DNA of 64,000 bases from Alphaproteobacteria bacterium (GCA_965262615.1 OZ253545.1:480001-544000); one strand, 5' to 3'; numbered from the stretch's first letter, positions 1-64,000 are shown. The notes: generated by a model not told the origin, from the letters alone. Numbers and translations: made by a program.

Positions 1-35
1 CAGCTGCGGCAGGTGAAAACAGGACAGGGACTCAA

Positions 36-359
36 ATGACTTCCATCACGCTGGAGCATTACATTATTCTCTCCGCTTTATTGTTCTCGCTCGGGGTGCT
101 TGGGATTTTTATCAATCGCAAGAGCTTATTGCATCTTCTGATGTGTCTGGAGCTGTCTCTGTTGGCGGTGAATATTGCACTCATTGCTTTTGGGGCGGCG
201 CATGGAGATATCAAGGGTCAGGTGATGGCACTGTTTGTGCTGACGGTCGCCGCCGCCGAAGTGGCGGTGGGACTCGCCATTGTGACCGCATTCTTTCGCT
301 TGCGCCGTTCCATTCACATGGATGACATCACCCTTCATTCCCAGCAACGACAAGAATGA
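36..359 (+). CDS. nuoK: NADH-quinone oxidoreductase subunit K
   Basis: 107-aa hydrophobic ORF with LELxLLAVN and TVAAAEVAVGLAI motifs; precedes nuoL. Confidence 0.95.
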   Translation: MTSITLEHYIILSALLFSLGVLGIFINRKSLLHLLMCLELSLLAVNIALIAFGAAHGDIKGQVMALFVLTVAAAEVAVGLAIVTAFFRLRRSIHMDDITLHSQQRQE

Positions 360-2212
360 GAACTGTGCAATTCTTGTTTGTCAGTGCCGTCATGCTGCCC
401 TTGGTGGGAGGCTTGTGTGCCGCCGCCTTGTTGGCTTTTCCCCAATGGCGATGGCGAGCGGCGCGTGGCGTGACCATCACTCTCATTGTGTCGGCGGTGT
501 GTGCTCTTGGAGCTCTGGCTCTTTTTGATGGACAGCCACGCGCCATTGTCATCATGCCGTGGATTGTATCAGGGGATGTCGCGATTGAGTGGAGCTTGTA
601 TCTTGATTCGCTCTCCATTGTGATGGTGGCGTTGGTGACTTCCGTTGCGGCTCTCATTCATGTCTATGCTCTGGATTACATGAAGGATGATGCCAGCCTC
701 ACGCGCTTTTTTTGTTATTTGAGTCTTTTTACCTTTGCCATGCTGATGCTGGTGAGCGGTGGCAATCTGTTGGTGTTGTTTTTTGGCTGGGAGGGCGTTG
801 GCTTGTGTTCCTATTGGCTGATTGGGTTTTGGCACACGAGGCGCGCCGCCTCGGTGGCGGCGGTCAAGGCATTTGTCTATAATCGCTTCGGTGATACCGC
901 ATTCATGGTGGGATTGGTGGGAATCACCATTGTCACAGGAACGGCGCAATGGCAGGCGATTGAATCGTGGGTAGAGCTCAATCAATCACCGTTCCTTGTC
1001 TCTGTCTTTGCGGGATGCTTGCTGGTGGGGGCGATGGCAAAGTCCGCTCAGTGGCTACTCCATGGATGGCTCGCCGATGCCATGGAAGGTCCCACGCCCG
1101 TCTCCGCCTTGCTCCATGCCGCCACCATGGTCACCGCAGGCGTGTTTCTCATCATCCGCATGCAGCCGTTGTTCATGGGCGCACCCATTGTCATGGATGT
1201 CATCATGGTGGTGGGAGCCGTGACCGCTCTTTTTGCCGCCATCATCGCGTGCGCTCAATATGACATCAAACGCATCATCGCATGGTCAACCTGCAGTCAA
1301 ATCGGGTACATGTTCATCGCCTTGGGCGCGGCGGCGTGGGGAGCGGCATTGTTTCATCTTGTCACCCATGCCTTTTTCAAAGCCTTGTTGTTTCTTGCCG
1401 CAGGCAGTGTCATCCATGCTCTGCACGGCGAACAAGACATCAGACACATGGCACGGCTCGGACGATTCATGCCGTTCACTTTTGCCGCCATGACCATCGC
1501 CGCACTGGCACTCATGGGAATACCCCTGCTGTCGGGATTTTATTCCAAAGAAGCCATTTTAGAAGCCGTCTGGAACAGTGACAGCGCGGTGGCATTGCTC
1601 GCATGGAGCGGCGGACTGCTCGCCGCCTTGCTCACCGCCATTTATGCCACACGCTTGATTGTTGTGCCCTTTCTATCAAGGCAGCCATCGGCTCTCATAC
1701 CCACCGGGCAGCCTCGTGAGGCATCTCTTGTGATGCTCATTCCCATGATGCTGATGGCGTTGGCAGCCATCTTCATGGGATGGGCAACCCATCATTATTT
1801 TCTTGGAACAAGCTCCCATCACGCCGCCATGATCATTCGCTTTTTGCCGTTGGGGATGGCAGGTGGCGGCATGTTGTTGGCACTCATATGGTTCTTGGCG
1901 CGCTTCTCTTTTCCCGCTCGGGTGCAATCATGGATTGGGTTTGTGCGCCGTGGATGCAATATGGACCGCCTGTATCATGTCCTGTGGGGACGAGGATGTG
2001 AGCGCATAGCTCACAGCTGTGTCGTGGCAGAAAAAGAAGTGATTGACCAATTGGGACCCGATGGCATCGCTCAGTTTGTTAAAAGGCAAAGCACACATAG
2101 CGCACAGTGGCAAAAAGCAGGACTCGCCGTCTATAGCTTCTTTCTCATCATGCTGGTGACCCTCCTGCTCACCTGGTACGGATTTACCTTCATCGGGGTG
2201 GAATCACTGTGA
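356..2212 (+). CDS. nuoL: NADH-quinone oxidoreductase subunit L
   Basis: FFGWEGVGLCSY, KSAQ, DAMEGPTPVSALLHAATMVTAG, THAFFKALLFL motifs. Confidence 0.96.
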   Translation: MRTVQFLFVSAVMLPLVGGLCAAALLAFPQWRWRAARGVTITLIVSAVCALGALALFDGQPRAIVIMPWIVSGDVAIEWSLYLDSLSIVMVALVTSVAALIHVYALDYMKDDASLTRFFCYLSLFTFAMLMLVSGGNLLVLFFGWEGVGLCSYWLIGFWHTRRAASVAAVKAFVYNRFGDTAFMVGLVGITIVTGTAQWQAIESWVELNQSPFLVSVFAGCLLVGAMAKSAQWLLHGWLADAMEGPTPVSALLHAATMVTAGVFLIIRMQPLFMGAPIVMDVIMVVGAVTALFAAIIACAQYDIKRIIAWSTCSQIGYMFIALGAAAWGAALFHLVTHAFFKALLFLAAGSVIHALHGEQDIRHMARLGRFMPFTFAAMTIAALALMGIPLLSGFYSKEAILEAVWNSDSAVALLAWSGGLLAALLTAIYATRLIVVPFLSRQPSALIPTGQPREASLVMLIPMMLMALAAIFMGWATHHYFLGTSSHHAAMIIRFLPLGMAGGGMLLALIWFLARFSFPARVQSWIGFVRRGCNMDRLYHVLWGRGCERIAHSCVVAEKEVIDQLGPDGIAQFVKRQSTHSAQWQKAGLAVYSFFLIMLVTLLLTWYGFTFIGVESL

Positions 2213-3681
2213 CTCTGAGTGAATTGCCCATCCTGTCCATGCTGATTGTGACGCCTCTGTTTGGAGTCGTCATTTTGTTGCTGGCGCGCGGGCGGGGCGA
2301 GGTTTTTGACCGTAATGTGTATCAATTGGCTCTGTGGGTGAGTGCCACAGAAGCCTTTCTTGTCTTGATTCTATTGTGGCAGTTTGATGCCTCCCAATTC
2401 GGTCTGCAATGGCAAGAATCTGTCGCCTGGCATGCTCCCTTTGGTTTGACCTATCGTCTTGCTGTTGATGGCATCTCCTTGCCCATCATTCTTTTGACGG
2501 CTTTGATCATCCCGCTGTGTTTTATCTATCGCTATCGCTCCCTCAGAGATGTGCACAGTTACGCCATTTGCCTGCTTCTTTTGCAATCTTTTGTGATGGG
2601 CGCATTGACGGCGATGGATATTGTTCTGTTTTATATCTTTTTTGAGGCGTCACTGATTCCATTGTTTTTGATCATTGGTATCTGGGGCGGGGAGCAAAGA
2701 CTGTATGCCACATTCAAATTTTTCCTCTACACATTCGCTGGCTCGTTGTTCATGCTGGTGGCGATTGCGTTCATGGTGGTGCATGCCGAGACGACTCAAT
2801 GGGATGAATTGCGTGACCATTCATTTCCTTTTTTGACGCAGCAGTGGTTGTGGCTTGCTTTTTTCGCGTCTTTTGCCGTTAAAACGCCGATGTTTCCTTT
2901 TCACACCTGGTTGCCCGCCGCCCATGTGGAAGCCCCTGCGACTGGGTCTGTCATATTGGCGGCGGTGTTGTTGAAGCTGGGAATCTACGGTTTTATGCGT
3001 TTCTCCGTCCCTCTGTTTCCTGAAGCGTCCGTCTTTTTTGCGCCCTTTGTGTTGGCGTTGAGTGTGATTGCCATCATCTATGGTTCTCTTGTGGCATGGG
3101 CGCAGGAGGATATCAAAAAAGTCATCGCTTATTCTTCTGTTGCCCACATGGGATATGTCACACTGGGGCTCTTCAGTATTCATATCAATGGGGCACAGGG
3201 GGCGATGGTGCAGGTAATCAGTCATGGTTTGATCTCTGCCGCATTGTTCTTTTTGGTGGGCATGATGTATGAACGCACCCATCGCCGAGACATTGCTTTC
3301 TACGGCGGGGTGGCGAGTGTCATGCCTCGGGCGGCATTCTTTTTCATGTTTTTCACACTGGCATCCATCGCCTTGCCTGGCACAAGCGGATTTGTGGGGG
3401 AATTTCTCACCTTGTTGAGCGCGTGGCAGGTGCATCCTTTGTGGGCTATGGGAGCATCGGCGGGGGTCATTCTTGCCCCTCTCTACATGTTGTCGCTCTA
3501 TCGGCGGGTTTTTTTTGGTGCCGTGAAAAAATCCATCGCCCCCCTCACGGATCTTTCGTCTCGTGAGACAATTATTCTCATTCCATTGCTTGTCGCCGTG
3601 GTGGCGTTGGGAATGTTCCCATCGCCTTGGATGAATGTCAGCCAAGCCAGCCTTGGTGTCCTTTGGGGAGCTGCGCCATGA
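2209..3681 (+). CDS. nuoM: NADH-quinone oxidoreductase subunit M
   Basis: FYIFFE, PFHTWLPAAHVEAP, IAYSSVAHMG, LPGTSGFVGEF motifs; GTGA overlap with nuoL. Confidence 0.96.
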   Translation: MTLSELPILSMLIVTPLFGVVILLLARGRGEVFDRNVYQLALWVSATEAFLVLILLWQFDASQFGLQWQESVAWHAPFGLTYRLAVDGISLPIILLTALIIPLCFIYRYRSLRDVHSYAICLLLLQSFVMGALTAMDIVLFYIFFEASLIPLFLIIGIWGGEQRLYATFKFFLYTFAGSLFMLVAIAFMVVHAETTQWDELRDHSFPFLTQQWLWLAFFASFAVKTPMFPFHTWLPAAHVEAPATGSVILAAVLLKLGIYGFMRFSVPLFPEASVFFAPFVLALSVIAIIYGSLVAWAQEDIKKVIAYSSVAHMGYVTLGLFSIHINGAQGAMVQVISHGLISAALFFLVGMMYERTHRRDIAFYGGVASVMPRAAFFFMFFTLASIALPGTSGFVGEFLTLLSAWQVHPLWAMGASAGVILAPLYMLSLYRRVFFGAVKKSIAPLTDLSSRETIILIPLLVAVVALGMFPSPWMNVSQASLGVLWGAAP

Positions 3682-5144
3682 CCTCGTTCCTTGACATATG
3701 GATGCCCTATCAAAGACTGCTGCCAGAAGCGGTGCTGATGAGCGCAGTGCTGCTGTTGCTGGCGACTCACCGCCATCCGACAATGCAATCCTACGCTCAT
3801 CTCATCGCCATTGCCGCGTTGTTGCTGGCGCAAGTCATCGTATGGAATTTGAGTCACACGCCCAGTCCAACGGCGGATGGATTGTTTTTGTTTGACACTC
3901 TATCCTTTTTTGCTCGCTCGTTGATTTTATTGGGCGGCGCACTCATTTTGTTTTTGCCCTTTGAAAATGAATCACTGCTTGAGCAAAAGCCGTTGGCGGT
4001 GGAGCATCCGTCACTGATTTTACTGGCATCCATTGGCTTGATGGTGATGGTGAGTGCATACGATTTGCTCACACTCTATTTGGGCATGGAATTGTCGTCA
4101 TTATCGTTGGCGATTTTAGCGGCATCCATGCGGCGCGATGCCGTGTCGGTCACGGGAGGGCTGGTGTATTTTGTGTTGAGTGCGGTGGCATCACTTTTTT
4201 TCCTGTACGGCATGGCGTTGTTGTACGGCTTTGGCGGAGGAACTTCTTTTGGCGAGCTGTCGCAACTGGCGGTGGCGGCGCAATCGGGAACGGATGCCAT
4301 TGTCATTGTGGCATCGTTATTTGTGTTGGTGGCGTTTGCCTTCAAGATGGCGGCTGCGCCCTTCCATTTTTGGGTGGCGGATGTCTATCAAGCCGCCCCC
4401 ACCCATGTGACCGCATTCTTTGCCACCATTCCTAAAATTACTGTTTTTATCCTCTTGGTGCGGTTGATTTTCTTGCCTTTTCAGGGGTTTTATGATGCCC
4501 TCACCGATAGTCTCGTTTTGCTGGCGTGTGTCTCCATGCTGGTGGGAAGCTTGGCGGCGATGGCGCAGAATAACATCAAACGCTTGCTGGCGTATAGCTC
4601 GGTTGCCCACATTGGCTTTGCTCTGGTGGGACTGGTCGCCGCCAACAAAGCAGGATTGAACGGCGCACTCATTTATATGCTGATTTACGGAATGATGACC
4701 ATCGGATGCTTTGCTCTGATTTTGCTCATTCAGAGGCGCAGTGGCTCTATTGGGCATGTGGATGATTTAGCGGGCTTGGCGCGCAGTCATCCTGTGATTG
4801 CACTCGCGCTTGCCATTGTGATGCTCTCTATGGCGGGCTTGCCGCCTTTTGCGGGATTTTTTGCCAAATTGCAGGTGCTGCTGCCTCTCATGCAACAAGG
4901 ATATGAAATTGTCGCCTTGGTCTTTGTTGTGAGTGCGGTCATCGGATGTGCCTACTATTTGCGTGTGATCAAATGCATTTATTTTGATGCGCCTCATGAG
5001 GACATTTCTTTGCTGAAAAACAGAGAGACCGCCTTTGTGATTGCGGTGGTCACGGCATTTTTGCTTTTTTATGGATTGTTTCCTATGGGCTTTTTAGACC
5101 TTGCGGCATCATCGCTCGCGGCTTACGGGCGTGGTCTGCCATGA
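3678..5144 (+). CDS. nuoN: NADH-quinone oxidoreductase subunit N
   Basis: FKMAAAPFHFWVADVY, KRLLAYSSVAHIG, SMAGLPPFAGFFAK; start placed at the ATGA overlap with the nuoM stop. Confidence 0.95.
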   Translation: MTSFLDIWMPYQRLLPEAVLMSAVLLLLATHRHPTMQSYAHLIAIAALLLAQVIVWNLSHTPSPTADGLFLFDTLSFFARSLILLGGALILFLPFENESLLEQKPLAVEHPSLILLASIGLMVMVSAYDLLTLYLGMELSSLSLAILAASMRRDAVSVTGGLVYFVLSAVASLFFLYGMALLYGFGGGTSFGELSQLAVAAQSGTDAIVIVASLFVLVAFAFKMAAAPFHFWVADVYQAAPTHVTAFFATIPKITVFILLVRLIFLPFQGFYDALTDSLVLLACVSMLVGSLAAMAQNNIKRLLAYSSVAHIGFALVGLVAANKAGLNGALIYMLIYGMMTIGCFALILLIQRRSGSIGHVDDLAGLARSHPVIALALAIVMLSMAGLPPFAGFFAKLQVLLPLMQQGYEIVALVFVVSAVIGCAYYLRVIKCIYFDAPHEDISLLKNRETAFVIAVVTAFLLFYGLFPMGFLDLAASSLAAYGRGLP

Positions 5145-5887
5145 ATCTGCGTTTTCGGACACTGGATTGCGTGGACAGCACCAATGATTATCTGTGCTCC
5201 CTTGCGACACAAGGCGAAAAAGAAGGTTTGGTGGTGGTGGCGCGCCGGCAAATCAAAGGGCGAGGGCGGCATCGCCAAGCTTGGATTTCGCCGACCGGCA
5301 ACCTTTACAGTTCTCTTTTGCTGATGCCGTCTGTGGCATCGTCTTTGATATCGCAGCTCTCGTTTGTGTGTGCCGTTGCCTTTGCTTGTGTTCTGGAACA
5401 ATTGGGAGGGCGGCGTGTGCAGATTAAATGGCCCAATGATTTGTTGATTCAAGGACGCAAAATTGGCGGATGTCTCATTGAGCATCACGCGCCGCATGTC
5501 ATCGTGGGGGTGGGAATTAACATTGCCAGCAAGCCCGCCGATGACGATGTGTCGTGGCGTGCCAGCTGTTTGAGCGAGGAGGGCTATCCTCCCTTTGGCG
5601 CAGAATTTTTGGCACAGAGGTTATGGCAAGGATGGGGTTCATTTTATGAGCAATGGCGGCGAGAAGGATTTGCCATTACGCGCCAGCGGATGCTTATCCG
5701 CGCCTTTGGGCTTGGCAAGACATGGCGGTGTGAGCATGATGGACACATGCTGAAGGGACGGTTTGCAGGGCTGGCGGCAGATGGCGCACTGTTGCTGATG
5801 CCCGACGGCGCGCATGCCCCGTATATCATTCACAGTGCCCGTGCCATGCGTTTGCACGATGGAGATGACGATGATTCTTGCCATTGA
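5141..5887 (+). CDS. birA: biotin--[acetyl-CoA-carboxylase] ligase
   Basis: DSTN, QxxGRGR, W-SPxGNLYxS, KWPND, KIGGCL, GVGIN motifs; usual position after nuoN. Confidence 0.93.
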   Translation: MNLRFRTLDCVDSTNDYLCSLATQGEKEGLVVVARRQIKGRGRHRQAWISPTGNLYSSLLLMPSVASSLISQLSFVCAVAFACVLEQLGGRRVQIKWPNDLLIQGRKIGGCLIEHHAPHVIVGVGINIASKPADDDVSWRASCLSEEGYPPFGAEFLAQRLWQGWGSFYEQWRREGFAITRQRMLIRAFGLGKTWRCEHDGHMLKGRFAGLAADGALLLMPDGAHAPYIIHSARAMRLHDGDDDDSCH

Positions 5888-6432
5888 TATTGGCAATAAC
5901 CATAGCGTGTTGGCGTTGTTCTCTGATGAGGGACGGATGGTTCATCATTGGCGATTTGCAGGGCTGGCGGCGGATGGCGCACTGTTGCTGATGCCTCACG
6001 GCGCGCATGCCCCGTATATCATTCACAGTGCCCGTGCCATGCGTTTGCACGATGGAGATGACGATGATTCTTGCCATTGATATTGGCAATAGCCATAGCG
6101 TGTTGGCATTGTTCTCTGATGAGGGACGGATGGTTCATCATTGGCGATTTGCCACCATTGTGACACGCAAAATCGGCGGATGTCTCATTGAGCATCACGC
6201 GCCTCATGTCATCGTGGGGGTGGGAATTAACATTGCTAGCAAGCCTGCCGATGACGATGTGTCATGGCGCGCCAGCTGTTTGAGCGAGGAGGGCTATCAT
6301 CCCTTTGGCAAGACATGGCAGTGTGAGCATGATGGAGATGACGATGATTCTTGCCATTGATGTTGGCAATAGCCACAGCGTGTTGGCGTTGTTCTCTGAT
6401 GAGGGACGGATGGTTCATCATTGGCGATTTGC
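5762..6432 (+). repeat. mosaic tandem duplication of birA 3' and coaX 5' segments (birA/coaX junction at 5858, 6051, 6331)
   Basis: GATGGAGATGACGATGATTCTTGCCATTGAT... occurs three times; 5955-6147 repeats 5762-5954; ~6165-6309 repeats ~5455-5599; copies differ by scattered substitutions. Confidence 0.95.
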
Positions 6433-7123
6433 CACCATTGTGACACGCACTGTGGATGATTGGACGGTGCAATTGAAAATGGCGTTTGACGGCGAAGGAT
6501 ACGCATTGTCGTCAGTGACGGGCGTGGCTCTCGCCAGTGTTGTGCCACAGGTGACGCACTGTTGGAAGATGGTGAGTCACCAATTGTTTGCCATTGAGCC
6601 GTTGTGTGTGGATGGCACATTGAGTGTTCTGCCTCAGATGGAGCTGGAGCATCCCGAGTCGGTGGGCGGCGATCGCATTGCCAATGCGGCGGCGGCGGCG
6701 GCGTTATACGATTTGCCCGCACTCATCATTGATTTTGGCACTGCCACCACTTTTGATGTCATCAATGGCGATGGCGCGTATCTCGGCGGCGTGATTGCTC
6801 CTGGACCTTTGTTGTCGCTGGATGCCCTCATCAAAGCGGCGGCGCAATTGAGTGATATTCCGTTGGAATTTCCGCCCGCCACCATCGGACGCAACACTGC
6901 TCATGCCATGCAGGCGGGGCTCATGGGGGGATACTTGGCGTTGCTGGAGGGACTCATTCGTGCTATTGATGCAGAAGTGGAGGGAAAACTCTCCGTGATT
7001 GCCACAGGAGGGCTCGCCAGCCTGTTTGCATCAAGAACGCAGCTGATTGATGACTATCATGAGCATGTCACATTATATGGTATTTACCAGTTATATTGTT
7101 TGAATGATCACAATGTTCACTAG
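6344..7123 (+). CDS. coaX: type III pantothenate kinase
   Basis: MILAIDVGNS, ASVVP, GGDRIAN, IIDFGTATTFD, VIATGGLA; GGAG upstream of ATG 6344. Confidence 0.93.
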   Translation: MILAIDVGNSHSVLALFSDEGRMVHHWRFATIVTRTVDDWTVQLKMAFDGEGYALSSVTGVALASVVPQVTHCWKMVSHQLFAIEPLCVDGTLSVLPQMELEHPESVGGDRIANAAAAAALYDLPALIIDFGTATTFDVINGDGAYLGGVIAPGPLLSLDALIKAAAQLSDIPLEFPPATIGRNTAHAMQAGLMGGYLALLEGLIRAIDAEVEGKLSVIATGGLASLFASRTQLIDDYHEHVTLYGIYQLYCLNDHNVH

Positions 7124-8846
7124 AGAGAGACATCGCAGGCGACAGCCAATGGCGCGCCGTGACGGGTCTGAATGGAATCATCAGACCATCATTCCAGACA
7201 ATGAAATTTTGTTTCTGCCCTTGGGGGGGGCGGGCGAGATTGGCATGAACTTGACCATGTACGGATGTAACGGCGAGTGGCTGGTGGTGGATTGCGGCAT
7301 GACTTTTGGCGGTGACGACCAACCAGGGATTGACCTCATTTTTCCGGACATTCAATTTTTGGAGCATCACAAGGAGCATGTCAGAGGGATTGTCATCACC
7401 CACGCTCACGAAGATCACATCGGAGCGTTGCCCTATGTGTGGAATCGCTTGCGCTTGCCGATTTTTGTCACGCCTTTTGCGGCTGCGCTGTTGCGCGCAA
7501 AGAATGATGAGCACCATGTGGACTGGAATCAATTCATCCATGTGGTGGGGGATGACAAAAAAATCACGGCGGGGTCTTTTGCCATTGAGATGATTCCCAT
7601 GACTCATTCCATTCCAGAGAGTCATTCGCTGCTCATCACCACGCCTTTGGGGCGGATTTTTCACAGTGGCGATTGGAATTTTGATGAGAGCCCGCCGCTC
7701 GGGTCACCATCATCATCCACACAGCTGGCGGCGATTGGCAAGCAGGGTGTGGATTTGTTGGTGTGTGATTCCACCAATGTTTTTGTCAAACAGCGAGAAG
7801 GCTCGGAGCGACAGGTGGAGGAAAATCTTGCCGCTGTGGTGAGAGACATCACGCGTGGACGGGTGGCGGTGACATTTTTTGCCTCCAACATCGCTCGCAT
7901 GCAAAGCATTGCTCGCGCGGCTCATGCCGCAGGACGCTTCCCCGTGCTGGTGGGGCGTTCCATGAGGCGATATGAGAAAGCAGCGCGCCAGTGTGGGTAT
8001 TTGCGCGATGTGCCGAGATTTGTCAGCGATGAGGATGCCGTCACCATGTCTCCCGATAATGTGCTGTATCTATGCACGGGCTCGCAAGGCGAAGAACGCG
8101 CCGCCATGACGCGCCTTGCCGAAGATTCGCACCCCGCATTGTTTTTGGAAAAAGGAGACACGGTGTTATTTTCCTCTCGGGTGATTCCGGGCAATGAGAG
8201 ACGCATCGGCACGGTGCATAATAATCTGGTGGCGCGCGGCATCACGGTGATGGACAGTGATGACCTTGCCATTCACATATCGGGACATCCATCCCAAGAG
8301 GAATTGGCTCAGCTGTATGGGCTTCTCAAGCCCGCGGCACTGATTCCTGTGCATGGAGAGATGCGTCATTTGCGAGAGCATGTGCGTTTTGCGGAGCATC
8401 ATATTGAGCGCAATCTGTGTGTGACCAACGGCACGATGGCGCGTCTCAAGGGTGATGAATTATCCGCCGTGATGAGCGTTCCTGCGGGTCGGTTGGCTTT
8501 GTATGGCAATCGTATTTTGCCTTTGCGTCATTCGTTGCTTCATCGTCGGCGCGCTCATGCCTTGCGTGGCAAGGCGACAATCCTTATGGTGATGGATGAC
8601 GAGGGGCAGCTGGCGGCTCAGCCGCAGCTGATTGCCGATGGAATCGTTGACCACAAAGACACAGAGGATCTCCAATTGACGAAAGAGTTCATCAAAAGAT
8701 TATTGACCTATTACCAGACCATGCCGCTATCCGATGGCGATGATGCCGTCTTGCGCCGACGCTTGCGGCGGACGAGCGAGGAGATTTTCTCCGAGCTTTT
8801 TGCTTTGCGTCCGTTGGTGGAGGTGCGGATCGTGCGGGTGACATGA
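7104..8846 (+). CDS. rnj: ribonuclease J
   Basis: PLGGAGEIGMN, THAHEDHIGA, HSIPES, TGSQGE, HISGH, PVHGE; start could be 7149. Confidence 0.95.
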   Translation: MITMFTRERHRRRQPMARRDGSEWNHQTIIPDNEILFLPLGGAGEIGMNLTMYGCNGEWLVVDCGMTFGGDDQPGIDLIFPDIQFLEHHKEHVRGIVITHAHEDHIGALPYVWNRLRLPIFVTPFAAALLRAKNDEHHVDWNQFIHVVGDDKKITAGSFAIEMIPMTHSIPESHSLLITTPLGRIFHSGDWNFDESPPLGSPSSSTQLAAIGKQGVDLLVCDSTNVFVKQREGSERQVEENLAAVVRDITRGRVAVTFFASNIARMQSIARAAHAAGRFPVLVGRSMRRYEKAARQCGYLRDVPRFVSDEDAVTMSPDNVLYLCTGSQGEERAAMTRLAEDSHPALFLEKGDTVLFSSRVIPGNERRIGTVHNNLVARGITVMDSDDLAIHISGHPSQEELAQLYGLLKPAALIPVHGEMRHLREHVRFAEHHIERNLCVTNGTMARLKGDELSAVMSVPAGRLALYGNRILPLRHSLLHRRRAHALRGKATILMVMDDEGQLAAQPQLIADGIVDHKDTEDLQLTKEFIKRLLTYYQTMPLSDGDDAVLRRRLRRTSEEIFSELFALRPLVEVRIVRVT

Positions 8847-9250
8847 TGTTGGGACGGCTCAATCACATTGCCATTGTTGTGCCGGACATTGAGGCGGCGC
8901 GCCTTAAATACAAAGAGGCACTGGGGGCATCGGTATCGGAGGTGGAGGATTTTCCCGAGCACGGTGTGCGGGTGGTGTTTGTGAATCTCAGCAACAGCAA
9001 AATTGAGCTGCTCACGCCACTAGGGGACTCGTCTCCCGTGGCGCGATTTTTGCAAAAAAATCCATCGGGAGGATTGCATCATATCTGTCTTGAGGTGGCG
9101 AATGTGCGTGAGGCGATGGCACGGGCTGAGTGGGCGGGCATTCGTCTGTTGGGAGATGGTGTTCCTAAAGTTGGCGCACACGGCAAGGATGTCATTTTCA
9201 TCCATCCCAAAGACATGGACGGCACGCTGGTGGAACTGGAAGAGGCTTAA
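8843..9250 (+). CDS. mce: methylmalonyl-CoA epimerase
   Basis: LNHIAIVVPD, KIELLTP, GGLHHICLEV, FIHPKD..GTLVELE. Confidence 0.93.
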   Translation: MMLGRLNHIAIVVPDIEAARLKYKEALGASVSEVEDFPEHGVRVVFVNLSNSKIELLTPLGDSSPVARFLQKNPSGGLHHICLEVANVREAMARAEWAGIRLLGDGVPKVGAHGKDVIFIHPKDMDGTLVELEEA

Positions 9251-10464
9251 GAAAAAAGACCCGTGTCTTTGCCCTGTGTCACGAGGGCATCAAAAAAGTG
9301 TTCTGTGGTGAGCCATGTGGCGTGAGGTCCCGTGAGCAGTGCGAGGTCTTTGGTCACGCACCCGCGTGCCACGCAGTCCAGACACAATTGCTCCAGCGAT
9401 TGAGAAAAGACACGCAAAGGCTCGTTGTGGTCAAGCCGCGCCCGATGAAACAGGGCGCGACTCCACGCAAAAATACTCGCCAGTGGATTGGTGGAGGTGG
9501 CTTTTCCTTTTTGATGGGCGCGATAGTGGCGAGTCACCGTGCCGTGTGCCGCCTCTGTCTCCACTGTTGTGCCGTCAGAGGTCATCAAAACGGAGGTCAT
9601 CAGACCCAGTGAGCCAAAGCCTTGAGCAATCACATCGGACTGCACATCGCCATCATAATTTTTTGCCGCCCACAAAAAGCCTCCCGATGAGCGCAGAGCC
9701 ATCGCCGCCATGTCATCAATCAGACGGTGTTCATAAGATATATGAGCGGCGCGAAAATCAGACTCAAATTCCTCGCGATAAATGGCGGCAAAAATTTCCA
9801 TAAAGCGTCCATCGTAAGTTTTGAGAATGGTGTTCTTGGTGGAGAGATACACCGGCAGCTGACGCGTCAAGCCATAGCGAAAACAGCTGCGAGCAAAGTC
9901 GGCGATGGAATCATCCATATTGAACATGGCAAGGGCAACGCCTTTTGAGGCAAAGCGATGCACCTCATGACGCTGTTCATCGCCCGCCTCATTGGTGAAG
10001 ACCAGCTCCAATTTTCCTTTATCATCAATTGGGATGTCACAGCTTTGGTATTGGTCGCCAAAGGCGTGGCGGGCAATCACGATGGGTTTTTGCCATGAGG
10101 GAATTTTGCGCGGCACATTGGCACAGACAATGGGCTCGCGAAAAATAGTGCCTTTGAGAATGTTGCGAATGGTGGCGTTGGGAGAGGGATAGAGGCGTTT
10201 GAGCTTGAACTCACGCAGACGATTCTCATCACTGGTGATGGTGGCGCATTTGACACCAACGCCGTGTTCTTTGATGGCAAGGGCGGCTTGGGTGGTGATG
10301 GCATCATCGGTTTTGTCACGATTGCTCATGGACAGATCAAAGGGCAACAGTGGCACATCAAGATGGGGGAGAATGAGTCGTTCTTTGATGTGTTGCCAGA
10401 TGACGCGCGCCATCTCATCGCCTTCAATTTCCACAATGGGCTGGGTGACGGTAATTTTTGCCAT
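9247..10464 (-). CDS. icd: NADP-dependent isocitrate dehydrogenase
   Basis: GDEM, VKCATIT, SPNATIRN, KNYDGDVQSD, EAAHGTVTRHY. Confidence 0.96.
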   Translation of the reverse strand: MAKITVTQPIVEIEGDEMARVIWQHIKERLILPHLDVPLLPFDLSMSNRDKTDDAITTQAALAIKEHGVGVKCATITSDENRLREFKLKRLYPSPNATIRNILKGTIFREPIVCANVPRKIPSWQKPIVIARHAFGDQYQSCDIPIDDKGKLELVFTNEAGDEQRHEVHRFASKGVALAMFNMDDSIADFARSCFRYGLTRQLPVYLSTKNTILKTYDGRFMEIFAAIYREEFESDFRAAHISYEHRLIDDMAAMALRSSGGFLWAAKNYDGDVQSDVIAQGFGSLGLMTSVLMTSDGTTVETEAAHGTVTRHYRAHQKGKATSTNPLASIFAWSRALFHRARLDHNEPLRVFSQSLEQLCLDCVARGCVTKDLALLTGPHATWLTTEHFFDALVTQGKDTGLFS

Positions 10465-10486
10465 GCCTTATGCTATAAGGATTGTG

Positions 10487-13400
10487 TCACCTCTTCAACA
10501 GATTTTTCGGCAGCGTGATGCGATCCGCCAGCATGAGGGCAGACGGCGTGACCACAAGGGTCAGAATGGTGGAGATGGTGAGTCCAAAGGCGATGGAGCT
10601 GGCAAGAGGCTGCCAAAATTGGGTTGAGGGCGCGCCTTGTGTGATTTGCATATTGATGAAATCCACATTGATACCCAGCACCAGTGGCAGCAATCCCAGC
10701 ACGGTGGTGACGGCTGTCAGCAGCACGGGGCGAATGCGCTGAATTCCCGTGCGAATGACGGCTTCGGCGGGGTCTTTGATGGTTTTTTTGAGTCGTCCCC
10801 AAGTGTCAATGAGGATGATGTTGTTATTGACCACAATGCCCGCCAGCGCAATGATGCCAATGCCGTTCATGATGATGCTAAAGGGCTGATAGGTGAGCAA
10901 AAGCCCCAGCATGACACCAACGGTGGAGACGATGACGGCACTGAGAGTGAGAAAGACACTGTAGAAGCGATTAAAGCGAGTGAGCAGTGTCAGGGCGATG
11001 AGAAACAGGGCGGCGAGCAGGGCTTTTTGCAAAAAAGCGGCGGCTTCGTTTTGTTTCTCGTCCTCCCCTTTGAAATCCACAAAGACTCCTGGCGGCGGAC
11101 GCTGTGTTGCCAGCCAGCTTTTGGTGGCGCGCACGATGTCATCGGCGAGCACTCCCTCGCCCTCACGCACATCGGCTTTGATGGTGACGGTGCGAATGCC
11201 ATCGGTGCGATGAATGGTGCCCACTTTGGGACGCGCCTGACGGGTCACAAAGGTGCTGATGGGAACTTGTCCCATAGAGGTATCCACATAGAGGCGGTCT
11301 ATTTCATCCAGTTGGCGCATATGGCGCGGCAGGCGCGCCACGATATCCACCTCTTCAAAGGAATCATTGGGGCGATAGTCACTGATTTTCAGCCCTCGTG
11401 TCACAAGACGCACCACCGAGCCAATGGATGCCACATCGGCAGCAAACTGCGAGGCTTTGGGGCGATCGATTTCCATCTCCCACGAGATGCCGGGGATGGA
11501 GACACCTTCTTCAATGTTGGTGAGATAGGCGGTGGATTTGATTTTGTCGGCAATCACCTGGGCGGCGGCATAGAGTCGTTCGGGCTCACGCGCTCCCACT
11601 TTGATTTGAATGTCTTTGCCCACGGGGGGGCCTCTTTTTTGTCTTTGCACCTCCACCACGACTCCGGGCATTGCGCTCAAGCGTTTTTCTGCTTCAGCCA
11701 GAATGACGCTTGCCAAGGGACGAGTCTGCCAATCGGCAAATTCCAGATAGATAGAGCCAATGATGTCTTCGGCTTTATCTCGTGAGTCGCCGCCTTTGCC
11801 GGTGCGGGTGTAGATGGTGTCAATGCCGCCGATATCATACACATGGGCTTCGGCTTCTTTCATGATGTCATCTTTTTCAAACACCGAGAGATTGCCGCGC
11901 GCATGCATCTGAATGACGGCAAAATCGGGGTCGGTTTGCGGAAAAAAGATGACCCCCCGTCCAAACATGCCATAAAGAATGACCGAAGCCACCAAAGCCA
12001 CAAAAGAGAGGATAATCACCAAAAGAGGTCTTTGAATGCACCGTTTCATGACGGCGACATATTTTTGTGCCAGAGGTGACATGTCCTTGAAGTCGCCCTT
12101 TTCCCCCGCTTTGAGAGTCGCCAGAGCCTGAGAACTGATGGGGCGCGGCTTGCCGATGTATGCTCCCAGTGTGGGCACAAAGAACAATGCCATCATAAGA
12201 GATGCGCTCAGCACGGCGATGAGTGTCAGTGGCAGATAATACATGAATTCGCCCGTGGTGCCGGGCCAAAACAACAAAGGCAAAAACGCCAGCAAGGTGG
12301 TGAGGGTGGCGGTGATGACCGATGGAGCCATGGCACTGGAGGCGCGTGCGTAGGCTTGTTTGCGCGCCACGCCTAAATTCATGAGACGATCGGCGTATTC
12401 CACCACCACGATGACACCATCCACCAGCATTCCCACCGTGAGAATGAGAGAAAACAACACGACAATATTGAGGGTCACGCCCGCCAGACCCAATGCCAGA
12501 ATGCCTGCGAGAAATGATCCGGGGATGGACAGGCAGACCAAGCTGGCAGAGCGTCCGCCGAGAATGAAAATAATCACCGCCACCACGATTAAAATCGCCA
12601 GCATGACGCTGTTTTCTAGGTCGCTCACCATGTCAATCACTCGTTTGGATTTGTTTTGGGTGTAGGTGATTTCTATGGATGGCGGGAAGTATTGTCTCTG
12701 CTGTTCCACAATCGCGCGCACATCCGCCACCGTTTTGATGATATTCTCGCCGGTGCGTTTGGATATCTCAAGAGCCACTGAGGTTTGTCCATTGATGCGA
12801 GCAAATCCTTGTCGGTCTTTGAAGGTGCTGCGAATCTCGGCGATGTCTCGCAGGGTGATGGTCTCGCCGCTTGCCAGACGGATGGGAAAATTGAGCAAAT
12901 CTTTGGCGGTATTGACGAGCCCTGGCACTTTAATGGCAAATGCGCCGTGTCCTGAATCCAGCTGACCACTGGCGACCAGAGCGTTATTGCGTCCCACGGC
13001 ACTGAGCACCTGTTGCGCCGTCAAGCCGTAGTATCGGATTTTAGCGGGATCAATGATGAGTTCCAATTGGCGTTCACGATCCCCTGCGATCTCAACTTTG
13101 AGCACTCGCGGCAGGGCGCGCAATCGCTGTTGCAGGTCGGTGGCGATGGTGGTGAGTGTGCGCTCGGGAACAGCCCCCGACAGAGTCACCACCAGAATGG
13201 GAAAGAGACTCAGATTGATCTCTCGCACACGGGGTTCATCGGCATCGCTGGGCAGTTCACTTTTGGCAATATCCACCTGTGCCCGCACATCCGACAGTGC
13301 TTGGTCCACATCAAACCCTGCGTCAAATTCCAGAATGATGTTGCCGCCATTCTCATAGGCGGTGGCGCGCATTTCTTCGACCCCATCAATGGAGCGCATG

Positions 13401-13612
13401 GCTTGTTCCATCGGACGAATGAGCAGTCGTTCGGAATCTTCGGGCGAGATGCCCTCATAGTGCATGGAGATGTAAATATTGGGGATGTTGATGTCCGGCT
13501 CGGCTTCACGAGGCACACTGTTGTAGGTGACGACTCCCGCCACAATGATAAAGAACAAAAATCCAAACACGGAGCGGGCATAGGTGATGGCGGTGCTGAC
13601 GATTGTTTCCAT
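10487..13612 (-). CDS. RND efflux transporter permease (AcrB/AcrD/AcrF family)
   Basis: 1041 aa with two periplasmic halves; GMLVDGVIVVVE, GIVVNNNIILID, RIRPVLLTAVTTVLGLLP. Confidence 0.93.
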   Translation of the reverse strand: METIVSTAITYARSVFGFLFFIIVAGVVTYNSVPREAEPDINIPNIYISMHYEGISPEDSERLLIRPMEQAMRSIDGVEEMRATAYENGGNIILEFDAGFDVDQALSDVRAQVDIAKSELPSDADEPRVREINLSLFPILVVTLSGAVPERTLTTIATDLQQRLRALPRVLKVEIAGDRERQLELIIDPAKIRYYGLTAQQVLSAVGRNNALVASGQLDSGHGAFAIKVPGLVNTAKDLLNFPIRLASGETITLRDIAEIRSTFKDRQGFARINGQTSVALEISKRTGENIIKTVADVRAIVEQQRQYFPPSIEITYTQNKSKRVIDMVSDLENSVMLAILIVVAVIIFILGGRSASLVCLSIPGSFLAGILALGLAGVTLNIVVLFSLILTVGMLVDGVIVVVEYADRLMNLGVARKQAYARASSAMAPSVITATLTTLLAFLPLLFWPGTTGEFMYYLPLTLIAVLSASLMMALFFVPTLGAYIGKPRPISSQALATLKAGEKGDFKDMSPLAQKYVAVMKRCIQRPLLVIILSFVALVASVILYGMFGRGVIFFPQTDPDFAVIQMHARGNLSVFEKDDIMKEAEAHVYDIGGIDTIYTRTGKGGDSRDKAEDIIGSIYLEFADWQTRPLASVILAEAEKRLSAMPGVVVEVQRQKRGPPVGKDIQIKVGAREPERLYAAAQVIADKIKSTAYLTNIEEGVSIPGISWEMEIDRPKASQFAADVASIGSVVRLVTRGLKISDYRPNDSFEEVDIVARLPRHMRQLDEIDRLYVDTSMGQVPISTFVTRQARPKVGTIHRTDGIRTVTIKADVREGEGVLADDIVRATKSWLATQRPPPGVFVDFKGEDEKQNEAAAFLQKALLAALFLIALTLLTRFNRFYSVFLTLSAVIVSTVGVMLGLLLTYQPFSIIMNGIGIIALAGIVVNNNIILIDTWGRLKKTIKDPAEAVIRTGIQRIRPVLLTAVTTVLGLLPLVLGINVDFINMQITQGAPSTQFWQPLASSIAFGLTISTILTLVVTPSALMLADRITLPKNLLKR

Positions 13613-13615
13613 TGT

Positions 13616-14740
13616 TCAAAAAGCCACCGTGTCGGTGTTTTGTGTTTCATGAGGGGTGACGATTGCGCCATCAAGGATAAAACCCTGTCCGCGGGTGATG
13701 ATGGTGCTGCGTTGCGGCAAGCCGGTAATCCAGATGCCATCGGCATCTTCCCCCACGGCGGTGACGGTGATAAAGCGGGCAATGTTGCCTTCATCCATGA
13801 TTTTAACGCCCAGTCGTCCGTCATCATCCAAGCTGAGCAAAGAGGAATGGATGCGATGGGCGAGGATGGGTTGGCGTTGCACAATGAGTTCCACCGAAAA
13901 ACCACTGGGAATGTTGGCATCGTCATTGGGGGTTTGTGCCTCAATGCGAAAAGTGCGGGCGTTGGTGGTGGTCGCGGGAGCTTTATAGGTGACGGTGGCA
14001 TCCACCATCTGTCCGTTGGTGAGGCGAATGTGTGCTTTTTGTCCTTTGGCGATGAACGGCATGTCTTTTTCGCTGGCATCGGCTTGAACGATCAACGGCG
14101 TGAGCGACACCATGCTGACAATGACATCTCCCGAGCGCATGAATTGTCCCTCATCCGCCTGATGATTAAAGATGATGCCATCAAAGGGGGCGGCGATGGT
14201 TCGTTTCTCCAGTTGGTTGAGGATGGTCTGCACGCGAGCGTAGGCGGTGGCATGGGCGGCGGTGGCGCGTTGTTTTTCAATGGCACTGCGATGACCCTTG
14301 AGAGACAATGATTCTGCCGCTTTCAATTCGGATGTGCGTTGTTCCAGCAGAGCTTGAGCCTCCAGCAATTGGGCTTGTTTGTCCTCTGGGTCTAATTGGG
14401 CGATGATGTCGCCTTTGTTGGCAAAGCTGCCGTCACTGAATGGGCGTTTGATCAAGATGGCATCACTGGCGGCGCGAATGGTGACTTCTTTGTTGCCACT
14501 GGTGACGCCGCGCAAGACCACGACGGGCGTGTAGGAGTGTGCTTGGGATTGCGTCACCTCCACCGCAAAAGGCGGCATGGTGGGGGCGGAGGGTGGCGGT
14601 GATGATGGTGACAAAACCACCACCACGATAACCAGCACGGCGACTGCCACCAACGCGAGACGCCATTTACGATGTGGGGTGCGCATAGAATTCATGATAG
14701 CGTTGCCGAATTTCTTTGCTGTGTTGGGTTTTTTGGTCAT
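13616..14740 (-). CDS. RND periplasmic adaptor (membrane fusion protein)
   Basis: N-terminal anchor, coiled hairpin, IAAPFDG motif; directly upstream of the RND permease; start uncertain. Confidence 0.88.
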   Translation of the reverse strand: MTKKPNTAKKFGNAIMNSMRTPHRKWRLALVAVAVLVIVVVVLSPSSPPPSAPTMPPFAVEVTQSQAHSYTPVVVLRGVTSGNKEVTIRAASDAILIKRPFSDGSFANKGDIIAQLDPEDKQAQLLEAQALLEQRTSELKAAESLSLKGHRSAIEKQRATAAHATAYARVQTILNQLEKRTIAAPFDGIIFNHQADEGQFMRSGDVIVSMVSLTPLIVQADASEKDMPFIAKGQKAHIRLTNGQMVDATVTYKAPATTTNARTFRIEAQTPNDDANIPSGFSVELIVQRQPILAHRIHSSLLSLDDDGRLGVKIMDEGNIARFITVTAVGEDADGIWITGLPQRSTIITRGQGFILDGAIVTPHETQNTDTVAF

Positions 14741-15365
14741 GAATGATGCCTGTGGGGTTGCCTCCGAAAAGGATGACGCGCTGTCCCAAAAGAAGAGCTT
14801 CCTCCAATTGATGGGTGACGAATACTATTGTTGTATTATTTTTTTGCCATAAGGCAAGAGTGAGTTCTTGCAGTTGGCGCGCCATGGCGGCATCAAGGGA
14901 TGTGAAGGGTTCGTCCATGAGAAGCAGGGAGGGCTGATTGAAAAAGGCTCGTGCCAGAGCCACCCGCCGTTGCTGTCCGCCTGAGAGTTGATGAGGGTAG
15001 TGGGAGGCTTTGTCTTCAAGTCCCACATGGACGAGCCAACGGTGTGCCTCTTGAATGTGGTGAGGCGATGGGGAAGTGTTTTGCACCAGCAAAATATTAC
15101 CGATGGCGGTGAGCCACGGCATGAGACGCGGCTCTTGAAAAACATAGCCGATGCGGTGTTGTGAAGGGATGTCATGAGAGATGAAGTCATCGGGCTGGGT
15201 GATTCCCGCAAGAATATTCAACAAGGTGGATTTGCCGCAACCAGATGGACCCAGCACACACAGAAATTCACCGCTTGCCACCGACAGCTGCAGGGGGGCG
15301 AGGATTTGTTCGCCACTGACAAAACTTTTGCCAGAGATGTGAAGAGACACGCTCACTTGCGCCAC
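14667..15365 (-). CDS. ABC transporter ATP-binding protein (TauB/SsuB-like)
   Basis: GPSGCGKST, LSGGQQRR, LLLMDEPF, FVTH. Confidence 0.93.
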   Translation of the reverse strand: MAQVSVSLHISGKSFVSGEQILAPLQLSVASGEFLCVLGPSGCGKSTLLNILAGITQPDDFISHDIPSQHRIGYVFQEPRLMPWLTAIGNILLVQNTSPSPHHIQEAHRWLVHVGLEDKASHYPHQLSGGQQRRVALARAFFNQPSLLLMDEPFTSLDAAMARQLQELTLALWQKNNTTIVFVTHQLEEALLLGQRVILFGGNPTGIIHDQKTQHSKEIRQRYHEFYAHPTS

Positions 15366-16093
15366 CGATTGATATGACTTTCCAGAGGACGCAATAAAAA
15401 CGCCTCAATGAGAATGATGACAAAGATGAAGGCAAAGCTGTAGGCGAGGATGGCGGCGATATCAAAGAATTGAAAAAAATGATGCAATTGAAAGCCGATG
15501 CCATCGCTGCGTCCCAGCAGTTCCACCACCAGAACAATTTTCCAGATGAGGGAGAGTCCCGAGCGCGCCGCCGCCATCATGTAGGGATACAGTTGCGGCA
15601 GAATAATCAAACGCAAAATACGCACCGAAGACAAGCGATAGACAGCTCCCACCTCTAACAGGTCTTTGTTGAGGGCGCGCGCTCCCTCACGCAGATTAAT
15701 CACCACGAGGGGAATTTTATTGATGGCGACCGCAAGGATGGCGGCACTGTCATTGAGTCCCACCCAAATATAACACAGAATGATGGTGACAAGAGCGGGC
15801 ATATTGAGTGCCAAGATGAGGAGGTCATCAAAGGTGGAGTTGATGATGGTGTTGCGTCCCATGATGATGCCGATGGCACTGCCCACCGACATGGCGATGA
15901 TAAAGGATATGACGACTCGTCCCATGGTGACAAGGCTATGATGGATGAGTTCGCCATGGACGGTGTGCTGGATGATGGCGTGCATGACGGTGGCGGGCGA
16001 GGGGAGGATATCGTCATTAATCCACAGGGCGGCACTCCACCACAGCAGCATAAAGCTGCCGAATCCCAGGATGCGCCAGAGGGTGCTGGTCAT
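15353..16093 (-). CDS. ABC transporter permease (TauC/SsuC-like)
   Basis: ILPSP, LPQLYPY, WKIVLVVELLG..GIG; hydrophobic. Confidence 0.9.
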   Translation of the reverse strand: MTSTLWRILGFGSFMLLWWSAALWINDDILPSPATVMHAIIQHTVHGELIHHSLVTMGRVVISFIIAMSVGSAIGIIMGRNTIINSTFDDLLILALNMPALVTIILCYIWVGLNDSAAILAVAINKIPLVVINLREGARALNKDLLEVGAVYRLSSVRILRLIILPQLYPYMMAAARSGLSLIWKIVLVVELLGRSDGIGFQLHHFFQFFDIAAILAYSFAFIFVIILIEAFLLRPLESHINRWRK

Positions 16094-17079
16094 GGTTGTG
16101 GTTGCGAGGGATTCCAGAGGATGGATGGCGGAATTTCATGAGCATCGCCGACCAGTTCTGTGCCGCCCACTTGTTTGAGAATGGAGAAGAGTTGTTGCAT
16201 GGCGGGGAAGGCTTCGTGGAGGGTGAAATTGGGGATGCCCTCAATGTAGCCTTGTTTGAGTTGTTGCAGGGCGGGACGGTCTTGTGACGGCATGATGGTG
16301 GCGAGGCGTTGCCATTCGGCATCGGAGCTGTGCATGATGGCATTGGCACGCTGGCTGGCATTGATGAACGCGGCAACACGCTCGGGGTAACGCTGTGCCC
16401 ATTCCTTGCTAAAAATCCAGCCATTGATGGGAACCGGATGAGAAATACCCAACGCTTGAATCATTTCAGGAACAGAACTGATCACGGTGTGATTATGAAA
16501 GCGCAAGCGCGCCTGATAGTGCCAGAAGGTGAGGACGGCATCCAGCTTGTCTTTTTTCAGCAGTTGGCTCAGCAGTGGCGGTGCGCCGTAGGTGATGGTG
16601 TTGTCATCGGCGGGGTCGCGCTGCTGTGTTTTGAGCAGGAAGGCGCGCGTGATGAGCCAGCTTTTGTCTATTTTGCCTCCCGCGACTCCGATGGTGCGTC
16701 CTGTGAGATCTGAGAGAGAGGTGATGGGGCTATTGTGGGCAAGCAAAATGCCCCCCGCCGCTTGAGAATAGGGAACGAAGAGATAGTCCTTGCCTTTGGT
16801 GTTTTGGCGAATGACCCAAAACCAGTCACCCACAATGATATCCACGCTGCCCCCTTGAAGGGCAACCGCCGCCGCATTCTTGCTGGCAAGAGGAATGACG
16901 CTGAGCTGAAAATTATTTTCCGTATCCAGCTGATGATGCTTCATGACATTGAGATGCCAATTGACAGTGCCAAAGCGCAATGCCCCCACACGAATTGTGT
17001 CATTGGCATGAAGGCTGGAGCTGAACAGCACCAGCACAAAGAGTACAAAGGGAAGAATTTTTATTCGCAACATGGCCAT
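16090..17079 (-). CDS. ABC transporter substrate-binding protein (NMT1/TauA-like)
   Basis: Signal peptide; IRVGxLxFGTVNW and DKSW motifs; operon with permease and ATPase. Confidence 0.85.
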   Translation of the reverse strand: MAMLRIKILPFVLFVLVLFSSSLHANDTIRVGALRFGTVNWHLNVMKHHQLDTENNFQLSVIPLASKNAAAVALQGGSVDIIVGDWFWVIRQNTKGKDYLFVPYSQAAGGILLAHNSPITSLSDLTGRTIGVAGGKIDKSWLITRAFLLKTQQRDPADDNTITYGAPPLLSQLLKKDKLDAVLTFWHYQARLRFHNHTVISSVPEMIQALGISHPVPINGWIFSKEWAQRYPERVAAFINASQRANAIMHSSDAEWQRLATIMPSQDRPALQQLKQGYIEGIPNFTLHEAFPAMQQLFSILKQVGGTELVGDAHEIPPSILWNPSQPQP

Positions 17080-17122
17080 GAGATGTTAGAATTATTTGAT
17101 GAATGGTGCTTTAATGGCAGGG

Positions 17123-17380
17123 ATGACTGTAATGGAAAATGAAAATAATTGCCAATCGTTAGATATGCGGGGTTTGCGATGTCCGTTGCCAGTGCTCAAA
17201 GCTCACAAGGCATTGCGGAGTTTGGCGGCGGGCACACTGGTGGTGGTGCTGACTGACGATGAGGGCGCACCGAAGGATTTTCGTGATTATTGCCAGACGG
17301 CGGGGCATGAATGGGTGTCATCGTCTTATGATGAGACAGACAGCGCGTGGCATGTGACCATTCGCCGCAAGGGAGATTGA
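17123..17380 (+). CDS. TusA/SirA family sulfurtransferase
   Basis: LDMRGLRCPLPVLK, DDxxAxxDF; start uncertain (17123 or 17132). Confidence 0.88.
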   Translation: MTVMENENNCQSLDMRGLRCPLPVLKAHKALRSLAAGTLVVVLTDDEGAPKDFRDYCQTAGHEWVSSSYDETDSAWHVTIRRKGD

Positions 17381-17385
17381 GAACG

Positions 17386-18429
17386 ATGGGCTCATTGCGT
17401 TACGGCTGGACGACAGGAGCGTGTGCCACGGCGGCGACGGTGGCGGCGTGTCGGGTGTTGATGGGAGGCGTTGCGCCGTCACAGGTGACGATTCCGCTCA
17501 AACGGCGTGTCCTCACACAAGGGGTGTTTGTGATTCATGACTGGGGCTGGCAGGAAAACGGAGCATTTGCCTCGGTGATTAAGGATGCGGGCGATGACCC
17601 CGATGTCACCGATGGGGCGAAAGTGAGCGTGTTGGTGCGGCGCGGCGCGGCGGGGTCGGGCATTGTGTTCAAGGCGGGAGAGGGTGTGGGAACGGTCACC
17701 AAACCGGGGCTCGCGTTGGCGGTGGGAGAGGCGGCAATCAATGATGCGCCGCGCCGCATGATGACCGATGCCATCAAAAAAGAAATGAGACAAAATGATG
17801 TGTGCGTGACCGTGAGTGTTGCCGATGGCGAGCGGCTCGCTCAGCGCACCATGAATGCACAGCTGGGCATTGTGGGGGGACTGTCTATTTTGGGGACGAG
17901 TGGCATTGTGGTGCCGTTTTCGTGTGCGGCGTGGGTGGCGTCTTTGCATCAGGCGGTGGATGTGGCACTGGCGGTGGGGCATCGCCATTTGGGTGCAAGT
18001 GTGGGAACGACCTCGCGCCGTTTGTTGCAAAAAAATACATCCCTTGCCGATGATGCCATCATTGATATGGGGGATTTTATCGGCGCGTTGGTCAAATATG
18101 TTAAAAAACAAGAAGGGATACAATCTTTCACCATCGCGGGGGGATTTGCCAAAATGGCGAAATGGGCTGATGGCGCACAAGACTTGCATCATAAAAAATC
18201 TTCGGTGTCTTTGGATTCTCTGGCGCAATGGGTGATGGCAATGGGCGCGCCGCCTGCTGTGGCACAGGCGGTGCGGGAGAGTCATTCGGCGCGCGATGCA
18301 CGCGCCATTGCCCACAAGCACGGATGGAATCTCGCCCATGAGGTTGCCCGCAGAGGCGAGGCTCGCTTGCAAGAGATGCTGCCTCACACACGCTGCCGCA
18401 TCATGATTGATGGGGTCGGTGATGAATGA
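17386..18429 (+). CDS. cbiD: cobalt-precorrin-5B C1-methyltransferase
   Basis: LRYGWTTGACATAA, KDAGDDPDVT, GVGTVTKPGL, GGLSILGTSGIV, DMGDF. Confidence 0.95.
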   Translation: MGSLRYGWTTGACATAATVAACRVLMGGVAPSQVTIPLKRRVLTQGVFVIHDWGWQENGAFASVIKDAGDDPDVTDGAKVSVLVRRGAAGSGIVFKAGEGVGTVTKPGLALAVGEAAINDAPRRMMTDAIKKEMRQNDVCVTVSVADGERLAQRTMNAQLGIVGGLSILGTSGIVVPFSCAAWVASLHQAVDVALAVGHRHLGASVGTTSRRLLQKNTSLADDAIIDMGDFIGALVKYVKKQEGIQSFTIAGGFAKMAKWADGAQDLHHKKSSVSLDSLAQWVMAMGAPPAVAQAVRESHSARDARAIAHKHGWNLAHEVARRGEARLQEMLPHTRCRIMIDGVGDE

Positions 18430-19237
18430 CTCACGGCGATCGCTGCTGATTGTGGGGGGCACGAGCGAGGCGATGGCGGTGGCGCGTGTGCTTAAAGATG
18501 AGGCGCGAGTGACCATGTCTCTGGTGGGCATGACGCAGGCGCGTCTGCCAGATGGGGTGGATTTGCATCGGGGGGGATTTGGTGGAGTGGGCGGTCTTGA
18601 GGCGTATGTGCGTGGCAAAGGGGTGGAGGCGATTGTGGATGGCAGTCATCCGTTTGCCACCACCATGCGCGCATCTGTGACAGCGGTGGCACAAAAACTT
18701 GATGTGCCGCGCATCGCGCTGGTGCGAACATGGCACAAGAAAAGCGATGACCAATGGGTGACATGTTCGTCTCGTGAAGAAGCAATCGCAGGAGTGAGCC
18801 AATACATGAAGCATTTGCGAGGGCGTGTTTTTTTGAGCGTTGGCGGGCGCGGCGCATTGGCGTGGCGCGATGATTTGGCGGATGTGCCTGTGGTGGTGCG
18901 AACGATGGGCATTGCGCCGCCGCCGTCTGTGCCACCTTCATGGCGATGGCTATCGGCTGCGCCTGCCGATGAAGAATCGGAGGTGGCATTTTTCAAAGAG
19001 CATGATATTGACCTGGTGGTGAGCCGTCACAGTGGCGGGGTGCGATCCTACGGCAAGATTGCGGCGGCACGGCGATTGGCAATCACGGTGGTGATGCTGG
19101 ATGCGCCGCCGCCGCCACCGCCTCCGCTTTTTTCTCATGCCAATGAGGCGGTGCGGTGGTATCGGTCATTGAGGGCGAAAGATGTGGCGATGGGCGGGGT
19201 CATACAGCGCGCTGTTGGATGCGGGGGCATCGGATAG
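18422..19237 (+). CDS. cobK: precorrin-6A/cobalt-precorrin-6A reductase (CobK/CbiJ)
   Basis: LIVGGTSEA, GGFGGVGGL, VDGSHPFA, SGG...KIAAARRL. Confidence 0.9.
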   Translation: MNDSRRSLLIVGGTSEAMAVARVLKDEARVTMSLVGMTQARLPDGVDLHRGGFGGVGGLEAYVRGKGVEAIVDGSHPFATTMRASVTAVAQKLDVPRIALVRTWHKKSDDQWVTCSSREEAIAGVSQYMKHLRGRVFLSVGGRGALAWRDDLADVPVVVRTMGIAPPPSVPPSWRWLSAAPADEESEVAFFKEHDIDLVVSRHSGGVRSYGKIAAARRLAITVVMLDAPPPPPPPLFSHANEAVRWYRSLRAKDVAMGGVIQRAVGCGGIG

Positions 19238-19921
19238 AACCGGTGACACAATAATCAAAGCGGTGCGGGTGATTTTATGCTGCCGCACCAGAGCGGCGAT
19301 GTCTTTGAGGGGGCTTTGCAAAATGAGTTCATCCTCGCGACTGGCATGATAGATGACGGCACATGGGGCATCATCGCCATAGAAGGGAGTCAGGTCGCGC
19401 ACGATGGTTTTGATGCGGCGAATGGAGAGATGAATGACTAAGCTCGCGCGACTGTGAGCAAAATGAGCCAACGATTCGCGCGGCGGCATGGCAGATGCCG
19501 AGCCGTCCGTGCGGGTGAGAATGACACTCTGGGTGACATGCGGTGCGGTGAGTTCTTTTTTCAAACTGGCAGCGGCAGCGGCGAAGGCGGGCACACCGGG
19601 GATAATCTCGTAGGGAATGGAACGGGAATCCAACGCCGCCATTTGTTCGCCAATCGCGCCATAGATGGAGCAATCGCCCGAATGAAGGCGCACGATTTTT
19701 TTGCCATCCTTGTGATATTGCTCCATGCGTTCAATGATGGCGGGCAGGGTGAGGGATGCGGTGTCAATGGCTTGGGCATGGGGTGGTAGGTATTGCAGCA
19801 TGGCATCCGGCACGAGGGAGCCGGCATAGAGACAGCAATCGCACTGTTGCATGACCTCATAGCCTTTGAGGGTGAGCAGTTTTGCGTCCCCTGGACCTGC
19901 GCCAATGAATGTGACGCTCAT
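19166..19921 (-). CDS. cobM: precorrin-4 C11-methyltransferase (CobM/CbiF)
   Basis: FIGAGPGD, YAGSLVP, RLHSGD.SIYGAIGEQ, QSVILTR. Confidence 0.95.
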   Translation of the reverse strand: MSVTFIGAGPGDAKLLTLKGYEVMQQCDCCLYAGSLVPDAMLQYLPPHAQAIDTASLTLPAIIERMEQYHKDGKKIVRLHSGDCSIYGAIGEQMAALDSRSIPYEIIPGVPAFAAAAASLKKELTAPHVTQSVILTRTDGSASAMPPRESLAHFAHSRASLVIHLSIRRIKTIVRDLTPFYGDDAPCAVIYHASREDELILQSPLKDIAALVRQHKITRTALIIVSPVLSDAPASNSALYDPAHRHIFRPQ

Positions 19922-21672
19922 GATGATGGTTCGTCACGGCGCGGCGTGACCATCAGAGGCGGATGATGGGTGCGCGCCACCAGATGACTGTTGGAATTGC
20001 CAATAATAAGAATGGTGTTCATGTCAATGGCATCGGCATTGAGTTTTTCAAGTTGAGTGACAATTGAATGTTCCTGTGGGTGATTAAGATGACGAGCGAT
20101 GATGATGGGTGTCTCGGGCGCACGATGCTCGCGAATGAGCTGCAGACATTCGGTGAAGAAAGCGTGTCGCTTGGTGGAGGTGGGATTGTAGAGGGCGATG
20201 ACGAATTGGGCAATGAGGGCATGGGTGAGCCGCTCACGAATAACATCTCGCTGCGTGAGCAAATCGGACAGTGAAATGAGGGCGGTGTCGTGTCCCACAG
20301 CTGCGCCGTGGCGACTGCTGGCTTCTTGCATCGCGCTGACACCGGGAATGATGGTGAGCTCAATGCGCTGCCATGATGCCTCGCCGTTCTGTAGGCACTC
20401 AATCGCGGGCGATGCCATGCCGTAGATGCTCGCGTCACCTGACGACACCAGAGCCACATTGCGTCCTTGATTGGCAAGGGTGAAGGCTTTGCGGACACGC
20501 TCTTCTTCTTTGCCGATGGCATAGGGAAAGAATTCGGCGGTGTGTTGAAATTCGTCCAACAAGGAGAGATAGGCGGAAAATCCAACGATGGCATCGGCTT
20601 GACACAACGCATTGTGGGCGCGGCGCGTCATGGAATCTGTGCCGCCGCCGATGCCGATGATGGTGAGGCGTCCGCGTGTGTGTCCTGCGAGTTCCGTCAT
20701 GGGATGGCGCGTAAGGCTCACCGCAAGGGTGACATCGCCAAGGGTGGTTTTAGGAATGATGAGCCGTCCGTGCGTTCCCACCGCCGCCAATGCCGCACTT
20801 TCTGCCACGCCGTACACACCCACCTCACGAAAAACGCGCGTTGATGGATGACGCAGACGATGATGCTGCGCCGCCAGTTCATCTTTGCTGAAAAAACGCG
20901 CCGCGCGCCGATGGTGATGAGCCACATCATGAATGGCTTTTTCATCCATTTTGATGTCCAAAGAGAAAAATCCCGCAATGGCAAGAGGATGAAGGCGATG
21001 ACGCGTCAGCAATTGATGCAAAGCATCAATCATGGCTTGAGATGAGGCATGGCGCACACAGCCCACTCCCACCGCCAGCCGCCCTGGCACATAAACCATG
21101 TGATGGGGATGCTCTTTGCGGGTGCGCCATGAAGCCATGAGGCGAATGGCAGCGTCCGCCTGATAGGGCAGGTGATGCAGCCATGCCAGGTCATGATGCC
21201 ACCGCACCGCCTCCCCTTGAGCCACTCGCGCCGTCAATGAGGCATAACGGCTATGAGGTTGCCAGTGCCATCCGTCTGGCGTTTCACTGAGAGCGTGTCC
21301 CCACAGAGTTTGCGCGGCGGTGGCGGGCAGAACGGAAGATTCCTTGAGAACGGTAATCACGGCATGCACCCAACGGCTCGCGCCGTGATGACTGTTGGTG
21401 AGAGGCAACACATATGCTCCTTGTGGATGGACAAGAATTAAAGGGGCATCGTCTCCTTTTTTGTGCAAAAAGGGAGCAAAATGACGCACCAAAATCCCCG
21501 CCGCCATCACCCCAATGATTGCCGTGCCGTGCCGAAATGCCGTGATCGCTTGAGGCAATTGGTGCGGCACAATCATGAGACGCAATTTCAAAGAAGCCGC
21601 CAGCTTCTCGGCAAGAGGCGCACCATGACCGCCCACCGTGATGACAACGGCATCAGTCATGGTGGATCGCAC
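19918..21672 (-). CDS. cobJ: CbiG-CobJ(CbiH) fusion, precorrin-3B C17-methyltransferase
   Basis: N-terminal CbiG features (SHHGA, VGVGC, GVAESAAL) then methyltransferase (VSSGDASIYGMA, ISLSDLLT, LYNP, DMNT). Confidence 0.9.
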   Translation of the reverse strand: MRSTMTDAVVITVGGHGAPLAEKLAASLKLRLMIVPHQLPQAITAFRHGTAIIGVMAAGILVRHFAPFLHKKGDDAPLILVHPQGAYVLPLTNSHHGASRWVHAVITVLKESSVLPATAAQTLWGHALSETPDGWHWQPHSRYASLTARVAQGEAVRWHHDLAWLHHLPYQADAAIRLMASWRTRKEHPHHMVYVPGRLAVGVGCVRHASSQAMIDALHQLLTRHRLHPLAIAGFFSLDIKMDEKAIHDVAHHHRRAARFFSKDELAAQHHRLRHPSTRVFREVGVYGVAESAALAAVGTHGRLIIPKTTLGDVTLAVSLTRHPMTELAGHTRGRLTIIGIGGGTDSMTRRAHNALCQADAIVGFSAYLSLLDEFQHTAEFFPYAIGKEEERVRKAFTLANQGRNVALVSSGDASIYGMASPAIECLQNGEASWQRIELTIIPGVSAMQEASSRHGAAVGHDTALISLSDLLTQRDVIRERLTHALIAQFVIALYNPTSTKRHAFFTECLQLIREHRAPETPIIIARHLNHPQEHSIVTQLEKLNADAIDMNTILIIGNSNSHLVARTHHPPLMVTPRRDEPSS

Positions 21673-22372
21673 CGCGAGCGGGAATTAAAACGAGGGAGAA
21701 ATAACCATCGTCACCCATGGTGCTCCATTGGGAGAGAGGAAAGACTGCCATTTCACCGTCACGGTCTTGCGCGAGAAAACTGTGTTGCAACAAATGGTGA
21801 CGGGTGCAATGGTCTATGAGGCTTTGCCAGAGATCTTTTTGCGAGGTCACTTTGAGCAACACGACTCCTTCGCCGTCACTGAGGCGCGCCAATACATGAT
21901 TCAGGCGACCAAAGGGCGCAATGGTGAGCAGATCATCGCCCATGGCAATGGCTTGATTTGCCAGCGCGGCGGCATGACTCATGGCACTGACGCCGCTCAT
22001 GACACGACAGGGATAATCACTGAGATGCGCGCGCAGATGCCAATAGCTGCCATAGAGCAGCGGGTCACCAAGACACAAATAGGCGACATCTCTGCCTTGT
22101 TGCAAAAACCGCGCAAGATTTTCCCCATGATGACGATAGCGCGCCACGCGCGCCTCTTCTTTTTGATGCAATGGCAGCACGCACGGATGCAGTTCAGCAC
22201 CCTGAGGCACAAAGGGTTGAGCCAACCGCAACGCGCGTGAATCACCATCATGGTCACTGGCGGCATAGGCAATGACGGGATGGCGCGCCAACAATTGACA
22301 CGCGGCATGAGTCATTTGATGCAAAGCAACGCCCACACTCACGCCATAAAAAGTTCCTGTGGATGATGTCAT
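21653..22372 (-). CDS. cobI: precorrin-2 C20-methyltransferase (CobI/CbiL)
   Basis: GTFYGVSVG, LGDPLLYGS, GVSA; divergent; start at overlap with the cobL stop. Confidence 0.82.
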   Translation of the reverse strand: MTSSTGTFYGVSVGVALHQMTHAACQLLARHPVIAYAASDHDGDSRALRLAQPFVPQGAELHPCVLPLHQKEEARVARYRHHGENLARFLQQGRDVAYLCLGDPLLYGSYWHLRAHLSDYPCRVMSGVSAMSHAAALANQAIAMGDDLLTIAPFGRLNHVLARLSDGEGVVLLKVTSQKDLWQSLIDHCTRHHLLQHSFLAQDRDGEMAVFPLSQWSTMGDDGYFSLVLIPARGAIHHD

Positions 22373-23583
22373 GATGGTTTCTGCCAAATCCATTGCAGCA
22401 AGGGGCGATTGCTGTGAAAGGCTTCGTGCTGCGGTGTGAGAGATTCAACCTGCGACCATTGCAAATGACGCAGCACCCCGCCGCGCTGTTGTTTGTGGTG
22501 CATGAGGGCGTGTTGTGCCGCCAGTGTGATGGCATGGGCGACAAGGATGCCATCGTCATGCAACCGAGCAAGGCAGTGCCCGATGAGGTCGTTGTCAGAG
22601 ATGCCGCCGCCGATGAATATGGCGTGTGGCGAATCGTCAGTGGGACAGCAAGCGGGCGCATCTCCTTTGATGAGCGTCAGACGGCTCGCAACGCCCCACC
22701 TGTCGGCATGAAGGGTGATGGCATCACACAGCCGAGCTTGTCGCTCAATGGCGATGGCGCGATTGCGTTTATGAGCCCGCAGCCATTCAATGGTGATGCT
22801 GCCACTGCCAGCCCCAACATCCCACAATGTGCCGCCCTGAAAGGGACGCAGTGCCACCAGTGCAAGCGTGCGGGGGACGAATTTGGTGGCGGTGTGCTGT
22901 GTGAAATGGTCATCATTCAAGCCCAGCCGTGGCGGCAGGGATTGATTGTCACAATGGCAAGTGAGTGCCATGATGTGACGCTCATGGCATGATGGCATGG
23001 CAGACCAGTCGGCGACATGCCAGTGACTGATGGATTCCTCATCTTCTTCCAATTGTTGCAAAAGGCTAATCTGTGAATTGCCGTAGCCATGAGAACAGAG
23101 CCACTCAGCACATTGAGCAGGGGGCACGGCGGGGTCACCGAGAATCAAATAGCGTCCGCCATTCTCCAGCCGAGGCAGAAGAGAATGCAACGGGCGACCA
23201 TGAATGGAACAACAGGTGATATCTTCCATCGCCCATCCCATGCGCGTCGCGGCATGACTCAGAGAGGACACCGCGGGCAACACAATGACGGTGTGTTTTT
23301 GGGCATGGCGGCGCACAAATTGCGCCACGCCAAAAAAAGACGGGTCACCACTGGCAAGAATGGCGATGGTGCGATGGCGGCTGAACAGGGTGTCATTGTC
23401 AGCAAAGGGTTTCTGCCACTGTTTGTAAGGGCGGTTGTGATGCGCCACGCGCGCCCGATGACGCTCCGCTCCCACGATGATTTCCGAATTACTGATGTAA
23501 TCATCGGCGCGATGAGGCAACTTCTCTTGGTTATGAAGCGGCACGCCGATGATGGCAATCCACGAATGAGCCAATGACATCAT
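22369..23583 (-). CDS. cobL: precorrin-6Y methyltransferase/decarboxylase (CbiE-CbiT fusion)
   Basis: LASGDPSFFG, SIHGR, LWDVGAGSGSITIEW, AIFIGGG. Confidence 0.92.
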   Translation of the reverse strand: MMSLAHSWIAIIGVPLHNQEKLPHRADDYISNSEIIVGAERHRARVAHHNRPYKQWQKPFADNDTLFSRHRTIAILASGDPSFFGVAQFVRRHAQKHTVIVLPAVSSLSHAATRMGWAMEDITCCSIHGRPLHSLLPRLENGGRYLILGDPAVPPAQCAEWLCSHGYGNSQISLLQQLEEDEESISHWHVADWSAMPSCHERHIMALTCHCDNQSLPPRLGLNDDHFTQHTATKFVPRTLALVALRPFQGGTLWDVGAGSGSITIEWLRAHKRNRAIAIERQARLCDAITLHADRWGVASRLTLIKGDAPACCPTDDSPHAIFIGGGISDNDLIGHCLARLHDDGILVAHAITLAAQHALMHHKQQRGGVLRHLQWSQVESLTPQHEAFHSNRPLLQWIWQKPS

Positions 23584-24197
23584 GAATGGTGCGCGGCGGC
23601 ATTGATGGCAGCCGCAGCAAGGGCACTGCCTCCCCGCCGTCCTGTGAGGGTCACAAAGGGAATGGTGGCATAGTGGCTTAAAAATTCCTGTTTGGCTTCC
23701 GCCGCGCCCACAAATCCCAAAGGAAACAGCGCAATCGCCGCGGGCAAGGGTGCGCCGTCACGCCATAGATTCATCAGTTCATACAAAGCGGTTGGTGCAT
23801 TGCCGATGGCAACAACCGAATTTTGCAAATGAGGTAGCCAATGATGAACAGCACAGGCGGTACGCGTCTTGCCTTGTGATGCGGCATCTTTCGCACTCAC
23901 CTGATGCAAAAAGCACAATACATTATTCTGGCGCGGCAGGCGATGAGTCATGATGCCGGCGCGCGTCATCATGGAATCTGTTAAAATCGGGTGTCCTTTG
24001 GTGAGAGCATCACCAGCTGCCGTCATAAAGCTGTCATGCCATTGCAGCTGAGGGACAATATTGGGGTCAGCAACCGCATACACCAATCGCTCCACCAATG
24101 GCGCGGGGGCATGAGGCGGCAGTGTGAGCGTTGCGCGCAAACGCTGCCTTGATAACTGCTCAATGGCGGCAGGCTCGCTCACATAATCAAAAGACAT
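23580..24197 (-). CDS. cobH: precorrin-8X methylmutase (CobH/CbiC)
   Basis: AIGNAPTAL, PLGFVGAAEAK, GRRGGSALAAAAINA. Confidence 0.94.
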   Translation of the reverse strand: MSFDYVSEPAAIEQLSRQRLRATLTLPPHAPAPLVERLVYAVADPNIVPQLQWHDSFMTAAGDALTKGHPILTDSMMTRAGIMTHRLPRQNNVLCFLHQVSAKDAASQGKTRTACAVHHWLPHLQNSVVAIGNAPTALYELMNLWRDGAPLPAAIALFPLGFVGAAEAKQEFLSHYATIPFVTLTGRRGGSALAAAAINAAAHHS

Positions 24198-24202
24198 CTG
24201 CC

Positions 24203-25210
24203 CTAGAACGCACGCTTGAGGGATGACGGACCCAAAGGATGATCATGATGGGGATAGGGCGGACGATCATCATGACCATGAGAATGATGAGAATGGTGCG
24301 CATGGTCGTGCCCATTGGCAAGCAAGCCCTCCACATGATGATGGTGACCCGCTTGCGGCAATCCCACCTCATGAGCAAAGGCGGGCATGGGAACTCGGTA
24401 CTTGCACAGATGACAATTCATCACCGCTTGAGATGAGGACGAAAGACACTCTTGCAATCGCTCCAATGCCGTTTGGGTAAGCAGCTCATGACGATTGAGA
24501 TAGGGTGCACAGACAATCTCTCCTGCTCGCCACTCCGCCGCAATCTGCTGGCTATGTTCATAAATGCGTTTGACCAAAATTCCCGTGAAGAGAAAATAGG
24601 GAAAAACAATGATTTGCTTGAAGGGCAGCTGGATGGCATGGGACAGTGCCGCTCTTGTCAAAGGAAAGGTGACACCGGAATAGGCGACTTCCAGCCAGCC
24701 AAAGCCCATGTTTTCCTGCAAAAGACGCGCCACCTTGCTGACATTGCCATTGGCATCGGGGTCCGATGAGCCGCGCCCCACAACCATCAGTAATTGGTCA
24801 TGACGAGGCAACGGCGATGGCATGTGTGCCAAAGCCTCTTCAATGCGCAGGCAGGACAGCTGAATCAGACGATGGTCTAAGGAGAGATCGCGCGCCATCT
24901 CAATGGTGACACCATGATGGCGCGCCGATTCTCGCAATGCGGAGGGGACATCATTTTTGACATGCCCCGCAGCAAACAGCATCACGGGCAGGGCGATGAT
25001 ATGACGACACCCCTGCCCAGCCAGCGCACTGATGGCATCATGCAAAACGGGCGTTGCGAATTCCAAATAGCCGTAGCTCATGATGACATTGGGGGCAAGC
25101 GCGGCGCGGATATCATCGGCAAAATCGTGAAAAGAGGCAATGGCTTCTTCATCCCGTGAGCCGTGTCCCACCAAAAGAACGCCCAGAGGCGGTGATTTGT
25201 GTTTGTCCAT
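24203..25210 (-). CDS. cbiX: sirohydrochlorin cobaltochelatase, long form
   Basis: GHGSRD, AGHVKND, GRGSSD, PYFLFTG, MNCHLCKYR and a His-rich tail. Confidence 0.92.
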   Translation of the reverse strand: MDKHKSPPLGVLLVGHGSRDEEAIASFHDFADDIRAALAPNVIMSYGYLEFATPVLHDAISALAGQGCRHIIALPVMLFAAGHVKNDVPSALRESARHHGVTIEMARDLSLDHRLIQLSCLRIEEALAHMPSPLPRHDQLLMVVGRGSSDPDANGNVSKVARLLQENMGFGWLEVAYSGVTFPLTRAALSHAIQLPFKQIIVFPYFLFTGILVKRIYEHSQQIAAEWRAGEIVCAPYLNRHELLTQTALERLQECLSSSSQAVMNCHLCKYRVPMPAFAHEVGLPQAGHHHHVEGLLANGHDHAHHSHHSHGHDDRPPYPHHDHPLGPSSLKRAF

Positions 25211-25272
25211 AGGCTCACAATAAGATAGAAAGACCAGTGAGGCTAGAGCTCTTTTTTGATGACAGTGATTTT

Positions 25273-26202
25273 ATGACAGTGACACTCTTCACCGATGAGG
25301 TTTTTGCCCTTCACGACACGGGAACGGGTCATCCAGAGACGGCGGCGCGCGTGGAGGTGATTGCCAAAGCCGCGCGCGATCTCAAAAAGGCAGTGGCGTG
25401 GCACACCACAGCGCGCGAGGCAACCGATGAGGAGCTGCAGCGGGTGCATGAGCGTGGCTACATTCGTCAGTTGCGAGGAGCATCCCCGAGCGAGGGGCGT
25501 GTTTTTTTGGATGGTGACACCATCCTGTCGCCGCAAAGTTTGCGGGCGGCGCGTGTCGCATGTGGCGGCGCGATGATGGCGGTGGATGAAATGCTGGCGG
25601 CGGGAGGCGGTCATGCCTTTGTGTTGGCGCGCCCGCCAGGGCATCATGCCACGCCGCAGCGAGCGATGGGGTTTTGTCTTTTCAATCAGGCGGTGATGGC
25701 GGCGCGCCATGCCATGCATCACCATCGGCTGGACACTGTGGCAATCATTGATTTTGATGTCCATCACGGCAATGGCACGCAGGATTGTGTGTGGGAGGAT
25801 GAGCGGTGTTTTTATGGCTCGGTGCATCAGTATCCGTTTTATCCGGGAACGGGGGCTGCCGATGAGGTGGGACGATTTCGCACCATTCACAATGAACCCA
25901 TTCTCGGCTACACAGAGCCCGCCGTCTTTCATGAGGCAATGGCGCGCATTTTGGAATCCATGATTCGCTTTGCGCCGCAAATGGTGGTCATCTCGGCTGG
26001 ATTTGATGCCCATCGCGATGACCCCCTCGCCATGTTGCATTTGCAAGAAGAGGATTTTGCTCGGCTCACCGATGCCATCATTGGCGCGGCGCGCAGTGTG
26101 GGCGTGCATACGGTGATTTCCGTGTTGGAGGGAGGCTATCACTTGCGAGCATTGGCAAGCAGTGCTAAAGCTCATTTGCAACGATTGAGTGATTCAGCAT
26201 GA
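25273..26202 (+). CDS. histone deacetylase family (AcuC/AphA-like) amidohydrolase
   Basis: HPE, RPPGHHA, GFCLFN, DFDVHHGNGTQ, SAGFDAH..DP, LEGGY. Confidence 0.92.
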   Translation: MTVTLFTDEVFALHDTGTGHPETAARVEVIAKAARDLKKAVAWHTTAREATDEELQRVHERGYIRQLRGASPSEGRVFLDGDTILSPQSLRAARVACGGAMMAVDEMLAAGGGHAFVLARPPGHHATPQRAMGFCLFNQAVMAARHAMHHHRLDTVAIIDFDVHHGNGTQDCVWEDERCFYGSVHQYPFYPGTGAADEVGRFRTIHNEPILGYTEPAVFHEAMARILESMIRFAPQMVVISAGFDAHRDDPLAMLHLQEEDFARLTDAIIGAARSVGVHTVISVLEGGYHLRALASSAKAHLQRLSDSA

Positions 26203-26471
26203 ACGACCAACCCAAAGCCACTGAGAAGAAAAAAATTTCCGCCATGACTTTTGAAGAAGCCATGACGGAATTGGAGACTCTTCTGCAATGGGTGGAAAAA
26301 GGAGAAGGCTCACTGGAGCAATCCATCGCCGCCTATGAGCGCGGCATGGCACTGGCAGAGCATTGTGGGACATGTTTGGCAAAGGCGGAGCAAAGGGTGG
26401 AGCAGATTAAAGAGAGTAACGGCAGCGTCACCCAAGAGCCTCTGTCTTTGTTTGATGAGGACAAAAAATGA
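26199..26471 (+). CDS. xseB: exodeoxyribonuclease VII small subunit
   Basis: TFEEAMTELE, LEQSIAAYERG; upstream of ispA. Confidence 0.93.
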   Translation: MNDQPKATEKKKISAMTFEEAMTELETLLQWVEKGEGSLEQSIAAYERGMALAEHCGTCLAKAEQRVEQIKESNGSVTQEPLSLFDEDKK

Positions 26472-27370
26472 CCCGCTTTGCGGATGCATCCTTTGACGAT
26501 GCCAGTGCTTTTGTCGCCGCGCGCATGGAAGAATTATTGGCTGATGCCATTGCTCATGAGTCCCATGCGCCGAGCCGTCTGCGTGATGCCATGGCGTATA
26601 GTGTGCTGGATGGCGGCAAGAGATTGCGTCCGTTTTTTGTGCTGGCAAGCCACCATCTTTTTTCCGATGATGACGCACCCGCATGGCGCGTGGCAATAGC
26701 GGTGGAGATGATTCACTGCTACTCCCTTGTGCATGACGACCTGCCTGCGATGGATGATGATGACCTGCGGCGCGGCAGAGCATCGTGTCATAGGCACTAT
26801 GATGAAGCCACCGCCATTTTGGTGGGTGATGCCTTGCAGACTCTGGCTTTTGCCATTCTTGCCGATGAGCGCGCTCATCCTGATGCGCGACGCCGCGTGA
26901 CCTTGATTGCGGAGCTGGCGCGTCGCGCTGGCGCACAAGGCATGGTGGGCGGGCAGATGGCGGACTTGCTCGCCGAAGGACAATCCCTCTCGTTTGATGA
27001 CATCGCCCAGCTGCAACGCATGAAGACGGGAGACTTGCTCATGTTTGCCATCACCGCGGGGGCATTGCTCAATGATGCGTCCGATGACGATTATCAGCGT
27101 CTGGCGCGCTACGCTCAATGTGTGGGGCTTGCTTTTCAAATCAGGGATGACATTCTTGATGTGCAAGGCTCATCCGACCAATTGGGAAAAACATCGGGCA
27201 AGGATGAAGCCTCAGGCAAGGCGACTTTTGTTCATCACTTGGGATTAGCCCAGGCGGAGCAAAAGGCAGCCAGCCTTATTGATGAAGCCGTTGCAGAAAT
27301 TGCTCCCTTTGGCACACGCGCCCGCCTTTTGCAAGAAGCCGCGCATTTTATCATCGGACGCCATGCGTGA
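26468..27370 (+). CDS. ispA: farnesyl diphosphate synthase
   Basis: GGKRLRP, SLVHDDLPAMDDDDLRRG, FQIRDDILD, GKD. Confidence 0.94.
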   Translation: MTRFADASFDDASAFVAARMEELLADAIAHESHAPSRLRDAMAYSVLDGGKRLRPFFVLASHHLFSDDDAPAWRVAIAVEMIHCYSLVHDDLPAMDDDDLRRGRASCHRHYDEATAILVGDALQTLAFAILADERAHPDARRRVTLIAELARRAGAQGMVGGQMADLLAEGQSLSFDDIAQLQRMKTGDLLMFAITAGALLNDASDDDYQRLARYAQCVGLAFQIRDDILDVQGSSDQLGKTSGKDEASGKATFVHHLGLAQAEQKAASLIDEAVAEIAPFGTRARLLQEAAHFIIGRHA

Positions 27371-28208
27371 TGAAAAAATCATTCAAGATGAGGTCAAACG
27401 CGCAGGCAGTTCTTTTTATGCCGCCATGCGATTTCTGCCCACCACGCAAAAACGCGCGCTCTTTGCTTTGTATGCTTTTTGTCGCCATGTGGATGATATT
27501 GCCGATGATGATGACACTTTAAGCACGCAAAGAATGAACCAATTGCAAAAGGAGCAAAAGACATTTCATCGGTTGTTTCACGGCAAAAAAAGTGTGGCGG
27601 TCACGCCGCTGCAACGAGAATGGCAGTGGGTGATTCAATCGTTCCCCGTGTCTTTTGTCGATTGTGATGCCATCATTCAAGGCATGATGATGGATTGTCG
27701 CGCCCCCATCGTTGCGCCCTCTTTGCGTCAATTGGATGATTATTGCGACCATGTGGCATCGGCGGTGGGACGACTCTGGCTGGCGATTTTTGGTGATGTG
27801 TCATCCCATGCCCGCCGTTATGCCCATCATTTGGGACGCGCCTTGCAGCTCACCAACATCGTGCGGGACATTGATGATGACGCACAACGCGGCAGGGTGT
27901 ATTTGCCGCGCGAATGGCTTGCGGGAAAAAAAATCCCTTGCGATGATGTGGCATCTTTGGTGCGTCATCCCGCATTGGATGATGTGGCGCGCGAGGTAGC
28001 GCGTGAGGCGCGTGACCATTTTATCAAGGCAAATCAGGAAGCGCGCCATGTGAAAAAACGCGCGGTGCGCCATGCCAGCATCATGGCGGATGTCTATGAA
28101 CACATGTTGCACCGCCTGTGTGCCAGAGGATGGAAAACGCCGCGCACCTCCATGCGGGTGGCTCGCTGGCGGGTGGCGTTTTATGTGGCGCGGCGGCATC
28201 TGTGGTGA
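27363..28208 (+). CDS. hpnD: presqualene diphosphate synthase (HpnD-type)
   Basis: SSFYAAM, YAFCRHVDDIAD, YCDHVASAVG, LQLTNIVRDIDDDAQRGRVYLP; precedes hpnE. Confidence 0.85.
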   Translation: MRDEKIIQDEVKRAGSSFYAAMRFLPTTQKRALFALYAFCRHVDDIADDDDTLSTQRMNQLQKEQKTFHRLFHGKKSVAVTPLQREWQWVIQSFPVSFVDCDAIIQGMMMDCRAPIVAPSLRQLDDYCDHVASAVGRLWLAIFGDVSSHARRYAHHLGRALQLTNIVRDIDDDAQRGRVYLPREWLAGKKIPCDDVASLVRHPALDDVAREVAREARDHFIKANQEARHVKKRAVRHASIMADVYEHMLHRLCARGWKTPRTSMRVARWRVAFYVARRHLW

Positions 28209-29449
28209 TGGAACGGCGTTTTTTCATCATCGGCGGCGGGCTGGCAGGACTCGCCGCCGCCGTCAAAGCGGCAGAGACCCACGAGGTGCACATCTTTGAA
28301 GCCGCCACACTGCTGGGAGGACGATGTCGCTCCTTTCACGATGACACACTGGGAATCACCATTGATAATGGCAATCATTTGATTCTCAAAGCCAATGAGA
28401 ATCTGTTCTCGTATATTCATCGCATCAATGCCACCTCCCGCATGAACTATGCCACGCGGGCGCGCTATCCTTTTTTTGTGAAACAAACCGCATCCCATGT
28501 CACTCTTGATTTTGGCAACGGACGGCATCCACTGGGCATGGCAAAAACCCTATGGACGATGCCTCACGGCGGATGGCACTGTTATCGCTCATTGATGACT
28601 CTGTGGCGCGCATCGCCGCAGAAAACAGTCGCTCAATGTTGTGATGCATCCCATCCCAGTTATGATTTTTTTTGGAACATGCTGTCGCTGGCAATTCTCA
28701 ATGGCGAGGGAGATGTTTCATCGGCGCACTCATTGGCGCGAGTCATGAAAAAACTGGTTTTGACGGGAGGCGAAGGAATGTGTCCCGTCATGCCTCGGAA
28801 GAATTTGGCGGACGCTTTGATTGACCCCGCCATAACATTTCTCAACCATCACGGTGCAACCATTCATCTGCAAAAACCCATCACCAAGCTGGAGACTCAC
28901 AAGGGACATGTGACCGCTTTGCTCACCAAAAATAATCAGCGCATTGCCGCCCGCCAGACCGATCGCGTGATTGTGGCAGTGCCTGAATATCAGCTGGCGC
29001 GCCTGTTGCCCACTGTGTCTGTGCCGTCTCACTACAATGCCATTGCCAACATTCATTTTGCGTTTTCTCATGATTTGCCGCCCTCTGTGATGGGGGTTGT
29101 GGGCGGCTATAGCCATTGGATTTTTGTGCGCCAGTCTCATGTGTCGGTGACCATATCCGCCGCCGATGACCTACCCACGCGCTTGAACGAGCTCATCACG
29201 CCCATCTGGCATGAAGTGTGTGATGCGTTGTCTTTGTCGGCTCATGAAACTGTGCCGCCTCATCGCTGTCTTGTGGAGAAGCGGGCGACATTTGCGCAAA
29301 CACCGATGAATGAGTCACTGCGTCCGCCATGCACCACTGTCTGGCACAATGTTTTTCTGGCGGGACAATGGACTCGCACGGGGCTTCCCGCAACTCTGGA
29401 AGGAGCGGTGCGTTCAGGACATCTTGCGTTTGCCGCCGCCGTGAGGTAG
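28208..29449 (+). CDS. hpnE: hydroxysqualene dehydroxylase
   Basis: GGGLAGL, GGRCRSF, DNGNHL, EKRATF, TGLPATLEGAVRSG. Confidence 0.9.
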   Translation: MERRFFIIGGGLAGLAAAVKAAETHEVHIFEAATLLGGRCRSFHDDTLGITIDNGNHLILKANENLFSYIHRINATSRMNYATRARYPFFVKQTASHVTLDFGNGRHPLGMAKTLWTMPHGGWHCYRSLMTLWRASPQKTVAQCCDASHPSYDFFWNMLSLAILNGEGDVSSAHSLARVMKKLVLTGGEGMCPVMPRKNLADALIDPAITFLNHHGATIHLQKPITKLETHKGHVTALLTKNNQRIAARQTDRVIVAVPEYQLARLLPTVSVPSHYNAIANIHFAFSHDLPPSVMGVVGGYSHWIFVRQSHVSVTISAADDLPTRLNELITPIWHEVCDALSLSAHETVPPHRCLVEKRATFAQTPMNESLRPPCTTVWHNVFLAGQWTRTGLPATLEGAVRSGHLAFAAAVR

Positions 29450-29462
29450 AAGGGGAGTTTCC

Positions 29463-31403
29463 ATGAGAAATGGCAATCACACATCGGCGTTGCTGGCGCA
29501 ATTGGACACCATTATTGAACGCCAGAAAAAGGCATTAGGAAAGCAACAAAAAAAGGATGGACACTGGGTCTATCGTTTGGAGGCGGATGTCACCGTTCCC
29601 GCCGATGTCATCTTCATGCATCATGTCATTGGCATTGCCGATGATGGCTTGCTGGAGCGCATTGCTCGCTACATTCGCCGCTGCCAGATGAAAGAGGGCG
29701 GCTGGGCATTGTTTCACGGCGGCGATTGTGACCTCACCGCCAGTGTGAAGGCGTATGTGGCGTTGAAGCTTGTGGGGGACAGCAAGGATGCCCCTCATAT
29801 GGAGCGGGCGCGTGATGCCATTGCAAAAGCGGGCGGTGTGATGAAGGCTCAAATTTTTGCTCGCATTCCGCTGGTGCTTTTTGGATTTCTTCCATGGCGG
29901 GCGATTCCTGTGTTGCCCGTGGAATGGATCTTTTTGCCGCGCTGGGCGCCTTTTCACTTGAGCAAGGTGTCCTACTGGTCGCGCGTGACCATTGTGCCGT
30001 TGATGATTTTGATGGCACTCAAACCCAAAGCCGCCAATCCCAACAATGTGACCATTGACGAATTGTTTAGCGTCTCTCCTCACAGCGTGAAGCGTTACAA
30101 TGTCAATACCACCGGCACGATTGTGGGGTATGTTCTGTTATTGATTGATGATTTTTTGCGTTTTTTAGAACCCATTGCGCCTCCTTTTTTAAGACGCATG
30201 GCGGTGCGCCGTGCCTTTCGCTGGTGTGTCGCCCATGCCAATGGCGTGGGGGGGCTTGGCGGCATTCTGCCGCCGATGGTGTATCTGGCGATGGTGTGTC
30301 ACTTTCTTGGGTTGCGCAATCACAAAGCCTACACAGAGACTTTGGAGGCAATCAGACTGCTCATCGTGGAGGGCGAGTATGAGGGTGAGGTGTTGTGTCA
30401 ATCGTGCGTCTCGCCGGTGTGGGACACCGGACTTGCCATGCATGCCCAATTGGAGGCGGGAGTCGCTACCGATGATTCTTCCATGCGTGAGGCGGCTTCA
30501 TGGCTGATGGAACGAGAGGTGCGCATCAAGGGGGATTGGGCAATTGGTCGCCCACAGCTGGCGGCGGGCGGTTGGGCGTTTCAATATCTCAATGACCACT
30601 ATCCCGATGTGGATGACACCGCCGTCGTGGCAATGGCTTTGGATCGCATGCAAGACCATCGCTATGAACCCGTCATTCGCCGCGCCGAGCAATGGATTCT
30701 CGGCATGCAAAGCCAGAGCGGCGGATGGGGAGCGTTTGAAGCCGACAATGACTATCAATACTTCAATCACATTCCATTCAATGACCACGGCGCGTTGCTT
30801 GACCCTCCCACAGCCGATGTCTCGGCGCGCTGCATCAGCTTTTTGGCACAGCGCGGGTATGATGTCGCCCATCCCGTCATGAAAAAAGCCATCGGCTATC
30901 TCAAAAAAGAGCAAGAAGATGATGGTTCGTGGTATGGACGATGGGGAACCAATTACATCTATGGCACATGGTCGGCAATCAGTGCGCTGGTGGCAGTCGG
31001 AGAGGATGCCGCCAGTGATGCCATGCGCCGTGCCGTCTCGTTTTTGTTGAACAGACAAAATGATGACGGCGGCTGGGGCGAGAGCTGCCGCAGCTATTGG
31101 CAAGAACAACGCAATGCACCCTGTCGCAGCACGCCGTCGCAAACATCATGGGCAATGCTGGGACTGATGAGCGCAGGTGAAATTGACAATCAAGCGGTGC
31201 AAGAGGGCATCGCGTATCTCATGGCGCGCGCCCCAAAAGATGGAGCTGACCGATGGCAAGAGGATGACTATACGGCTGTTGGATTTCCAAGGGTCTTCTA
31301 CTTGCGCTATCACGGCTACTCGGCGTATTTTCCGCTCTACGCACTGGCGCGCTACCGCCACATGACGACAAGCAACAGCGGAAATACGCTATACGGAATT
31401 TGA
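29463..31403 (+). CDS. shc: squalene-hopene cyclase
   Basis: SPVWDT, YPDVDDTA (DxDD), QW repeats, GFPRVFYLRYHGY. Confidence 0.97.
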   Translation: MRNGNHTSALLAQLDTIIERQKKALGKQQKKDGHWVYRLEADVTVPADVIFMHHVIGIADDGLLERIARYIRRCQMKEGGWALFHGGDCDLTASVKAYVALKLVGDSKDAPHMERARDAIAKAGGVMKAQIFARIPLVLFGFLPWRAIPVLPVEWIFLPRWAPFHLSKVSYWSRVTIVPLMILMALKPKAANPNNVTIDELFSVSPHSVKRYNVNTTGTIVGYVLLLIDDFLRFLEPIAPPFLRRMAVRRAFRWCVAHANGVGGLGGILPPMVYLAMVCHFLGLRNHKAYTETLEAIRLLIVEGEYEGEVLCQSCVSPVWDTGLAMHAQLEAGVATDDSSMREAASWLMEREVRIKGDWAIGRPQLAAGGWAFQYLNDHYPDVDDTAVVAMALDRMQDHRYEPVIRRAEQWILGMQSQSGGWGAFEADNDYQYFNHIPFNDHGALLDPPTADVSARCISFLAQRGYDVAHPVMKKAIGYLKKEQEDDGSWYGRWGTNYIYGTWSAISALVAVGEDAASDAMRRAVSFLLNRQNDDGGWGESCRSYWQEQRNAPCRSTPSQTSWAMLGLMSAGEIDNQAVQEGIAYLMARAPKDGADRWQEDDYTAVGFPRVFYLRYHGYSAYFPLYALARYRHMTTSNSGNTLYGI

Positions 31404-31608
31404 GAGAGTCTATAGTAGGAATTGTATCTGGTTATTTGTATCAATTGACAGCTTTTCAGCATGCACGGATTCGGAGCTAGTGAGGATAGAACTTTCGATT
31501 TTCAACATAGAATCGTTTATCTCGGTAATAACTGCACCGCTAGCACATTCTGGCAAAGCCAAGCACACCACAAACAAAGCACCCCCCTTTTTACAAAGCA
31601 AATGCAAA

Positions 31609-32649
31609 TTAAACAGGGCTATTTTGAAGGGGAACGGCTCTATTAATGGCTGTATTAACGGCTGTATTGACGGTTGTATTCACGGCTTTGAGGGAATCGG
31701 GCAGTTTGAAGACGACATTTTCTTCTTCGCCCTCCACAGGCACCATTTCAATTTTGCGATAGCGTCTCAGGGTGTCAATAAGCTCTTGCACCAGTTCATC
31801 GGGGGTGGATGCGCCGGAGGTGATTCCCACCGTTTCCACTCCTTGCAGCCACTCTTCTTTGAAGCGTGAGCAATCTTCCACCAGGTGACTCACCACTCCG
31901 CTTTGCAAGCCAATTTCTTTGAGGCGATTGGAGTTGGAGCTGTTGTGTGCCCCCACCACAAGTAACAGGTCAATCTTTTCGGCGACATGGCGCACCGCAC
32001 TTTGACGATTTTGTGTGGCGTAGCAAATATCCTTGACATCAGGGCCAATGATTTCGGGGAATCGTTTTTTGAGGGCATCAATGACTTCTCGGGTGTCATC
32101 CACCGAGAGTGTGGTTTGGCTGATGTAGGCGAGTTTTTTCTCATTTTTGACGGTGAGGCGTTCCACATCATTGACATCGGAGACCAAATAGACATCGCCA
32201 TGAATGCGTCCCATCGTTCCCTCCACTTCGGGATGCCCTTCGTGTCCGATGAGAATGACTTCGTAATTGTGCTCGGCATACCTTTGTCCTTCCTTGTGGA
32301 CTTTGGCGACCAGAGGGCATGTGGCATCCAGCACGGGCAGTGCGCGCACATGGGCGGCGTTTTCTATTTTTTCGGCAACGCCGTGGGCACTGAAAATGGT
32401 GACACCGCCATCGGGGATTTCATCCAGTTCTTCCACAAAGACGGCGCCTTTTTTGCGCAGCGTCTCCACCACCCGTTTGTTATGGACGATTTCATGACGC
32501 ACATAGACGGGCGCACCGTATTTGGCAAGGGCGCGCTCCACGATTTCAATGGCGCGCTCCACGCCAGCACAAAAGCCGCGCGGCTGTGCCAACATGACCT
32601 TTAACACGGCGTTTTTGGTGTTTGTCTTGGTTTTTGTCTCGTCAAGCAT
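31609..32649 (-). CDS. ispH: 4-hydroxy-3-methylbut-2-enyl diphosphate reductase
   Basis: [45 protein letters not shown]. Confidence 0.96.
31641..31688. repeat. four degenerate 12-bp tandem repeats in the ispH 3' end
   Basis: TATTAATGGCTG/TATTAACGGCTG/TATTGACGGTTG/TATTCACGGCTT encode [15 protein letters not shown]. Confidence 0.8.
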
Positions 32650-32691
32650 AGGCCGCCATCATGATGTCACCGCTTCCATAAGTCAACCGTT

Positions 32692-35490
32692 TTACCTGTT
32701 GGCTTTTTTCTTTTTTTGGGGCGGCTGTATCAGTTGCTGAAAGTTTTCCCATCGGCTTTGTTTCCTTCCTTTGGGTGATTTTTTGATAGCCTGCCAGCGG
32801 TCGTGAATGTTCATGAGTGCGGGCAGGAGCACAAGGGAGGCGATGATTGCCAGACTCAAAGCCACAAACAGCATGATTCCCATGCTGGCGGCACCACGAT
32901 GGGAAGACACCGCCAGAGACCCAAAGGAGGCAATGGAGGTCATGGCGCTATAAAAAATGGCTCTGGGTGTGGCGGTGTTAATGAGTGTGGTCACATTATT
33001 GACGGCGCGCCACCGCCACACCAGATAGATGCCGTAGGACACGCCCAAGCTAAATAGCAACGGCAGGGCAATCAGATTGGCGTAATTGAGGGGGATGTGA
33101 ATTGCCACCGACACGCCGATGGTGATGCACGCCGCCAGCACCAGAGGCATAAAGACAAAGAGGACATCTCGTCCTCGCCGCAGCGATGTGAGCAAAATGA
33201 GAAAAACGCACAGCACGGCAATCAACCCTGCTTGCTCAAAGGCATCAATGACGGTGCGTCCGCCTTCCACCATCAAGATGGAGCCTCCTGTGGCGTAGGA
33301 AATTTTGTTGCGAACGGAGTCGGTAAAATTTGCCAGCTCGGCTGTTTCATTGGGCGCGGTGGCATGAGGATAGACCGTCACCAGGGTGCGTCCACTGCGG
33401 TCTATATAACGCGCTTTGACCGATTCGGGAAGATAAGCGAGATTTTTTGCGACCAAACGCTCATCAGGCAGAAGGGAGTCGTGAACAAGATCAACCGCCC
33501 GCTGCAAGCCCTTGGTGGCGATGGGAGCGTAATTTTTGAGATAGCGGGTACTGGCTTCATCATCGGGGATGAGTCGTTCCAGCTTGTTGAGCAAAAGGCG
33601 CGCGCCGGGCCAAGTTTCTTGCCTTTGCGTTGCCAGAAAGCGTGCCAAATGATTGCGAAAGATGATGGCATGGTCTAGTCGCTCTTGGTCGGTTTCACTG
33701 TCCAGTTGTTGCGCTCTGGTAAGGGAAGGCAGAATAATCAATGCGGTGTCTTGCACGGATTCCAGTTTAGGCTGCACATTGCGCGGCAGGAATGCTTCTG
33801 GAGTCTCGGCGCGTGCCACATGGTCTTGTTTTTGCATCATATGAGCCACCCGTTGGGCTTCATTGGGAGACTCCGTGAGGATGGAGGCGGCATACGCTTC
33901 GGAATTATCGGAGCGAATCAATGCGCGCGCCAGACGCATGGAGGGAGAGTCCGGGTCACGCAGATTGAAGGGATCGGCATCAAAATGATAGTTGGGGAAG
34001 GTGGCAATGCTTGCCAAAAAGCACAGTCCCGCAATTGATAAGATGCGGGTGTCATGTTTGATGATGATGGGGGCAAGCAGAGGGAATCCCATATTTTCAA
34101 TGGGTCTTTGCTTCATGTCGTGCACCCATCCGAAGGTGGGGCTGAGGATGCGAATGAATGCCGGCAACAAAGTGAAGCTATTGATGAGGGCGATGAGCAA
34201 TCCGCCTGCGGCGATGATTCCCAGTTCTGACAATCCCACATAGCTGGTGGGGACAAAGGCGAGGAATCCGCTCGTTCCCGCAAGAGCGGCAAGAAGCAAC
34301 GGGACTCTGAGTTTGCGGGCGGCGACAATGATGGCAAGCTCATCGTTGTTGGTTTTATGAAGGGCTTCGCGAAAGGCGAGGCAAAACTGGATGCAAAAAT
34401 CCACCCCAATGCCAATAAACAGGACAGCAAATGCCACCGAAATAATATTGAGTTGTCCCACCGCCCAGGTGGCAAAGGCGGCGGTTTCTGCGAGTCCCAG
34501 TAACAGGGTCACCATTGTGGCGAGGAAGAGTCTCCAGTTTCCCAGCCCACGAATCACGAGCCATCCCACAAGGATAAAGGCGAGTGCGCCGGCGAGGCTT
34601 GCGCCGAACACGGCGGCTTGCTTTTCTTCTTCCTCCAGCATGACGCTCCCTGTGAAGCCGATGGTGAGACTGTCATCGTACTGTGCCGCCACCTCATCAC
34701 GAATGGCGTGCAGGGTGGAGATCGTTCTCTGAGCGGGGCGCAGAGATTCGTAATCCAGCATTGGTTTGAGAGCGATAATGACGCGGCGTTCTTCGCGCGT
34801 TTCAGGTTTGCCACTGATATGTTCGCGCCAAGAAATGTAGGCGGTTTCTTTGCGGCTGTGGCGACTTAATGATTCCGACATTGCCGTGAAAATTTTATCA
34901 ATCAGGGGTGTCTCTTCCAACGGGATGGCGCGCGCCTCAACGGCTTGCAGGGTTAAAGAAAAGGAACGAAATAAGCCGCGCAAGGAGGGATCATTGTACA
35001 GGGTGGTCAGCAGTGGCTGTCCTTCAATCAGATTGTCGGTCACTTTGATGACATCATCATTTTCAAGATACAAAAGGGCATTGCGGGTGAAAAAGGAGTC
35101 GGTGCTCGCGCTCAAAATGTGATCGAACAAGGCGGGATATTGTTTTAATTTGTCCACAAAGCGGGCGGCGGCATCGTGGGAAATGCTGGAGGAATCGCCT
35201 TCAATCACCACCACGAGATCATCTTCTCGCGCAGGCAGAGCCGACTTCATCACCATGTCTGACTGGCGAAAATCAAGATCGCGCGACAGCATCTCGGCGG
35301 TGGAGGTGTTAATGCTGAGGTTGGTAAAGGCGTAGTCGCCACCAATGATGAGTCCCAGAAAGCCAAATTGCAAAAAGGTGATGGCATAGCGAAAGGTCAC
35401 CAAAGACACAATGCCGGTAATTCCTAAGCGAGGAAATGAATGGCGTGACCGACGCTTATCGCCTGAGGGACTTTTTTTTTTGCTTATCAT
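32692..35490 (-). CDS. hpnN: hopanoid transporter HpnN (MMPL/RND family)
   Basis: LNIISVAFAVLFIGIGVDF, FVPTSYVGLSELGIIA, SFGSLAVSSHRG; hopanoid context. Confidence 0.9.
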   Translation of the reverse strand: MISKKKSPSGDKRRSRHSFPRLGITGIVSLVTFRYAITFLQFGFLGLIIGGDYAFTNLSINTSTAEMLSRDLDFRQSDMVMKSALPAREDDLVVVIEGDSSSISHDAAARFVDKLKQYPALFDHILSASTDSFFTRNALLYLENDDVIKVTDNLIEGQPLLTTLYNDPSLRGLFRSFSLTLQAVEARAIPLEETPLIDKIFTAMSESLSRHSRKETAYISWREHISGKPETREERRVIIALKPMLDYESLRPAQRTISTLHAIRDEVAAQYDDSLTIGFTGSVMLEEEEKQAAVFGASLAGALAFILVGWLVIRGLGNWRLFLATMVTLLLGLAETAAFATWAVGQLNIISVAFAVLFIGIGVDFCIQFCLAFREALHKTNNDELAIIVAARKLRVPLLLAALAGTSGFLAFVPTSYVGLSELGIIAAGGLLIALINSFTLLPAFIRILSPTFGWVHDMKQRPIENMGFPLLAPIIIKHDTRILSIAGLCFLASIATFPNYHFDADPFNLRDPDSPSMRLARALIRSDNSEAYAASILTESPNEAQRVAHMMQKQDHVARAETPEAFLPRNVQPKLESVQDTALIILPSLTRAQQLDSETDQERLDHAIIFRNHLARFLATQRQETWPGARLLLNKLERLIPDDEASTRYLKNYAPIATKGLQRAVDLVHDSLLPDERLVAKNLAYLPESVKARYIDRSGRTLVTVYPHATAPNETAELANFTDSVRNKISYATGGSILMVEGGRTVIDAFEQAGLIAVLCVFLILLTSLRRGRDVLFVFMPLVLAACITIGVSVAIHIPLNYANLIALPLLFSLGVSYGIYLVWRWRAVNNVTTLINTATPRAIFYSAMTSIASFGSLAVSSHRGAASMGIMLFVALSLAIIASLVLLPALMNIHDRWQAIKKSPKGRKQSRWENFQQLIQPPQKKKKANR

Positions 35491-35542
35491 GGTTTATGAT
35501 ACAGTGACATTCGTTACCGCAAAACGCGAGAGGAGAGTATAA

Positions 35543-36175
35543 GTGAGATATAAAACAAAAGCAAATGGGATTTTTCTGCATGCCATTGCCTTTTTGGTGT
35601 CGTTGATGATGGTGACTGATGGGCATGCCAATGATCGGGCGCGAGCGATGGAGCGCGTCACGATTTTTCATGGGTATTTGCTCGCCATGCTGAATGGTGA
35701 CGGCGGCGCGGGGTTTGAAAGCCGTTATATTTACTTAGAGCCGAAGGTGGCGGAGACATTTCATATTCCGACGATGGCGGCTCGTGTGAGCGGACGCGCC
35801 GGTAAAAAGGCATCAGAAGCCACCATTCGTCAATTTGAGCAGGCGTTTTTGGGATTCACCGTTGCTAACTACATCGTCAATTTTAAAAATTTTGAGGGAC
35901 AAAGTTTTGAGACTCTGGGCGCAGAGCTGGTGCGCAGTGGGGATGCCATTCGGGTGCAAACGGTGCTCAAGACGGGCCAAAAGAATGTGCGCTTGGATTA
36001 TATCATGGAGTCACGAGGATTTGGTTGGCAGGTGGTGGATATTTTGCTGGAGGGAAATATTAGTGAAGTCACGCGGCGCGCGGCTGAATTTCGCAAAATT
36101 TTGCGCGCCAGTGGCTTAGAAGGACTCACGGTCGCCCTGAGGGAAAAGGGGCTGATGATGCAAAGTCAGTTTTAG
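35543..36175 (+). CDS. hpnM: HpnM/MlaC-like periplasmic lipid-binding protein
   Basis: Signal peptide; LDY, WQVVDILLEGNISE..RRAAEF; divergent from hpnN. Confidence 0.8.
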   Translation: MRYKTKANGIFLHAIAFLVSLMMVTDGHANDRARAMERVTIFHGYLLAMLNGDGGAGFESRYIYLEPKVAETFHIPTMAARVSGRAGKKASEATIRQFEQAFLGFTVANYIVNFKNFEGQSFETLGAELVRSGDAIRVQTVLKTGQKNVRLDYIMESRGFGWQVVDILLEGNISEVTRRAAEFRKILRASGLEGLTVALREKGLMMQSQF

Positions 36176-37263
36176 CGGCGGGCGTATTGTGCGACCGCTT
36201 GCAAGAAGCGGTGAATGTCTTGGGAGGTAATTGCACCAATGCAGCCGACGCGAAAAGTGTCGGCTTTGGTGGATGCCCCGTGATAAATGATGAAGCCCTC
36301 TTGTCGCAGGGCGTGATAAAAATCATCAAAATCAAACGGGGCATGAGGATAGCGCGCCGCCACAATCATGGGTGACTGGTGACACTCTTTGATGTAGGGA
36401 GCATATCCCAACTGAGCCAAACCATGGCGCAATTGCTGGCAGTTTTGCCGATAGCGGGCGTGGCGAGCGGCGCGTCCGCCTTCTTGCTGCAGGCGATGGA
36501 GGGCATGATGAAGGGCTGCCATCACCTGAACGGGCGGCGTGAAGCGAAACTGTTGTTTTTCCTCCAACAGCCGATGCTGTGCCTTGAGATTCAACACCAG
36601 CGATGGCGGTGAGGCACATCTTTGCAAAAGAGGGCGATGACTGATGACAAAGGCAATGCCGGGAACGCCTTCCAACCCCTTGTTGCTGGAGGCGACCAGT
36701 GCGCCGATGGCATGGTCTTGCATGTCAATGGGTTCAATGGCGAAGCTGCTCATGGCATCAATCAGAGCAATGACATCATGACGGCGCGCCACAGTGCAGA
36801 GTTCAGCCAGAGGATTGAGCAAGGATGTGGAGGTTTCACAATGCACAAACACCACATGACTGATGGATGGATGGCGGGTGAGATAATCATTCAAGCTATG
36901 AGGGGAAAGAGGTTTGTCATCGGGCAACAGGAGGGCATCATGTTTCAGTGTGAGGTGTTGGGCGATGGTGATGAGGCGATTGCCGTACGCGCCATTGCTC
37001 ATGATGAGCACATGATGGGCATTGCCAACAAAACAGGTGAGCATGGCTTCCAGAGCAAAAGTGCCACTGCCTTGCATCAGGGTGGTGGGATAGTGGGTGT
37101 GGTGTTTGGCGTTATTTTCCAGAGCCAGAGCCGACAGCTGCGTGCGGCATTGCTCAACGATGGCGGTAAAGGCGGGGTCTCGTGAGCCGTAATCCGTGGT
37201 CATGGCATGGCGCACATCGGGATGAGTGGTGAGAGGTCCTGGGGTGAGCAAGATGGCGGTCAT
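36172..37263 (-). CDS. phnW: 2-aminoethylphosphonate-pyruvate transaminase (class V PLP enzyme)
   Basis: LLTPGPLTT, QGSGTF, NGAYG, HCETST, DAMSSF, SSNKGLEGVPG, RFTPP. Confidence 0.88.
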   Translation of the reverse strand: MTAILLTPGPLTTHPDVRHAMTTDYGSRDPAFTAIVEQCRTQLSALALENNAKHHTHYPTTLMQGSGTFALEAMLTCFVGNAHHVLIMSNGAYGNRLITIAQHLTLKHDALLLPDDKPLSPHSLNDYLTRHPSISHVVFVHCETSTSLLNPLAELCTVARRHDVIALIDAMSSFAIEPIDMQDHAIGALVASSNKGLEGVPGIAFVISHRPLLQRCASPPSLVLNLKAQHRLLEEKQQFRFTPPVQVMAALHHALHRLQQEGGRAARHARYRQNCQQLRHGLAQLGYAPYIKECHQSPMIVAARYPHAPFDFDDFYHALRQEGFIIYHGASTKADTFRVGCIGAITSQDIHRFLQAVAQYARR

Positions 37264-37343
37264 GGAGCAGTGATGCAATGGGGCGGCGAGATTTGTCAAG
37301 TTGTTCTTGCCTTGTCACTGCCATTCGTGTAAAGAGGCGGGAG

Positions 37344-37426
37344 GCGGGCGTGGCGGAATTGGTAGACGCGTCGGCCTTAGAAGCCGATGGCTTTGAGTCG
37401 TGGGGGTTCAAGTCCCTCCGCCCGCA
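37344..37426 (+). tRNA. tRNA-Leu(TAG)
   Basis: Acceptor GCGGGCG/CGCCCGC, D arm TGGCGGAATTGGTAGACGC, anticodon arm TCGGC-CTTAGAA-GCCGA, long variable arm, GGTTCAAGTCC; CCA not encoded; usual site upstream of tig. Confidence 0.95.
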
Positions 37427-37463
37427 CAGATGCACAAAGGCACAAATTCATAAAGGAACACCC

Positions 37464-38768
37464 ATGAACGCCCTCACCAATGATAGCCACATTGAGGAAC
37501 TGCATGCTGAGCAGGGCACGCAAAAGGGGGAGCGCGCATTTCGCGTCACGATCAAAAGCGAGGTACTTGTGGCACTTTATGAGCGGCAACTGGAACACAA
37601 GGCGCGCCATGCTGCCATCAAGGGATTCAGACCGGGAAAAGCACCGATGGAGCAGGTTGAAAAGCAGTGGGGTGCGTCGGTGCGAGATGATGCCATTCGC
37701 ACACTGCTCAATGACCATGTGCGCTTGTTGGTGGAGAAATTTTCTCTTGACTTCATTCACTCCCCTCAGGTTGACATGGAAGGGTCAGATACCGACACGA
37801 CGATTGTTTTTCGGGTTTGTTTTTTCATTTATCCCGATATTGCCGAGCCGTCATGGAAGGATATGACCATTGAGCGCGCGGTGTATCAAGTGGGAGAGCA
37901 TGATATCAGTCAGGCATTGAAGCGGATGGCTGAGGCGCGGCGGCAATTTGCATCCAGTGGCAAGGGGGCGGCGACAGGCGATCGGGTGGTGCTGGATTTT
38001 GACATCACTGTCAATGGTGTGGCATTTGAAGGCGGCAGTGCCAAGCAGGTGACGGTCACACTGGGCGAGGCAGAACCCATCAAGGGGCTGCATGGCGCAT
38101 TAAATGGCGTGAGCAAGGGGGCGGTATTGCATTTGGATGCGCCACTGCCTGATTTTTTCGGGGCAGAGATGGCGGGACAAAAGGGGCGTTTTGCCATCAG
38201 CGTCACGGATGTTTTGTCGGCGCCGCCCATTATTGTCAATGATGCCACCGCCCAGCAATGGGGATGCAAGGACAGAGAAGATCTCAAACAAAGAGTGAAG
38301 CAATCATTAGAGCAAGAAGCCACGCGAGTGGCAAAGCAGCGCGCCGCGGCTCAACTGATTGAAAAATTAGAAGCGGCTTTGGATTTTCCCTTGTCCGAGC
38401 GCATCATTGAAAAAGAAATTCGCTCGGTGCAAAAGGAAGAGGAGCAGACGCAGCCCATCAGCAATGAGATGAAACAACAAGCCGCGTCGCGCCTTCGGCT
38501 GACGATGGCGGTCTCGCAGCTGGCAAAAAAAAATGATATTGTGATTGAAGACACTCATATTGATCAAGCCTTGCGGGTGGAGGCATCACGCTATGGCGAG
38601 CAGCAAGAACAGGTCTTTAAGAAATTGGCAAAAGATGATGCCATTCGTCAGCGTATGCGCTATGCTCTGTTGGAGAGTCAGGTGTGTGCGTGGGCATTGG
38701 ACAAGGTGACAATCACCAATGTGAATCGTCCGTTTGCTCGGCTTTATGACCATCAGGAGGCGACATGA
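37464..38768 (+). CDS. tig: trigger factor
   Basis: [10 protein letters not shown] ribosome-binding motif, FKBP-like [12 protein letters not shown]; AAGGA upstream. Confidence 0.92.
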
Positions 38769-39418
38769 CCAAAGACCACATAACCAAAGACCACATAACC
38801 ATGAATGCTCTTGTGCCAATGGTGGTAGAGCAGACCGCACGCGGCGAGCGAGCCTATGATATTTTCTCCCGCCTGCTCAAGGAGCGTATTATTTTTCTGA
38901 CCGGTGTGATTCACGATGATGTGGCATCATTGATTTGTGCCCAGTTGTTGTTTTTGGAGTCGGAGCATCCCAAACGGGACATCGCGTTTTATATCAATTC
39001 GCCAGGGGGGTCGGTGACGGCGGGTCTCGCCATCTATGACACGATGCAATATGTCCATTGTGATATTTCCACTTTGTGCATTGGACAGGCGGCGAGCATG
39101 GGGTCATTGTTGCTGACGGCGGGCGCGAAGGGCAAGCGGTATGTTTTGCCTCACAGTCGCTTGATGATTCATCAGCCATCGGGGGGAGCGAGCGGTCAGG
39201 CGGCGGACATTGCCATTCATGCACAGGAAATTCTGGCGATGCGGGACAAAATCAATCGCTTGTATGTGCATCATTCGGGACAGTCGCTGAAAAAAATTGA
39301 GCAATTGATGGACCGAGACACATTCCTCTCACCGCAAGAGGGCAAGGAACTGGGGCTTGTGGATAAAGTGGTCACCAGCCGTCCGTCATTGGGAAGCGGT
39401 GAAGACAGCAAGAAATGA
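38765..39418 (+). CDS. clpP: ATP-dependent Clp protease proteolytic subunit
   Basis: [37 protein letters not shown]; conserved start probably 38801. Confidence 0.96.
38768..38800 (+). repeat. exact 15-bp tandem duplication at the clpP 5' end
   Basis: ACCAAAGACCACATA x2 followed by ACC. Confidence 0.9.
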
Positions 39419-39438
39419 AAATAATTTGATACACCATT

Positions 39439-39457
39439 GAATTTTGACACAAAATTC
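39439..39457. promoter_or_regulatory. palindromic operator-like site (second copy 39803-39821)
   Basis: GAATTTTG-ACA-CAAAATTC perfect 8-3-8 inverted repeat; copy 2 is GAATTTTG-GCA-CAAAATTA. Confidence 0.6.
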
Positions 39458-39495
39458 GTTAGTTTATGTGCACAACCCAACAAGGAAGGATTACC

Positions 39496-39726
39496 ATGTC
39501 ACAATCAGATAAAGTCACTGAGGCTCTGCGTTTGATGGAACTTCACAGGGGGAGAAGAGTGTCCAAAGAGGAGTTGAGAAAGCAGGCGTTTGAGCTTGCG
39601 GCTGCCATAAGCCGTCAGACTGGTGACCCAGGTGCGACAGCCGAAAATGTTGAGGCTGCTTGGCTGGCTCATGAGCGTGAGGAAAAAATCAAATCAGAGA
39701 GATTAAAAAAAGCCGCTCATGGTTGA
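39496..39726 (+). CDS. small protein, putative Fic-associated antitoxin copy 1
   Basis: AAGGA RBS; paralog of 39867-40094 (KVxEALRLxEL, SxEELRxQA). Confidence 0.65.
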   Translation: MSQSDKVTEALRLMELHRGRRVSKEELRKQAFELAAAISRQTGDPGATAENVEAAWLAHEREEKIKSERLKKAAHG

Positions 39727-39866
39727 TGAGATGGTCACCAGTCGACCGTCATTGAGAGGCAGTGAGGAAAGAAAGAAGTGAAAAATACTTTAATACACCC
39801 TTGAATTTTGGCACAAAATTAGTTATGTTGCATGTCCGTGTAACCATAACGAATGAAGAGGACACC

Positions 39867-40094
39867 ATGGCAACATCAAAGAAAGTCGCTGAAGCTCTGC
39901 GTTTGATAGAACTTCGCAAGGGGGAGACTATGTCCGAGGAGGAGTTGAGAAGGCAGGCGATTGATATCACTGTCGCCGAATGTCATCACTCTGGTGATAC
40001 GAGCGCGACAGCCGCAAGCATTGAACATGTCTTGCAGATTAAAGAAGACGCAAGAACCAACTCGGAAAGAGCAAAAGAGGACGTTCATGGTTGA
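39867..40094 (+). CDS. small protein, putative Fic-associated antitoxin copy 2
   Basis: GAGG RBS; overlaps the Fic start by 8 nt. Confidence 0.7.
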   Translation: MATSKKVAEALRLIELRKGETMSEEELRRQAIDITVAECHHSGDTSATAASIEHVLQIKEDARTNSERAKEDVHG

Positions 40095-40662
40095 TGAGAC
40101 ATCCCCACAGGATCTTTTCAGAAGACGCTTGAACATAGCCAGTGCTGTCTTTTGGGTGCAAATTGAGGTCATTGGTAATGCACATCTTGGTTCTTTTGAT
40201 GTGAGTGAAGACCAAATCCGCTTGTTGCATTCCATTTGCATGAATGGGCTTTTAGGTAATGCTGGCGTGTACAGAGATGTTGGGTTGCGTCCTTTGGGGA
40301 AGCATCCTCCGCCGTCCGCAAGGGATGTTCCGTCGTTGATGCGAGAATTTGTCGTGTCCGTCAATGACAAATTAGAGTCTGGCGACAATCCAATTTATGT
40401 GAGTGCTTTTGCCTTGTGGCGAATTAATTGGATTCATCCATTTTCCAATGGAAACGGACGGACAGCACGGTTGTTTTCTTATTTCGTCATGTGCATGTGT
40501 TCAGGAGGTCTCCTTAGGGGCAGTGGGAAAAATCTTGTTCCACATCAGCTGGGCGGTCCTCTTCGTGGGAAATATGTTGCCGCTTTGAGAGAGGCTGATG
40601 ATGGTGATTTAGTCCCCTTACAAGATCTTTTAGCTGATGCCTTGAGTAAACAGCTAAAATAG
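40087..40662 (+). CDS. Fic/Doc family protein
   Basis: IRLLH, AGVYR, WIHPFSNGNGRTAR, YVAALREAD. Confidence 0.9.
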   Translation: MVDETSPQDLFRRRLNIASAVFWVQIEVIGNAHLGSFDVSEDQIRLLHSICMNGLLGNAGVYRDVGLRPLGKHPPPSARDVPSLMREFVVSVNDKLESGDNPIYVSAFALWRINWIHPFSNGNGRTARLFSYFVMCMCSGGLLRGSGKNLVPHQLGGPLRGKYVAALREADDGDLVPLQDLLADALSKQLK

Positions 40663-40676
40663 CATTAGAAAGGCGA

Positions 40677-42143
40677 TTGATGTTTAATCAAGTCGCCCAG
40701 CGTTATCGTCTGTTGGACAATGAGGGGATGCGTCATTGCGAGGCGGCTGCCATCAGGGAGGGTGTGTCCGAAGATTCTTTGATGGAGGCGGCGGGTGCGG
40801 CGGTGGCGTTTGAGACCCACAACAAATTTCCGCACGGCAGCATTCTGATTTTGTGTGGTGGCGGCAATAATGGCGGTGATGGATTGGTGGCGGCGCGTCA
40901 TTTGTGTCACAAACAACGGAATGTGGATGTGGTGTTGCTCACCGAGCCGCGTGATGATAGCGCGGCGGTGCACGCGTTGGAACTCTATCGCCAAGAAGGA
41001 GGAACGATAAACAAGAATGAAAACGCGCCGTCTCTCATGGCATCGGCGGCGGTGATTGTGGATGCTTTGTGGGGCACGGGTCTGAATCGTGCGGTGAGCG
41101 GTGAGGGCGCGCGCTGGATTGATGATGTCAATGAAGCGCGTGTGCCAGTGGTGGCGGTGGATATGCCCAGTGGCATCAATGGCGATAGCGGACGCATCAT
41201 GGGAGACCATGCCATCAAGGCAACGGTTACGGTGACTTTTGCCAAGAAGAAACTAGCCCATTGTTTGTTGCCCGGTCGCCATCATGCGGGCGAGGTGGTG
41301 GTGGCGGACATTGGCATTTCCCAAGAGGCGATGGCGGCGGTGGCATCACAGTTTTATGACAATGATGCCGAGCTGTGGCGGCATCATCGGCGGGCGTTTG
41401 CATGGCATGACCATAAATACACGCGCGGCATGGCATTGCTGAAAAGCGGCGCGTCCATGGCAGGAGCTGTGAATTTGGCGGCGCGCGGAGCATTGGCGAG
41501 TGGTGCAGGCATGGTTGCCATTGAGGGTGATGCTCATGATGGACGCAATGATGAGGTGGTGCGTTTGGCGGCAAACGATTCAATGGCGGCGCGTGCTTCG
41601 GCTGTTTTGTTTGGCAGTGGCTGCCTGCCATCGGATGACACGCGCCAGCGCGCATTGGATGCCCTGACATCACCCACACCGTTGGTGCTGGACGGCGGTG
41701 CATTGACCGCCCTGACAATGGACGATGTGCAAAAAGCGCGCCATCCCCATGATGGGGATGGTGTGCTGACACCGCACGAGGGTGAGTTTCGCTCATTGTT
41801 TGCTTCCATTGCCGATGCGGAATTATCCAAAGCACACGGTGCGCTGCAGGCGGCTCAAGAGACGGGCATGGTGGTGGTGCGCAAGGGCAGTGACACGGTG
41901 ATTGCCTCTGCTGACGGCATGTGTGTCATCAATCGCCATGCTTCGCCGTCATTGGCGCGTGCGGGCAGTGGGGATGTTTTGGCGGGGCTGATTACGGGAT
42001 TGATGGCTCAAGGCATGATGCCTTTTGTCGCCGCCTGTTATGGTGTCTATTGGCATGGGGTGGCGGCGCGTGGCTGTGATTTTATTGGACAATTGCCCGA
42101 TGCCATCGCCACGCGGCTGTCTTGCTATCATGGCACGGCTTGA
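40677..42143 (+). CDS. nnr: bifunctional NAD(P)HX epimerase/dehydratase (NnrE-NnrD)
   Basis: [50 protein letters not shown]. Confidence 0.92.
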
Positions 42144-42156
42144 TTACAATCGCCTC

Positions 42157-43119
42157 ATGGATGATGTTACCGCTCATGATGAGGTCACGCGCTTTGATTG
42201 GCACGCCTCCGACATTCAAGACATTTTGCAACAACCCCTTTTGTCGCTGATTGATCGCGCTCGCGCCGTGCACTTGCGTTTTCACGAGGGTGATGATATA
42301 CAGCGCGCCTCTTTGTTGAGTGTGAAAACGGGAGGCTGTCCTGAGGATTGTCGCTATTGTTCGCAATCGGCGCACTATGAGACGGATGTGGACAAGCAAT
42401 CATTCTTGGATGTGGATGATGTGCTGGCTTCGGCGCGGCGCGCGGGCAACGCGGGGGCGACACGATTTTGCATGGGTGCGGCGTGGCGGTCGGTCAAAGA
42501 GGGCAAGGAATTTGACGCGCTGCTTGCCATGATCAAAGGGGTGCGGCGATTGGGAATGGAGGCGTGCGTGACGCTTGGCATGGTCAATGAGTCGCAAGCT
42601 CGGCGGCTCAAAGAGGCGGGGCTGACGGCGTATAATCACAACATTGATACTTCCCCTGAATTTTATGATTCCATCATCACGACTCGTCGGTTTGATGACC
42701 GTCTGCACACTTTGCGTGTGGTGCGGGATGCGGGGCTTGAGGTGTGTTCGGGCGGCATTGTGGGGCTGGGAGAATCGTGGGAGGATCGCGCCTCTATGTT
42801 GGCGGTGCTGGCATCTTTGAATCCCCATCCCGAGAGTGTTCCCATCAATGCGTTGGTGGCGGTTGAGGGCACGCCCTTGCAGGATGCACCGCCTGTGGAT
42901 GATTTTGTCATGGTGCGGATGGTGGCGGCGGCGCGCATCACCATGCCTGAGTCGCGCGTGCGTCTTTCGGCGGGACGCAAAAACATGAGCAAAGCCGCCC
43001 AGACGCTTTGTTTTTTGGCGGGAGCGAACTCTATTTTTTATGGCGACCAGTTGCTCACCACCGCCAACAATGACGCCCTTGACGACCAAGACCTCTTTGC
43101 TGAGCTGGGGCTGCACTGA
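42157..43119 (+). CDS. bioB: biotin synthase
   Basis: [43 protein letters not shown]. Confidence 0.96.
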
Positions 43120-43262
43120 ATCCACATTGTTTGCGCGTTTTCGCGTGTGATATTTTGGCATGAACGGTCACTATTGATTAGACCGTTTACTCCTCCGGCG
43201 GTCGCGTTCCGTGTAGAGAGTATTCTCTGCATGGAACGTTGGAATTTTTTTTGCGAGATGTC

Positions 43263-43739
43263 ATGACCCAACAACGCCCCATTGATTTGATTTTGAGCGA
43301 GCTCGGTGCCACCATGGGCATGGAGAATTTGACCTTTGATGAAAACGGCGGCTGCATCCTGCAGTTTGATGAAACCATGAATGTCCTGCTACTGTATGAG
43401 GGCAACAGTGAGGTGTTGTATTTGTTTAGTTTTGTGGGCGAGATTCCCGAGGGCAAGGAATCTGTGGTGATGCGTCATTTGTTGGAAGCCAACTATCGCT
43501 GGGAGGGCAGTGGCGGGGCGACATTGAGTCTGCGAAAAGATGAGGGCAATGTGGTGTTGACTCATAAGTTGTTGGTCGCCTCCTTGACGCGCGAGGCACT
43601 GGAGCAGACCCTCAGCGAATTTGTGACGGCGTTGGAGAAATGGATGAGCTATCTGGGTGACAGTGATGGTGTCACGGCGGATGTTCAGGCATCAAGGTCA
43701 CCCAACGGCGTGCCGCCCTCCGCCATGATCAGAGCCTAA
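43263..43739 (+). CDS. CesT/Tir-chaperone family (type III secretion class I chaperone fold)
   Basis: Acidic ~160 aa; LTFDENGGCIL.FD, LLEANY...SGGATL, C-terminal helix EFVTALEKW. Confidence 0.75.
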   Translation: MTQQRPIDLILSELGATMGMENLTFDENGGCILQFDETMNVLLLYEGNSEVLYLFSFVGEIPEGKESVVMRHLLEANYRWEGSGGATLSLRKDEGNVVLTHKLLVASLTREALEQTLSEFVTALEKWMSYLGDSDGVTADVQASRSPNGVPPSAMIRA

Positions 43740-43856
43740 TTTTTGTGGCAGTCCCATTCGCCTCAATTTTCCTGTTGATAAGTTGTTGATGACTATTGAC
43801 AAATTGCGAAGAGGTGCAATATCCTAAACCCCAGTTTCAATGGAGGGAGTGCTGAC

Positions 43857-44033
43857 ATGAAAGAAAGAAAGCATGATACAAAGCAACAAAATAGCGAATA
43901 TGACATTCGCCGTTGGAAGCCGACACCGTATCCCATGACGAAGCGTTTGGGCGAGCCTCGTCGCTCCAATGATTACGGGCATCTGATTGTGCAGTCTTGG
44001 GATGATGGTTATGGAAGAAAGCCCAAGAGCTGA
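43857..44033 (+). CDS. 58-aa small ORF (absent from the ORF track)
   Basis: GGAGGGAG RBS then MKERKHDTKQ...GRKPKS*; overlaps the protease start; TTGACA at 43796. Confidence 0.5.
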   Translation: MKERKHDTKQQNSEYDIRRWKPTPYPMTKRLGEPRRSNDYGHLIVQSWDDGYGRKPKS

Positions 44034-44850
44034 TTTCTTTCCAAGAACCAACCGTCTTCCAGATCATTCACCTAAATATTGGGCAAGGAACAAGGATCGT
44101 TTTTTGCGCCAGTTGTTGGTGTCCGACATTGAGAAAGAGACAGAGCGTCCTTTGGTTGTTTATTTTGCTTCTGCCAACGAAAGCATCAATGGACACGATG
44201 CGAGCATCAATCGTTACGATGTTGAGGATTTGTATGAGGTCACAAAAAAAATTGAAAAGAGTAAAGAGATTGATTTGTTTCTGCAAACATTTGGTGGGGA
44301 TGTTGATGCCACAGAGAAAATTATTAAATTTCTGCGGGAGCGTTTCAGAAGTTATAGGGTAGTTGTTCCCAATTGGGCGAAAAGCGGTGGAACGCTGATC
44401 GCTTTAGCGGCAGAAAAAATCATTATGGGGACAATATCGGAATTGGGTCCCATTGACCCTCAGGACGGTGGTTTTCCATGCGAATTGTTGGAAAAAGATA
44501 AGAAACTTCCTTTTTATGAACGGGAATCTATGAAATTGACAGTAGAGAGGGTTAAAAATCTTGCTCAGGGGTATCTTGATGGTAAAGTAGAGAGTGGGAA
44601 ACTTAAGGATGTCGTAGAAAAAATAGCATCTCCATATAGTTATGGCTCTCATGCGGCGGTTATTGATTTTCATGAGGCAAAAGAAATTGGCTTGCATGTG
44701 GATTTATTAAATGAAGATAATCCGTTGTGGCAGAAAATTTGGTTTTTATACTGTCTCTACGATGTGGATATGCGTAATTCTGGTCTGGCAAGGATATGTG
44801 AGACAAGTCGTTACAGCATTGCTCGTCGTCTTCCGCCCCCGCGTAAATAA
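44011..44850 (+). CDS. SDH-family ClpP/crotonase-fold serine protease
   Basis: DLFLQTFGG, VPNWAKSGGTLIAL, SELGPIDPQ, SH..I..EA..IGL; AT-rich. Confidence 0.82.
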   Translation: MEESPRADFFPRTNRLPDHSPKYWARNKDRFLRQLLVSDIEKETERPLVVYFASANESINGHDASINRYDVEDLYEVTKKIEKSKEIDLFLQTFGGDVDATEKIIKFLRERFRSYRVVVPNWAKSGGTLIALAAEKIIMGTISELGPIDPQDGGFPCELLEKDKKLPFYERESMKLTVERVKNLAQGYLDGKVESGKLKDVVEKIASPYSYGSHAAVIDFHEAKEIGLHVDLLNEDNPLWQKIWFLYCLYDVDMRNSGLARICETSRYSIARRLPPPRK

Positions 44851-45146
44851 TCTTGCCGATGGCGGCACATTGTTTGAGAGTGGCATCATTGATTCCTCAC
44901 TGATTGTCTCGCTACTCCGTGTCTTTTACTCATCAGCGAGGATGACATCATCCACAGCAATGCCATCAAAAGATGGGCTTTTTACTAGAGATTTCTCGCA
45001 ACACTCCATAAAGATTGCACACCTCAAGACGCACATACCAAAGCAGTTGTTTCTTCATAGTTCTACCTCGCCCATCCCTCAAACCGAAAACAAAAGCCAC
45101 AAAAAAATAAAGTGACATAATGACAAAAAAACACTACAATAAAACC

Positions 45147-45395
45147 ATGATGACCGACAGAAGATCCATGCTTTTGGCAAATTTTGATGCCTTTCAAAAG
45201 ATGTCCGCTCAATTCAAAAAAGAAGACAAGGGCAAGTATGTGCTTCTGCGTGATCAAAAACTCATCGGCGTTTTTGATACCGCCAGCCTCGCCCACAAAC
45301 ACGCCCTTGAGACCTACGATGACGACAATTACAGCTTTCAAGAAATTGGAGGCGAGCCAATTGAGATTCCTTTGTTCCGTGTCATCTCTGCTTAA
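45147..45395 (+). CDS. small DUF5678-like protein
   Basis: NFDAF, GKYVLLRDQKLIGVFDT pattern; start chosen from promoter GTGACA-17-TACAAT-6-ATG (alternative 45120). Confidence 0.65.
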   Translation: MMTDRRSMLLANFDAFQKMSAQFKKEDKGKYVLLRDQKLIGVFDTASLAHKHALETYDDDNYSFQEIGGEPIEIPLFRVISA

Positions 45396-45400
45396 TCAGC

Positions 45401-45823
45401 ATGGCTCTTCTTAAAATTCAATTTGACCTTCAAAAAGGGGTCACTATTCCAGTGTTCATTGCAACAGCTAAAGACGCTGTTGGAATTGAGATTAAAGAGA
45501 AAGACATCAAAACAATGCCAAAGTTTAACGGTCTCATAGATACAGGAGCTTCTCGAAGCTGTGTCAGCAAAAGACTTGCCAAAGCATTAAAACTTAAGTC
45601 ATCAGGGGTGATACCAATGCTGACCGCATCAGAAAAAGTGAGGGTGGAGACTTACTTTGTCACTTTCATAATACCAATGGTGAATTCCTTCCGTATTTTT
45701 GAAAAAATTGAAGTGGCTGAATACGGAGGAGGGAAAAGTCACGATGTGCTACTGGGGCGCGATATTCTCATGAAAGGAATCTTCCAAACCGATTGGAGCG
45801 GGCAAGCCATTCTCGGCTTTTGA
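45401..45823 (+). CDS. retropepsin-like (clan AA) aspartyl protease
   Basis: LIDTGASRSC and LLGRDIL motifs in 140 aa. Confidence 0.85.
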   Translation: MALLKIQFDLQKGVTIPVFIATAKDAVGIEIKEKDIKTMPKFNGLIDTGASRSCVSKRLAKALKLKSSGVIPMLTASEKVRVETYFVTFIIPMVNSFRIFEKIEVAEYGGGKSHDVLLGRDILMKGIFQTDWSGQAILGF

Positions 45824-45923
45824 AACAACCTGAGGCTTTATCTCAATTCGTAAATAATCTTGCTCACGGCGGCGGCTTGCTTTAGAGTGATGCCATTGAT
45901 GCCTTCTTGATTGTCTCTGCTCC

Positions 45924-47915
45924 GTGTCTTCTGTTTCCACCCGCTCTCTTGCCAATGCCATTCGGATTTTGTCTGCCGATGGTGTGGAGCGCGCCGCCTC
46001 GGGTCATCCGGGGTTGCCGCTGGGCATGGCGGATGTGGTGACGGTGCTTTTTCGTGACTATCTCAAGCAGGATGCCGCCGCGCCCCACTGGCACAATCGC
46101 GATCGTTTTGTGTTGTCGGCAGGACACGGCTCCATGTTGCTCTACAGCGTGGCGCATCTGTTGGGGCATGAGGATGTGCCACTGGAGGTGTTGAAGAATT
46201 TTCGCGCTCTTCATAGCCCCACCGCCGGTCATCCCGAATACGGCTTGTTGCACTGTGTGGAGACCACCACAGGACCTCTTGCCCAAGGCTTTGCCAATGG
46301 GGTGGGCATGGCAATCGCCGAGCGATGGATGGCGCATCACTGGAGGGAAAACCTCATTGACCATCACTGTTATGTGGTGGTGGGCGATGGCTGTTTGATG
46401 GAGGGATTGTCGCATGAGGCGGCATCGCTGGCGGGACATCTCAATCTGCGGCGGCTGATTGTGTTGTTTGACGATAATGGCATCTCCATTGATGGCTCGG
46501 TGCGGCTTGCCTCCAGCGATGACCATCGCGCCCGTTTTGAATCCTACGGCTGGCAGGTGCTGGACGGCGATGGTCATGATGAAGTCGCCATCAAAGCCAT
46601 GCTGGATGAGGCCCATCGCAGTGAGCGTCCCTCTTTGCTGGCGTGTCGCACTCACATTGGCTATGGCGCGCCGCATAAACAGGGCAGTGAAACGGCTCAC
46701 GGCGCACCACTGGGAAGCGATGAGGTCGCCGCTCTGCGCGAGCAACTGGAGTGGCATCACAAGGAAGCATTTTTCATTCCCGATGACATCAAACGCGCAT
46801 GGCGCGCCATCGGCGCACAGCATCACGACACTCACTTGGCGTGGAAGAAAAAACTCAGCAACCACCCTCAAGCCGACCAATTCAAACAGATGATGGACAA
46901 TCCTCTTGGGGACGATTGGCGCACAGTCATTCATCGGTTCAAAAAGCAACCCATGAAAGCCATCGCCACTCGCAAGAGCTCACAGCAGCTGTTGTCTCAA
47001 TTGACAAAAACGCTGCCCAATCTCATCGGCGGCTCGGCGGATTTGACCGAGTCCAACGGTGTCAAAGGAGACGCTCAAGCCGTCATCACGGGCACTCATC
47101 GCAACGGTCAGTTCATTCATTACGGCATTCGCGAGATGGGCATGGCGGCGGTGATGAACGGCTTGGCACTCTATGGGGGTTTGCGTCCTTATGGCGGCAG
47201 CTTTCTTGTGTTCACCGATTACGCCCGCCCCGCCATGCGCTTGTCAGCCCTGATGGGACTGGGGGTGATTTATGTCATGACGCACGATTCCATCGGCGTG
47301 GGTGAGGATGGTCCCACCCATCAGCCCATTGAGCATTTGGCATCGTTGCGCGCCATTCCCAATATGCTGGTGCTGCGTCCGATGGATGGCGTGGAGATGG
47401 CGGAATGTTGGGAAATCGCCTTGCAAAATGACACCCGTCCATCGGTGTTGGTGCTCACACGGCAGGATGTTCCCGTCATCAGAGACAAAGCCACGCCCGA
47501 TAATCTCGCCGCCAAAGGAGCATATGTCGTGCGGGAAAATGACACCGCCCAATTGACTCTGCTCGCCACAGGCTCGGAAGTCGCCATCGCCATCGCCGCC
47601 CATGAGGAGCTTTTGAAACATTCAATCGCTTCTCGGGTGGTCTCCATGCCCTGCTGGGAATTGTTTGAAGAATGTCATGATGACCAGCAAAAAGCCGCGC
47701 TGCTGGGGAAAAATCACAAACGCATCGCCATTGAAGCCGCCGCCTCGCAAGGGTGGGATCGCTACCTGCACGGATTGCAAAGCGGCGGCGGCGCATTCAT
47801 CGGCATGAATCGGTTTGGCGCATCAGCAACCGCACAGAAATTGTTTGACCATTTTGATATCACGACTCAACACACCGTGAATATCGCTCAGAAGCTGTTA
47901 GATCGTGTCGTTTAA
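45924..47915 (+). CDS. tkt: transketolase
   Basis: SGHPG, RDRFVLSAGHGSM, GDGCLMEG, THDSIGVGEDGPTHQP. Confidence 0.97.
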   Translation: MSSVSTRSLANAIRILSADGVERAASGHPGLPLGMADVVTVLFRDYLKQDAAAPHWHNRDRFVLSAGHGSMLLYSVAHLLGHEDVPLEVLKNFRALHSPTAGHPEYGLLHCVETTTGPLAQGFANGVGMAIAERWMAHHWRENLIDHHCYVVVGDGCLMEGLSHEAASLAGHLNLRRLIVLFDDNGISIDGSVRLASSDDHRARFESYGWQVLDGDGHDEVAIKAMLDEAHRSERPSLLACRTHIGYGAPHKQGSETAHGAPLGSDEVAALREQLEWHHKEAFFIPDDIKRAWRAIGAQHHDTHLAWKKKLSNHPQADQFKQMMDNPLGDDWRTVIHRFKKQPMKAIATRKSSQQLLSQLTKTLPNLIGGSADLTESNGVKGDAQAVITGTHRNGQFIHYGIREMGMAAVMNGLALYGGLRPYGGSFLVFTDYARPAMRLSALMGLGVIYVMTHDSIGVGEDGPTHQPIEHLASLRAIPNMLVLRPMDGVEMAECWEIALQNDTRPSVLVLTRQDVPVIRDKATPDNLAAKGAYVVRENDTAQLTLLATGSEVAIAIAAHEELLKHSIASRVVSMPCWELFEECHDDQQKAALLGKNHKRIAIEAAASQGWDRYLHGLQSGGGAFIGMNRFGASATAQKLFDHFDITTQHTVNIAQKLLDRVV

Positions 47916-47957
47916 TAACAGAAAATTCCTCGCGCGATTATAGAAAAAACAAGATGG

Positions 47958-48680
47958 CTAACTTAACGATTGTATAGGGGGCATCTCATCATATGTTCTG
48001 CCGTTCAAAAGCCTCCCCGTTAAATCCTTGCGAACGCCGCCCCATTGCTTGAAGAAAAATTTAACCTTGCTTTTTCTGCACTGCTTGCGGATAGACTCCA
48101 CCCAAGCTTTTCGCATCAAGCGAGCTCCCGTCCCCGACTCGCCGCCGACAATCACCCAATCAATGCCATTTAACTGAAGGTTTTCACAGTGACCAATCAA
48201 AGGCTCACAAGATAAAAAGCGCACATATGAAGGCACATGGTGCAAATCTTCTATCCTGTTATAAACGCTTTCATCCTCTACACTGACACCCATCCAGATG
48301 TTTGGTGTCCAAGTCAATTGCAAGGCATACGCCCTCAACCGAGAGCTTCTTTTTGTGAGAATTTGAAATGTGTGTTGCGGACATTCATTCATGGTCGCAA
48401 ACACTTTTTGAATGAATGACAAAGGCACTTCGGGATGAAATAAATCACTCATGGAATTGACAAAAACAATTCTCCCCTTTTTCCATCTTTTCGGCAGGTC
48501 AATTAAATCTTCGTGCAAGGTGACATCAAAGCCGTTGCGATAGCGTTTATTGCCCATGACATGCAATCTGGCAGCCATCCGATGAGCATAGCAATTTTTG
48601 CACCCCGCGGAAATCTTGTCGCATCCCGTCACTGGATTCCAAGTGACTTCCGTCCATTCAATTTTTGACAACGATGCCAT
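47958..48680 (-). CDS. phage Gp37/Gp68 (DUF5131) three-Cys radical SAM-like protein
   Basis: IEWTEVTWNPVTGCDKISAGCKNCYA, FVNSMSDLFH, SCEPL, VGGESG, FFKQWGG. Confidence 0.92.
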   Translation of the reverse strand: MASLSKIEWTEVTWNPVTGCDKISAGCKNCYAHRMAARLHVMGNKRYRNGFDVTLHEDLIDLPKRWKKGRIVFVNSMSDLFHPEVPLSFIQKVFATMNECPQHTFQILTKRSSRLRAYALQLTWTPNIWMGVSVEDESVYNRIEDLHHVPSYVRFLSCEPLIGHCENLQLNGIDWVIVGGESGTGARLMRKAWVESIRKQCRKSKVKFFFKQWGGVRKDLTGRLLNGRTYDEMPPIQSLS

Positions 48681-48683
48681 AAA

Positions 48684-49571
48684 TCATTCCCCCAAATTCA
48701 GTGACAGCTGTTGCCCTGATGATTCTTGGGAGCGTTCTCTCGGCTTAATAATATTATGCCGAGCTATGTTTTTTGCTATCTCAATAGCTCTAGGATTTTT
48801 GCTCCCAACACAAAAAATAAATTCAAACATGGCACTGTTTTTATCAGTTTTAAAAGTCTTGCTTTCCTCAAGCAATCTATTGCCAAATAAACTACGCAAT
48901 TGGTTTTTATAAAGATTGAGTATGCCCCTCACCCCTTCATCCATAATCACTTCATCATCGCCAAAAACATTTTGCTGAGGGTTGGTTTTATAAAAATTCT
49001 GCCAACTATTTCCACCAAAAATAAGCGTGAGTTTTTCTGCCCAAGTAGAATCAACATCCTCTGGCTTTTTTGTTCTAGGAATGATACGGGAAATTGCCAT
49101 GATTGGAAACAATATCCAAGTATCCAAAGCTTCATAGCTGGCAACTTCTTTCAAAGTAGAAAAATTCAATTGAGTCGCAAATGGATCAATAAACAGCACA
49201 CCTCTGTATTTTTTCCAATCTCTATTGAGATTTTTCAAAAACTCATTGGCATCTCCTTGAGAAATCTTTACACGCTCTTCATGGCCAAATCGTCCCTTAA
49301 GCCGTGCATGGGCTTCTATTTTCCACTCATTAAAAAGCAATTCATCAAATTGCCTATCTTTAATATCCAAAGCTATTTTTGGAGACCCCTTGATAAATTT
49401 TGACACACCGTCAGACTTTAACGGGACATATCCTGGTCCCGCAAAAGCATCTATGTAAATTAGACGAAAATACCGCCCTTTTTCGCTATTCAGCACTGTC
49501 GTGTATGCATCAAGATACTTGCCGAGTATCTTCAGCTTTTCCTCTGTCCATTCGCCACCGTATTCTTTCAT
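48684..49571 (-). CDS. tcmP: three-Cys-motif partner protein
   Basis: WTEEKL..L.KYL, YIDAFAGPG, GSP, GDAN, FIDPF; adjacent to DUF5131. Confidence 0.88.
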   Translation of the reverse strand: MKEYGGEWTEEKLKILGKYLDAYTTVLNSEKGRYFRLIYIDAFAGPGYVPLKSDGVSKFIKGSPKIALDIKDRQFDELLFNEWKIEAHARLKGRFGHEERVKISQGDANEFLKNLNRDWKKYRGVLFIDPFATQLNFSTLKEVASYEALDTWILFPIMAISRIIPRTKKPEDVDSTWAEKLTLIFGGNSWQNFYKTNPQQNVFGDDEVIMDEGVRGILNLYKNQLRSLFGNRLLEESKTFKTDKNSAMFEFIFCVGSKNPRAIEIAKNIARHNIIKPRERSQESSGQQLSLNLGE

Positions 49572-49638
49572 ATCGCCACCGATCAGAAATTTATGTTTTC
49601 ATTTTGTTCTATTTTTCATCCTTTGTCAATAGAAAAAC

Positions 49639-49664
49639 GCACCCCACAACCACCTTTTTTATTG
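49639..49664 (+). repeat. 26-bp dispersed element; inverted copy at 58043-58068
   Basis: GCACCCCACAACCACCTTTTTTATTG versus the reverse complement of CAATAAGAAAGGTGGTTGTGGGGTGC (25/26). Confidence 0.85.
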
Positions 49665-49830
49665 TCGCCGCCAAACAAACCCAAACCCAAATCTTGAATG
49701 TCGCTCGCAAGCTGTTGGATGGAGTTCAATTAAATTAACAAATTTATTTTGCAAAACAGTTCAAAAAGCTGTATAGTGGTGGCGTTCGTGTTTGTAAGAG
49801 ACACGTCACACTAACCGTCGGAGGTGCATC

Positions 49831-51354
49831 ATGAAACTTCAGGATGCTTTGAAAGAGGCTTCTAAGGCTCTTTCTATTGATTCTCGTTATGAGAACTACA
49901 TTGGCGGCAAGTGGGTTGCTCCCGTTAAAGGTCAGTATTTTGATAATCCCAGCCCTGTTACCGGCAAGAAAATGTGCGAGATCGCGCGTTCGACGGCTGA
50001 GGATATTGAAAAAGCCCTTGACGCAGCCCATGCCGCTAAGGATGCGTGGGGACGCACATCCACCACCGAGCGCTCGAATATCCTCAACCAGATTGCGCAA
50101 CGCATGGAGGATAATCTCAAGTTCTTGGCGTTGGTTGAGACTTGCGACAATGGCAAGCCCATTCGCGAAACCACTCTTGCGGACTTGCCGCTGGCGATTG
50201 ATCACTTTCGCTATTTTGCGGCTTGCATTCGCGCTCAAGAAGGAAGCATTTGCGAAATTGATGATAAGACAATGGCTTATCATTATCACGAACCCCTTGG
50301 GGTGTGTGCGCAAATCATTCCTTGGAACTTTCCACTGCTGATGGCGACATGGAAACTCGCTCCTGCTCTTGCGGCAGGGAACTGCGTTGTTCTCAAGCCC
50401 GCCGAACAGACACCCATGAGCATCATGATCTTTGCCAAACTGATTGAAGATCTGTTGCCCCCTGGTGTGCTCAATGTGGTCAATGGCTTCGGTGTTGAGG
50501 CTGGCAAGCCGCTCGCTTCCAGTGAACGCGTTGCCAAAGTCGCCTTCACGGGCGAGACCACAACGGGACGACTCATCATGCAGTATGCTTCGGAGAACAT
50601 CATTCCTGTCACGCTGGAATTGGGAGGAAAATCACCTAACATTTTCTTTGCCGATGTCATGGACGAGAATGATGAGTTCCTTGACAAGGCGTTGGAGGGA
50701 TTTACCATGTTTGCTCTGAATCAGGGTGAGGTATGCACATGTCCTTCTCGTGCGTTGGTGCATGAATCCATCTATGACAAGTTCATGGACAAAGCCATTG
50801 CTCGGGTCAAGAAAATCAAGCAGGACAATCCCTTGCTGGATGACACCATGCTTGGCGCACAAGCTTCCAATGATCAGTATGAGAAAATCCTCTCCTATTT
50901 GGACATTGGCAAGAAAGAGGGCGCAAAGGTCTTGACGGGCGGCAATGCCAAAAAAATGTCGGGCGAACTGGCGGATGGCTACTACATTGAGCCAACTGTC
51001 TTTGAAGGCAAGAACGACATGCGCATCTTCCAAGAGGAAATCTTTGGCCCGGTGGTTTCGGTCACCAAGTTCAAGGATGAGGATGACGCACTTGCCATCG
51101 CCAATGACACGCTCTATGGCTTGGGCGCGGGTGTTTGGACTCGCAGTGTGCACAAGGCGTTCAACTTCGGTCGTGCCATCAAGGCGGGACGAGTCTGGAC
51201 CAATTGCTACCACCTCTATCCCGCTCACGCGGCTTTTGGTGGATACAAAAAGTCAGGAGTCGGCAGAGAAAACCATAAGATGATGTTGGATCATTATCAG
51301 CAGACCAAAAACACATTGGTCAGCTATGATCCCAATCCGATGGGATTCTTCTAA
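49831..51354 (+). CDS. aldB: aldehyde dehydrogenase (AldB/ExaC type)
   Basis: [37 protein letters not shown]; GGAGG RBS. Confidence 0.93.
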
Positions 51355-51363
51355 AGGCAATCA

Positions 51364-51398
51364 AAGGGTCACCGTTGTCAATGATGACGGTGACCCTT
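51364..51398. other. intergenic stem-loop (mRNA stabiliser or weak terminator)
   Basis: AAGGGTCACCGT/ACGGTGACCCTT 12-bp perfect stem; no U tract. Confidence 0.65.
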
Positions 51399-51422
51399 GT
51401 GCTTGGGAGAGGAGAATAAGTT

Positions 51423-51842
51423 ATGCGTTCTAATGAAATTCCTCGCGTTTCTTGTAGTGATGATGCCGCGCATCTCATTCGTGAGTTGCAGCAGCAGCAT
51501 GGGGCGTTGATGTTTCATCAATCGGGCGGCTGCTGTGATGGCTCTGCGCCGATGTGTTATGGCAGTGGTGAGTTCAAGGTGGGACGGCAGGATGTGTATT
51601 TGGGCATGATTGAAAACTGCCCTGTGTATATGGCGGCTGACCAGTTTGATTACTGGCGGCATACCCACCTCACCATTGATGTGGTGGAGGGGCGCGGTCA
51701 GGGGTTTTCTCTGGAAGCCCCTATGGGCAAGCGATTTTTGACCCGCTCGCGGGTGTTCTCTGATGAGGAAGCCACGCACCTGCAAGCGATGGGGGAGCCG
51801 CCGCGCGGTGATACTCATCCCCCTGAGGCGGTGATGGCGTGA
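51423..51842 (+). CDS. DUF779 family protein
   Basis: MFHQSGGCCDGSAPMC, HTHLTIDVV.GRG..FSLE; usual partner of aldB. Confidence 0.92.
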   Translation: MRSNEIPRVSCSDDAAHLIRELQQQHGALMFHQSGGCCDGSAPMCYGSGEFKVGRQDVYLGMIENCPVYMAADQFDYWRHTHLTIDVVEGRGQGFSLEAPMGKRFLTRSRVFSDEEATHLQAMGEPPRGDTHPPEAVMA

Positions 51843-51884
51843 GGCGCGTCACATTATTTTGTTTTTTGTTACTGATTTCGTATC

Positions 51885-52349
51885 ATGGATGACATAGAAC
51901 TGTATGCGGGTTTTTTTCAGCGATTTTTCGCGGCGGTCATGGATGTGATTATTCTTGGCTTTGTGACCTTCATTGCGGCAGCCAGTTTTTTCCCTGAATG
52001 GTTGCTGGTGAATCATGACTGGCAGCGCATGATGACCGAGCCCAATCCTGACATCATGCTTGACCCGTTTATTTTTCATCCGATGCACTTTGTGCTTCCT
52101 GCGCTGTATTACATTGGGTTTTATGTGTCGCGCTGGCAGGCGACTGTGGGGATGCGGATGATGGGAATTTACATCACCAACATGGAGGGCGGACGCATCA
52201 GCATCATTCGGGGTTTGCTGCGCCATGTGGCGGAGTTTTTGTCGGCATTGCTGTTTATGATTGGCTATTTGCTGATTCTCGTCACCCCCAAACGCCAGGC
52301 GTTGCATGACATGATTGCCTCCACCACGGTGCGGCGGGGCGTTTTATAG
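51885..52349 (+). CDS. RDD family membrane protein
   Basis: YAGFFQRFFA..D, QATVG, KRQALHDMIA.T.V. Confidence 0.9.
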   Translation: MDDIELYAGFFQRFFAAVMDVIILGFVTFIAAASFFPEWLLVNHDWQRMMTEPNPDIMLDPFIFHPMHFVLPALYYIGFYVSRWQATVGMRMMGIYITNMEGGRISIIRGLLRHVAEFLSALLFMIGYLLILVTPKRQALHDMIASTTVRRGVL

Positions 52350-52357
52350 GAGTTTTG

Positions 52358-52825
52358 ATGATGGCTCAAACATCTCATTATGCGTCTTTTTGGCAGCGTC
52401 TGGGGGCGGGGGTGATTGATGTGATCATTGTGGTGATTGCCTACGATGCGATGGCGGCATTCACCGTGCTGGGCATTGAGTGGGAGCGGGAACTGGAGGG
52501 CTTGCCTCCCATGGCTGTCCCCATGAGTGATGCCGCGTCTTTTTATCTCAACCTTATTCTCTCCGAGATTTTTTTGCTGGCGTATTTTGTGATTTTTTTG
52601 TCATCATCACGCCGTGCCACACTGGGCATGGATGTGTTTCGCTTGACTTTGGTGGATGAGGAGTCGCAAAAAGCGGTGACATGGCAAAGGGTGTTGCTGA
52701 GATATATCTCCATGACTTTTTCCATTGCCTTTTTGTTCATCGGTTTTTTGATGATGCTGTGGACGCCCAAACGCCAAGCACTCCATGACCGTCTGGCGAA
52801 CACAGTGGTATTACAAAGGGCTTAA
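52358..52825 (+). CDS. RDD family membrane protein (tandem paralog)
   Basis: YASFWQRLGA..ID, ATLG, KRQALHDRLANTVV. Confidence 0.9.
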   Translation: MMAQTSHYASFWQRLGAGVIDVIIVVIAYDAMAAFTVLGIEWERELEGLPPMAVPMSDAASFYLNLILSEIFLLAYFVIFLSSSRRATLGMDVFRLTLVDEESQKAVTWQRVLLRYISMTFSIAFLFIGFLMMLWTPKRQALHDRLANTVVLQRA

Positions 52826-52856
52826 TTGGCGGGTGGCTTTGTGATATAAGCCGTTC

Positions 52857-53864
52857 ATGACTCTTATTATTCCATCAAGCTCATCGTGTCTGTCACCCGT
52901 TCCTTACGACAATGAGGCGGCGTTTGAAAAAGACATTGTGAAGCATTATCCCCTGTTTTTTGGTGAAAAGACGCTGTTTATTCCCAAGAGAAAAATCAGT
53001 GGCGGAGCATTGGGTAACACCATTCCCGATGGCTTTTTGTTTGATTGTCGTGATGGTCAAAATCCGCGCTTTTACATCGTAGAAGTGGAATTGAGCCACC
53101 ACTCCTTTAGCCATATTCGTAGTCAGGTTGATAGGTTTTTGAATTTCTTTAACAGAAGGGAAATTCATGGCTTGGTTGGAACAATTTATAACACTGTTCA
53201 TAACGACAAAGAATTGAAGCAGAGATGGAATTCCTATTGCACTGGCGATATGCACCATTTGATGACGCGTAGCATTCAAGACCGTCACGGTATTCTTGTG
53301 CTTTTTGAGAAGAAAAATGATGATTTGGAAGAAGCGTTTGATGAGCATGGTGGGCTTTATGATTTATGGGAAAGGAAAGTGCAACGGATATTTATTCAAA
53401 AATATCAAGATGGTGATGATGTATTTTTTCACCAAGAAGGTGGGGTTGGTCAGCAAGAGATGAGTAATGTTTCAAGCAGTCGTAGGTTGCCTGAAACAGA
53501 GGAAGAGCATTTGCGTGTGTGTTCGCCGTCTACACGCGAGACTTATGCAAAAATAAAAGCCATGTTTCTTGAAAATGGTTTAGAGCAAAGAGTTGTTGGT
53601 GCTTACATTGGCTTTTGGATTAACGGCAGGCGGCGTGTTAAAATGTTTCCTCGCAGGGATTATTTTCATGTCTATGTTTTGCATGACGACTACAAATATT
53701 TCCATGATGGCGACAATGGGGATAGACACGCTCAATTGAAAAGCGTGGTGACACCATATCAGGTCATGTCGCCCAATGAAGGACACGACCATTTCTATCT
53801 AATCTTGGACAACGCCGACTACATGGACGCATTGCGGGCTTATATTCAGCCCGTTTTGTCTTAA
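52857..53864 (+). CDS. putative PD-(D/E)XK nuclease with C-terminal DUF5655-like domain
   Basis: YDNEAAFE, IPDGFLFD..FYIVEVELSHH; C-terminal half paralogous to 54671-55069. Confidence 0.65.
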   Translation: MTLIIPSSSSCLSPVPYDNEAAFEKDIVKHYPLFFGEKTLFIPKRKISGGALGNTIPDGFLFDCRDGQNPRFYIVEVELSHHSFSHIRSQVDRFLNFFNRREIHGLVGTIYNTVHNDKELKQRWNSYCTGDMHHLMTRSIQDRHGILVLFEKKNDDLEEAFDEHGGLYDLWERKVQRIFIQKYQDGDDVFFHQEGGVGQQEMSNVSSSRRLPETEEEHLRVCSPSTRETYAKIKAMFLENGLEQRVVGAYIGFWINGRRRVKMFPRRDYFHVYVLHDDYKYFHDGDNGDRHAQLKSVVTPYQVMSPNEGHDHFYLILDNADYMDALRAYIQPVLS

Positions 53865-53949
53865 TTCACCTGACGGCTTGCCTTCGTCAATCGTTCTCGC
53901 GATTGATACCAACGAAATTTTTGACTACCATGAACACTGAGCAGGAATT

Positions 53950-54495
53950 ATGAGTGAAACATTCACCATCACACGCACCGAGCAACGAGGCGAAGCCACA
54001 TTGGGCATGATGACTGACGAGAACGGCGCGGCTTTGTGTTGGACGCTTGAGGATTTGCAGCGTGCCGAAAAGATGGGTGGCGAGACCGCAATCCCTGTGG
54101 GGCGTTATGAGTTGATTGCTCAAAGCGAGAGCAAATTCATGGGTGTCTATCAGACGAAGATGGAGGGGTGGGGGATTTCTCATCCTTTCATGATTGAGTT
54201 GGCTGATGTGCCTGATTTTCGCTACATTTTGATCCACTGCGGCAGAACGCACGGCAACACCAAAGGCTGCATTCTGGTGGGTGACAGCAATTGCGTGAAC
54301 TACAAAGGATATGCAGAGGTGAGGGGCAGTTGGCAGGCATACAAGAGGATTTATCCGTTGCTTCGTGATGCGGTCAATGGCGGCGGCGGCTGGATTCAGA
54401 TTGTCAATGAGGTGCGAGGTGAGGAGGGGCTCACGCCACCCGACGACTCACATCCGCCAATCTTCGGCACACCAGACCGAAAAAATCCGAATTGA
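53950..54495 (+). CDS. DUF5675 family protein (phage-associated)
   Basis: TLG, CWTLED, GETAIPVGRY, DVPDF.YILIH.G...TKGCILVG. Confidence 0.82.
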   Translation: MSETFTITRTEQRGEATLGMMTDENGAALCWTLEDLQRAEKMGGETAIPVGRYELIAQSESKFMGVYQTKMEGWGISHPFMIELADVPDFRYILIHCGRTHGNTKGCILVGDSNCVNYKGYAEVRGSWQAYKRIYPLLRDAVNGGGGWIQIVNEVRGEEGLTPPDDSHPPIFGTPDRKNPN

Positions 54496-54635
54496 GAGAC
54501 ACGATTATTTTTATTTAGTCGTGGACAACACTGACCACATGGACGAGTTGCAAGCTCTCATGCAACCCGTCTTGTCTTAAGCCACCAGACGATTTGCCTC
54601 TGCCAGTCTTTGGTGCGTAAGTGCGAAAGTTTTTT

Positions 54636-54664
54636 TTGATTATGTGGCTTTTTAGTGCTACAAT
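54636..54664 (+). promoter_or_regulatory. sigma70-type promoter, probably leaderless
   Basis: TTGATT-17 bp-TACAAT with extended TG; ATG follows 6 nt after the -10. Confidence 0.6.
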
Positions 54665-54670
54665 CAGTCC

Positions 54671-55069
54671 ATGAACAATTTGAGCGAAAAAGAAATTTCT
54701 CACTTGCAAGAGTATCCAAAGTTCGTGCGCGCCATTTATGCAAGGGTGAAGGAGTGTGTTGACGAAAGAGGTTTGATTCCACGCGTAACAAAAGACTACA
54801 TCGCTTTTAGAAACGACAGAAATGTAATTGAAATGTATTTTCGTCAGGAATATATCCATTTCTATGTTTTGCATGACAATTATAGGTATCGGGATACAGC
54901 CAAAGTGCCAATGCGGGATGTTGAGCAGAAGAAGGATCGCATTGCAAGCATGGTTCAATCGTATGAAATTGAAGAACCCAACGAGGGACACAAGCATTTC
55001 TATTTAATTGTGGACAACGCCGACCACATGGACGAGTTGCGAGCTTTCATGCAACCCGTTTTGTCTTAA
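54671..55069 (+). CDS. stand-alone paralog of the 52857 C-terminal (DUF5655-like) domain
   Basis: Shared E..HL, YI.F, YVLHD.Y.Y, PNEGH.HFYL..DNAD.MD.LRA..QPVLS. Confidence 0.75.
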   Translation: MNNLSEKEISHLQEYPKFVRAIYARVKECVDERGLIPRVTKDYIAFRNDRNVIEMYFRQEYIHFYVLHDNYRYRDTAKVPMRDVEQKKDRIASMVQSYEIEEPNEGHKHFYLIVDNADHMDELRAFMQPVLS

Positions 55070-55074
55070 GCCAA

Positions 55075-56076
55075 ATGAATCTTTACGGGTCTTATCGTAA
55101 ATTATTGGCGAACAGCAAACACGCCGTTATAGCTGCCATTGAGATATACAACAAACCCAAATTTGAATATCGGGAAGAGATTTTTACAATATTGATTGCA
55201 ACAGCGTGGGAACTCTTCATCCTTGCTGTCTTGTCAAAAAACAAGCAACGCGTATTCGCTCCCAAAAAAAGGCACGAGGAATATAGAACACTATCCTTTG
55301 AAGAAGCCATAAGACAGGCAAAAAAGTATTTTCCTAAGGAAAAGTCACCTGATGCTGTCATTAGTAACATTCGTTCATTGAGAGCATACAGAAACACAGT
55401 GGTGCATTACTATCAGAAAGAGCAGAACAAACATGCAGTATACATGCTAGCCCATGCGTCTATCATGAATTACAGAGATTTATTGCTATCAATTTTCAAT
55501 CATGATATTGCCAGCGAAGTGAGTATTGTATTGTTGCCACTTAGCTTTAACCGCCAGCCAAACTTTGTTGAGTTTTTCAAAAAAACGCAAAAGAGAAATT
55601 TTACTCCATTCGTGAATGATCTTTTTACATCTATGCAAGCATTGGAGTCTATCAATGGTGTTGACACAAATCGCTTTATTACGGAATGTGTCATTAGAAT
55701 AGAGCCAGCTAATAGCATAAAGACCGCTGATGTTATAGTTAATGTCAAAGGTGGAGATGCTGAACATGTCGTTTTGAGGGACATTGATCCCGATGATAAA
55801 TATCCTTTTTTTCGGAAAAATATTATTGGTGATAAAAATACTCAAGTTCACAAAAATTTGAAACGCGGAATTAATTCATACCTGTTTCAAATAATTGTGT
55901 GGAAGTATTCTATCAAAAAAGACAGAAAGTATTGTTGGGCATCAAAAAAAGGTGGTTCGCCAAGATATTCCCAAAACATGATTAATTTTTTAAATAATCT
56001 TACTGACAATGAGATTGAAAGAGCGAAGGAAGAGTATAGGAATTTTCGGCAGAGAGAAAACTTAAAAAAGGTTTGA
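55075..56076 (+). CDS. DUF3644 family protein (HEPN-like)
   Basis: LL..S..A..AAIEIYNKP..YREE.F.IL...AWEL and an RNTVVH (RxxxxH) motif; AT-rich. Confidence 0.8.
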   Translation: MNLYGSYRKLLANSKHAVIAAIEIYNKPKFEYREEIFTILIATAWELFILAVLSKNKQRVFAPKKRHEEYRTLSFEEAIRQAKKYFPKEKSPDAVISNIRSLRAYRNTVVHYYQKEQNKHAVYMLAHASIMNYRDLLLSIFNHDIASEVSIVLLPLSFNRQPNFVEFFKKTQKRNFTPFVNDLFTSMQALESINGVDTNRFITECVIRIEPANSIKTADVIVNVKGGDAEHVVLRDIDPDDKYPFFRKNIIGDKNTQVHKNLKRGINSYLFQIIVWKYSIKKDRKYCWASKKGGSPRYSQNMINFLNNLTDNEIERAKEEYRNFRQRENLKKV

Positions 56077-56136
56077 AGAAATGAACAAAGCCGACCACAT
56101 GGACGAGTTGCAAGCCCTCATGCAACCCGTTTTGTC

Positions 56137-56952
56137 TTAGGCAACCTGACGGCTCACCTCTGCCAGTCGTTCTCGCGCCAAATTACAATAGTTTTCATCA
56201 ATTTCCATTGCGATAAAATGCCGTGCATGAACTTTTGCCATCACTGCGGTTGTGCCACTGCCACACATGGGGTCACACACCACATCGCCCTCATTGCTGA
56301 AACAACACAATAAGTCCGATGCCAGCGCATCGGGGTAGGTGGCGGGGTGCTTCATCTTGAGGCGATTGCCCTCTGTGTTGCTGGTGGCATAATTCCACAC
56401 CGTGCCGCGGCATTTTTTGTCATTCACCTTTTTTGGAGCAATCACCTTAAAGCCCCCATTTGTGAGTCTGTCCGTGCCGCTATAGGTTTTGCCGGCGTGT
56501 TTGCTGGCGATCATCAAATGCTCTTTGTGAAACACGCGCGGGCGCGCGCCTCGCAAAAACAACAAAATATATTCATGGTCTACACGAAACCGTCCGTTCC
56601 ACCACGCCCCCGGATTGCCATGACGCTGATAAATGCAACACTCAAACAAACGCAAATCCGTTTCATCCACCCAATTGACCGCCAGCCGAAAGGATGTCAG
56701 AGACTTGGCAAAATCCTTTGTGCCATCGCCAATCACCACCGCCACCACGCCGCCATCTTTAGTGATTCGTGCCAGCTCCTTGCCCAACGCCGTATAATCC
56801 CAGCTCCAGTCGCCGTTGTAATCACGAATTCCATCGTAGGGCGGTGAGAACAGGGTGAAAGAAATTGATTCATCAGGCAGCTGCGGCAACAATTCCAAGC
56901 AATCGCCATGCATGATGGCATCTCTCATCTTGGGGGGGATTTTTTTCGTCAT
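56137..56952 (-). CDS. site-specific DNA methyltransferase (beta class, N4C/N6A)
   Basis: GDCLE, FSPPY, HEY, HPATYP, DPMCGSGTT. Confidence 0.92.
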   Translation of the reverse strand: MTKKIPPKMRDAIMHGDCLELLPQLPDESISFTLFSPPYDGIRDYNGDWSWDYTALGKELARITKDGGVVAVVIGDGTKDFAKSLTSFRLAVNWVDETDLRLFECCIYQRHGNPGAWWNGRFRVDHEYILLFLRGARPRVFHKEHLMIASKHAGKTYSGTDRLTNGGFKVIAPKKVNDKKCRGTVWNYATSNTEGNRLKMKHPATYPDALASDLLCCFSNEGDVVCDPMCGSGTTAVMAKVHARHFIAMEIDENYCNLARERLAEVSRQVA

Positions 56953-56959
56953 GCAGTCG

Positions 56960-57526
56960 TTATCCGCCTTTCATGCGGCGCAATCGTTTTTCTCGCAGCT
57001 CGGGGTCTTCAAAGATGCGATTTTTCAAAAGCCACAGTGCGGTGCGTTCCCACGATTGGTCGCTGTTGCCGCGCAAATCGGCAGAATGTTGCTCCAGCAA
57101 TTGCTCGGTGTTGGCATCACGCATATAGACGGTGATGCTCATAATCAGATTGCTCACCTTATGCACCAAACACCCCAGCGAGTGAGTGGCATTGATGGCG
57201 CGCGCCAGCTTCGCCTCACAGCCGTTGCAGGTGCTGATGATGCCGTCTTTTGCCAGCCGTGCATACGGGGAATCCACCGTGGATGCTTGCGCGCCCGAGA
57301 TGGTGGTGTAGCGCGCGTCCTTGTCATAGCCCTCGGTAATCAATTGCGTGACGCGATCCAGACGCTTTTCTTCCTGCGCCTTTTGAATGGGGTTGGATGC
57401 GCCCGAGGTGTCAAACATCTCACAGCGAAAAATGGCGATGGTGCGGGTGTCCTCACCGAACGCGCTGGATGACGGCAAGACGGCAAGCACAAGTGCGGCA
57501 AGGCATAGATGGCGAATATGGTTCAT
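56960..57526 (-). CDS. DUF3280/DUF2380 family exported protein
   Basis: Signal peptide; CNGCE, VHKVSNLI, SADLRGNSDQSW.R. Confidence 0.8.
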   Translation of the reverse strand: MNHIRHLCLAALVLAVLPSSSAFGEDTRTIAIFRCEMFDTSGASNPIQKAQEEKRLDRVTQLITEGYDKDARYTTISGAQASTVDSPYARLAKDGIISTCNGCEAKLARAINATHSLGCLVHKVSNLIMSITVYMRDANTEQLLEQHSADLRGNSDQSWERTALWLLKNRIFEDPELREKRLRRMKGG

Positions 57527-58017
57527 GTTTCTGCTCCTTTGAGGGCGATGGTATCAATGGCTTTTTTGAGTGACAAGGGGTCATCTAGGTTTGGCAGTTG
57601 GATTGAGCCGCTGCCCACATCATTGATGCGAATGGTGCCGTAGTCCAGCATGCGCCCCATGACCGATTGCGCGACATTGACCTCGGCGATGCGTCTGGCG
57701 GCGATTTCTTCCATGCGGCGAGAGACGAGTCCTGTTTTGTAGATGATGCGGCGGTCGGAGATCATCACATGGGTGCTCCACTTGATGGCGCGATTATCCG
57801 CCGCCAGCAGCACGCACGACACTCCCATGATGAACAGAAAATGGTCAAGAAACGGACGCCCATCCGCCACATCAACATAAATCGCAAAAAACGCAATGAT
57901 GGCAAGTCCCCCATAAATCTGAAACAACACATCATAAAACCAATGAAAGCGCGCACTATAGATGATGCGCTCTTCGGGTTGGCGAATCTGCTCAAAATAC
58001 TCAGCTCCCTCATTCAT
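57523..58017 (-). CDS. bacterial PH-domain (bPH_2) membrane protein
   Basis: Two TM helices; RIIYKTGL, V.QS..GRMLDYGTI. Confidence 0.85.
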   Translation of the reverse strand: MNEGAEYFEQIRQPEERIIYSARFHWFYDVLFQIYGGLAIIAFFAIYVDVADGRPFLDHFLFIMGVSCVLLAADNRAIKWSTHVMISDRRIIYKTGLVSRRMEEIAARRIAEVNVAQSVMGRMLDYGTIRINDVGSGSIQLPNLDDPLSLKKAIDTIALKGAET

Positions 58018-58075
58018 GGGATGAGTGTAGCAGTGAAGACACCAATAAGAAAGGTGGTTGTGGGGTGCAAGGTTC

Positions 58076-58666
58076 TCACACCACCACTTTTTTTTCGTCT
58101 ACTTTATTAATTTTCTCACGCCGAACTGATACAGCTTTTTCAACCAATTGCGGCAACTGATTATTATAAGCGGCAACTTGTTCGCCAGACCAGGTCACAT
58201 ATTCTTTGAGCAGTTCCAATTTCTGCTCAAAATCTTTATTTAATTTTTTAGGATTTGAACAATCATCAGAGTCAAGAGGGTACGAGATAGAAATCCGCAC
58301 TTTATCGCCCACCACCTCGCCAGGGCAACCAAGCATGGTTAATGTGGGTGTTTGACATTCAAAAAGCCAATACTCACCTTCAAAAGGGATATCGGCATTA
58401 TATTGCACTCCATCCACAGAGGGATAGTGATGGTATATTGAGTGACGAGACATCTCAATTTTTGTTTCCTTGCCGTCATGCTTTTCTATTTGTTCTTCAT
58501 GAAGAACAAGAGGCTCAATTTTTAATGGAGCGACGATGCCGTCAATGATGGCTTTGTCATTTGAGCTTGAGAATTGATCTCTAGGAATTTTCTCTACCAT
58601 AGAGGCAATTTTTTGCTTTCGTTGTTCAATCTGCGCATACAAATAGCGTTGCCTGAAAAGTGTCAT
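58076..58666 (-). CDS. hypothetical protein
   Basis: 196-aa AT-rich ORF with AAGGAG RBS; no motif recognised. Confidence 0.65.
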   Translation of the reverse strand: MTLFRQRYLYAQIEQRKQKIASMVEKIPRDQFSSSNDKAIIDGIVAPLKIEPLVLHEEQIEKHDGKETKIEMSRHSIYHHYPSVDGVQYNADIPFEGEYWLFECQTPTLTMLGCPGEVVGDKVRISISYPLDSDDCSNPKKLNKDFEQKLELLKEYVTWSGEQVAAYNNQLPQLVEKAVSVRREKINKVDEKKVVV

Positions 58667-58701
58667 TTCTCACTCCTTGATTTTTGAGTTTGAAGAAAAT
58701 T

Positions 58702-58785
58702 TTAACCGCGACGGCTTTTGCCGATGTAGACAGTCTCGCGACCCTTTTTCAATCTATAGACTTTGGTGTCCTGTTTTTTAGGCAT
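58702..58785 (-). pseudogene. truncated GIY-YIG-like ORF (27 aa)
   Basis: AAAGGAGG RBS then MPKKQDTKVYRLKKGRETVYIGKSRRG*. Confidence 0.55.
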
Positions 58786-59118
58786 TATGCCCTCCTTTGC
58801 TGTTAATCTTGAACCAAATACTAGATATTATATGTTGCTGGAACAAAATGTCAATATCTTGTGGTGAATATTTTGTATTGCAAATCCGATGGCGTGGCAA
58901 TGACTCAATCTTGTTTTTTCTTGTTTGTGGGCGTATAGTGACGGTGCAAAAGTTACCATAGTCTGATTTCTGCGCGAGCAGAGGTCGGGTTACCTGCTGA
59001 ATACAAGACCTAATGGCGAAATAGGGGAATAGGCAGGTGTCTCACGCTGCGTTGTGTGTTACACGCGGTGCGGCAGGGATCTTACGGTGGCCCGACGCTG
59101 TCATCACATAACAAAATC

Positions 59119-59217
59119 ATGTTCGGCGGACGCGCCATCGGCTGGCGCACCTCAGTCATTCAGCGATGGATTGATAGCCGTATACATACGGATGGTGAGA
59201 AGCAAAAATTATATTGA
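59119..59217 (+). pseudogene. AlpA-family excisionase/regulator C-terminal remnant
   Basis: FGGRAIGWRTSVIQRWIDSR resembles the AlpA G.RAVGW..SEV..WI motif; N-terminal HTH part not recognisable. Confidence 0.6.
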
Positions 59218-59246
59218 AAATGTCCCTACCTAAAGACAGAGTGTAG

Positions 59247-60698
59247 TCAGAGACCCTCTTCTGCAACAATGCGCTCTGCCAGTGAGAGAGCCTCATATTC
59301 ATTGTTGGAGTGATTGAAAATCATCGCCACAATTTTTCTTCCATTAGAATTAGGGTGCCTCCCCTCCATTTTAATGGGCACACTAAAGTTGTTGCTGACT
59401 AATTTTTTCAAATGACGAGTCTCTTCACACATAGGCAAGTGAGCTGAATTGATTTTTGCATGAAAGTCTTCTATCTGAGACTCCAATTTTTTTCTCAAGT
59501 CACCCTCAATCAAACCTTTTTCAATAAGGTTCATACAGCCAATAAAATAGGAAGCTCTCTTTTCAAAGTTACGCAACATATTGCGCTCTGAAGATTTGGA
59601 ACGACATAGACGCGCAATAGCCCTACCGTTAAGCTTAAGTCTGCTTACAAGCTCTCTATAAAAAGCGTTATTTTCGAAATTATCGCGGCTACCGTTTGGG
59701 ACAAGCCGTTCATCAATAATATGAATTTCACCAACACACCAGCTATTGAACCGTTCCTCAGGAAAAATGTCCAATAGAATTCTATTATCACCTACCTGTA
59801 TGTTTCCACAACGGATTCGCAATCCAGCAATGCTTTGATTATGCTGTAGTGAGCCAAAGTAATTATGATGAGCGATCCAACCCACCGCCGCTAATTGGTC
59901 GCCATGACCCGGAATTTTTATTGTTTCCAGTTCCGTAAAGGAATCTTTCAATTGAGAAGAAAGAGAAAACTTATTACGAAACGGACGACAAATTGGCTCT
60001 TCTGAGTCATTCAGGTAAATTGAAATTCCACTGACATCAACATGAGGAGATAAAAATTCATTTATATCACGATGAAATTTGAATTCAGAAGCAAAGGGCA
60101 CTGGCGCGATTTGCTCCAAAAATTTCTTGACTGCATCCTCATTGAGTAGAATGTCATTGCCGTGGCGGATGACATCATGCAAAGTAACTTGAAAGAAAGA
60201 TTCATCTGAAGGGTCGCAAGATTCTTGAGAAAAAGAAGTGGCTTTTTTTACAAGGCTTAAAGCATCAATGCTATCATCGCTTGACATAAGAAGCTTACTA
60301 AAATGGACAACATCCCAATCAAAATTGCTTATTTGACCCTCACCAGCCGCCTTTGTCTTGAAGGATAGACGCTTGCAATAACCAATTCCAGAAAGCCTCC
60401 CAATTCCCCAAAGCCCACGCGATGACACCATATATTTTTTTGAGCTGCATCCAAGCCCCGTCATACAGGAAAGGAAATTTGCATTGGTAATTCCGCTCCC
60501 ATTGTCCCTAATGCTTACCATGCGCTCTGATTGATCAATAAAAATATCTATGCGAGGCTCAAAACGGTTATTGTCCTTACGAGCATCATCAACGGAGTCA
60601 GCAGCGTTTTGGATATACTCTCTGTAAAGCAGGAGAGGATTGCCATACATAGCTGTTGTGACAAGGCGCAGGATATTTTTGCCGACACGAGCATTCAT
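59247..60698 (-). CDS. GHKL (HATPase; MORC/HtpG-like) ATPase
   Basis: YREYIQNAADS, IRDNGSG, RGLWGIGRL; S5-like second domain GEIH...L.PN.SRD.FE. Confidence 0.85.
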   Translation of the reverse strand: MNARVGKNILRLVTTAMYGNPLLLYREYIQNAADSVDDARKDNNRFEPRIDIFIDQSERMVSIRDNGSGITNANFLSCMTGLGCSSKKYMVSSRGLWGIGRLSGIGYCKRLSFKTKAAGEGQISNFDWDVVHFSKLLMSSDDSIDALSLVKKATSFSQESCDPSDESFFQVTLHDVIRHGNDILLNEDAVKKFLEQIAPVPFASEFKFHRDINEFLSPHVDVSGISIYLNDSEEPICRPFRNKFSLSSQLKDSFTELETIKIPGHGDQLAAVGWIAHHNYFGSLQHNQSIAGLRIRCGNIQVGDNRILLDIFPEERFNSWCVGEIHIIDERLVPNGSRDNFENNAFYRELVSRLKLNGRAIARLCRSKSSERNMLRNFEKRASYFIGCMNLIEKGLIEGDLRKKLESQIEDFHAKINSAHLPMCEETRHLKKLVSNNFSVPIKMEGRHPNSNGRKIVAMIFNHSNNEYEALSLAERIVAEEGL

Positions 60699-62272
60699 GA
60701 GTCATCGCTCTCTTCTGCAATGCCAGCATCTTCGACTCGCTCATCATCTGGCAATGACGGCAAGTCTTCGGCAACTTTAATCGCTTTCATTTTTTCCCAA
60801 ATATCCATCTCTTCTTGAGAACTTACCTTACGGTAGAAATGATGCAAGTCTCTAATTTTCTTATCAGCATGATTGAACAATCTTTCTTCACGCTCCTTAC
60901 TGTCTCTCGTATCAAGCGCGGATTTTAGATCGTCTTTTTGAGACGGTGATAATTTTGAAAAGTGAGTACAAAATTCATCATACTCTTCTCTGCCACCGTA
61001 TTGGGTGTACCATGCTCGATTAAAGGTATACACATGCGGCTGAAAAAGAAGGTCTTCAAAATCATCATAGCTATCACCAAAGGCTGTTTTGAAAAACGCA
61101 GGATTGCCACTCACAATGCCATGGGTTGCTTGCAGGATAATTTGCATGGAGCGTAGCCAGTAAATGTTCCATTTTTCCCCGACATAACGGCGGTGAGGCT
61201 GATTGGTGGGCTGATAGCGCATAGGAAAGGAAAAAATCCTGATTCCTAACTCTTCATTGAGAGCCACATTGAGGCGCATCCGAGCAAAAAGGTCTTGAGG
61301 GCTATCGTGGAAATTATAAAGCATATAATTTGAAAGCTCAGTAATGCCAGCATCAAAGGCATAGCGGACCGCTTGTTCATAGGGTTTGCGTAATCCTCCA
61401 TGATCAAAGGCAATGCGTAATGGCTTAATGCAAATGGTTGCCATTTCCTGTAGAAAATGAGGTGATTTGCAAAGAATACGGGCATCCACGCCTTGATTAA
61501 AGTCCACACGGCGTTGTAATGAGCGTCCATTTCTTTTTAGTTTTGCACCCGCTTGAAATCCAAGATCGCGTATTTCAGCTATAATTTCCTTATAGCGTGG
61601 GGCAGCTGTGACATTGTTGTCCATCAAAATGAGGTCTTTCTTCTCGCCGTAGAGCTCAGCTACGCCATCAATAATGCGGCTCAATGATTGCGTTTCGCGC
61701 AAATCCCCTTCTAGTTTCGGAACACCACAAAAAGAACATTTACGAGTACAGCCCCGAGAAGCATAGGTGAAATAAGCATCCGATACAGGATATTGATAGT
61801 CAATGTGGTCAAGAATGCTGTAATCAGGGACATGGTCTTCAATGGGCGTTCCTTCTGTGTCATCGGCATAAAGGTCATTGGAAAAATGATCCAGCTGCAA
61901 TGAGGTTGCCGGATCCTTATCCAAAAGACCTTGAATAAAGCGCACGCCACTCCAGCGTGGCTCATCGGTGAATCGCTCGCGCATGAGAGAGGCGGCAATG
62001 CCGCCGACAAAAACCTTGTCAGCATTGCCACCAACCGCCTTGAGAGCAAAGTCTATGGATGCCGCAATGCGTTTATACTCAAAAGAAAAAAGGGTCGTGA
62101 TATAAATGCGATCCCAATGTTTTTGCAACACGCTTTCATCCTCTCCCTTGATAAAGCACACATGGTCATTTTTGCCTCGCTCACCGTGATACTGAGCAAT
62201 TTTCATGAGCCCCAACGGCGGATACTTGTTTTTATAGCCGGGCTCAATCAGCAAGATGTTTTTACCAGACAT
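60695..62272 (-). CDS. radical SAM protein with N-terminal cobalamin-binding-like domain
   Basis: ILLIEPGYKNKYPPLGLMKIA, VFVGGIAAS, SRGCTRKCSFC (CxxxCxxC), LMDNN, VDFNQGVDAR; start set at MSGK. Confidence 0.85.
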   Translation of the reverse strand: MSGKNILLIEPGYKNKYPPLGLMKIAQYHGERGKNDHVCFIKGEDESVLQKHWDRIYITTLFSFEYKRIAASIDFALKAVGGNADKVFVGGIAASLMRERFTDEPRWSGVRFIQGLLDKDPATSLQLDHFSNDLYADDTEGTPIEDHVPDYSILDHIDYQYPVSDAYFTYASRGCTRKCSFCGVPKLEGDLRETQSLSRIIDGVAELYGEKKDLILMDNNVTAAPRYKEIIAEIRDLGFQAGAKLKRNGRSLQRRVDFNQGVDARILCKSPHFLQEMATICIKPLRIAFDHGGLRKPYEQAVRYAFDAGITELSNYMLYNFHDSPQDLFARMRLNVALNEELGIRIFSFPMRYQPTNQPHRRYVGEKWNIYWLRSMQIILQATHGIVSGNPAFFKTAFGDSYDDFEDLLFQPHVYTFNRAWYTQYGGREEYDEFCTHFSKLSPSQKDDLKSALDTRDSKEREERLFNHADKKIRDLHHFYRKVSSQEEMDIWEKMKAIKVAEDLPSLPDDERVEDAGIAEESDDS

Positions 62273-62279
62273 AGCCTTA

Positions 62280-63260
62280 TCAAGGTTCTTTCGCAAGAAA
62301 ATCATCCACTCGCTGTAAAGCGCGCTTGATCTTTCTGACGATAGGGGCACATTTATTGCGCTCTTGTTTTTGCATATCGGAATCCAGTGGCGCATTTGAC
62401 AAGCGGGAATTGACGCTTTTTAATGTTTTTTCCAAGGGTGACCTTTGTGAAAGCTCATAAGCTTCATCCAATGAAATCTCTCCCTTGATTAATTTTTGCA
62501 ACATTTTCTTTTTTTCTATAATAGTAGGCATCTTATTTCTGAGATCTTGTGTAGAAAAAGGAGGGTCATTTTTTATTTCTTTCAAAAGATACTTCTTAAA
62601 ATCTGCATTAGAAGCCATCTCGCTTTTTACAGCGCGACGCAGCACAATACCTTCGTAGTAGTGGCTAAAATGGGGCTTTTTATTGTCCCCATTTTCACGC
62701 ATCATTTTTATTGTTTCGACATAATTTTGAAGTTCAGACTTGCTTAGAGAGAACCTTATAACCATTTCTTCATAAGAAATCTTCTCTTCTTCTATTCTCC
62801 TATAAAGCTTGCCAGCAAGTTCATACGGGTCCCAGGGTGTCTTTCCCTCGGAATGCTCGAGATCAAGAAAAGAATCTATCTGTCTTTCACTAATATCTGC
62901 TACTACTTTGCAGCGGATAGATTCCCATTTGTGGGGATCTTTTTGATAAAGCAGGCGGTAAGCTGCTAAGCGCGAATTCCCTTCAATCACTTCCTTCTTC
63001 TTAAAATTAACAAAGATTGGATTTATCAAGCCTCCATGCTTATTGATACTTCCAACCAATTTTTTCTTGACATGGCTCTCACCTTGCAATTTGTGTTCTA
63101 TAACGACCTGCAGTTGGTCGTAGGGCAATTTCCGCTCATCATCAGATATCGAAGAATACACACGGGGGTTGTCAGGCAAATACCTGAGCTCATTAACATC
63201 CATAGATTGAATTTCAAAAGGAATCTCATCACCCAGAATGTGTATGTAGCTATCACTCAT
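62280..63260 (-). CDS. ParB/Srx N-terminal domain protein
   Basis: DNPR, SI..HGGLINPI.V, VIEGNSRLAA, W.PYE motifs. Confidence 0.78.
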   Translation of the reverse strand: MSDSYIHILGDEIPFEIQSMDVNELRYLPDNPRVYSSISDDERKLPYDQLQVVIEHKLQGESHVKKKLVGSINKHGGLINPIFVNFKKKEVIEGNSRLAAYRLLYQKDPHKWESIRCKVVADISERQIDSFLDLEHSEGKTPWDPYELAGKLYRRIEEEKISYEEMVIRFSLSKSELQNYVETIKMMRENGDNKKPHFSHYYEGIVLRRAVKSEMASNADFKKYLLKEIKNDPPFSTQDLRNKMPTIIEKKKMLQKLIKGEISLDEAYELSQRSPLEKTLKSVNSRLSNAPLDSDMQKQERNKCAPIVRKIKRALQRVDDFLAKEP

Positions 63261-64000
63261 TTCAAAAAATCATCCTCTAAGGTCATTTTCAAGAAATTCT
63301 CCAAGTCCGATTTTACATCAAAATCAAATGACGCGTCAAACTCTTTTTGATTTTGATCCCCTTGTGCCAATTGAGCTGCTTGATGCTTTGCTTTAAGGAG
63401 ACGAGCCGTCCACAGGTCAATGGTTTGATCGGCGATGAGGTTATGGACAAAACAATGTTGCTCTTGTGAAATTCTGTGAATGCGGTCTTGTGCCTGCAAA
63501 TAATCATCCAAACTGAAACTCCGATCATAAAAAATCGCATGATTAGCCACCGTTAAGGTGAGTCCCTCTTTGGCTGAGCCGGGTGTGGCAATGAGAATTT
63601 GGCAATTCTTGTCGCCCTTGAATTTTTGCACGGCATGGTGGCGTTCATCCATTGTTTTTTTGCCATGAATTTTTGCAACGCCATAATGTTTCAGCTGACT
63701 TGCCAGCCAGTCTGCATTTTTGATGAAGCTTGTCCACACAATCACTTTTTCATTTTGCATGGTGATTGTGTCCACCATTTTTTGCAGTTCAACAAACTTA
63801 CATGGAATCTCATCGTATTTATCATCAAAAATAAAAGGATTGGATGCACACTGCACGAGGCGCAAAAGCCCCTTGAGAATGTTGTTAATTGTATCCAGCA
63901 GAATATCATCCATTCTGTACATGAATTCATCTCTGTATTGGCGATAGATTTCCTCCTGCCGTGGCGCAAGAGGCACTTTATGCTCCCTAATCGTCTTTGA
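63257..64000 (-). CDS. SNF2-family helicase, C-terminal part (open to the window edge)
   Basis: LLRL.Q.ASNP, KVIVWTSF, EGLTLT.AN..IFYD, QAQDRIHRISQ, TID; no in-frame stop before 64000. Confidence 0.9.
   Translation of the reverse strand, partial: SKTIREHKVPLAPRQEEIYRQYRDEFMYRMDDILLDTINNILKGLLRLVQCASNPFIFDDKYDEIPCKFVELQKMVDTITMQNEKVIVWTSFIKNADWLASQLKHYGVAKIHGKKTMDERHHAVQKFKGDKNCQILIATPGSAKEGLTLTVANHAIFYDRSFSLDDYLQAQDRIHRISQEQHCFVHNLIADQTIDLWTARLLKAKHQAAQLAQGDQNQKEFDASFDFDVKSDLENFLKMTLEDDFLK

Follow-up and report, generated by a model that had tools for sequence, protein, structure and literature searches.

How did five genes of an alphaproteobacterial genome come to stand in a row with a copy of one short sequence between each gene and the next? 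The locus occupies positions 52857-56952 of the window, the 64,000-nucleotide stretch of DNA that was analysed, and consists of five genes parted by four direct copies (R1 to R4) of a unit of 90-124 nt. A direct-repeat search yielded a single family with four copies of 119 nt starting at 53777, 54493, 54982 and 56053, the last three being 74, 70 and 63% identical to copy 1. Repeat and profile searches thus agreed with the preliminary description, which had placed four direct repeats between five genes. A search for more copies, also proposed there, returned the same four: a profile of these sequences run against the whole genome of 1.54 Mb matched them alone (E 1.5e-38 to 4.9e-29; next-best match E 1.7), and no copy was found in viral contigs. 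BLAST with R2 gave R3 (87%) and R4 (84%) as the sole significant matches besides R2 itself.

Each copy represents an overlapping 3' junction, in which a nuclease-type tail on the plus strand and an N4/N6 methyltransferase tail on the minus strand are held in ungapped register. In the order R1 to R4 the plus strand reads YMDALRAYIQPVLS, HMDELQALMQPVLS, HMDELRAFMQPVLS and HMDELQALMQPVLS, in each case up to a stop codon. The minus strand reads RERLTKASRQVN (R1), HQRLAEANRLVA (R2) and RERLAEVSRQVA (R4, the real methyltransferase end), likewise up to a stop codon, and the stop codons of the two strands overlap. The earlier readings of both strands were correct, except that R3 contains the plus-strand tail plus 4 nt only, and R4 only 56 nt of the nuclease-type tail. 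In R1 (53777-53900) ORF1 reaches its own natural end, and 43 nt left over from the 3' end of a methyltransferase gene come next, reading RERLTKASRQVN on the minus strand. R2 (54493-54616) combines a non-coding remnant of the nuclease-type tail with a remnant of the methyltransferase tail, the source of HQRLAEANRLVA. R3 (54982-55073) is the natural end of ORF3; its homology ends 4 nt past the stop codon, and the methyltransferase side is absent. R4 (56082-56176) is a non-coding tail remnant of 56 nt followed by the 3' end of the real methyltransferase gene. The right ends of R1 and R2 therefore lie at +43, the left end of R2 at about -90, the right end of R3 at +4 and the left end of R4 at -56, and no significant homology was found past these limits. 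The length of the duplicated stretch depends on the insert: it is about 133 nt for the DUF5675 gene and about 60 nt for the DUF3644 gene. The copies flanking these genes are 74% (R1/R2) and 85% (R3/R4) identical, the overall range among copies is 63-88%, and the longest identical run between any pair is 9-23 nt. Despite this divergence the copies are free of indels and their old reading frames are still open. The remnant peptide DHMDELQALMQPVLS can be read in both R2 and R4; the three differences between these copies all fall on third codon positions and are silent, a pattern that fits an origin from two once-functional gene ends.

ORF1 (52857-53864, plus strand) encodes a protein of 335 amino acids, which is distantly related to the PADLOC candidate PDC-S18 and has no Pfam match of its own. 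In an AlphaFold model (pLDDT 78) its N-terminal domain (residues ~17-200) resembles PaqCI (Z 8.3), NucS (Z 8.2), HamA (Z 7.8) and FokI (Z 7.2), and across 13 homologues D58, E76 and E78 do not vary. This domain is predicted to be a restriction-endonuclease-like fold with conserved acidic residues; the PD-(D/E)XK label given before is thus borne out by the model and not by a profile match. The C-terminal domain is modelled as YdhG-like (Z 8.4) and MotA-like (Z 6.8), the latter likeness being to the MotA C-terminal domain. ORF2 (53950-54495, plus strand, 181 amino acids) belongs to DUF5675 (E 3e-23)/phrog_1501. ORF3 (54671-55069, plus strand, 132 amino acids) had been called DUF5655-like. It is a stand-alone copy of the ORF1 C-terminal domain (46% identity), and R3 is therefore ORF3's own natural end. 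DUF5655 (PF18899) is matched by 3 of the 13 ORF1-family members (best E 1e-6); the array's own ORF1 and ORF3 gave no match to it. The ORF3 domain variant also occurs in the full-length homologues P0004 and P0006, and stand-alone homologues are found elsewhere (P0131, P0132 and P0133). ORF4 (55075-56076, plus strand, 333 amino acids) combines DUF3644 (E 1e-33), assigned to HEPN in a survey of that superfamily (PMC3710099), with an EC042_2821 restriction-endonuclease-like domain (E 8e-11). It carries RNTVVH, an Rx4-6H motif, and matches the PADLOC candidate PDC-S19 over residues 1-327 (E 1.3e-107). The fifth gene (56137-56952, minus strand, 271 amino acids) encodes an N4/N6 DNA methyltransferase of type II or orphan type (N6_N4_Mtase, E 2e-27). 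Apart from ORF1 and ORF3, the family labels assigned earlier were thus confirmed.

The inserted genes share one orientation and fall in mutually unrelated families. Their GC contents also differ (DUF5675 52%, ORF3 41%, DUF3644 33-38%), with 41% for ORF1, 52% for the methyltransferase and 51.4% for the genome. The spacers are therefore, as had been supposed, independent genes and not decayed duplicates of one another. An ancestral convergent nuclease-methyltransferase pair had been postulated as well. The repeats do copy one convergent junction, but the idea of an ancestral pair has to be qualified: the ORF1 family is tiny (10 proteins) and the methyltransferase family huge (2551 proteins at E<=1e-40), so that the pairing is specific to the present lineage.

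Contigs from four public runs of related marine strains (X1, X2, X3 and X6), which are not finished genomes, were aligned to the locus at >=80% identity. The gene sets differ among them, as the preliminary description had anticipated. A contig of 7270 nt from X1 (depth 95) has 1324 extra letters ahead of ORF1 and keeps ORF1 and DUF5675; about 1000 letters are unaligned, and nothing aligns to ORF3 or DUF3644. A contig of 7163 nt from X2 (depth 109) lacks ORF1, DUF5675 and DUF3644. Here the region ahead of ORF3 is followed by about 390 unaligned letters and the methyltransferase end, with DUF3644 missing between the ORF3-like gene and the methyltransferase; the unaligned letters of this contig were also put at 420. 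R1-type sequence is joined to R4-type sequence in X1 (53849 to 56126, in register) and in X2 (53798 to 56126), in short contigs of depth 3-6; these apparently empty junctions may be assembly chimeras. X3 and X6 possess an ORF1 allele with an ORF3-type middle segment. The tails of homologues differ among strains in a like manner.

The explanation that we favour, and to which we give about an even chance, is a strain-variable pile of single defence-type genes wedged into the convergent 3' junction of a nuclease and a methyltransferase gene. The pile would have grown by repeated recombinational insertions, each of which duplicated a long piece of the junction, and strains would afterwards have exchanged alleles. 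How recombination proceeded and in which order the steps took place are our inferences. New genes would have entered through host recombination without a dedicated cassette recombinase, by illegitimate joining, by joining anchored through homology on one side, or by insertion with long target duplication. The genome encodes ComEC, although this does not by itself demonstrate natural competence. Every event would have left a junction duplicate behind, the longer one (about 133 nt) flanking the DUF5675 gene and the shorter one (about 60 nt) the DUF3644 gene. Later homologous exchange between diverged strains may have swapped individual genes along with their junction copies, which would explain why the copies are 63-88% alike and yet free of indels, with their old frames open. 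The junction copies would keep both flanking genes intact and offer short homology for later gain, loss and swapping between strains, and each unit probably owes its terminator hairpin to them. Excision or shuffling through the repeats, as suggested before, would be inefficient within the present genome because the longest identical runs measure 9-23 nt.

An old tandem array would account for part of the same data. According to this alternative, the nuclease gene was duplicated together with its junction to give paralogous units of promoter, C-domain gene and junction, and DUF5675 and DUF3644 later overwrote two gene bodies, sparing their last 90 and 56 nt. ORF3, as a paralogue or allele of the ORF1 C-terminal domain with its own natural tail, fits such an origin, as do the silent-only differences of the R2 and R4 remnants. 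The regions upstream of ORF1 and ORF3 are alike over 30 nt (z 3.3; score reached in 3 of 300 shuffles), and in X3 and X6 ORF1 itself is preceded by a junction copy, located at a loose contig end. A DUF3644 gene can directly follow a distant ORF1 relative (L011). However, two separate and precise overwriting events would be required, ORF1-type or ORF3-type tails directly meet the methyltransferase in some strains, and the two types of C-domain behave as alleles inside full-length proteins of other strains. Since foreign insertion is still needed, this alternative, which we regard as unlikely, differs from insertion with junction duplication mainly in the order of events.

None of the four copies lacks the hairpin noted before, the RNA folds having energies of -9.5 to -14.3 kcal/mol (z -1.6 to -3.7). 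In R1 (53834-53854, plus strand) a GCGGGCT/AGCCCGT stem is followed by TTTGTCTT and is terminator-like; in R2 (54542-54571, plus strand) the arms are GACGAGTTGCA-N8-TGCAACCCGTC. A T-rich run follows the hairpin, R1, R3 and R4 being flagged as terminator-like, and the element fits an intrinsic terminator. Promoter-like sites lie ahead of ORF2 (53903-53931) and ahead of ORF3 (54636-54664, plus strand; TTGATT-17-TACAAT, with TG), and the 3' part of the latter resembles the region ahead of ORF1. With such signals the array might be read as a single co-adapted defence operon of five genes, whose repeats are kept as terminators, RNA-stability hairpins or regulatory sites and in which mobility is incidental. 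In support of this, hairpin and T-rich tract occupy a like place in every copy, the weakest hairpin (R3) precedes a gene that begins 5 nt past the stop codon, and the gene families are linked to defence. But a terminator needs about 35 nt and not 90-124 nt with a frame-preserved remnant of a methyltransferase tail. Moreover, gene content differs between strains, the region has 8 terminator-like sites versus 6.7 in shuffles and thus no excess, and no Rfam family was matched. A co-adapted operon is therefore highly improbable.

In a true site-specific cassette system the repeat, which contains an imperfect inverted repeat of the form 11-8-11, would be an att-like target of a trans-acting enzyme, and circular one-gene cassettes would integrate and excise there in the manner of integrons, pdif modules or SCC elements. 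The enzyme might be a recombinase that escaped recognition, it might be XerC/D, or it might be the ORF1-type nuclease, acting through its DNA-binding domain. The repeat is indeed discrete, the inverted repeat is found in all copies, R1 and R2 have an identical right boundary, each unit holds one gene in a single orientation, and the content varies between strains. However, no integron integrase, no attC end and no match to the other recombinase and transposase families searched was detected. Across the 1.54 Mb genome PF00589 picks out two proteins, encoded at about 123 kb and about 510 kb from the locus. Both proteins have XerD/XerC models as best NCBIfam matches and score 123 and 106 bits against integron-integrase models (cut-off 265), in line with the earlier remark that no integrase is nearby. 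PF00239 (resolvase), PF01797 (Y1), PF00665 (rve) and PF01609 (DDE_Tnp_1) each gave 0 matches in the genome, and a scan of ORFs with >=110 aa from 38.7 to 64 kb showed no mobility family. The attC ends RYYYAAC/GTTRRRY, searched as a regular expression, likewise gave 0 matches on both strands of 52800-57000 (shuffle mean 0.9), as had been stated. A dif-like 28-mer at C1:1089089, at the cumulative GC-skew maximum (1,088,000), has by eye no arm in common with the inverted repeat. Furthermore, the left and right limits of the duplications vary with the insert, the genome and viral contigs hold no additional copies, and the covariation expected of a conserved hairpin did not appear, as 0 pairs were altered on both sides (four sequences only). 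The integron-like reading of the preliminary description was rejected because of the missing IntI and attC ends, the unequal duplicated lengths, identical tracts of <=23 nt and the lack of hairpin compensation. A site-specific cassette system appears quite improbable.

Insertion by host recombination with junction duplication thus remains the preferred reading. Against it stand the single orientation of all three inserts and the right boundary at +43: R1 and R2 both end there, and a further copy from other strains matches that stretch, which could also mean a defined site, or a single old event that was later copied. A further-reaching proposal, which we consider rather doubtful, is that the junction repeat serves as a portable, integrase-free landing pad: through host recombination, any single defence gene between two copies could pass from strain to strain and be gained or lost at whichever resident copy. 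In a bolder variant the ORF1-type nuclease, with its predicted MotA-like DNA-binding domain, would break DNA at the hairpin in its own gene end. If true, the landing pad would be a homology-guided counterpart of the integron in a streamlined marine genome without the mobile-element enzyme families searched for, and would explain the embedding of defence genes inside restriction-modification loci.

Several known systems resemble the locus in part. Integron cassette arrays (IntI, attI, attC) also consist of one-gene units in one orientation with an imperfectly palindromic repeat (about 60-130 nt) after each unit and with strain-variable content, and sedentary integrons carry defence genes. In contrast, the present locus has no IntI and no RYYYAAC...GTTRRRY ends, its repeat is made of two gene ends with varying limits, and separate promoter-like sites precede two of the units. 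SCC-type elements accrete in tandem at the 3' end of rlmH, where boundary repeats restore the gene end and some units lack a recombinase; the pile-up at the 3' end of a methyltransferase gene is similar. But SCC elements depend on large serine recombinases (Ccr) and on a short core site, whereas the genome has no resolvase-family match (PF00239, 0) and the repeat is long and diverged. Unlike Xer-dependent modules (IMEX, pdif), the repeat shares no arm, by eye, with the dif-like site. The minimal mobile elements of Neisseria swap gene cassettes through homologous recombination in conserved flanks; here the homology is a two-gene junction of 60-130 nt repeated within the locus and not the flanking genes. 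Orphan C-terminal modules of Rhs/CdiA toxins are displaced gene ends with a repeated conserved segment kept downstream, but the displaced pieces at our locus are not toxin tips.

Insertion with long target duplication was reportedly described for restriction-modification genes by Nobusato et al. in 2000. It is defined by variable long duplications without mobility genes (PMC2853133). As in the cases presented there, the inserts are defence-related and lack a mobility gene, the direct repeats vary in length and exceed 30 bp, and they may extend into the 3' end of an adjacent gene (PMC2853133). The published repeats correspond to one copy at an empty site in another genome; candidate counterparts here are the X2 contig of depth 109 without DUF3644 and the shallow contigs that join R1-type to R4-type sequence. 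Furuta, Abe & Kobayashi (2010) look for direct repeats >30 bp without an adjoining mobility gene, and the duplications of about 133 and about 60 nt, with no such gene among the scanned ORFs, agree with this. They also look for R and M homologues inside the insert, where we find DUF5675, a C-domain protein and DUF3644/HEPN. Single non-R-M genes thus lie inside an R-M-like pair in place of whole R-M units, and the target was used at least three times, giving an array of four copies, to which other strains add one more. Identity among the present repeats is 63-88%, among those described by these authors mostly >90% (PMC2853133); as R1/R2 (74%) and R3/R4 (85%) fall below this, our explanation must assume the extra step of allele replacement. 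DUF3644/EC042_2821 HEPN proteins and PDC candidates nest inside R-M loci (10.1101/2024.01.29.577857; PMC3710099), and defence genes are also embedded in BREX and DISARM loci (bioRxiv 10.1101/2024.01.29.577857). Both the DUF3644/PDC-S19 and the PDC-S18-like families are known from R-M loci, and ORF4, with its PDC-S19 match (1e-107), is likewise nested in an R-M-like locus. Since "recombination", "duplication" and "direct repeat" have 0 occurrences in the text of 10.1101/2024.01.29.577857, the junction-duplication footprint and the serial stacking are an added observation. Our best reading can be seen as a serial version of two known patterns, insertion with long target duplication and the embedding of defence genes in R-M loci, and it hints at how such embedding may happen.

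The locus comprises five genes flanked by two RDD-family genes and a DUF3280 gene. On the + strand lie the nuclease-type gene ORF1 (52857-53864), the DUF5675 gene ORF2 (53950-54495), ORF3 (54671-55069), which encodes a stand-alone C-domain, and the DUF3644 gene ORF4 (55075-56076); the methyltransferase gene (56137-56952) follows on the - strand. A repeat search revealed a single family of four direct 119-nt copies at 53777, 54493, 54982 and 56053 (R1 to R4). The profile of the four copies retrieved the same four copies only from the 1,542,258-nt single-contig genome (E 1.5e-38 to 4.9e-29; next match E 1.7), and BLAST with R2 as query agreed with this copy number. Thus, the four direct repeats between genes noted in the preliminary description were confirmed. 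A self-BLAST of the genome for other long-duplication footprints was swamped by giant repetitive genes and was hence filtered. It then yielded 13 short direct-repeat pairs with a spacing of 0.4-6 kb, 4 of them from this locus; no other repeat family exceeded two copies. The repeat core had no match in viral contigs, and Rfam gave none over 52000-58000. The genome self-BLAST also contained a 145-nt direct repeat of 95% identity at 5455-5599 and 6165-6309 (485455 and 486165 of the genome contig), 710 nt apart and located within or between the ORFs 5141-5887 and 6007-7123.

Anchored on the + strand stop codon, R1 to R4 aligned without gaps. Their + strand corresponds to the last 15-25 codons of a nuclease-type gene (..HMDEL.A.MQPVLS*) and their - strand to the last 12-13 codons of the methyltransferase, the two stop codons overlapping. 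R1 is the natural end of ORF1 and R3 that of ORF3. R2 and R4 contain non-coding remnants of nuclease-type ends, which start approximately at -90 (R2) and at -56 (R4). A methyltransferase-end remnant of 43 nt is present in R1 and R2, R3 ends 4 nt past the stop codon, and R4 continues into the real methyltransferase gene. To the left of R2 and of R4, local alignment scores were no better than those of shuffles, and the same was true for the spacers behind R1 and R2 when aligned with the methyltransferase gene. From these limits it follows that a duplicated stretch of ~133 nt flanks the DUF5675 gene, and a shorter one of ~60 nt the DUF3644 gene. The copies are 72-88% identical in the tail and 58-67% on the methyltransferase side, and the longest identical run between any two of them measures 9-23 nt. 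R2 and R4 have the remnant peptide DHMDELQALMQPVLS in common, with three differences, all silent; this pattern of substitutions suggests that both diverged while still parts of working genes. A frameshift joining the DUF5675 gene to the R2 tail was considered and rejected, as the tail is read in +1, and a shift at the A-AAA-AAT run would be to -1, with an early stop.

The hairpin in the repeat proved genuine: as RNA it gave -9.5 to -14.3 kcal/mol (z -1.6 to -3.7), and as DNA z values of -0.5 to -2.7. Pairing was found in 38 of 40 cells over the four copies; five pairs were invariant and three varied on one side only. Compensatory conservation of the hairpin, which a role in recombination had been expected to leave, was not observed: no pair had changed on both sides, a count of little power with n = 4 sequences. 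Every hairpin stops just 5' of TTTTGTCTT, and three were flagged as terminator-like. The weakest is that of R3, 5 nt after which ORF4 starts. A role as terminator or RNA end accounts for the hairpin at least as well as one in recombination.

ORF2 belongs to DUF5675 (phrog_1501). ORF4 combines DUF3644 with an EC042_2821 domain, matches the PADLOC candidate defence family PDC-S19 (1e-107) and contains an RNTVVH motif; in the part of PMC3710099 concerned, DUF3644 is described as a HEPN domain occurring in restriction-modification operons. The GC content is ~41% for ORF1, 52% for ORF2, 41% for ORF3, 33-38% for ORF4 and 52% for the methyltransferase gene, with a genome average of 51.4%. Because their families are unrelated to those of the flanking genes and their GC contents differ, ORF2 and ORF4 are not decayed copies of the latter. 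The view that the spacers were independent acquisitions therefore holds for these two genes. ORF3, however, is paralogous or allelic to part of ORF1. The methyltransferase itself is a member of a very large, widespread N6_N4 family (2551 proteins at E <= 1e-40), many of whose members in other phyla are 65-70% identical. Its closest relative, P0011 (94%), is located on a 56,915-nt contig, and the ORF1 homologue P0005, only 61% identical, likewise stems from a contig of 56,915 nt. We infer from the equal length that both share one contig; if so, the pair consists of a stable methyltransferase and a variable nuclease side.

No match to ORF1 itself was obtained in Pfam, NCBIfam or PADLOC. Its family comprises 10 proteins among 5.8 billion, and its profile matched in 2 of 401 genomes of the class, the window's own included. 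In the AlphaFold model (pLDDT 78) the N-terminal domain is predicted to be restriction-endonuclease-like, with structural matches to PaqCI (Z 8.3), NucS (8.2), HamA (7.8) and FokI (7.2). For the C-terminal domain, the similarities were to YdhG-like proteins (Z 8.4) and to the T4 MotA DNA-binding domain (Z 6.8; Foldseek E 6e-3). Among 13 family members, 3 matched DUF5655 and 5 the PADLOC candidate family PDC-S18. A scan of genome contigs for relatives gave Aquimarina as the sole match (33% identical). A first metagenome scan found none, and a second one 10 distant relatives of 25-38% identity, at none of which the repeat was seen. In 4 of 5 loci examined, distant relatives adjoin varied defence genes, namely type I hsdR, a DUF3644 gene directly downstream, type III mod/res and an Eco57I-like gene. 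ORF3 is 46% identical to the C-terminal domain of ORF1 and represents the sequence variant also present in P0004 and P0006, two full-length homologues. On other metagenome contigs, stand-alone homologues share its N-terminus (P0131, 86%; P0132, 58%; P0133, 60%). Consequently, ORF3 is a real gene type and not debris. Further metagenome proteins differ in architecture: P0008 continues past the ..QPVLS end for another 266 residues of unrelated sequence, and P0135 and P0137 carry the C-domain first and a nuclease-like domain (DLVV...YEIK) second.

Strain variation was read from contigs of public sequencing runs; a DNA-level search matched the locus in none of 40 related genomes of the same order or class. 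Six runs from two studies contain the stretch or parts of it, and contigs from four of them (X1, X2, X3 and X6) were aligned to 51000-59000 at a likeness of at least 80%. Uncovered parts of the locus in X1, X2 and X6 were counted as absent only if bridged by a contig. In a 7270-nt contig of X1 (depth 95), ORF1 is separated from the RDD gene by 1324 additional letters. The contig aligns over ORF1 and ORF2 up to 54486 and shows no alignment to ORF3 and ORF4; after ~1000 unaligned letters the methyltransferase gene follows again. In a 7163-nt contig of X2 (depth 109) the RDD gene is followed by 420 other letters, then by 54598-54695 (the R2 end and the region upstream of ORF3), ~390 unaligned letters and the sequence from 56130 onwards. 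The P0132 homologue (142 aa) fits the ~390-letter stretch. The X2 form has an ORF3-like gene immediately adjoining the methyltransferase gene, without ORF1, ORF2 and ORF4. Short contigs join R1-type to R4-type sequence in X1 (53849 to 56126, in register; depth 3.1) and X2 (53798 to 56126; depth 6.4). These joins could represent the insert-free form; the contigs are shallow and may be assembly chimeras. X3 and X6 carry an ORF1 allele with an ORF3-type middle of the C-domain (joints 53644 to 54863 and 54944 to 53817), and an X3 contig is identical to the window across R3, ORF4 and R4 (54906-56202). By manual count, the 30 letters before 52816 in X3 and X6 agree at 22 positions with R2 and at 21 with R1, in both cases within the part on the methyltransferase side. 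In these strains a junction copy also lies in front of ORF1. The variable cassette content that the preliminary description proposed to look for was thus encountered in the run contigs, parts of which remained unaligned, and the reading as a cassette array with variable content is supported.

A second variable spot was observed where the contigs of X3, X6 and X1 depart from the window sequence at 58068 and rejoin it at 58907. The ORF 58076-58666 (-) matches the first half of the PADLOC candidate family PDC-S54 (E 8e-32, positions 6-191 of 410) and may thus be a truncated defence gene. The region 59247-63976 (-), with a GC content of ~39-45%, encodes a HATPase_c_3 protein (weak MzaB match), a protein weakly matching radical SAM, one of unknown type and the C-terminal fragment of a helicase; this run is probably another defence cluster beside the array. 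An islet of 37-40% GC at 47958-49571 (-), between the transketolase and aldehyde dehydrogenase genes, contains a DUF5131 gene (phage Gp37/Gp68-like) and an unknown 295-aa ORF.

The proposed integron-like capture site found no support as a site-specific mechanism. The two tyrosine recombinases of the genome, ~123 kb and ~510 kb from the locus, best matched XerD/XerC models and scored far under the integron-integrase cut-offs. The resolvase, Y1 transposase, rve and DDE_Tnp_1 families had no match in the genome, a scan of ORFs from 38.7 to 64 kb gave no such recombinase or transposase gene, and attC-type ends were absent from the locus. The duplicated lengths, which differ between inserts, also counted against a site-specific system. 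Mimicry of a Xer/dif site was rejected, as the candidate dif site (position 1089089 of the genome contig), which has a canonical XerD-type arm and coincides exactly with the maximum of the cumulative GC skew, bears no resemblance to the repeat. The integron-like reading survives as a homology-guided analogue.

Defence genes sit nested in restriction-modification and similar loci. To our knowledge, the route by which they reach such positions is largely unexplained. The present locus keeps footprints, in that diverged copies of the junction between the two host genes flank every nested gene and the gene sets differ among natural strains. If serial junction duplication were general, repeated gene-end remnants of this kind could help to detect embedded defence cassettes by computation and to trace how they were inserted, and could also serve in studies of gene flux in streamlined genomes without integrases and transposases. 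Grouped at this locus, the small, nearly unstudied nuclease/DNA-binding family and the HEPN and DUF5675 genes are candidates for phage defence.

For the most likely history, the closest described process is insertion with long target duplication. In the cases described in PMC2853133, mostly from naturally competent species, long direct repeats that vary in length flank defence genes without a mobility gene. Here, in contrast, the inserts are single genes within a restriction-modification-like pair, the same junction was used repeatedly, and the flanking copies are only 74-85% alike. This likeness fits a further step, in which homologous exchange between strains would later have replaced genes plus their junction copy. 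Among these strains, ORF1 alleles share only 55-79% identity, and the variation in their tails is like that of the repeats. The same facts fit an old tandem array of C-domain genes, two bodies of which were overwritten later, a variant that differs from insertion with target duplication mainly in the order of events. A repeated convergent-junction array was not found described in the literature searched, and in the available part of a preprint on defence genes embedded in immune loci (10.1101/2024.01.29.577857) the words recombination, duplication and direct repeat do not occur. We rate insertion with long target duplication and embedded defence genes as the nearest known kinds, and the locus as a variant of both.
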